Shown: positions 1 to 64,000 of the stretch, one piece after another
How positions within the stretch are numbered: the stretch's first letter is position 1
Layout: each line of letters begins with the position of its first letter
Origin: Psammoneis japonica
Taxonomy: Eukaryota
Assembly (NCBI GenBank): GCA_008632985.1
Contig: QPGO01000009.1
Span: forward strand, 62,001-126,000
DNA length: 64,000 nucleotides
Direction: 5' to 3'
Program-made: the position numbers and the translations under genes
Notes under the pieces: model-generated
Database searches by the model: none
What the model was told of the DNA's origin: nothing
Seen by the model: the letters and a program-made list of their open reading frames with translations, nothing else

Positions 1-29
1 TCAAAGTGGACAATATCCACGTCATTACT

Positions 30-1500
30 GCTTCACACAAGAACGACTTTGACGAAAGAAAATGAAGGGATTGGGGACATTGACCATGATGAAGCCACGG
101 CAGCTCTTTAGTTTATAATGGGCAAGGACTGTCAGAGCAATTCAAAAATTAAGCCTTTCACACATGAGGGTTGAATGTTCATGCGTTTCAGGCTGGGTCG
201 ACGACACAGAAGAGTAAGGGACTTTGCGCAACAGTATTCATACTGACGAAACCCAATTCCTAATGAAGTATCTTACAATAAATGCTCACTGCTAGATTCG
301 GGCAAGGTCTAAGACTTAAGATTCATGCTACTCACGCTCTCCGGCAATTCGTCCCCACCGCTTGGACGAAGCTTCTTGCTCGGTTTTCAACTCGGCCCAG
401 GTAGAGACTCTTTTGCTGGTGCTGCGCTTGAACACGGTACGTAGCCACGCACCTGATCTGGAGAGAGAATGTTGAGATATATGGCAAGAACGGGCCAAGG
501 ATTTGCGGAGGGTGCAAGAACATCTTCTCGTCGATGACCCCAAGATCGACAAGGACTTTCACAGAAGGCTTGAAGGCATCGGTTTTGTGATATTTGATGT
601 CACGTAAGAAATCGATTATCTCCAAAGCTTCTACTTCCGTTTTGATAACGCTCAAATCCTCCACCCTCTGAACACCCATCTCGGCCGCAGCGATGTCAAA
701 CATGCTCAGCTTCCTAGGAAGAAACGACGTGGCTAGCCACACCTTCAAACCTTGGTAAGAAAAGAGGGCCGCTTATGATCACGAAATTCTCGGGCTGATG
801 TCAAATAGGTGCGTGATTTCTTGAAGGTGGCTCCATCGTTTTCAGCGACTGCAGCTTAGAAGTTCTTCTTCAACTTCTTGGAAGTGACTAAGAGCTTCTC
901 CAGATGCTCCACATACTCCTCAAATTGGGCGTGGTAGCTGACCATAAATGTGCTAAGTGCTTCAGTATGCTTGTTCATCTGATCAATTTCAAGCCGGAAG
1001 CACCCCCTCCAGCGCTCATGGTCTCGAAGTAATCTTTCTGTTTCATGTAATTGGCGGCAACCTCGTACGAAATACTCCTTTGTCGTTCGAAAGCTGGACA
1101 CATTCCTTGACGGATGCAAGCAGTACATTCCTTGACGGATGCAAGCAGTGCGCGGGTGCGATCGTCCTTGCAAATATCTTTTTAAGACTTGACGAGTCTG
1201 AGGCAACGGGGCGGTCACGAACGGAGACGTCGGAATGGGCGAGCGCATCAATGCTTCGGTATATGAATACTCGTACTGAGACCCGTGGCGACTGCCCGGA
1301 GTGCTGAAGCTGTACTGCGATGCAAATATCTTTCGAGACGCTGGAGTGATGAAGAGATGAGAGGAAGCGAGCATTCACGAGAAACAAGTGACAGTTGTCG
1401 TTGGTGCGTGAATTGTGAGCCTGTGGGTTGGAGCAGGTCACGAGGAGAAAGTTTTTTAAGTGCGCGCGAAAACAAGATCGACTTAACCACGATCAAAATG
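30..1500 (-). pseudogene. Fragmented gene of unknown function; diverged paralog of 23965-25320 (opposite strand)
   Basis: ORFs 332-748 and 1043-1441 share peptides (EALEIIxFLRDIxYHKTDA, MFLHPPQILG, HNSRTNDNCH) with the 23944-25090 region; broken into several frames. Confidence 0.55.
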
Positions 1501-1699
1501 TGACAAAAATAGTACTTACGACGTATGGCTTCCTGTGATCCGGTGGTGTATTAATGATCGTGTCTACAGTACTTATTGAATGAAAGCGACTTCGATGGTC
1601 CAGTCATGGATGGCACGATAAATCAGAAAACAGAATCACGTCATTCCACGACACTTTTTTCGCTCGAAAGCAAGGCAGACCGGGAGCACCGATTCCAAA

Positions 1700-3091
1700 T
1701 TAAGCTTCTCCGGTCTCACTTTGGACCGTCAAACGTTCATACACATCATTCAACTCCATACTACTCAAATGCTCCTTTGCCTTTGTCAATCGTTGAGCAT
1801 AAATCGTTCCAAAGTGAAACGAGACATTGGGTACATCCTTGACCGATGAAAGAAGACTCCAGCTTTCCCTCTTTGCTTTAGCATCGGAATCAACTTGGTT
1901 CTCTTCTTCCTTCTCTAACTCTTCTTTGGCAGTCGTTACACCACCATACGACAATTCATAGACAGAAGAATCCTTCTCGTCTTCGCGAAGAAGGAGTTTG
2001 ACTCCGGTGTGTCGGTACGTTTCTTTCTCCGCAAAGTCTTGATCCTGCAGCTTGAAGGCCAAGTACGAAACGGGCGACATGAGCGCAAACAACTTCTTGG
2101 AGGAAGATTTGGGCATGATTGTAACCGGATCGCCGGCATTAGCAATACGCAAATGACGCAGAACGTGAGTCTCTTCCAAGTACCGAAACGCTTTCTGGAA
2201 TGACATGTCCCCGACACGAGGTGAAGCGACACTGACGCACGTAATGGGAGTGGGAATCGAGGTGTCGCCATTGAGTAGCTCAGCCGCAACTTCCATGGCA
2301 AATAAGGTTGCCAATGCTCCTCCTAGCGAATGTCCCGAACAATACAGCTTGTGAGTCTTGAATCTGTCGTCCTGCTGGAAGAGCTCCTTGACATGGGTAA
2401 GGATTTCGTCGTACTTGTTTTCGCTCCCTCGGAGGCGCCTCTTGAGAAGATACTCGTCAAACCCATGATGCAACCCTATCTTACTATCCTGTCCTTTGAT
2501 ATCCTTCAAAGGATTATCCCGCTTGCTAAAGGAGATGGAAGCATCACAGACAAAGTCTGCCGGCGTGACTGAACCTCGGAAACAAACTGTAATTCGTTTG
2601 CGTACTGGATCGACTCCAACCGCATACACAAGTTCCTTATCTGGATTATCATCGCCATATTTTGTAATATACGCTGGCTCAAGGTTCTTCTCCTTCCATG
2701 GGTTTGACCACTTTTGTGAAGAAGAATGACGTTGGTATCTTTCTTGGATCGCTTTCAGAGCACTCATTGCCATTTCGTGGTCTGAATCCCCCAGAGCTTT
2801 CTTAATTTCCTCCAAATTGTCATGAATCACCGCCAAGGCTGTTTCGAGCGTGAGTGGCAGCTCCAAGATCCGCTCAGGGTCCTTATTGAGTTTGGTGTCC
2901 TCTTGTTTGCACATACTTCTCAAGTCCGTAAGGGTGTAAATCAACAGAGCCGCATTAAGCATCTCGTCCGCCTCTTCGTATAAGTTTGGATAAGTGTACG
3001 AGTCCCAGTTGAAGGACGCCTTGGCCTGCCCCGATATGTTGTCTTTGGCATTGCCAACGCCGCACAGCTTCATAAAGGAGTCCAACACCAT
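1700..3091 (-). CDS. Class 3 lipase (alpha/beta hydrolase), 463 aa from the first ATG (MVLDSFMK)
   Basis: GHSLGG nucleophile elbow, ITVCFRGS, HHGF, SPRVGD and DPVTIMP motifs in one uninterrupted ORF. Confidence 0.88.
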   Translation of the reverse strand: MVLDSFMKLCGVGNAKDNISGQAKASFNWDSYTYPNLYEEADEMLNAALLIYTLTDLRSMCKQEDTKLNKDPERILELPLTLETALAVIHDNLEEIKKALGDSDHEMAMSALKAIQERYQRHSSSQKWSNPWKEKNLEPAYITKYGDDNPDKELVYAVGVDPVRKRITVCFRGSVTPADFVCDASISFSKRDNPLKDIKGQDSKIGLHHGFDEYLLKRRLRGSENKYDEILTHVKELFQQDDRFKTHKLYCSGHSLGGALATLFAMEVAAELLNGDTSIPTPITCVSVASPRVGDMSFQKAFRYLEETHVLRHLRIANAGDPVTIMPKSSSKKLFALMSPVSYLAFKLQDQDFAEKETYRHTGVKLLLREDEKDSSVYELSYGGVTTAKEELEKEEENQVDSDAKAKRESWSLLSSVKDVPNVSFHFGTIYAQRLTKAKEHLSSMELNDVYERLTVQSETGEA

Positions 3092-3389
3092 GGTGAGAAC
3101 GAGTTCTGGAACTGCGGACTGCGGCGGCTGGAAAACTGTCAAACGGCTTTCTTTTCGTGCAGACAGGCAGACATGCGAGGAATGAGGAATTACATTCTTG
3201 ATGATGATGCGACGTCGCAACGTAGGACGTGGGGCTACGTGCTGGGAAAGATTTTCCTCTCTCTAGATTTTCCCGGCGATGGCGGATGGTGGCCCACTGT
3301 GCTGCTGGCACAACGATGAAGACGCTTCCTGCTGGAAGCACCACACCGCGCTGGCACAGACAGCTGCCTCCACGACAACCCCTCGGGAG

Positions 3390-3756
3390 TGCAGTGCGCG
3401 ACTGTCACACACATGTTTGTGATCACACATTGTTTGTGTGTCAATCGCACCACAGTCGTGGATGCGCACAAAGGACAGAACGATCACACAGAGTTGATCG
3501 GATGTCGAGAATTGCAAATACGATCGATTGACGATGTTGACATCTTGCGTGTCAATGGCAATCGCATCCGGACAATCTGTTGTCACGAATGTGTTCTCCG
3601 AAAGGCCTTTTGTCTGTGGAAGCAGTGCAGAAGCTTCAGGCCATTGAGAACTAGTTCGGAGAAACCAAAAATCACAGAGCAAAATTCAATCTTATAATTT
3701 CCACTTTTCGCACACTGTTCCACTTTCGTTTGCACTCGTTCTTCGAGCATGGTGCA
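3390..3756 (+). repeat. 5' LTR of Gypsy copy 1
   Basis: Colinear 367-bp match to 7746-8112; TGCA...TGCA termini. Confidence 0.92.
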
Positions 3757-6700
3757 TTGTGTGTGCACACCACAGAAGGCAAAAAGCACGGAAAATGAAA
3801 ATTTTAACTGATGTGCCTTTGCAAATTCTTCTACAAACAGGAACGAATTGCACCAGTTCTGCTGGAATCGATTTCCGAGCGGAAGAAGCTCAAGCCGAGC
3901 AGTGCCTCAAGATGGAACGCTGTTTTTCGTCTGCCAGACAAGAGGATTCGCTCCAGTGCGGTCTGTTCCAAGCACCCAAGGATCAAGGGCTCTCAAGTGC
4001 ACCGCATCATCAAAAAATCTACACCAAGTCATGGTTGCAGAGAGTGCAAGTTCCGAGTCGATCAGGTCCGAGAAATGCGTCTGGCATGCAAGGAGAGACT
4101 GTTGGAGAGTTTTTGGAGACCGAGTCAACGAGCCTCGAGTCCAAGAGCAAGATGGAACCGTTGGAAAGCACCTCAAGAGTCTCACGTCTCATGTCTTTCC
4201 AAGAATTGCACTTCAGAATCAGAGTTGTTGTTTTCAAGACGATCTGAAGAAACCAGAGCTGCTTGACAGCAAGAAAGCCTCTGTCAGACCCAAGAGGTCA
4301 ATGATGAGAGTCTGTGCAACCCTCAGATGGATTCTAAGTCGAATCTAGCGGGAAACCGAGCGCTGATTTATCAGCTGTCACTCGCACTGCAAGGATGGCA
4401 GCATCAGTCTGCTGTCCAAAACAATCAACTGTTGCAACTCATCCTTGATGAGCTGATTAAGTTTTGAGTCATCCAAAGGTCGTTCATGACGTCCGTGACG
4501 AAAAAACACATCAACTCAGGCTCTGATGGCGCAGTTGGTTCCAAAGTGAAAAAGGTTCCAAATTTGGTTCCAAAAATGGTCTCCCACATGGCACCAGAAC
4601 AATCCAAAGTGAATGCAAGGTCTCATCTTTGAAAAAAGAATGCCTGCATCACGGATTGAAGCTGTTCTAAAAATGAACTGGCAAAAGAGTGCAAGGGTGA
4701 CTCTGAAAGAGACCCAAAAATGCGCCGTTCAAATGGCAATCGCACGCGGTCGCGTCGCGACAACGAAAATGCCGCTCGCAAAAAAAGAGATGAACGTCAT
4801 GATTGATCAGGCGGTTCAAAAAACACTCAAAGCGAGTTCCTTGAACAAAGAAAAAGAGCACAAGGGCAAAGAATCAGATTCTGATGCCCTCAGTGAAGAA
4901 AAACACCAATTTGATCGGATGATCCAGACTGAATCCGAAGAATGATTTTGGTCCATTCACGAATTGCATGCTTTGCTGGACATTGGGAAGCCTGGAAAAA
5001 AGGCAGAAACAATTCACACTGGTCCAGGAGTCATCATCAATGTGAACACTTCCTTGGGAAAGGAGAAAAAAAAAAGCATCTGCGTGTTCCTGTCGACAGC
5101 GGAACATCGTCAACCACAATTTTGCGCAAATTCGTGCGAAAGTTGAGAACACAAGAATCCGCCACCAAAAACTTGGGAAACCAAGGGTGAGCTCTTTACG
5201 ACTGACAGTGAACACCGAGTTCAGTTCTCACTGTGCAAAATTTAAGGCATGCTGACATGCAAACAGTGCACGCTGAAAACACCAAATTTTCTTCAGGTTC
5301 AAATGACACGATCATGGGACGCGACTTAATGTCCAGTCCTGCAAGTCACATTGGACTGCGCAAATGAAGAAATCTAATGGGAAGAAGCAATCACCTTATG
5401 AAGAATGTTCACACACTCTTCGATGCCGATGTTTTCAAGCTGAAAACCGATCACATTGAAAAACATGACGCCGTGAACAGAGTCAATGACGGAACCAATG
5501 GTCCTCGACTCACATTGTCACGCCATCGATCTTAATCAAGTGACAACTGCGGCGATGCATCTAACCCAAATGAACACAACCAACTCAATCTTCTTCTTAA
5601 GAGGTTGAAATCGTTTTGAAAAGTTCCTCAGACGAATGCATGGGAAGCACCAGTGGATCTCATCGTGGAAAATCTGACGCGATTCCACGACGCGTGAGAA
5701 CCTTCTCCTATCACAGTCTTTGGAGGCGTCCAATCAAAAGGAGTTTGACCTGTTATGAAAGATTGAAGTCTCAAGAATGAAACTGCTCTGAACAAGTCGC
5801 TCTGAGACTCATTGTCCAAAGAAAACAGGTCGAGTTCGACCGCACCCGACACTCAGAAGCTCAGTGTAAGGTTCACACAGGTGGTGTATCCTTTACCCAA
5901 CATTCAGGAAATGCTGTTGAAGCAAGAACGTTTCACACATGTAATCTGTTTGATTCAAACATGGAATGCCACCATGTCAAACAAAAAAAGCACACGTCGT
6001 GCTCACACGAAAATCATGCCGTGGGGAGAAAATGAGTGCTGTGGACTTCCAATGAGAATCTATAGAGCCCCAGATATTTTTATACAACACTTGAGTGAAC
6101 TCACAACAGGTTTGAAGTTGTCAGAACGACCACATGTGATCGTTTGTGCCTGACAAAAGTAACTTCAAAACATCACCTGTACAAGTAACAGCTTAACACG
6201 GCATTCAAACGACTAGAACAGTCGCTTAGAAGGTTAACAACAAAAGTCCTTCACTATTTAACTTGAAATAAACTATCAAGACTTCCATGCGTAACGACAT
6301 GCAATCGATTGCAAAGAAAATGGAGGCGATTCAAGCAATCGCAACACGAGAAAAACGTAAAGAACACTACGACATCTCGTTGTCATACGTTACTATTATC
6401 GAGACATGTAGTCTCAACGATCTCCTGTACAATACTAGCCAAATTCACCTCAATAAAGGTCAAACGGCAAAAGTACAAGTACGGAACGAAAAGTCTCCGA
6501 AAATATGGAGCGCATCAAATCAAAAACTATATTGTTATCATACACGGATTTCAATATTATACGTTACAACGGAAAAAAGAACTTCTGTCCATAGTGAAAA
6601 CACTTATAAAATTCCGAAATATACTGTTTGGCCAACAGATTTATACATATACGGATCATAAGACACAACGGACAAAGTCATACGTTGACAACTTCAGTCC

Positions 6701-7745
6701 CAAATTAGAATACAACGAGGGCAAGGCGAACATCGTCGCGATAGACGCGATCAGCCGACTTACTATAGAAAATTGAATCCTACGACAATGTCCTACCGTT
6801 AAAACGGGATAAAGACATTCCCTCCAAATTGTCGGACGCGACATATCATACGAACACTTTTCGTGGAGGCGAGCGAGATCGAAAAATGCTCATGTCACAA
6901 GGATAAAATCGCCTTTTTAAAGGACGATTTAGGAAAAAACAGTGACAGATTGGCACACATTATACGTGTCCACTTCACACTGGCAAAAGACAATCTCACA
7001 ACACCCGTACGGTTGTATTGTACAATGTACGAGGCAAGACATTAAAACACACATCATGTCGACACACCAGATGTGCCAAAGATCTAGAAAAAGAAAAGAA
7101 AAATGGACATTTGTCCACTTGGTGCACGAAACCAGTGCCTTCGGAATGACAAAATGACGCCGGCATGTCAGAAAGAAACGTCCAAATGACGATTAAAATC
7201 CAACTGACAGATGGTTGAAGTGCAAAAAAAAAATCCACAATGGAATTCACAACCATCACAGGATTGATCATCAAGACGAAATGGCCACAATGTCTTTGAC
7301 CATCGTTCGTCATCACTTGTGAAATGTGGCAGCGCAGCAGAGCAATGTGGCACACAAAGCAAGCCCGCCAAACTGCATGAAATCCACAAGCAAGCAAGTG
7401 AACGCCACAATTGAGAGTGCACATTAAGCACTGGGCACGATGCTGTGCACAATCGATGTCAGGAAAAACACTTGCTCCAGGACAATTGGTCCTTGTGTTC
7501 ACATCAACAAGAGCGTCAATGAGAATGCTCGACGCAATGCCATGTGTGTGCACATTAAGTGAGAAACAAACAATGTCACTCTCAAAAGACATTCGGAAAT
7601 TGGAAGGGCCCTGCGTTGCCCATGCAAAACAACAACAGTCATTGCCAATGGCACAATGCAGTGAAAGTGGAGACATTGTTGACACTGTCAATGTCCGTCG
7701 AATGATCCACTTGCAAATGACTCCAATGTGCAATTGGGGAGGCGA

Positions 7746-8112
7746 TGCAGTGTGCAACTGTCACACACATGTTTGTGATCACATGTTGTTCACGTGTCAA
7801 TCGCGCCACAGTCGTGGATGCGCACAAAGGACAGAACGATCACACAGAGTTGATCGGATGTCGAGAATTGCAAGTGCGATCGATTGACGATGTTGACATC
7901 TTGCGTGTCAATGGCAATCGCATCCGGACAATCTGTTGTCACGAACACATTCTCCGAAAGGCCTTTTGTCTGCAGAAGCAGCACAGAAGCTTTGGGCCAT
8001 TGAGAACTCGTTCGGAGAAACCAAAAATCACAGAGCAAAATTCAATCTTGTGATTTCCACTTTTCGCACACTGTTCTACTTTCGTTTGCACTCGTTCTTC
8101 GAGCACAGTGCA
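7746..8112 (+). repeat. 3' LTR of Gypsy copy 1
   Basis: Follows the PPT and is followed by the TSD GGAG. Confidence 0.92.
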
Positions 8113-9747
8113 GGAGGATGTGGCCAACCCCGCTGGGCTCTTGTGGCAATGAACCCAGAGAGACAGCCCTGCCACTTCCTCATGGTTCTCTTGATGTGCA
8201 ATTGGCGTGATGTCTCTCCAAGCTTTCCCCTGCATCATGTGTGATTGTGAAGGACTTGGACAGCAAACAAGATTCTCTTCATGTTGTGCAATGGACGCGA
8301 AGCTGTCAAAAGAGAGAAACCATCAAGCTTGCAGCGCCAATGCTCGTGTGCACCATGCTGACAAGACACATCTTTGTTTCTGCCCAGCCCCGCATCAACT
8401 TTGAGATGAGCACCAAATGTGGGGTTCAATGGAAAGCCTTCCATGCTGTCTCTTTCAAGCTCAGCGCACTCTTTTGACACCGCAAAAGAGCCCAGCACCA
8501 TGCTGGTGGTAAAGCGCAACTGCAGCGTCATGAGAAGGCAGTGTCAATGCTGCTGGTTTTCCAAATTTGTCAGGACATGAGTCGGAGGAGGAAGGCTTGA
8601 ACACGAGCTCAACAAGAGCTGAGTTTGCAGAGCAAAAAATGGCGGCACTCTTGATCATGCCAGACGCAGCAGCGGCCATTTCCTGCTTGCAGGTGGGAAG
8701 GCTTTCCACAATGGCTTCCTCAGTGGCTTTGTTGGTGGTGGCAGGAAAAGCACAGTTTTTCTCAATGCGGGTCTGGATGACAAAATGAGCAAGACTCTGA
8801 ATGCAACATTTGAGCCAAGGCTCTGTCGACTTGTTGAAGAAGACAGCATTGCCATTGGAGTGCGGAACAATTGAAAGAACCTCTTGAACAGATGGGGCCA
8901 GATCAAGTTGAAATGTGCCAACTTGTTCATCATCGAAAAGCTTCTTCGAAGTCGACTTCAAAGCAACGAAAGCCAAGAGTGCGGCAGTGTCAACATTGCC
9001 GATTGAAGCAACGCCACCGGCAAGGATGGCAGCAAAGAGAACAACAAAGACCATGAGGGAGATCGACATGGACGAGTTGTCTGTTTTGTGAGATGGAATG
9101 CGAAAGCGGAAAGGGCGGAGCCATGATTCGTGTGCTGGCGGCTGCGTGGTTTCTACACAGTCCCAGAGATCACAAAACCGGGACACATTTTTTTTTTCTG
9201 TTGTCAAAACCTGACCAAAACACCGTTCAGCGTTCCTCGGCGCCAACCTCAATGTCGTTTTGGAGACTCATGACGTGATCAACTGTTGCAATGCCGACAG
9301 GTGATGATTTGAACTGCTGTGCTTCCGACGTGTTGTCGTCCTGCAACTTCTGCTGCCACAACAACTCAGGCCAAACGTTCTCGGTGTCATTGCCCAACAA
9401 ATAGCTAGTAAAAGACTCTTTCAAACTTTTCATTATGTTCCTGTTTGTTTTGCTTAAAAGCACGAAAGCTAGAGCTTAAGCCAAGTTCATGCTTGACAAC
9501 ATTCGTGCGGGATAGGAGCTAGGACCGAACGGTCTACGACTCATATGATAACTCATTAAGTGGACAAATGAAAAGCTATTGGTTAGAACGTACTTCACAT
9601 ACTTCAAGCTTGATTATTATTTACAACATTGTCAAGCTATTCTTTCTCTGAATATCATGGCAAGCACACCAACACACATACACATATCCTTGGAGACAGA
9701 TAGGTCCCCAGCTGAAAGTGGCGTTGAAAGTATACGCAAGCTGGACT

Positions 9748-10085
9748 CTATCTGTCCAACTCAGCCAAGTTGAGCTTGGAAGCTCCCTTTGGAAGAAGCT
9801 CGGTGCCCTGCGGGGCAGGCTCAACATGCTCATCAAAGATCCACTCCTCGCGATCGTCCGTATCCGAACCCTGGGCCTTGAGGCGACGGCGGAGCGCTTT
9901 CTCGGCCTCCATGATCAAAAAGACGGAAACCGCCATCAAAATGGTAATACCCCACTGGGTTCCGTCCATACCTGACATGCCAAAGATGGTGTCGTTCAAA
10001 CCGGGGGTGTAGGTTGTGAAGAGCTGGAGCACAATGACAATAATGCGGAATACCACAGAGACATGTTGCCCTTGAAAATACGCGG
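9748..10085 (-). pseudogene. C-terminal fragment of a P-type cation-transporting ATPase
   Basis: IVLQLFTTYTPGLNDTIFGMSGMDGTQWGITILMAVSVFLIMEAEKALRR resembles the last transmembrane helices of P2-type ATPases; no upstream ATPase domains present. Confidence 0.6.
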
Positions 10086-10646
10086 TAATTCCGTTTCCAG
10101 TGAATACGCTTGTAGCTGTGGTTGTTCTTGATAGTACTGAAAGAGTTCCGCAATTCCGCAGCATGCTCGGGTGTGTTGTATTCCGCCTCGAGTAAGGCAT
10201 TCATCGACGACAGCACATACGGAAGGGATTGTACGTATCCGGTCAATTGTCTTGCCAAGTCGTCTGGAGTATTTTTAATCTCGTTTTTCATTGGTGACTG
10301 TTTCGGTGTATTCAACAGGTCGTCGTCATGAAAGGACCAATTGTCATTATCGTTGTTATGTTGTGTAGGGCCCTAGTCGCAGTATCGTTTTGTTTCTCAG
10401 AAGGTGTTGTAGGTTGATAACTGCTGCTTCTGCTTTGATTGTTATTCTCGGTCAAGAGACTGTCGTCATCAAACGACCATGCATCGTCGTCGTCGTCGTC
10501 GCCATTGTTGTCGTTATTGGTGGAAAGCAAGTCATCTACGTCATCGTCCCATCCGTCTTGGACGAGATCGTCTGTGGACGACGCCATGGTGTTTTTTGTG
10601 TTGTGTGTCGCCATCCCCTCTGCAGCTCTCCACTCTCCAAGGCACA

Positions 10647-10792
10647 TAAATTTTGATAGTGCAGTGTAGATCCCTACGGGCTTTCAACGGAGGTACTTAA
10701 ATTTTGATAGTGCGCTGTAGGTCCCTACGGGCTTTCTACAAAGGTACTTAAATTTTGATAGTGCCATGTAGCTCCCTACGGGCTTTCTACGA
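10647..10792. repeat. Three tandem copies of a 51-bp unit
   Basis: TAAATTTTGATAGTGC..TGTAG.TCCCTACGGGCTTTC starts at 10647, 10698 and 10749. Confidence 0.9.
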
Positions 10793-13029
10793 CGCCCGTA
10801 GCGCTTCAGTAGAAATTTGGTAAAGAGGAGCTTTTTGTGCGGGGCCACACGATTTCTACGAGTACGTAGACAGTACGGGGCCGGCTACTTGATCATACCC
10901 ATCCTCAAAGATGGATACATCTATTCAAAATGACGCTACGGGGCTGGCCGAAGAATTCTACTGCATGTCAACGGCAAGAATTTCTACTTTTTTTCAGTAC
11001 CACAGATTCGCTACGTGCGGCCCCGTACTCATAACACGTGCTTTCCCTTCCCATGCAACGGCCAAAGTGGATTTGAACTTCGCACACAATTTTCGACAAG
11101 CTACCGGCGGCCTCAACCGGTCCCGGCGTCCGTGACTGAAATTTCATAACGGTGAAGTACGACAATCGAATAATTCGATTGGACTCAACCGGTCCCGATT
11201 TTGCATTAAAAACGGCATGTTGTACTTTGATGCATCTCGCCATGGCATACGTCGTGATGACGATGCGTTATGCAGGGGGGATCTTTTTCTACCAATGTTG
11301 TAAAGAGGTTGATATGTTGGTTTGGTTTCCTGGGGTGCTTTGGTTGCTACACATGCTATAAACGGTTGCGTGCCTCGACTCGTGACTCGATTACGGCACG
11401 GTGCTGGTAACATCTGAATGGTCGACAACGTTGCGTGGTAAGTTCTTTCCATATTTTCTCATTTTATACCGTTTATGCGCTCACTAAAGATGTTGTTGGT
11501 GCTTTGTTATAGGTTCATAGGTTCATTGATCGTCTCGTACGGTTGATTATCGCTTCTGCAATATTGGCATCTTGTTCACGGCGTTTGCACCGCATCAGCG
11601 CTCCAAGTAAGGAGCCTTTCGCTTGCTCCCACGCAATGATCTTTTGTGGAAAGTTTCATATAATATTGGTGGGCTTGTGACACTCTTGGCTTGCTTCTAA
11701 GGGACTTGATCGGCTCGTAATAACGGCATTTCGTTTTTCGGCCATCACAATTTCTGAAAAGTGCATGCATTCAGAATGAAACGATGCGAAGGAGCATCGA
11801 GGACACCTATGACGTTGTTGTTTGTCAGACAGACGTACCATAAACCGGAGAAGCTACCCCTGTGAGTATGTCGTGATTGATTGAGTTTTGGTCTCGTTTT
11901 GACGAAACTCGCATGCCTCACTAGCGTTTTTTGGTGTCTCCAGTTCATGCGTCAGGCATGTGGTCTATAATGACCCTTTCTTCCTACTCTACAATGGCAT
12001 TATCATCACTATCTAAGAAATTATATCGCCCACGCTATTTTGGGAGATCTTGGTAGTGTATCGACTAGTCTAGGCTTTGCAATGGGTAAAATGAGGAGGT
12101 GGAGGCTTTTATGGCCGGGCTCCTCGCCTACTCTTGGATGCGTGGATGCAACGAACAGCTGGTAGTACTTGATGCCATGAAATTTGGTAGGGCAACTCAG
12201 AACTACCTCTGAAAGGTGCACTAGTGAGTATACTGTGATTTGTGTTCTCATTGGCTTATTGTTGTGTGCTTTGTTCCGCTCATATTTTCATTTTGCCTGT
12301 CATTTTTTCAGCATGGATACCTAGGACTGCGAGCGCTTAAAGTGGCCTTTCCATGCCAATGCTCTACACAACTGAAGTCCTTTGATAATAGTTGTGTTTT
12401 TGGGGAATCAGATTGTGGATCTTTCAGTATCTAGTGGGGTCTAGAGAGGTACCGTACGAGTTATGGATGCACTGTACTGCTAGAGTGCGCGTGCGCGTGC
12501 TTCGCCATTACGAATGATGACTAACCGATCTTACAGATCTTAGGTGGAGACAATTGTCCTGGTCTTGCATCCGTGAGGCAACTGTGGAAGTATCAAGGAA
12601 ACTATCGAATGCATTGTCCATTTGTGATCTTCTACTCGAAGCGGCGTTTTCGGCATTTTCCGTCGACGGCGAAAAGCTTGATAATCCATTAAAACGACTC
12701 ATGGTATTTTGTCATTCTTTGGAGGTATGATAGTATAACTCTTGGTATTGTAGTTTTCTTTAGTGGTATGATTGTATCGCTTGTCCGTCAGGAAGAACAA
12801 ACTACCGGTATCTTGCGTTGTCATTGCGCTGTGGGGTTGATGCGGCGCAGCGGCGCTCGGAATTCAAATCGAGCGAGCGTCCGTCAGTCAGCCGGCGGGA
12901 CCGGTTGAGGCAGCGGGACCGGTTGAGGCCGCCGGCAGCAAGCGCCATCCTCCAATCTATCATCACCCGTCAGACCGTCAAGTTCAATCATCACCATGAG
13001 CAAGCTTCCGCATTCCACCCACGGATCTC

Positions 13030-15128
13030 CTCCCGTGTGGATGGAAACATCGCCTCTTGTTCCTCCAAGGGAAGGCATTGGCAGATGCTCGACTCCTGTC
13101 AGGCTTGGAGGAACTCCAAGTGTTGGAGGAACTCCACTGACTCCTTCAAAGATCGCCGACTCCGAGAACTGCTTTGTCGCCGACATGGTGGAGGATTTGC
13201 ATTCAGGCCCACCACCCGAGAAGCCATCGACCCTTTTCGACATTGACAAGCCAACTGAACACCCTTTGGTCCGACTGAGCCAGAGCAAACTCCTTGTGCA
13301 GAGCAAAAGCTGGAGGGCCGATGTTGAGGAGAAGCAGACGATGTTGGACGATGCACATTCCAAGAGAGAGGGGATTGCAGAGGAATGCAACGAGAAATCT
13401 GAAAGTCTTGCTGAAGTCAGAGTCAAAGCTCACCCGCTCTTGGAGGACATGGAAAGCCTTGGAACAGAGCTCGCTGCCTTGGAACAAGTCAGCAAGGAGG
13501 AAGACAAGAAGATCGCCAAGGCCGAGGATGAATGCAAGTGGAAACTTCGAGTGACAGACACCATTGATCCACTCTTAGCACCTGACGGCACCAAGAAGCC
13601 CTTTGGAGGTGAAGCAGACAAGGAATTTGTTCGGCGCTCTCTGGGGTGTGCATCCCGCGCTGTGTGCATGCGCATGAATCGAACCGCCGTCGAGATTCGC
13701 CTGAGTGTCCTGGTCAACTGCGGGTGGAGCTCAAACATGCATTTCATGGGACTCTGGCGAGTGCCCTTAGAATCACAACATCTCTGGGAGAGCAAACATG
13801 GAAATGCTCCTGACCTGTGATGTGGCAAGCGCAGCATGTCCCTGGATGATCACCGAGGAAGGCTTGCTGACTGTCTTGGTTTAGTCGCGGGTTCCGATGG
13901 AGACACAGAGCCATTCAACCAGGCACAAGTTCTGGCAGATGCCAGTGAGGATGACCTCAAAAGCGTGTTGCTTGGAGAGGATGCGGATGCGGAGAATGGC
14001 AGCAACTCGGCTGATCGCCCCAATCTGATGCGACTTGGGTCTGTCGAGTTGGAATGCATCCATGACAAGCTTCGTCATCGCAAGCGCCTCCCTGTGCGGA
14101 TGGATGCATCGCCTCCAATTCCTCCAAGGGCAGGCATTGGCAGACACTTGACTCCTGTCAGGCTTGGAGGAACTCCGCTGACTTCTTCAAAGATCGCTGA
14201 CTCCGAGAACCGCTTTCTCGCCGACCTGGTGAAGAACATGTGTTCAGGCCCACCACCCGAGAAGCCATCGACCCTTTTCGACATTGACAAGCCAACTGAG
14301 CACCCTTTGGTCCCACTGAGCCAGAGCAAACTCCTTGTGCTGAGTGAAAGCTGGAGGGCCGATGTCAAGGAGAAGCAGACGATGTTGGGCGACGCGTTCC
14401 AAGAGAGAGGGGATTGCAGAGGAGCACAATGAGAAAGCTGAAAGTCTTGCCGAAGTCAGAGTCAAAGCTCACCCGCTCTTGGAGGACATGGAAAGCCTTG
14501 AAACAGAACTCGTTGCCTTGGAACAAGTCAGCAAGGAGGAAGACGAGAAGATCGCCAAGGCCGAGCATGAGTGCAAGTGGAAACTTCGAGCGACAGACAC
14601 TGTTGACCTGCTCTTAGCACCTGACGGCACCAAGAAGCCCTTTGGAGGTGATGCAGACAAGGAATTTGTTCGGCACTCCCTGGGATGTACATCCCATGCT
14701 GTGTGCATGCGCGTGAGTCGAACCGCCGTCGAGATTCGCCTTCGTGTCTTGATCAACTTCGGGCGGAGCTCAAACGCGCACTTCACAGGACTCTGGCAAG
14801 TGCTCTTAGAATCACGATCTCTTTGGGAGAGCAAACATGGAAATGCTCCTGGCCTGTGATGTGGCAAGTGCAGCATGTCCCTGGATGATCACCGAGGAAG
14901 GCTTGCTGACTGTCTTGGTTTAGTCGCGGGTTCCAATGGAGACACATGGCCATTCGACCAGGTGCAAGTTCTGGCAGATGCCAGTGAGGATGACCTCAAA
15001 AGCATGTTGCTTGGAGAGGATGAGGATGTGGAGAACGACGGCAACTCGGCTGATCGTTCCAATCTGACACGGCTCAGGTCCATCGAGTTGGAATGCATCC
15101 AAGATGAGCTCCGTTGTTGCAAGCACCG
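13030..15128 (+). repeat. Tandem duplication of a ~1.04-1.06 kb coding-like unit inside a TpA-depleted block (unknown protein, probably TE-associated)
   Basis: ORFs 12996-13820/14344-14859 and 13836/14875 encode near-identical peptides (SGPPPEKPSTLFDIDKPTEHPLV, MSLDDHRGRLADCLGLVAGS). Confidence 0.88.
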
Positions 15129-16789
15129 CCGACTTGCCTGAACAGCCCCTGAAATTCGAAATTTGCACAGCTGTTGCATGTGGGTGTCTGACGATGCACT
15201 TCTTGTTGAAGAACCAGTGGCAAAAGAGATTCCTGGAATTGGGTTCCAGCATGTGTGGCAAAGTCTTGCTGAACTGACGTCTCGGACCCATTGCAGTCAT
15301 GCAAATGGAAGCAGCTTCTAAAGTGCAAATAAAGAGAGTTTTGGCTCTGCTCACTGCTTTCCTCTCATCACTTACAAAGCAGCATTTGGTGCAGGACTTA
15401 AGATGTTTTTGTGCGGTTTCGCAAGCAAGAACTGCCATTGATCCATTCTTCACCAAAAGAGGCCAAGTAGAGTGAATCAACTGTGGCCTGTTTGTGCCTC
15501 TTTAGGCCCAACTTTGCTGACAGGTTCAGGGAGGACACAGTTCTGGATTCGCGTCAGTCTTGTTGCGAGCCCATGCAAACTTTCCGTTCTCCCCGCCTTG
15601 ATGCCGATGCATTTGATGACAGTCGTGAGATCCTTGATTTAGCGTGCACCACTTTTCGGCAAATGTTGTTTTGTTGTGACAAGCCATTCTCTCCTCACAT
15701 GGAGTGAAACGAGCCAACTCACCCTTCTTTGTGTCTTTCGTGTTGCAAACAGTTGGAACGCAGTGCCGAGTGTCAAACGAAAATTCCGCAGCTGTTTGTG
15801 ACCAAAAGGCGGAGCAACGTGAAGTCAAGTCCCCGACCCCAAGGGCCATGTTGCACGATGTGCTCGAGAAACTCCAACTCTAATCCACAGTCCTCACAGC
15901 ATGCTCCAAAGACTGCCATGTCTGACTCGACTTGCTCAAAGCTGCGCGGCAAGTGTTGCTGTGATTCCAACACAAAATCCACCAGTCCCTTGACGTGATG
16001 CCCCCAATTTCGACCAAACCCACCCGGTCGACTCTTGTTGCCCTTGATCCAAATGACAAAGTCATGGCAAGCACTCCCTTCTGCAACAACAATGCCGGGA
16101 CAGCCTGGTTTTAGACAGCCGCCGAGCGACAAATCGCGAGCTTCTCAAACAATGCTTCTGAGTCTGCCTTTGTCAACAATGTGGTGACACCAAATCCAAC
16201 GCCTGCCAAAGCCAGAGTGTTCCTCTGCAATTTCTTCCATTTTTTTTGTTCTCCACTTGGGTGTCGCATTTTTCCTCAATGTCCGGAACGTCTTGTGATT
16301 CCCGAATCACTTGCAGCACGGCCTCTCCTCTGACAAGAGCCTCGGCTTTGGTCGTCAAGACAGCAGACAGCTCTGGACGAGCTGCTCTCGACAAGCCCTT
16401 GATGAAAATGACTGCGACATGCAAAGGACGTTTTTCTGGACACCCGGGAACCAACGAGAACTGCATTTTGGCATGGTCAAGAGACAGCTCCAGGTCGAGC
16501 TGTGGCGCTGTTGTTGTTGTTGTTTCAGTGGAATTGAGGTTCTTCTCCACAAGGGATTGCGCGTGTCGCAACGCGGATGGACTCTTGACGACAAGATCTT
16601 GTTCACAAATTGCTTGGAGAACTTCAATCTCTTCCAATGCCCTCCGAGGGATTCCTCGAGATTCACAACAGTCGAAGACAAAACAGTTCAAGGGAGCAAC
16701 AACAGACCATGCATGTGCGACAACTGTTGCAATGGGGTTGTTGGTTGTGAGCGGCTGGCAGTGGGTTCAGTGCGGGTAAAATGGTTGCA

Positions 16790-17753
16790 CGGGATGCGGG
16801 TGATCACGCGCACGGGTGAACGAATTCACGTGTCACACCGGTGAATTTGTGCTGGTTTGCTGCGCAGGGAGAATTCACACGGGTGATCACACGGGTGAAT
16901 TTGCACTGGTTGACTGCGCAGGGAGAATTCACACGGGTGAATTTGTGCTGGTTTGCTGCGCAGGGAGAATTCACACGGGTGAATTCACGCGGGTGAATTT
17001 GTGCTGGTTTACTGCGTACTGTAGAATTCACACGGGTGAATTCACACGGGTGAATTTGCACTGGTTTACTGCGTAGAATTCACGCGGGTGAATTTGTGCT
17101 GGGGAGAATTCACACGGGTGAATTCACGCGGGTGAATTTGTGCTGGTTTACTGCGTACCGGTAGAATTCACAAGGGTGAATTCACACGGGTGAATTTGCA
17201 CTGGTTTACTGCGTAGAATTCACACGGGTGAATTTGTACTGGCTTACTGCGCATGGAGAATTCACACGGGTGAATTCACACAGGTGAATTTGTACTGGTT
17301 TACTGCGCAGCTAGAATTCACACGGGTGATCACACGGGTGAATTTGTGCTGGTTTGCTGCGTAGAATTCACGCGGGTGAATTCACACGGGTGAATTTGCA
17401 CTGGTTTACTGCGTAGAATTCACACGGGTGAATTCACACGGGTGAATTTGTGCTGGGGAGAATTCACACGGGTGAATTCACGCGGGTGAATTTGTGCTGG
17501 TTTACTGCGTACCGGTAGAATTCACACGGGTGAATTTGCACTGGTTTACTGCGTAGAATTCACACGGGTGAATTTGTACTGGTTTACTGCGCACGCGGGT
17601 GATCACACGGGTGAATTTGTGCTGGTTTACTGCGTAGAATTCACGCGGGTGAATTTGTATTAATACACTGGTTTACTACGCATGGAGAATTCACACGGGT
17701 GAATTCACGCGGGTGAATTTGTGCTGGTTTACTGCGTAGAATTCACACGGGTG
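16790..17753. repeat. Complex satellite built from GAATTCACACGGGT and GAATTTGTACTGGTTTACTGCGTA modules
   Basis: Dozens of interleaved copies of the two modules; many EcoRI sites. Confidence 0.95.
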
Positions 17754-19728
17754 GCGAAAATTGTCAAGAAACAGAGAGTTCGTCAAACTTGCGGCTAGTG
17801 CTCGTGTGTACCGTACTGACAAGACACATCTTTGTTTCTTCCCAGTCGACGGTGAGAACACGCGTTGGAGGCATCGGGAGGAAACAAGCTGGAAGCTTTT
17901 GATTTGCAGGTCATTCGTTTTCGGTTGATGTACGTCTAATCCAGAACTTGTTGAGATTTTTACGATCTTGAGATGTTGCGTCGACGTCCCTCGACGCAAC
18001 CACTCCAAGGTCTTCACCCACGAGACGACAGGGAAGTATTGGTGCTCTTGGGCCGCCGCATGATCTTACCCTGATACTTCCAGAACCCGCTTGAGATCTT
18101 CATGTCTGCCTTGCTTTGTTTTGGGCCAGCCAAATTGGGCAGAAACGCGGAAAACTGGTGTGATGGGTAACGTAGGAAGTGTTGCTGCAATAGGTTGGTC
18201 AATTCTTGCATTGAAAGTGGTTGTCATTTTCCATTTGAAATTAGAAATTCTTTGCGCCAAGGACCTTTGGAAGGCGACTTCGAACGAATGGCGGGCTCTG
18301 ACTGAACAGGACGACACTACTGCCGTTGCTCCTGCTGCCGTTTCACTTTGGAGCAATGACCCCGTGCGTGTTGTGGCCTCACAAGCCGGGTATAATGATA
18401 CTTTCGAGTAGTACGAAAACAAGGAACAATCTTTGACACAGAAAATCTAAACGATTTATTCAATGCCACGCCAGTACGCGGTATTCTTGGCTCAGTTCCT
18501 ACACCGCCCCAAGACAAGCAAGAAAGTGAACCTCAAGGACAATCTCTAAAGTAGGAGACGGTCTTCACTGGGCTCCAAAATGGTAAGCCACAAAATAAGA
18601 ACCCGTGGAGCAGTGTAGTATAGGAGAAGCCGAGCTACTACAACTTGTACTCACCAGCAGTCCATTTGCCAGCCTAAAGTGCAACAAAGACATACCGGAT
18701 GATTGTAAACACGGAGGTGCGGTTTAGCTGCAGGTAGCATGAAGCGGGCTATCACACTAAAGCTTCTCTAGAGTAATTGTAATGTCGGAATCAATGGTTG
18801 GCGTTCATCTCCATGAACGCTTCCACCCCCGTCGTTGTACTGTTTACGCGCCCAAACTGTTCACTCGTGACTTTCTATGCATTAAAATGTTTCAGATTCA
18901 ATTTCTTCGGGGGGCCTGCGGACTTCCATGAGATACTTGTACCGCGTAATCGCCGCCGGTGACACAAGGACTGATATAAGTACCGAACAACACCGAGCTT
19001 TGAAAGGTTGAACCAGACTCGGTACGGAAATACCGGTACAAATCTAATCAAGCACGTTCTGGACCAGCACTTGATGCAATTTTCTCTTTTCTATGCAAAA
19101 ATGAAAGGCACAAGAAACATACCGGTACGACTGTGAACTAAATGAAAAACTATTGTTGGATAAATCCGGAGACTCGCATGAGTATTTGAATCTCCCTGAT
19201 TGGACAAATGCCGAATTCGTCAACAACGACTCATCCGGGCGCAAGGGCAATAATACAGACGACCTCCGGGAGGTGTTGGACTGCCGATTCATAACTGCCG
19301 GGAAAGGAGTGAAAATCACGCTTCCTTGATGCAGGGCTGTCCAGCCGGATATATCAGAGGATCGATGCGAAGTAAGAACTCTCTTCCTCGCGTTCACCAA
19401 GCGAGGGACCCGGGCACCCACCTCAGCACCGGTGGACTACGTATGATGATACCGCCCTTCGAAGTGACTGGCTCTGGTTTGTCTTGATAGATCCCTGCCA
19501 TGTAGGCGATAATCCAGCCAATTTCCCAGAAAGTTATTGTATTTCGGCACCGAAGGAAAGCCCAATTACTCCGGTCGTATTAATTCTATAATCCATGACC
19601 ACAACGACAACACGGAGTCCAGTGTAGAGAGTTTCGCCAGACGAACGCCTTGTCTGACGAACTCTATGGTGGGCGCAGAGACTGCAATAGCAGGCTGGCA
19701 ATAAGAATGAATCTAACGACTGCATCCA

Positions 19729-21384
19729 TCACTTTTTATTCTTCTTGCCCTTTCTTTGCATAATCGGCAACATTTCCGCACGTCGGTCAGTCGTATCCTC
19801 CTTGTTCAGTCCTTGGTACCTCAGATTCTGGTTGGCAAATCCAAACTTTTTGACTTGCATGACTTTTGGTAGATTACGCTTGTCTACTCGATCGGCTCCT
19901 GTCGCTGCCATGCTGTATTCTGCGGCACGGTGCCGAATATCGGTTTCATCTCTCAAAGAGTCCTCGTCCATGTAAAAGGCACCCCGGTGATGATAACGTT
20001 GCATGTAGCTATGCTTCTTAATGTCCTTGGTCTGTTCATTTTTATCACGTAGCTTCATGATTTCTTCATCCGTCATATTTCGTCGCTTCTTGATTTCTTC
20101 CTCTTGCTGCTTGAGTCGTAATTGTCGATCCACTTGTTCCAAGAGCCGCTGTAGCTCTCTCACTTCCCAAGCGTCTCGTTCCAGCAAAGCTTGCTGTGTC
20201 GTCGACTTTGGATCCTCGTCACTTGGCATTTCATTTGTGGCGCCGCCACCCTCTTCTTGCTCGTCTTGAATGGTGATAGTCTGCTCGTCCATGACAGCCT
20301 TGGCCACCATGGCTCTTGATTCCATAATTTGCTTCTCCTTTTGTTGCTTGACAGCTTGCTCCTTTTTCTTTGCCTCCAGTTCTTCTTGCTCGGCTTGTAT
20401 TTGAATCTTTCTCTTGTGCTTTGGAACAAATACTGGTTTGATGCGGACTTCTTCTTCTTCTTCGGATGATGATGACTCTTCACTGCTTGAACTAGAGTCG
20501 TCTTCACTACCACTGCTGCTACTACTCTCGGAGGAGGACGACGTCTTGATGGGTTTCTTTGCAGGAGATTTCAGCGGAAAGTTACTTGACGCGGATACTT
20601 CTGATTCAGCAGTTTCTGACGGTGGTACAAGCACGGGACTTTTGTCTGGCTTCCCTTGTTCCTGTAGTTTCTGTTGCTTTCGTTTGGCCAAAAGTCGTTG
20701 ACGGCGATTGTCAACCGATGAGTCGTCGTCACTACTGCTGCTATCAGCCTTGCCATAATTAGATGATGATGATGATGACGGCGAGGAATGACGTCGCTTC
20801 CGGCTACGTCGAGCAACTCGAGCATCTCCAACACTGCTTTCAGAAGATGATGATGAGTCGTCATGACGACGGTGCTTTGGTGTCGCTTCTCGAGTCTTTG
20901 TCGGTTCTCGGGTCTTTTGCACAACAATTTGCGGCTCCACCTTGGTGCGTCGCCTGGAGTGTACCACGAATCCGCTGTCACTATCGCTGCTTTCATCTAA
21001 ATCACCCAGTTTCTCATATTCTGTGCGCTCTTTTTGATTTTGTTGTGGCTGCTGTTGCGTCTCCAGCATTTCTTGCACCGCCGTAAGGCCTTGTCGCTGC
21101 TTCTTCTTCTTCGCTGCGTAGTGACGACTCTGCTTCTGAAGTTGAGATGTAGAAAGAGTCTTTTCCAACTGCTTCTGCTTTAAAAGAGCCGCGGTCTGAG
21201 CTGTAGTAAGTCGAGAAACATCCTCGCTCTTGTCAATTGTCTTTTTAGACGCCTTTCGATTCCCGTAAAGAGGCTGAGAAGACGACGTCGAGGTGGAGGT
21301 GGAGATTAACGCTTCACTCCCTCCAAGTAGAGCTGCCATCTCTGCTCGGCCAAAGTCTGAATTATCCTTGGGAGGGTTCGACAT
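19729..21384 (-). CDS. MFAP1: Microfibrillar-associated protein 1 homolog (spliceosomal B-complex protein), 551 aa
   Basis: KPVFVPK, AWEVRELQR, QRYHHRGAFY and DKRNLPKVMQVKKFG motifs; Ser/Arg-rich N-terminal half. Confidence 0.88.
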   Translation of the reverse strand: MSNPPKDNSDFGRAEMAALLGGSEALISTSTSTSSSQPLYGNRKASKKTIDKSEDVSRLTTAQTAALLKQKQLEKTLSTSQLQKQSRHYAAKKKKQRQGLTAVQEMLETQQQPQQNQKERTEYEKLGDLDESSDSDSGFVVHSRRRTKVEPQIVVQKTREPTKTREATPKHRRHDDSSSSSESSVGDARVARRSRKRRHSSPSSSSSSNYGKADSSSSDDDSSVDNRRQRLLAKRKQQKLQEQGKPDKSPVLVPPSETAESEVSASSNFPLKSPAKKPIKTSSSSESSSSSGSEDDSSSSSEESSSSEEEEEVRIKPVFVPKHKRKIQIQAEQEELEAKKKEQAVKQQKEKQIMESRAMVAKAVMDEQTITIQDEQEEGGGATNEMPSDEDPKSTTQQALLERDAWEVRELQRLLEQVDRQLRLKQQEEEIKKRRNMTDEEIMKLRDKNEQTKDIKKHSYMQRYHHRGAFYMDEDSLRDETDIRHRAAEYSMAATGADRVDKRNLPKVMQVKKFGFANQNLRYQGLNKEDTTDRRAEMLPIMQRKGKKNKK

Positions 21385-22299
21385 GGTTCAGTGGAGGGGT
21401 TGACTAGTCTATGTGATAAACGGCGCCGCCGCTCCCGCCATGGAGGTCGCGCAGATGTGTTGAGTGAGTCCAGAGTGTTGAGTGTGTCGGTACGGGACGA
21501 CTCGCGGATGCAAGACGGACGATGTACCAGTCTACTGTACGTGCGTACGTACGTACCGTACGTACCGGTATGTATGTGCAGTTGTGAGACCCATCCGATC
21601 CCACAAAAAAAGGAAAGCCAAACAAAAGAAGCACAGAGGAAGCCATGATCCAGATCGATGATGCGCAGCCAAAAGCTGCCAAAACGTGAATCCTTTCGCT
21701 CTGGCAAACCGCGAGGACAATAGTTCTGTTAGGCTCGTGCATGGTGTCAGAATCTTAAAAAAAAAACACAGTATCGGCTGTATCGAAGCATAGAAGTGTG
21801 TGGTGGCTGTGCTGTTTCTGGCCCGAGCGCATTCATTCCAAGCACAACCAACACACCGCAACCACTGTCCGCCAAAAGAGCATCAGCAATTCGAAAATCG
21901 AGGTCAAAATGTCTCTCGGAGAAAGCGAAGGATAAGTAGCTTGCGTCTTTGTCGTGTCATACGTGGGACAAAAAACACATTAAAGAGCTGCCGCCGACCG
22001 AAAGTAGCATTTTCCTCGAGTGTCATGCGACACGCCCGAAGTTGAACCGATTCTTGCTAGACCTCCAGAACAAGACTTGAATGTTTGTGATTGTCAACAT
22101 CACCGGAGCCAATGTGTGCATTGTCTTTGTGGCGTTGACTGCCAGCCTCTTTTGGGCTTTTTGACCTTGGAACCGCTCGATTTACGAGTCAAAATTCGTG
22201 CCTCGCTGTCAATCCTGACGAACGAGAACATGCCCGCCGTCTCTTGCCGATTGTCCAACAACATCACCGCTTGCTCGTCACATTGCTCTTGATAAATGC

Positions 22300-23290
22300 T
22301 ATATTCTATGAAACATTGCCCCTATTTCTGGACAACATTTTGCCGTCATGGGGGCGATTCTGTTGGTATTCTGCGCAGTGCAATCATTGCCGGTCCGAAC
22401 CAACTCAAGTGAGCTAGTCAGTTGACTCTGCTATTGAAATGCTTCATGTGGAGCCTGCATGTGGAGCCTGTGTCCACTGGTACTGCCCTTGACCATGCTG
22501 TTGGACTGCTTGGTACCGAATGGCAAACACGGAGCTGAAAGTGTCGATGGAGTAGCACCGGCTGAAGAAGCCTACCACCGGGAGAACTCAGCGCCTTGGT
22601 CCGAATCCAATATGAAGATCGCCACGAACGTTGCAGTCTACAATGTCACCGCATGATTTGACAACAGCAGCTGATCTTGAACGGAACGAGAAAGAGACAA
22701 GGCACTCACTATTGATCCACCAGGAAGGCCAAACGGATGCGTCCGGACTTCCATCTCACACCCCTCGTCTTTATCATTCGGAAGTCAAGCTAGTCGAGGG
22801 AGCCTTGATGATGACTACCGAGGGTGCTCTGGACATATACACGCTCCAACGAATGCTTTTCATGGCGCATGAGAACTTGGAACTTGATCGGGCCGAAATT
22901 TCCAAGATTTTACGCCGAAGGATAATCTCGCGATCCCGTGTGTCGACCCAATAATGACAACAACGATGATCGCACGATTATTTTCCGGTATCCTGGTGAC
23001 CCGGCAACATATACTGACCGACTGGGACGATCGACGTGCCGTCAACTCTTTGCCATTGTACCCGGCTGCATGTGTGAGTCCTCGCACCAATCTCGCTGAG
23101 CTTCTCAAGATCCTACAGCATGGTGGCAGTCACATAGCACTGCTGTGTACTTCACCCGAATGCAGTACCTGCCGATGATGGGGTTCCTTCTCTGTACAAA
23201 CCCGTGCATTGGCATTGTCATGCTCGAAGACGTCATGGAGGCCATTTTGCACGACTCTATATACGACGAAGATTTAGCGGCCAGTGGATT
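22300..23290 (+). pseudogene. Old, degenerate CNNM/DUF21-CBS paralog
   Basis: HSEVKLVEGALMMTT, LPLYPAACVSPRTNLAELL and GIVMLEDVMEAIL fragments match the intact CNNM at 35355-37082; multiple stops and frameshifts. Confidence 0.75.
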
Positions 23291-23964
23291 GGGATCATAT
23301 TATTGATGAAGAACAAGAAGTTCAAGAAACGGGTTCTTCTACACAAGAGACGACTACCAGCATTCCGGTTCCACCGACCGCGTCAAGTGAAACTATGTCG
23401 ATGAAAAACAAGACGAGAATGATGTATCTCATCAAGACTCGCAGTATCAGGAAGTGAGTTAGCCAATTCATCAAGACTTGCAAGATCAAGGCATGACGGA
23501 ATTGTCTGTTTCTCCAACTCCATCATCGCAAAGTTCGAGTTTGATTCGTGACGATCCTGATTGAATTCTACTCAAGCAGTGTATTGAAAACTCCAGTATC
23601 AAGGCTGAAGAAAGTGGCTCATGGAAAAAATCGATCGAGACATTATCAAAGCAAAAGAACGGGATTTCATGGACAGGATTGATAAATACATTCTTGCAGC
23701 CGAACGGGCTCCTTCTCCACCGCCACAGCCATTGCCACCCTATGTCAGACGTAAGGTAATGGACTTGTGTACTTATCAAGAGGCGCAGCAACAGGACTCG
23801 TCTATTGAGATTGATTTTGTTTTGACTACAACGAATGAGACAGAAGCTGATCGCCACAAGAAAGCACGTGATAATAACGACTCGTTGGAGGTACTTTATG
23901 TTGGCAGGGGCGGGCGTGTCTTAGACCTATATGGGGAGCCATATTGCTGTTCTGTCACATTTTG

Positions 23965-25320
23965 ATCATGAAAAGTCGACCTCTGGTTTTGGCGCGCTTT
24001 TCAACGTGTGCTCGTGATCTGCTCACGTTTGCAATCTCAAAGTCTCACAATTCGCGAACCAACGACAACTGTCACTCGTTTCTTGTGAGTTCTCGCTTCT
24101 TCTCATCTCTACCTCTCTCCACCGTCGCCAAGATGTTTCCATCGCCGTACAACTTCAGCACTCCCAGTAGTCGCCACGGGTCTCAGTACGAGTAATGGTA
24201 TGCCGACCCATTGATGCGCTCGCCCATCCCTCCCCCCTTGCTCAGACTCGTCAAATCTTAAAAGGTATTTTCGAGGACGATCGTACTCGCACACTCCCTG
24301 CATCCGTCAAGGAACATGCTCAGCATGCGCCCGACGAAGGAGCATTCCGTGCGTACGAGGTTGCCACCATCAACGTGAAACAGGATGAGTTCTTCGAGAC
24401 CATAGGCGTGGTAGGAGATGCTTCTATCTTAATAATTGTTCAGATGGACAAGGACATTGAAGCGCCTGACACATTTGTGGTCGGCTACCACGCGCAATTA
24501 GAGGAGTATGGGGAGCATCTCGAGAAGCTCTTAATCCGTTCCAAGAAGTTGAAGACTGCAGTCGCTGACAACGATCAAGCTACCCTCAAGAAGTCACGCA
24601 CCTTTTTGACTTCAGTCTGAGAAGTTCGTGATCATACGCGGCCCTCTGTCCTTACCAAGGTGCAGCTAGACATCACAGCGGCCGTAATGGGGGGGCATGT
24701 TTTTATTCAGCGGGTGAAGGATTTGAGCCTTATCAAAACGGAAGAAGAAGCTTTGGAGATAATTCGTTTCTTACGTGACATCAATTATCACAAAACTGAT
24801 GCCTTAAGACATCGGTGAAGGTCTTTGGCAATCTTGGGGTCATTGACGAGCTGATGTTCTTGCACCCTCCGCAAATCCTTGGCTCCACGAACGACACCCT
24901 TGAAAGCTTGAAACCCTACTTGGCTTTCTTGCTATTTATTTCAACCTTCTCTCACCAAATCAGGTGCGTGGCTTTGTATTCCAGCGCAGCACCAGCAGCC
25001 AAAGGGTCGCTACTTGTATTAAGTAGAAATCCGAGCAAGAAGCTTCTTCCAAGCAGCGGGTCGAACGGGGCGAATTGTCAAAGAGCGTGAGTAACAGGAG
25101 CAGTGAGCGAAAGATTGCAAGGAATTTAGAGTAGGAATTTGCAGCATAGCTGCTGTTGCATATATTTCCTTTGCTTCGTCGACCCACCCTGAAACGATTG
25201 CTCTGGCCGTTCTTGTCCGTCAGAAAGTGAAGGATTGCAGTGGCTTCGTCGTGGTCAGTGGTCTCAATCCCTTCACGAACTCGTCGACATTATTCTTCGT
25301 CAATCTCGTCGGAGCAATGA
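23965..25320 (+). pseudogene. Fragmented gene of unknown function; paralog of 30-1500
   Basis: Shared peptides (YHAQLEEYGEHLEKLL, MFLHPPQILG); frameshifted. Confidence 0.55.
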
Positions 25321-25639
25321 CATTGTCCTTGTCTCAAAGTGGTCGCGCCTGCATTACTGTAGCACAAAAAGTAACTCCACTAGAGAGTCAGCTCTAGAGG
25401 ACGTGCTGACCTTGCCACAATAAGAGCTACTCGCTAGGATGGTAACCCGCCATCGTCTAGTTTAGGCCGAAAGAATGGTCGAGAACATACAAACGGTAAT
25501 TTACTGTTCAATGACATACTCTAGAGGGTGCGCAACGGTACATCATCCAGCTTAGGAAACAAAAACCTTTTCTTTCTAACTTTGAACGAAACAATATTTG
25601 TAGAAGCATTCCGTAGAGGTGCTGGTGCTTGCTTTCCCA

Positions 25640-26890
25640 CTAGTCGGCCATAAGAACACGATCAGCAAGAAATGCCCCTACAGGTCCACCAACTAGAGGT
25701 CCCGCAATGTACACTCCCATATCCTTCATGGCAGCACCACCCCACCCGGCAAAAACAGTTACGAGGCGAGGACCAAAATCTCGGGCCGGGTTTATACCGG
25801 CACTTAAGGACGAAAGTATGCATATTTGAATGAGTATCACCATATCAATGTCAAACGGCTAAAGACGATTTCAAAAGCTTGAACTTACCCGGTGAGGGAA
25901 CCAAGGAGCAGAATCATGCAGCCGATAGCAGTGCCAACAAGGACCGGTACAGCGCCGGAAGGAACGTTCTAGAGGAGGATGCAATGTGCAAGCGTGAGTC
26001 CTTCTATCACAGGTATGAAATTGCAACAAAGAAACGGCATTCGTCGCAACTTACGCTCTTTTGATGAGTGATGGCAAAGACCGTGAATACGAGAAATCCC
26101 GTGCCGATGGCTTCGATCAAGAAAGCGTGGCCAGGACCACTGACATCCTTTGAAAGACTGTGTTCATCAACGGAAAACAGGATAGGTGTGTAAACGTCAC
26201 GTAAGGGTGGCAGTCAAAGCAAATACGGGATTGGTCTTCGCACCTGTAGTAGTCGCCAAACGCAGCTGCACTATGGATAGAATCCGCTTCACCCCTGCTT
26301 AACCCGTTTTTCGTTTCGTATCGACGAATTGCAGAGTTGAAAACAAGAAGATTGATACCCGCAGCAAGCATGGCACCAATCAGCTGGGCAATCCAGTAGG
26401 GCATAAGCTTCTTCATCGAAAAGTCGCCAGGCCGGACCAAGGCAAACGAGAGAGTCACGGCAGGATTGATGTGGCCACCTGACGCCTCTGACGTGCTATA
26501 AATGGCGACAGTTGCGGCCAATATCCAAGCGGAAGCAACCTGCCACATGCCATTCTGGGAAAAGTTTTTGACAAAGACAAATTGAGAACACGGCATGATT
26601 GCTAATGTAAACTACACTGCAGAACATGACACTCACAAGACCACCCAAGTAGAGGTTGACGCAAAGGCCGCCACAGCCAACGAAGACTAAACCAGCAGTA
26701 CCAAACATTTCGCTAATGCAAGCGCTCCTTAAGCTGGGAGCTGGCGCTGCCGCCGCTTCACCTTCGGTTTGCGGGATTGATCCTGAAACAGAGAATAAAA
26801 GGAACGCTGTAAGTCATCCCAAATCCGAATACAGAATACCGTGCATCGTGCTGTGCTGCACAATCGATGAAACTTACCGTATTCCGACAT
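25640..26890 (-). CDS. MIP-family aquaporin/aquaglyceroporin (multi-exon)
   Basis: GGHINPAVT and AGINPARDFGPR NPA boxes; ATG at 26890 followed by a GTAAG intron gives MSEYGSIPQTEG...EMFGT; further GT-AG introns. Confidence 0.88.
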
Positions 26891-27152
26891 CCTGTTGGTA
26901 TGGCAGTCCTTGCTTTGACAAACTCTGACACCAGGGTCCGAACAATGCCAAATGACAGGATTCTGATCGTGAAAACAGAAAAGATTCGGACGGTGTCAAG
27001 AAAATGTGACGAAAGATGTGGAGAGACACGAATCTTTCCTACGTACACGAAGAAACGTATTTGACGTGTGGGCCTCGAAATTGGCAACGCAACCCTACTG
27101 TACGGTATCCAAGACCCTCCTACCTGTGCGACTTTCTGTCGCTCACACATTA

Positions 27153-28841
27153 TCATGAAAGTTGGGCTCCGTATGCATAATCGTTTCTGTCGTAGAGAGG
27201 CCTAGCTTCCTCATCCAGTGTCTGAAGAGTTGTAGTTTGTTGGACAACACCGTGTAAGGATTCAACCGGTCTGCCAAACGCAAACTTCTTCCACGGGCAA
27301 ACGCCCACCTAGCCAACTCTTCCTGGCGTTGTTCCAGCCGGTCTGTCTCGTCGTAGATTTGCTCCTGAAGCTTTCGGGGGAACACACTTTCCCTCGTTCA
27401 AGGCATCAGCAGCAACTTGCGGCCGGGCACAAACCAACGCCATGTGACCACCAACGCCCGTGGAAACACCGCCTGTCTGAAACATATTGATAAGATCCAC
27501 CAAATTATCATGCGGAGCGACACAGAACGGCTGATACAATGGTAGTGTTGAAACCAATCGCGAATCCTTTGTTTCCACCACAATGAGTTGCTTGGACATT
27601 AGAATGCCGCGAATTCCGGATATATCCTTTGGTTTGTTTGGAGTGCGGCAGTACACGGGTATCCTGGAATGTCCCGAGCTGTAAATCTTGACAAGATTAC
27701 GTTCGTTCAAGATCATCTCCTCTGGAACGGCAAAGACCCGATGAAGAGGAGTATACACATCCAAGGCCGTCTTGGTCTTCATACTGAGCGCCCCCTCCAC
27801 CATGCTTACTTCGTCGACATGAATAGACGAAAGGCGCTTGTCGGGCAGCTGCACTTGCGCTGAATTTGTTTCTGGTAACACCTGACTTGCTTCGTTACGC
27901 ATGGCCGCCTGTGATCGTAAAAGTTTTCGACGATTCTTGGAAGCAAGACGTTCTTCGTATTGAATGCGGACCAAAGCTGTCAATTCACCACGATTGTACC
28001 GTCCCCCGTCGCCGTCTTCATCGTGTAGTACGACATCCAACAGTTTGGCGATTGGATAGGCGATTGGACACAATAGAATCATGACGAGTTTGACCATTGG
28101 AGCCAAACTGGCTGCCAATTCCAACTGATTGGGCCCCGTAAACAGCGCGGACGGTATGATTTCTCCAAAAAACAAAACCAACGTGACAGAAAGGATCACA
28201 GCCATGTAGCTTCCTACTAGCGAGTCCAAAAAAAGAGGAAGGGCTTCGTTGGCAATCGAATTCAAGAGTAAGAGTGATACGAGCAGTAGGTGATGTTGCT
28301 TGACAATCGGTAGCAGTCTCTGGGCCTGACGCTTTTCCTGGGGACTCGCCGCCGCTCGAATCTTGATGTGAAGCAACAAAGGATCGATACTGAGAAGTCC
28401 CATGGTCAAGCCAGCAGCCAAGGCAGCCGTCACGACACAGACAGCAGCCATTGAGGCATTTCGAATGTAAAACCATTTGTCCTTGTCAGTTGCCTCCTCC
28501 TCTAGTAAGCTCCGCTCCGATGAACACGGAGGAATCTTATCGCCCAACATTTCGTACTTGCCAGCGGATTCGTCGTTTTCGTGACACCAAAATATTACAC
28601 CCATAGATTCCAACAATGCAATAGCATTACGAACATCCTTATTGTCTGCTGAATCAGCATGTTGCACTCCGGTATTGAATCGCTTCGGCGTTGCGTTTTC
28701 TGGCGGCCGATGAACTGAAAAAGCAACCGAGTCCACAGCAGCGATTCTGGCAAAAGAGAAGCGCCAATTGGCGGTAGCAATTATAAGTAGAAGCAGTAGG
28801 CGATTCTTTGCTATTTGCTGCAGCATAAACATGATGGCCAT
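27153..28841 (-). pseudogene. Near-identical duplicate of the CNNM gene, C-terminally truncated
   Basis: Matches 35355-37082 except a 47-bp deletion at ~27371 (removes GIITLEDVLEA, frameshift, stop at 27309) and a 1-bp deletion at ~27293. Confidence 0.85.
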
Positions 28842-29000
28842 TACAGGGAAGTAACGCAACGCTGTTGTCTGATTATTTACAAAAATAGACTCTGGACTCT
28901 ACGGTGTCATACCAAGAGAGACGAAGATCCCCCCCGGCCGCTCAGGGATGCTTCTTGCAAAAGCGATCAACGCCTAAGTAGAGTCGTGAACCACGACTAA

Positions 29001-29082
29001 CCCAAAAAATGCCAGGTTCTACCCCAAAAAATGCCAGGTTCTACCCAAAAAATGCCAGGTTCTACCCCAAAAAATGCTAGGT
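29001..29082. repeat. Short tandem repeat, ~21-bp unit, about 4 copies
   Basis: CCCAAAAAATGCCAGGTTCTA repeated. Confidence 0.85.
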
Positions 29083-29567
29083 TAAACGTTCGCAACACCG
29101 TTCCTCCCATGGTAACATTACCCCCTTGCAGCGACAATAGCGCGCTTTCGCACGCCCACCTTGCCATAACGACCCATACATCACACCCGCCAAATCTTAT
29201 ACAGCCTTACAAACTCACATAAAGTCTCGCTGTAGAATTATACTGTATTTCTACGGAGAATGCCGAGCCTGAATGAAAGCATCAAAATTCAAAATCGCAT
29301 CACAACGACGAAGCGCCGCGGCGATTACAACGACCGCAGCAGCAGCAACAACACAAACACTTCAGGCCCTATCATATCTGTAACCGTACTTCCTCCCAGT
29401 GATTGACGAGTGTCAACAGCAGCAATACACGCTTCGAATAAAGGTACGTGGTTGACGAGAACAATGCATTTCAAAAACACTAACACACAACAGATCCACT
29501 CACGAAGCGTTTGTTTGAAAATCTCTTCGTACAACCTCAGTACGAATCTACATACGGAGCCGAGACA

Positions 29568-32500
29568 ATGACGACTCATTATCCAGAGACGCGGTCACAG
29601 GGCTTCTCTCGTGAATTCCTGACAAACATCGTCAAAGACAAGATTGCATACGAAGGTCGGAAGGACTGGTCTGGCGAGCAGCACTTGGAGCGCTACAATT
29701 TAGAATCTTCGTACGACAGCGAGATGGACATCCCTGTTTTCTGTTGCGAGCTTGGAGGTGTACGGTATGGTCTTAGCAGGACAATGACTCGAAAGAAAGG
29801 CGAACCTTACAATGCACCGTTCGTCGAAGACGAAATTGCCGAAGAAGCTATGGGAAGGGTGCTTGAAGAATTGGAATGGGCGAAAAATGACGATGGCAAT
29901 GTGCCTTTGAATTTTAGCGACATGAAGAGCGAGTTCACTCATCATTGCTCGCACACATTTGCAAACATATTGGCCAAAGATGCTAAAGCGTGGCTCAAGC
30001 GCAATAAACCGCTGTGGAAGAGAACCAAAAGACTGGTCAAATCGGCAAGGATAGCACAGGACGGAAGAGCTAGAACAAAAGTCATTGAACCAAGCACGCC
30101 CTTGAAGCCGCTACGAGGGATCGACTCCATCAATAATGATGACGGAGACCCCATTTTTCTCACGCCTCCACCGCGCCACATTAGGACCGAGGCAGAGGAG
30201 AAGGAGTGGCTGCAGATGCAGCTTACAACAGCCAAGAAAAAGGACAAGGAAAACCAATTGCGGTTGGAAGAAATGTCAAGGTCTCTCGCAAGTCAACAGT
30301 CGTGTAAGTCTGGCATTTTCTCACCTGTATCGAATTTCATCCCTCTTTGCTTACAGCACTCTTTCCTCTTTTTGCAGCGCTTGAAAATCTGACTTTATCA
30401 AACTGCGAAGCTGTTGCCTTGGCCAACTCAGAATCAAAGAATACGACTGAAGCCCTTGCGTTGGCCAACTCGGAATCAAGGAATACGACTGAAGCCATTG
30501 CGTTGGTCGGAGCAGAATCAAAGAAAACCGAAAGGGCCCTTGCTTTGGCCGAAGCTCAAACCAAGAGCTCAAACGAAATGAGCCTCAGAACGCTTGCGGC
30601 GATGGAGAAGATGGCCGCGGGAAATGCAAAGAGAGCGACAGAACCGGATGTGGAGGCGGCGGCTTCCATGCCCACTAACGTGAATGTCCCCCGCATCAAC
30701 AGGAGCACCAACGTGAACCCTCTTTCAGCTCCACCTTTGAGTCAATTTACAGAAGCATCAACGTTCCTCTTGGACGAAATCATCGCCGTCCGGAACGACA
30801 ACCCCGAATTCCGCACTCTACCAACACCAACGCCTCACAATGACATTGAATTGCATCTGGAAAGCATCGCCATCGAAGAGCGTGACAGCTCGACTTTCGT
30901 CTCGGATGAGTTGCTTCGCATTGATCAACGAGTAATCAGTTCAGAGAATCTCCACTATTTGGAAGGAATTACGGCGGTTCAGTTATTTCGTGACCTAAAT
31001 GGGTTAACCGCAGACGGCACCGGCGACACTACGAGGCCGATTGTCCTGGCCATTCCCAACAAGGGTGAAATCTCTTTGCTCTTGCATGTTGGATGTGAGG
31101 TGTTTGATGAATACATGAAGTCACTATTCTTCCCCCTCGTCGGCATGGACGTATCCCAGGTGGTCGAACTAAGGAAACCATCAGGACGAACCATGTGCTT
31201 TGAAATTGCGTCTCGTTCCACGCATGACGCAAAGCAAATGATGGAAATGTTGCTCCGAAAGGGCGAAGGCAGCACCAGAATCGTAGGTCCAGATGGCGAA
31301 GCTTCGAAAGAGACGAGGCTTGTGGTGGATGCCGACCATTTGTCTGAGACGATATACCAAAATATGACGCCTCACAAGTTCTTTCTTACTGCCGATCAAA
31401 TCCCAGGCCTCTTGAAGAAATGCCGCATCCTCATTTTGGACCGTTGCGTCCTCGACGACGGGGGTGATTCCTTGATTACATCGCTTGTACGCTCTGGCGG
31501 CAACAACAGTCTAATCTTGCAAGGCAGCATGCCACTTGACGAAGCGCGTTTCACAGACTTGCTTGTCCGGATCAGTGAACCCACCCCCAGCCTTCTATTA
31601 GACTAAAATCTGGAGCTTGGTCTTTGGCTCTTTCAGAGGGTAGGGACGAAAAGCTAGCGAAACTGATTGCCGAGAAATCCCTTGAGCGGAAGGACTTCAG
31701 CTTCCTTCGCATTATGCCGACTGATTACGGTGAAGAGGAGGCTCTAAAGATGAAGCGGTTCTTGTCCATCATCGTTAATACGATGGTGACGATGAGTGAG
31801 AACTCAAAGTCCTTTTTCAAGATTGGCGAGTTTCCATTGGGCTTCGACGGAGAGGGAATGAAGAAGGAAGTTCTGGAAGACTGTGGCATGTTCTTGGAGG
31901 AGGAGATCCATTCTCCAACCGGTGACTTCAAGCACGAGTACTTTGGTCCAAACGGAGTAAAGGGTATGGTGCCTTGTCCGGGCTGCTCATATCTTCTGAA
32001 GCCAGGGCAGAAATGTGGATCCTGCAACGATGATGACAACAATGCAGCCAAGCCAGGCGTTGGCATCGATTCTAGTGTCTCGGCCGTAGATGGTGCTGGC
32101 ACTCTCAAGATCGCGGTTAAAGGCTACAACGAAACGCACGTGAATGGCAATGCAAGTGCTGTGAAGTCCAAACCGTCCTTTGCGTTCGGTGTCGCTGAAG
32201 TCGAGGAAGGCACCCAAGGCGATAATCCGGCGCACATCCGTGGAAACATGCCTGCCGTAAAGTCCAAACCACAATTTAGTTTTGGTTTTGCGAAAGATAC
32301 GAAAGGCACCCCAGGCGACGACGAAGTGCATGTCAGTGGAAATGCAAATGCCACGAAGTCCAAGGCACCATTTACTTTTGGTGTAGCGGACGATTCGGAA
32401 AGTACCCCAGGCAACAACGAAACGTATGTCAGCACAAATGTGCATGCCACGAAGTCTGGTCCGCCTTTTTCTTTTGGTAGTGAGGACTTAGAGGGTTCTG

Positions 32501-32649
32501 GTGTCATCAGTATTGAAGCAGGTAACGTTGAGACCCCAGGGAGCGCCAGTGCCGTGAAATCCAAGCCATCTTTCGCTTTGGATGCTACGAACGTCGAGGT
32601 TTCTGGGACCTTCAAGATCCTGAAGCAGGTGACAACAAGACACGTGTAG
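29568..32649 (+). CDS. Large protein of unknown function with 14-aa repeats and C-terminal 32-aa FxFG repeats; one apparent frameshift near 31600 (possible pseudogene)
   Basis: ORFs 29511-30392, 30347-31606 and 31624-32649; GTAAGT...TTTTGCAG intron at ~30304-30378; ALALANSESxNTTE repeats; KSKPxFxFG repeats. Confidence 0.55.
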
Positions 32650-35354
32650 TGAGTGCACATGGAATGGAAGCCGTCGACATATCGAAGAATGTTGACGCAC
32701 CCAACGTCGATGTACCTTCTCCATCCGATTCGCAAGTAAGTGATGTAGGACTTGCTTCAGACGAGGTCATAGTCTGCAAGGTGCCTTGCAAATACTCGGA
32801 TCAAGGCATTGACGTTTGCCTCCTTAGGAACGGTCAGCTGCGTTACAAACGTCACGGCCGGGCTCTGTTTGTTGCCAAACCCTGTGGCGCACGTCGCAAG
32901 AAAGGCAAACCGACCGATACCATGTGGTGTGCTTCTTGTTTGAAGAGGGCAGCAAGTAGTCCCTGCAGTCCGTGCCACCAACACGATATCGTGCCCTGAT
33001 GCATGTTGCCACTTCACGATCCACACACGGGCACAGCATAGCATAGGCATAGGAAAAATTTTATAGTAAGAAGATTCGTTTCAGAGTGAGAGTAGTGAGA
33101 AATGTTTGCTTCTGTTGAGTGATAAGTACCCCGCGTATGATAGCGACATACTGTACCTTCGTCTTACTCCGCACTTTCACCGACAATATATGCAAGTGCC
33201 GCCATTAATGCGCTGCTAGTGTATAGGGTCACTGGAAGGGCTTTGGAGACCCTGGAAAACAGGGACTGTACTTTTATAATCGTGTCCTACATACAGGCGA
33301 CCTTGGCAAGCTGGTACCGGGCGTGAATCACCAAAAAGTATGCGTTACACCGCCGAAGCTGGTTCATCCCAACCAACGCCATCACTACCCGCAAGTCTAC
33401 AAATAGCTGGCATCTTGACGGGACGACAATCCAAACGAACTATGGAAAAGTTGATCAAGACATTTGCAAAAGAAGAAGTCGAATGGAAGGATTGATGTAC
33501 GAAATTCAGAGACAACGAAACTCATAGCATCTGCGAGGAAGAAAATACGAGCTTCTATAGTAAGTACTTGTAGGAACCAAGGAATATGACGAGCGTCATC
33601 GGAGTTCTCACGAAGATCTTAAAGTACGGCATATTCGATATCTTCAAATCCACCTTTGATTGTCGTTCTCCTTGCTGCTCTGTAGTGGCCGCTTAGTCGA
33701 TAAGCAAGAAAGACGACCTTCATTCTTCTTGTACACGTAAAACGTAAATCACAGAATCTTTGTTGTGTCTGTGGATTACTCTTGTACGAAGACGCAGTAG
33801 CTGCGATAACGCAAAAAAGAAAAGATGTTTCCGAAATAATCGGCCCAGAGCACACTCTCCTTTCTGATTGCGCTACTGTAGACACGAGCTTCAACACTTT
33901 CGGCCTGGCTTCAGGCGGGACACGTTTGGACGAAGCCAAGCTTGGACGAAGCCACCCTTTTTGCAGGCGTAGCCCTCTTCATGTCTGTCTGGGAGGCCGT
34001 CTCCGTCGATGGGCAACAGCATCAATCGAGAGACGTGGACCAGCAGGAGTGCATTCGAGAATGGAGGCAACGGACTGATATCGCTGGTTCGGCACAACGA
34101 TGTACAAGCGCTTGGCGACTGAAGAACGGAACTTGTCGTCCAAGAGATTGAATTTGAAGAGTCTCAGTTGTGAGAGGCCAGGTTAACAAAGCGAGAACTC
34201 CATAAAAAGCATGGCAAAAGAGGAAGGCTGCTACCTCTGCTGAATTCCAGTCCAATCCGCTGGCTCGTTCATTCGACCACGGCTCAGCTGGAGAGAAACA
34301 ACCGTCTTTCATTGACCCAACAACGATCTGCAAAAGTCTCGACGCAGCCCGACAGCCTGCCACAGAACCACAGAATCCAGCCAATAACATACGCACCCGA
34401 GAGACACTCGTGTCGACAAGCTTGATGGAAGAGTGACGTCTTACCGTAAGAGCGACATGGAAGCATCCCTGTCGGCCAATTCTGCAAAGGCAGGCAGTGT
34501 GGAGCAGCTCAAAAACTTGGTTTGCACATATTGCTTACCCACCTGCAGGTATCGTCGGCAGTGCGTCACAAGCCTTAAACTCTTCCTCAGACGGAACATT
34601 GCGGTACTGTACAAAGACCACGTCTGGATCCAAAATGCCAAAGAAACCACACATCTTAAGTACGGCAAGCTGGAATTCCTTGACTGTACAAAGGTACTGA
34701 TGGCGGAGCTGCTCGTTTGTCTAGGGCAAGAGCGACCTCGTATTGTCAAGAAAGTAGACCCGATCTTTACTTTCAAAGTTTCCAACATCTCGGTTGGAGA
34801 GTCTAACGGATCGTTGCACACGTAACGCATTACTTTTCCGTCTAACCAAGGTTTTGCGGCTCGTTTGTTTTGACCAGTTCTGCAAACAATCGGTCCATGC
34901 AAGTGCCTTCCTCGTTGGGAGGACGAAGGGAATGGTGGCTTCGATACAAACGGTAATATTCGTCAGTTTCTTCATGGGTAACGTATCTTTCAAGAGACGA
35001 ACGGCAATCACGGCTGATTCGGTCCCTTCATAAGAGTGAGAACTTGTCCCGGTTCGTACCCAAATACCCCGTGAACCATGGCCAAGAGGGGATCGCTGTC
35101 AAATTCCAACAATTTGACCGCATGACTCCCCTCTTGTTCAACACAAAACGCTCCTTTTACCAACTCCTCCTGAAGCGGCGATAGACCGCCGTCCACGTGA
35201 TAGTAAACAATATCAAACACGTGCTGAATGTTTTCGTGAATAAAACTAGCCCACATTTCTAAAAAAACACGAAGAAACGTTCATGACGCGTGGGCCTCGA
35301 AATTGGCAACGCAACCCTATCCCTCCTGTGCGACTTTCTGTCGCTCACACATTA

Positions 35355-37082
35355 TCATGAAAGTTGGGCTCCGTATGCATAATCGTTTCTGTCGTAGAGA
35401 GGCCTAGCTTCCTCATCCAGTGTCTGAAGAGTTGTAGTTTGTTGGACAACACCGTGTAAGGATTCAACCGGTCTGCCAAACGCAAACTTCTTCCACTGGG
35501 CAAACGCCCACCTAGCCAACTCTTCCTGGCGTTGTTCCAGCCGGTCTGTCTCGTCATAGATTTGCTCCTGAAGCAACGCTTCCAATACGTCTTCTAGTGT
35601 AATAATACCCAACACCCCTGCTTTCGGGGGAACACACTTTCCCTCGTTCAAGGCATCAGCAGCAACTTGCGGCCGGGCACAAACCAACGCCATGTGACCA
35701 CCAACGCCCGTGGAAACACCGCCTGTCTGAAACATATTGATAAGATCCACCAAATTATCATGCGGAGCGACACAGAACGGCTGATACAATGGTAGTGTTG
35801 AAACCAATCGCGAATCCTTTGTTTCCACCACAATGAGTTGCTTGGACATTAGAATGCCGCGAATTCCGGATATATCCTTTGGTTTGTTTGGAGTGCGGCA
35901 GTACACGGGTATCCTGGAATGTCCCGAGCTGTAAATCTTGACAAGATTACGTTCGTTCAAGATCATCTCCTCTGGAACGGCAAAGACCCGATGAAGAGGA
36001 GTATACACATCCAAGGCCGTCTTGGTCTTCATACTGAGCGCCCCCTCCACCATGCTTACTTCGTCGACATGAATAGACGAAAGGCGCTTGTCGGGCAGCT
36101 GCACTTGCGCTGAATTTGTTTCTGGTAACACCTGACTTGCTTCGTTACGCATGGCCGCCTGTGATCGTAAAAGTTTTCGACGATTCTTGGAAGCAAGACG
36201 TTCTTCGTATTGAATGCGGACCAAAGCTGTCAATTCACCACGATTGTACCGTCCCCCATCGCCGTCTTCATCGTGTAGTACGACATCCAACAGTTTGGCG
36301 ATTGGATAGGCGATTGGACACAATAGAATCATGACGAGTTTGACCATTGGAGCCAAACTGGCTGCCAATTCCAACTGATTGGGCCCCGTAAACAGCGCGG
36401 ACGGTATGATTTCTCCAAAAAACAAAACCAACGTGACAGAAAGGATCACAGCCATGTAGCTTCCTACTAGCGAGTCCAAAAAAAGAGGAAGGGCTTCGTT
36501 GGCAATCGAATTCAAGAGTAAGAGTGATACGAGCAGTAGGTGATGTTGCTTGACAATCGGTAGCAGTCTCTGGGCCTGACGCTTTTCCTGGGGACTCGCC
36601 GCCGCTCGAATCTTGATGTGAAGCAACAAAGGATCGATACTGAGAAGTCCCATGGTCAAGCCAGCAGCCAAGGCAGCCGTCACGACACAGACAGCAGCCA
36701 TTGAGGCATTTCGAATGTAAAACCATTTGTCCTTGTCAGTTGCCTCCTCCTCTAGTAAGCTCCGCTCCGATGAACACGGAGGAATCTTATCGCCCAACAT
36801 TTCGTACTTGCCAGCGGATTCTTCGTTTTCGTGACACCAAAATATTACACCCATAGATTCCAACAATGCAATAGCATTACGAACATCCTTATTGTCTGCT
36901 GAATCAGCATGTTGCACGTGCACTCCGGTATTGAATCGCCTCGGCGTTGCGTGAACTGAAAAAGCAACCGAGTCCACAGCAGCGATTCTGGCAAAAGAGA
37001 AGCGCCAATTGGCGGTAGCAATTATAAGTAGAAGTAGTAAGCGATTCTTTGCTATTTGCTGCAGCATAAACATGATGGCCAT
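35355..37082 (-). CDS. CNNM/CorC-family (DUF21 + CBS pair) metal/Mg2+ transporter
   Basis: AGLTMGLLSID, HHLLLVSLLLLN, LFFGEIIP, SGHSRIPVY and GIITLEDVLEALLQEQIYDETD motifs. Confidence 0.92.
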   Translation of the reverse strand: MAIMFMLQQIAKNRLLLLLIIATANWRFSFARIAAVDSVAFSVHATPRRFNTGVHVQHADSADNKDVRNAIALLESMGVIFWCHENEESAGKYEMLGDKIPPCSSERSLLEEEATDKDKWFYIRNASMAAVCVVTAALAAGLTMGLLSIDPLLLHIKIRAAASPQEKRQAQRLLPIVKQHHLLLVSLLLLNSIANEALPLFLDSLVGSYMAVILSVTLVLFFGEIIPSALFTGPNQLELAASLAPMVKLVMILLCPIAYPIAKLLDVVLHDEDGDGGRYNRGELTALVRIQYEERLASKNRRKLLRSQAAMRNEASQVLPETNSAQVQLPDKRLSSIHVDEVSMVEGALSMKTKTALDVYTPLHRVFAVPEEMILNERNLVKIYSSGHSRIPVYCRTPNKPKDISGIRGILMSKQLIVVETKDSRLVSTLPLYQPFCVAPHDNLVDLINMFQTGGVSTGVGGHMALVCARPQVAADALNEGKCVPPKAGVLGIITLEDVLEALLQEQIYDETDRLEQRQEELARWAFAQWKKFAFGRPVESLHGVVQQTTTLQTLDEEARPLYDRNDYAYGAQLS

Positions 37083-37348
37083 TACAGGAAAGTAACTCAA
37101 CGGGAGGCTTGGAGTTTGTTTGGGGACGAAAGACGAAAGATCGCGGCTTCAGAAACTCAAAACTCAAAACAGCTCATCCAACAGAATGAGTAGTCGAACG
37201 AGTCCAAATTGCTGTTACCGATTACTTGGTGTCTGTGCGGCGTAAGTGTGTAAGTAGAAATCTACAGGGGTTGTACTGCCATACAGCCACCGCACATTCG
37301 TTTCGGCAACGACGACACAACGAAAGAGAGGCAAGCGGAAAAACGACA

Positions 37349-61464: not shown

Positions 61465-64000
61465 CTTGCACCGCAAGAGGAGTCTTGCACTCTGCTGGAC
61501 ATTGGGAAGCCCAGAAAAAGGGCCAAAGTAATTCACACTAGTCCAGCAGTCGTCGCCTGCATGAACACTTCATTGGGCAAGGCGAAAAATGAGCCTCTGT
61601 GTGTTCTCCTTGATGGCGGAACATCGTCAACCACAATCTTGCGCAAATTCATGCGGAAACTCAGAACAAAAGCATCCGCCACCAAACTCTGGGAAACCAA
61701 AGGAGGGCTCTTCACGACTGACAGCCGATGTAAGATCCAATTCTCCTTGCCCGAATTTGACAAACACAAGATGATTGAAACAACGGTGTGTGTTGACAAC
61801 TCCCCTTCTTCTTCGAGTCGTTGTGATGTGATCATGGGACGCGACTTAATGTCAAGTCTTGGGACAATGTTGGACTTCTCGAATGAAGAAATTAAGTGGG
61901 AAGATGCAACTGCTCCTGTGAAGAATGTTGATGCACTCTTCGATGCCGATGTTTTTAAGTTGATTGCCGATCACATTGAGGAATCTCATGCAGTGATTGG
62001 TCTCAATGACAGGGTCAATCGGATCCTTGACTCAGACTGTCACGCTGCAAACCTCAACAATGTGACCGCAGCAGCTGCTCATCTAACTCCTGAAGAGCAG
62101 AAGCAGCTGAACTTCCTCTTAAAAAGATTTGAAAACCTTTTCGATGGTTCTCCAGGCAAATGGACCGGGAAACCGGTGGATTTAAAGTTGAAATCGGGCG
62201 TGAGTCCGCATCATGCCAAACCATTTCCCGTGCCACAAGCCTTGGAGGCGACTGCTCGTAAGGAGGTTGAAAGACTGTGCAAGTTGAAAGTCTTGAGAAA
62301 AATGGGTTGTTCTGAATGGGCGGCTCCAACCTTTGTTCAACCCAAGAAAAATGGCAGAGTTCGGTTCTCGTCCGACTTTCGAGAGCCAAACAAGAGGTTG
62401 GTTCGTGCTCCGTTTCCTCTGCCCAACATTCAGGATGTGCTGCAGAAGCTTGAAGGCTTCATGTGTGCAACGTCCCTGGATTTGAACATGGGATGCCATC
62501 ATGTCGAATTGACGCCGCGCGCACGTCGCTTGTGCACGATCGTCATGCCTTGGGGCAAATGTGAGTGCTGTAGACTCCCGATGGGAATCTGTGGAGCTCC
62601 AGATGTTTTCCAAGAGCACATGAGTGAGCTCATGGCAGGTCTGGAGTTCGTCAGAACTTGTGTTGACGATGTGTTGTGTCTTGCAAAAAGTGATTTTCAA
62701 GACCACCTCAAGAAGCTTGAAACGGTGTTCTTGCACCTGGAACAAGCCGGATTGAAGGTCAACGCCGAGAAGTCCTTTTTCGCCAAACCCGAAGTAGACT
62801 GTCTGGGCTTTCATGTCACCCGCAAGGGCATCAGCCCGATTCCAAAAAAAGCAGAAGCGATTCACGCGATCGCAACTCCCAAAACTCGCAAGGAATTGCG
62901 ACGCTTTGTCGGCATGATCAACTGCTGTCGAGACATGTGGCCTCGACGATCTCATGTTTTAGCTCCCTTAGCCAAACTCACTTCTACCCAAGTAAAGTGG
63001 CAATGGACCAAAACAGAACAAAAAGCCTTCGAAAACATGAAGCGCATCATCTCCAAAGATGTGCTGTTGTCACACCCGAATTTTAACATGCCCTTTGAGA
63101 CATGTGCCGATGCTAGCAAATCTCAATTGGGGGCGGTTGTTACTCAGAAAAACCGACCAATTGCCTTCTACAGCCGCAAGCTGAATGGAGCGCAGACGCG
63201 TTGTGCTACAACGGAAAAAGAGCTGTTGTCCACAGTGGAGACGTTAAAAGAGTTCCGAAATGTGCTGTTTGGCCAACAGATAAACATGTGCACGGATCAC
63301 AAAAATCTCACACACAAAAATTTCACAACGGACAGAGTCATGCGTTGGCGTCTAATGATAGAAGAATGCAGTCCCGAAATGATGTACCTTGAGGGCAAGG
63401 CAAATGTTGTCGCAGACGCGATTAGCCGACTTACTGTGAAGAAAATAGGAAACCCTCAGCACAGAAGAGCTAGCTGAAAAGGTCCTGCCAAAATCCTACG
63501 ACAATGTCTTTCCGTTAAATTACAAAGTTCTTGATTCTGAACAAAAACGGGATAAAGACATTCTCTCCCAATTGTCAAATAAGACGTTTCATACGAAGAC
63601 TTTTCGTGGAGGCGAGCGAGACCGGTTGCTCACATGTCATAAGGATAAAATTGTCGTCCCGAGGACGTTACAAAAGGCAGTGATAGATTGGTGTCATACA
63701 TGCCTTCTTCACCCTGGCATAAATCGAACAGAAGAAACAATCTCACAACACCTATGGTGGTCCACCTTACGTGAAGACATACGAAAATACGTGTCGAGAT
63801 GTGAGACGTGCCAAAAATTCAAAAAGAAACACAAGAAATGTGGACATTTACCTCCCAAGTGCGCAGAATCCGCACCATGGGAACGACTGTGTGTGGACCT
63901 TGTTGGGCCATACAAAACACGTCGTAAGGGAAAGAAGAAACCCCTGGTCCTGAAATGTTTGGCTGTGATCGATCCAGCAACCGGATGGTTTGAAGTTGTG
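61465..64000 (+). pseudogene. pol: Gypsy Pol (protease, RT, RNase H, integrase), inactivated by missense hypermutation and a frameshift near 63450
   Basis: LLDGGTS, ATSLDLNMG, CVDD (for YIDD), ADAS, TDHKNL, KANVVADAISR; HHCC and PWERLCVDLVGP in the downstream frame. Confidence 0.93.

What the first reader, a model, noticed from the sequence alone, without database searches (positions are those of the whole stretch)
3390..8112. LTR pair shows the mutations arose after insertion, on both strands, at TpA
Seen: the two 367-bp LTRs, which are identical at insertion, differ almost only by reciprocal CA/TG, TA/TG, TA/CA or CA/CG pairs. Examples: cacaCAttg/cacaTGttg, gaaTGTGttc/gaaCACAttc, ctgTGgaa/ctgCAgaa, cttCAgg/cttTGgg, ctTATAat/ctTGTGat, ttcCAct/ttcTAct. 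I found one transversion and one A/G difference outside TA. Both termini read TGCA...TGCA, as expected from a canonical TGTA...TACA. Inference: each LTR was hit independently in the chromosome, in both A->G and T->C directions. This argues against ADAR editing of the RNA or RT errors, which would be strand-biased and copied into both LTRs.
Basis: partly seen in the sequence, partly recalled or inferred. Interest (0 to 1): 0.85.

Follow-up and report, generated by a model that had tools for sequence, protein, structure and literature searches.

The report
TpA hypermutation scars on retrotransposon LTRs
After this retrotransposon inserted, each of its two end-repeats separately lost almost every TA step to CA or TG, which marks a localized DNA-editing process so far reported only once, in a 2026 preprint on a marine alga.

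Summary
The two 367-bp LTRs (3390-3756, 7746-8112; 4-bp target duplication GGAG) differ at 26 sites. 25 are transitions, and 16 form 8 reciprocal CA/TG pairs (random placement gives a mean of 0.36 and at most 5 in 100,000). No TA is shared, but 19 CpGs are, so a CpG ancestor is rejected and a TA ancestor fits, with about 90% of TAs hit per LTR. Other genomic copies read TA where this copy reads CA or TG. In a sister element, 15 of 19 conserved Tyr codons became Cys or His. The process is confined to sharply bounded TA-free tracts (17.4 kb of the window, TA O/E 0.06). These cover the retrotransposons, flanking DNA and two host-like ORFs. A 98%-identical gene duplicate and the rDNA are spared. 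Only the TGTA...TACA terminus idea is not. The same signature was shown in mutation-accumulation lines of Bigelowiella natans (bioRxiv 10.64898/2026.01.13.699255), so the kind is known. I could not identify the organism here. It is probably not B. natans. New points: saturation of LTR elements, independence from duplication, and a tentative TAC preference.

The parts
3386..3389 (+). Left target-site duplication GGAG
   Evidence: Identical to 8113-8116
3390..3756 (+). 5' LTR (367 bp, TGCA...TGCA). Keeps 3 ancestral TAs (3519, 3693, 3695) and has 1 new TA made by a C->A transversion (3652-3653)
3757..7745 (+). Degenerate internal region: gag-like part, protease DSG motif, RT and RNase H remnants, integrase mostly deleted. 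No long ORF
3265..5860 (.). TA-free tract 1. It starts 125 bp left of the 5' LTR and runs 2.1 kb into the element
   Evidence: TA positions; TA O/E 0.03-0.24 per 500 bp
5867..7085 (.). TA-retaining patch inside the element (TA O/E 0.72-0.85). None of the 40 displayed rows of difference from the family falls between 5783 and 7068
7086..9401 (.). TA-free tract 2: the last 660 bp of internal DNA, the 3' LTR, and 1.29 kb of right flank
   Evidence: Only 6 TAs in this tract (7194, 7425, 7556, 8077, 8510, 9154), then 30 within 350 bp from 9402
7736..7745 (+). Polypurine tract GGGGAGGCGA
   Evidence: Another copy reads ...TTAGGGAGGCGAA before its LTR (loose end)
7746..8112 (+). 3' LTR (367 bp). Keeps 1 ancestral TA (8077)
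8113..8116 (+). Right target-site duplication GGAG
8464..9267 (-). Flanking ORF with a signal-peptide-like start, inside tract 2. 1 Tyr in 268 codons
   Evidence: no Pfam family
59629..59896 (-). Fourth LTR copy: inverted, partial (last 268 bp of the LTR), head to head with the next
59907..60273 (+). Third LTR copy, the 5' LTR of a sister element that runs off the window. Used as outgroup
61465..63477 (+). Sister element pol frame (PR-RT-RNase H). It is open only because TAA and TAG are gone. 2 Tyr in 670 aa, and the RT YxDD motif reads CVDD
63449..64000 (+). Start of the integrase (H2C2 zinc domain) of the sister element. This gives the order PR-RT-RH-INT
   Evidence: Integrase_H2C2, E 4.5e-18
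58981..62959 (.). TA-free tract over the two LTR copies and the first 2.7 kb of the sister element
12959..17009 (.). Further TA-free tract showing the same signature outside the retroelement. It contains a 1.04-kb tandem duplication and a Tyr-less RWD-domain ORF (16176-16766, minus strand), and it ends inside a tandem array

Best explanation
This is a degenerate Ty3/gypsy-type LTR retrotransposon. After integration it was hit in the chromosome by a localized process that converts TpA to TpG or CpA, that is, A:T->G:C at the A of TpA on either strand. The process runs until about 90% of TAs are gone. It is confined to sharply bounded tracts that cover mobile DNA and some adjoining sequence, and the rest of the genome keeps an ordinary spectrum. 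Because each LTR was hit independently, sites that began as TA now read CA in one LTR and TG in the other. It is the same kind of process as the TpA hypermutation seen in Bigelowiella natans mutation-accumulation lines. Shown here: the ancestral state, the context, action on both strands, post-insertion timing, regional confinement, and independence from mere duplication. Inferred: the chemistry. My best guess (about 50%) is enzymatic adenine deamination to inosine in DNA by a TadA/ADAT2-like deaminase with a 5'-T and possibly a 3'-C preference, directed to silenced chromatin.
For: LTR pair: 25 of 26 differences are transitions, with 8 reciprocal CA/TG pairs, 0 shared TA and 19 shared CpG. Chance is excluded, the TA-ancestor model fits and the CpG-ancestor model is rejected. 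Other genomic copies: 4673 contig pieces of run X1 were laid on 3300-7700. Variable places by kind were A>G 137, T>C 117, C>T 109, G>A 121, against 91 for all transversions. Of the 40 rows displayed (548 hidden), 20 are places where the window reads CA or TG and other copies read TA. Four-copy LTR alignment: the same sites show every mix of CA, TG, TA and occasionally CG. Protein outgroup: all 120 listed pol relatives have 2.9-5.1% Tyr, against 0.3% here. In 19 conserved-Tyr columns the changes are Y->C 11, Y->H 4, Y->F 2, kept 2. 9 of 10 I->V and 3 of 3 T->A changes follow a codon ending in T, and L->P, I->T, I->M and V->A all fit xTA codons. Confinement: inside five tracts (17.4 kb) TA O/E is 0.06, CA 1.42, TG 1.57. 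Outside, TA is 0.64, and in the rDNA 0.87. Controls: the CNNM gene duplicate (1768 columns, 97.9% identical) has 38 differences (19 ts, 19 tv) and 66 shared TAs. The 56.7/57.2-kb duplicate has 15 differences (7 ts, 8 tv) and 16 shared TAs. Precedent: in B. natans, 230 of 231 de novo mutations in two viral insertions are A->G or T->C, all of these at TpA, at about 1000 times the background rate (Results section read). Context: surviving TAs are enriched for YTAR (TTAA OR 6.1, CTAA/TTAG OR 4.5) and depleted for ATAC/GTAT (OR 0.09). The largest tetranucleotide gains are NTGC.
Against: There is no time series or parent-offspring comparison for this organism, so timing rests on the assumption that LTRs are identical at insertion and on a 4-bp TSD (chance 1/256). 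The family is very abundant and the assembly is scaffolded, so parts of the LTRs, or the TA-retaining patch 5867-7085, could be assembly mosaics. Four LTR differences involve CpG. Two of these (3437/3438 and 3448/3449) sit where other copies read TA, so TA can end as CG, which strict TpA specificity does not predict. A second class, A->G in AAT, makes up 6 of the 40 displayed rows, plus site 3518. The 40 displayed rows are the tool's best-supported ones, not a random sample. The TAC preference rests on comparing tract with non-tract composition, which differ in origin. The direct direction test is only 11 of 15 as predicted (my tally; one-sided p about 0.06). No enzyme, modified base or chromatin mark could be examined, because no genome is held.
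Confidence: 0.85

Rival explanations
1. CpG ancestor: the CA/TG sites were methylated CpGs that deaminated to TG in one LTR and to CA in the other.
For: CG/TG and CG/CA pairs exist: 4 in the LTR pair and 16 in the 13.0/14.1-kb duplicate. At 5 of the 40 displayed rows the window reads TG or CA where most copies read CG. One tract (44341-48958) is depleted of CpG as well (O/E 0.1-0.4).
Against: 19 CpGs are intact in both LTRs while no TA is. The counts 19 unhit, 4 hit once and 16 hit twice reject a single rate (chi2 24.6). Other copies read TA, never CG, at the LTR-pair sites that are displayed. The conserved residue at 15 such codons is Tyr (TAY), not Arg (CGY).
Confidence: 0.03
2. Editing before integration (ADAR on RNA, RT errors, or a deaminase on cDNA), with the LTR differences arising later by ectopic gene conversion or recombination between differently edited copies.
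For: The family has hundreds of copies (LTR word depth about 75,000 against about 10,000 internal), so conversion partners abound. The 5'-T preference resembles the 5'-neighbour preference of ADAR (as stated in the preprint's Discussion).
Against: Plus-strand T->C (TA->CA) cannot come from editing the sense genomic RNA, yet it is as common as A->G (CA 9, TG 12 at the inferred sites of the two LTRs). The matching TSD argues against inter-element recombination. The same TA loss covers DNA that is not reverse transcribed: the right flank 8113-9401, a tandem array, and the RWD and secreted-protein-like ORFs. TAG is a poor context here, not the best one.
Confidence: 0.04
3. Artefact: a modified base at TpA in silenced DNA is misread by the sequencer, or a repeat assembly is stitched from several copies, so that the CA/TG calls are not in the DNA of this locus.
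For: The platform of the assembly and of run X1 is not on record. Only 70% of the sampled 31-mers of window 1-10000 are in X1. The TA-retaining patch equals the family majority, as a collapsed consensus would.
Against: Loss is 94% complete over 17.4 kb, including single-copy-looking genes. Miscalls would be partial. 828 laid pieces are at least 99% alike. The N gap indicates a scaffolded assembly. Illumina-based de novo mutations of the same kind exist in B. natans. Whatever the mosaic status of this locus, copy-to-copy CA/TG/TA variation needs independent hits somewhere in the genome.
Confidence: 0.05
4. Same phenomenon, different chemistry: the T of TpA is modified (for example 5-hydroxymethyluracil or a base-J-like derivative) and mispairs with G, giving T->C. 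This replaces adenine deamination.
For: TpA is self-complementary, so T->C on one strand cannot be told from A->G on the other in any of my data. That 5hmU favours TpA in dinoflagellate DNA is recalled from the literature, not checked here.
Against: No evidence for thymine modification in this organism. The secondary class (A->G in AAT) and the 3'-pyrimidine effect can be read from the A side, as W-A-Y. Read from the T side, the flank effect falls 5' of the T. Neither reading is decisive.
Confidence: 0.15
5. Selection or GC-biased gene conversion removes TA, with no targeted mutation.
For: TA is under-represented genome-wide (O/E 0.64 outside the tracts), as in many genomes.
Against: The elements are dead (frames broken, YxDD lost), so selection on each TA is implausible. 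gBGC would act on all A/T sites, but only 1 of 26 LTR differences is an A/G outside a YR dinucleotide, and AA, AT and TT remain common. The borders are sharp, within about 100 bp.
Confidence: 0.02

Closest known systems
Localized TpA hypermutation of integrated viral DNA in Bigelowiella natans (Mettrop et al., bioRxiv 10.64898/2026.01.13.699255; I read the abstract, Introduction, Results and Discussion, not the supplements)
   Same: Almost exclusively A->G and T->C. Only at TpA, giving TpG or CpA depending on strand. Confined to particular regions of foreign or mobile origin, with a normal spectrum elsewhere. Long-term footprint of TpA depletion with CpA+TpG gain in clusters. TpA-poor CDS there average 0.0018 TpA and all CDS 0.041, against 0.0039 inside and 0.041 outside the tracts here. 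Reverse-transcriptase Pfams are enriched among their TpA-poor CDS.
   Different: There the evidence is de novo mutations in a single-copy giant-virus insertion and a virophage, which still keep many TAs (3.3% and 9.2%). Here the targets are high-copy LTR retrotransposons, adjoining host-like ORFs and a tandem array, at near saturation (0.39% TA). The evidence here is comparative: the LTR pair, other copies and a protein outgroup. The organism is unidentified. B. natans averages 8 introns of 182 bp per gene (Table 1 of PMC13746701), whereas genes here have 0.65-1.2-kb exons and uninterrupted ORFs of 445-597 codons. It is therefore probably another organism, but this is not proven.
Repeat-induced point mutation (RIP) of ascomycete fungi
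   Same: A post-integration, DNA-level, dinucleotide-specific transition process that destroys transposons in the chromosome, acts on both strands and can leak into neighbouring sequence.
   Different: RIP is C->T at CpA and creates TpA. Here TpA is destroyed and CpA/TpG are created. RIP is triggered by duplication, but here a 1.8-kb duplicate that is 97.9% identical and lies 8 kb away is untouched, as is the rDNA. Features of RIP are as summarised in the preprint's Discussion and in abstracts listed.
ADAR hyper-editing of repeat-derived dsRNA and APOBEC3 editing of retroviral cDNA
   Same: Deaminase-type clustered transitions on retroelements. ADAR prefers a 5' U (preprint Discussion).
   Different: These act on RNA or on minus-strand cDNA before integration. 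They give one-strand changes copied into both LTRs. APOBEC gives G->A. None explains two LTRs of one insertion differing in both directions, or TA loss in flanking non-retroelement DNA.
TadA/ADAT2 tRNA adenosine deaminases and their DNA-editing derivatives
   Same: A->I chemistry. The natural target A34 follows U33, and in bacterial tRNA-Arg is followed by C (UAC; recalled, not checked here). This matches the T-A-(C) context suggested. The preprint names an ADAT2 homologue as a candidate.
   Different: No such gene could be examined here. ADAT2 is universal in eukaryotes, so its presence alone explains nothing. Targeting to particular chromosomal tracts has no known basis.

Membership tests
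B. natans-type localized TpA hypermutation | Changes are almost exclusively A:T->G:C transitions | tested here: met
   Polarised by other copies and by protein outgroup: 20 of 40 displayed rows are TA in the family and CA/TG in the window. 15 of 19 conserved Tyr became Cys or His. LTR pair: 25 of 26 are transitions.
B. natans-type localized TpA hypermutation | Restricted to TpA, giving TpG or CpA according to strand | tested here: met
   22 of 26 LTR differences lie at inferred TA sites. Both outcomes occur in each LTR. Minor departures: A->G in AAT, and TA ending as CG.
B. natans-type localized TpA hypermutation | Confined to regions of foreign or mobile origin, with the rest of the genome ordinary | tested here: met
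   Five tracts with TA O/E 0.06 against 0.64 outside. Gene duplicates have a ts:tv of 19:19. Two host-like ORFs lie inside tracts.
B. natans-type localized TpA hypermutation | Observed as de novo mutations at about 1000 times the background rate, in only some lines (episodic) | not testable with these tools
   No time series. My arithmetic: about 2.3 hits per TA against 0.003-0.006 per other site per LTR, i.e. 2-3 orders of magnitude.
B. natans-type localized TpA hypermutation | Host is Bigelowiella natans | tested here: inconclusive
   Run and organism names are coded. Long exons argue against it. Dinucleotide levels are alike.
RIP (fungal) | C->T at CpA, so TpA rises and CpA/TpG fall | tested here: not met
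   Opposite direction.
RIP (fungal) | Triggered by sequence duplication | tested here: not met
   The CNNM duplicate and the rDNA are spared.
ADAR-edited retrocopies | A->G on the sense strand only, identical in both LTRs | tested here: not met
   Plus-strand T->C is as frequent as A->G, and the LTRs differ.
CpG methylation decay | CpG is lost to TpG/CpA, so CpG is depleted | tested here: not met
   For the LTRs: 19 shared CpGs, CG O/E about 0.9. It is met only in tract 44341-48958.
Ty3/gypsy-type LTR retrotransposon | Direct LTRs ending TG...CA, a short TSD, and a polypurine tract before the 3' LTR | tested here: met
Ty3/gypsy-type LTR retrotransposon | Domain order PR-RT-RNase H-INT | tested here: met
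   In the sister element: RVT_1 and RT_RNaseH, then Integrase_H2C2 downstream. The protease DSG motif was read by eye. The element in question keeps only remnants.

The most novel reading that the evidence does not exclude
TpA editing is not a peculiarity of one chlorarachniophyte acting on viral insertions. It is a general genome defence comparable to RIP and present in at least a second eukaryote. In that reading it is directed to chromatin tracts rather than to duplicated sequence. It drives LTR retrotransposons to complete TA loss within the time ordinary sites take to change by less than 1%, it inactivates neighbouring genes as collateral damage, and it is carried out by a TadA-like DNA adenine deaminase with a T-A-C preference.
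Probability: 0.3. Interest if true: 0.85.

Novelty: new member of a known kind. Interest (0 to 1): 0.6.

Why it matters
1. It gives independent, sequence-only confirmation, on a different class of target, of a mutational process known from a single 2026 preprint.
2. The LTR-pair logic shows that the process acts on integrated DNA, and it gives a ready assay that can be run on any assembly.
3. The process is not homology-triggered: an intact gene duplicate and the rDNA are spared. This separates it mechanistically from RIP and points to chromatin or RNA guidance.
4. There are practical consequences for anyone annotating such genomes.
   - LTR-divergence dating is inflated roughly 7-14 fold here (7.1% raw divergence against 0.5-1.1% at non-TA sites; my arithmetic).
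   - TA-free DNA loses its TAA and TAG stops and throws up long false ORFs: 27 ORFs of at least 90 codons in one 4.7-kb tract.
   - Edited genes encode Tyr-less, Cys- and His-rich proteins that gene finders will still call.
5. The tentative TAC preference is a testable clue to the enzyme.

Tried and rejected
- **Own genome:** none is held, so no genome-wide survey of LTR pairs and no search for deaminase genes was possible.
- **Earlier findings of this scan:** none for this genome or its look-alikes. A word search returned only unrelated phage notes.
- **Organism identity:** not obtained.
  - Two Atlas searches gave only broad or mixed phyla.
  - Relatives of a host protein are unnamed metagenome or transcriptome entries, 38-84% identical among the closer relatives, and their clusters carry no accessions.
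  - Run names are coded.
  - The 18S/28S genes found could not be compared with a reference set.
- **Sequencing runs:** no RNA holder is listed, so nothing can be said about expression.
- **More copies from public collections:**
  - An LTR pattern scan of viral contigs found 0 matches.
  - A metagenome scan with the pol protein gave one 1.3-kb locus at 53% identity with ordinary TA (O/E 0.81).
  - None of the 120 listed pol relatives is Tyr-poor, so there is no sign of the process in the relatives sampled.
- **Element 1 against the sister element** (65% identity, 549 transversions): too diverged for clean polarisation, so I used it only for the YR table.
- **Strand-coordinated runs:** not shown. 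CA and TG states interleave within 3 bp (codons 344 and 345), and counts are too small for a runs test.
- **Overall strand bias:**
  - None among the 20 displayed ancestral-TA places (13 CA, 7 TG).
  - None at the inferred TA sites of the LTR pair (9 CA, 12 TG).
  - Y->C 11 against Y->H 4 is explained by flank context.
- **tRNA scan:** 0 genes.
- **Other literature:** four full-text searches found only the B. natans preprint for TpA-directed A:T->G:C hypermutation. The other hits concern RIP, APOBEC or ADAR.
- **Preprint supplements:** bioRxiv supplements are closed, so I did not open the preprint's mutation tables and cluster lists (Tables S2, S6-S11). They may show whether LTR elements are among its clusters.

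Full report
**1. The observation**

The stretches 3390-3756 and 7746-8112 align without gaps over 367 bp.
- They differ at 26 sites: 25 transitions and one A/C transversion at 3653.
- Sixteen of the differences form 8 reciprocal CA/TG dinucleotide pairs.
- Four more are TA against TG or CA, and four are CG against TG or CA.
- Two differences lie outside such dinucleotides: the transversion and an A/G at 3518 in AAT.
- In 100,000 random placements of 26 transitions on the LTR, reciprocal CA/TG pairs averaged 0.36 and never exceeded 5.
- The element is flanked by the same four bases, GGAG (3386-3389 and 8113-8116), and a purine tract abuts the 3' LTR.

I therefore treat this as one insertion whose LTRs were once identical.

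**2. What the element is**

The internal 4 kb has no long frame.
- A sister element starts at the third LTR copy (59907-60273) and runs off the window. It aligns to the internal region.
- It carries RVT_1 and RT_RNaseH domains, followed by an integrase H2C2 zinc domain.
- This is the PR-RT-RH-INT order of Ty3/gypsy-type elements.
- A fourth LTR copy, inverted and partial, lies at 59629-59896.
- The family is abundant. 4673 contig pieces of run X1 were laid on 3300-7700 at 80% or more likeness, with summed word depth about 75,000 over the LTR and about 10,000 over the interior.

**3. Ancestral state: TA, not CG**

Three lines of evidence agree.

(a) *Bookkeeping within the pair.* No TA is shared by the two LTRs, while 19 CpGs are.
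- If the variable sites began as TA, the counts are 0 unhit, 4 hit in one LTR, and 8 visibly hit in both (about 16 once concordant hits are allowed for). These fit a single hit probability of 0.9 (chi2 0.25).
- If they began as CG, the counts of 19, 4 and 16 are rejected (chi2 24.6, p 7e-7).

(b) *Other genomic copies.*
- Of the 40 variant places the tool displayed (548 more were hidden, and the shown ones are its best supported), 20 are places where the window reads CA or TG and other copies read TA.
- These include the LTR-pair sites 3428, 3436, 3438, 3448, 3618 and 3721.
- At 3618 and 3721, more than 90% of the depth reads TA.
- The transversion at 3653 is private to the 5' LTR.
- Over all listed places, transitions outnumber transversions 484 to 91.

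(c) *A protein outgroup.*
- All 120 listed relatives of the sister element's pol (49-61% identical, from metagenome contigs) have 2.9-5.1% Tyr. The window protein has 0.3% Tyr and 3.7% Cys, against a median of 1.3% Cys.
- In the 19 columns where at least 70% of 40 relatives have Tyr (TAY), the window has Cys (TGY) 11 times, His (CAY) 4 times, Phe twice and Tyr twice.
- An Arg (CGY) ancestor is excluded.
- Nine of ten Ile->Val and three of three Thr->Ala changes follow a codon ending in T, i.e. a TpA across the codon border.
- Leu->Pro (CCA), Ile->Thr (ACA), Ile->Met and Val->Ala fit xTA codons.
- The RT motif YxDD now reads CVDD.
- The four-copy LTR alignment shows every combination of CA, TG, TA and sometimes CG at these sites.

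**4. Timing and strands**
- At the 13 inferred TA sites of the pair, the 5' LTR has CA 3, TG 7, TA 3. The 3' LTR has CA 6, TG 5, CG 1, TA 1 (my tally).
- Both directions occur in each LTR and differ between them.
- Editing of the sense genomic RNA cannot yield plus-strand T->C.
- Anything fixed before integration would be copied into both LTRs.
- My arithmetic gives about 2.3 hits per TA per LTR, against 0.003-0.006 changes per other site. That is two to three orders of magnitude, the same range as the 1000-fold reported for B. natans.

**5. The process is regional**
- TA positions and 500-bp profiles show five tracts with abrupt borders: 3265-5860, 7086-9401, 12959-17009, 44341-48958 and 58981-62959.
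- Together the tracts span 17.4 kb, with TA O/E 0.06, CA 1.42 and TG 1.57. Outside them TA is 0.64.
- Tract 7086-9401 runs 1.29 kb beyond the 3' LTR. It covers an ORF with a signal-peptide-like start that has one Tyr in 268 codons.
- Tract 12959-17009 contains an RWD-domain ORF (27.7 bits, above Pfam's cut-off of 22.8) with no Tyr. Its motif reads CPEKRP where, from memory, RWD domains have YPxxxP.
- That tract ends inside a tandem array. The units to the right read GTAC and GCGTAG, and the units to the left read GTGC or GCAC and GCGCAG.

So the loss is not a property of reverse-transcribed DNA. It can also take host-like genes with it.

**6. It is not triggered by duplication**
- The CNNM gene duplicate (1768 aligned columns, 97.9% identical, 8 kb apart) has 38 differences split 19:19 between transitions and transversions, and 66 shared TAs.
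- A second duplicate at 56.7/57.2 kb has 15 differences (7:8) and 16 shared TAs.
- A duplicate inside a tract (13.0/14.1 kb) has 49 transitions among 60 differences, 7 CA/TG pairs and one shared TA.
- A complete rDNA unit has TA O/E 0.87.

This separates the process from RIP.

**7. Irregularities**
- Element 1 keeps a 1.2-kb patch (5867-7085) with normal TA. None of the 40 displayed family differences falls between 5783 and 7068.
- The sister element keeps TAs from 62960 onward.
- Either the tracts are patchy, or these parts were converted, or they were assembled from younger copies. I cannot tell which.
- Two CG calls in the 3' LTR (3437/3438 and 3448/3449) sit where other copies read TA, so TA can end as CG.
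- Six of the 40 displayed rows, and site 3518, are A->G in AAT. This suggests relaxed specificity (T much greater than A at the 5' side).
- Tract 44341-48958 has also lost its CpGs (O/E 0.1-0.4).

**8. Flank preference (tentative)**
- The 68 TAs that survive inside tracts are enriched for YTAR (TTAA OR 6.1, CTAA/TTAG OR 4.5). They are depleted for ATAC/GTAT (OR 0.09) and ATAT (0 of 68), relative to the 1995 TAs outside.
- The tetranucleotides that gain most inside tracts are CTGC, TTGC and GTGC.
- At sites where only one strand offers T-A-pyrimidine, the observed direction matches in 11 of 15 cases: 7 of 8 Tyr codons and 4 of 7 displayed places.
- Where both strands offer it, Cys and His split 4:3.
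- This points to T-A-C or T-A-Y as the preferred target. From memory, that is the context of A34 in the TadA substrate.
- The composition comparison is confounded by the different origin of the tracts, and the direct test is marginal.

**9. Comparison with what is known**
- Four full-text searches found one relevant work: Mettrop et al., bioRxiv 10.64898/2026.01.13.699255. I read its abstract, Introduction, Results and Discussion. Its supplements are closed.
- In mutation-accumulation lines of Bigelowiella natans, 231 of 302 nuclear mutations fall in an integrated giant-virus region and a virophage region.
- 230 of those 231 are A->G or T->C, all of these at TpA, at about 6e-7 per site per generation. 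They occur only in some lines.
- The genome has 124 TpA-poor, CpA+TpG-rich clusters, and reverse-transcriptase domains are enriched among its TpA-poor CDS.
- The authors propose a DNA adenine deaminase and name an ADAT2 homologue.

The present locus shows the same signature and the same regional confinement, so the kind is known.

What this locus adds:
- proof from an LTR pair that integrated DNA is hit;
- saturation of high-copy LTR elements;
- sparing of duplicates and rDNA;
- collateral loss in host-like ORFs;
- a possible 3' preference.

**10. Which organism?**
- Names are coded.
- B. natans averages 8 introns of 182 bp per gene (Table 1 of PMC13746701).
- Here one four-exon gene has exons of 0.65-1.2 kb with short gaps between them. 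Five other genes show uninterrupted frames of 445-597 codons covering whole Pfam domains.
- No near-identical protein turned up for the one host gene searched.
- On the other side, TpA frequencies inside and outside the tracts resemble the B. natans values.
- I put the chance that this is B. natans at about 15%.

**11. Verdict**
- The mechanism at the level of "chromosomal, TpA-directed A:T->G:C, tract-limited" has confidence 0.85.
- Adenine deamination as the chemistry is about 0.5.
- Novelty: a new member of a recently described kind.

Noticed in passing
window 49472-55421 (minus strand): A complete rDNA unit: LSU 49472-52875, 5.8S 53223-53377, SSU 53617-55421. It sits between protein-coding DNA and a TA-free tract and has near-normal TA (O/E 0.87), so this normally multi-copy unit is spared.
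   Followed up: partly
window 44341-48958: A 4.6-kb tract just downstream of the LSU 3' end holds only 3 TAs and is also stripped of CpG (O/E 0.1-0.4), with CA and TG up to 2.3 times expectation. It is purine-rich and internally repetitive, includes the 137-N gap, and has no Pfam family at E below 0.001. Both self-complementary YR steps seem to have decayed to CA/TG here.
   Followed up: partly
window 16176-16766 (minus strand): An RWD-domain ORF (Pfam 27.7 bits) inside a TA-free tract has no Tyr in 197 residues. Its motif reads CPEKRP where the family, as I recall it, has YPxxxP. It looks like a host gene or gene copy inactivated as collateral damage.
   Followed up: partly
window 16833-17753: A tandem array (units of about 14-96 bp around GAATTCACACGGGTGAATTTG...) straddles a tract border. 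Units on the right keep GTAC and GCGTAG. Units on the left read GTGC or GCAC and GCGCAG. There is also CACACGGG/CACGCGGG variation of unclear direction.
   Followed up: partly
window 8360-8381 and 17818-17839: An exact 22-nt repeat, GACAAGACACATCTTTGTTTCT, lies on the plus strand in or beside two TA-free tracts: inside 7086-9401, and 0.8 kb right of the border of 12959-17009. 0 matches are expected by chance. Its function is unknown; it may be a 3'-end signal or a small repeat.
   Followed up: no
window 27118-28900 and 35320-37141: A recent duplication of a CNNM/CBS-domain gene: 97.9% identical, 8.2 kb apart, with an ordinary substitution spectrum. I used it as a control.
   Followed up: yes
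window 40290-44043 (plus strand): One gene appears to join flavoprotein, ankyrin, GGCT/AIG2-like and phytochelatin-synthase domains. A metagenome protein (P0009, 954 aa) has the same fusion. It has long exons, and one clear GTAAGT...ATAG intron of about 80 bp lies at 42018-42100.
   Followed up: partly
window 59629-60273: Two LTR copies lie head to head, 10 bp apart (59629-59896 minus strand, 59907-60273 plus strand). This inverted repeat could form hairpin RNA and might feed an RNA-guided targeting step. That is speculation.
   Followed up: no
TA-free tracts, e.g. 44300-49000 and 12900-17050: Because TAA and TAG are gone, every frame throws up long false ORFs: 27 ORFs of at least 90 codons in 4.7 kb, and 23 in 4.15 kb. 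The 670-codon pol frame at 61465-63477 is open although its catalytic Tyr residues are lost.
   Followed up: yes
window 3956, 4044, 4124, 4546, 5219, 7513, 3518: A second, rarer class of private changes in this copy: G where the family reads A, in the context A-A-T (once A-A-C). This suggests A->G with a 5' A instead of a 5' T.
   Followed up: partly
window 9500-12900 (minus strand), 26120-26611, 37428-38093, 57804-58433: Other genes in the window: a P-type cation ATPase (several exons), an aquaporin (MIP), a ribosomal protein S11 with a 100-residue N-terminal extension, and a pseudouridine synthase. All have ordinary TA content.
   Followed up: no
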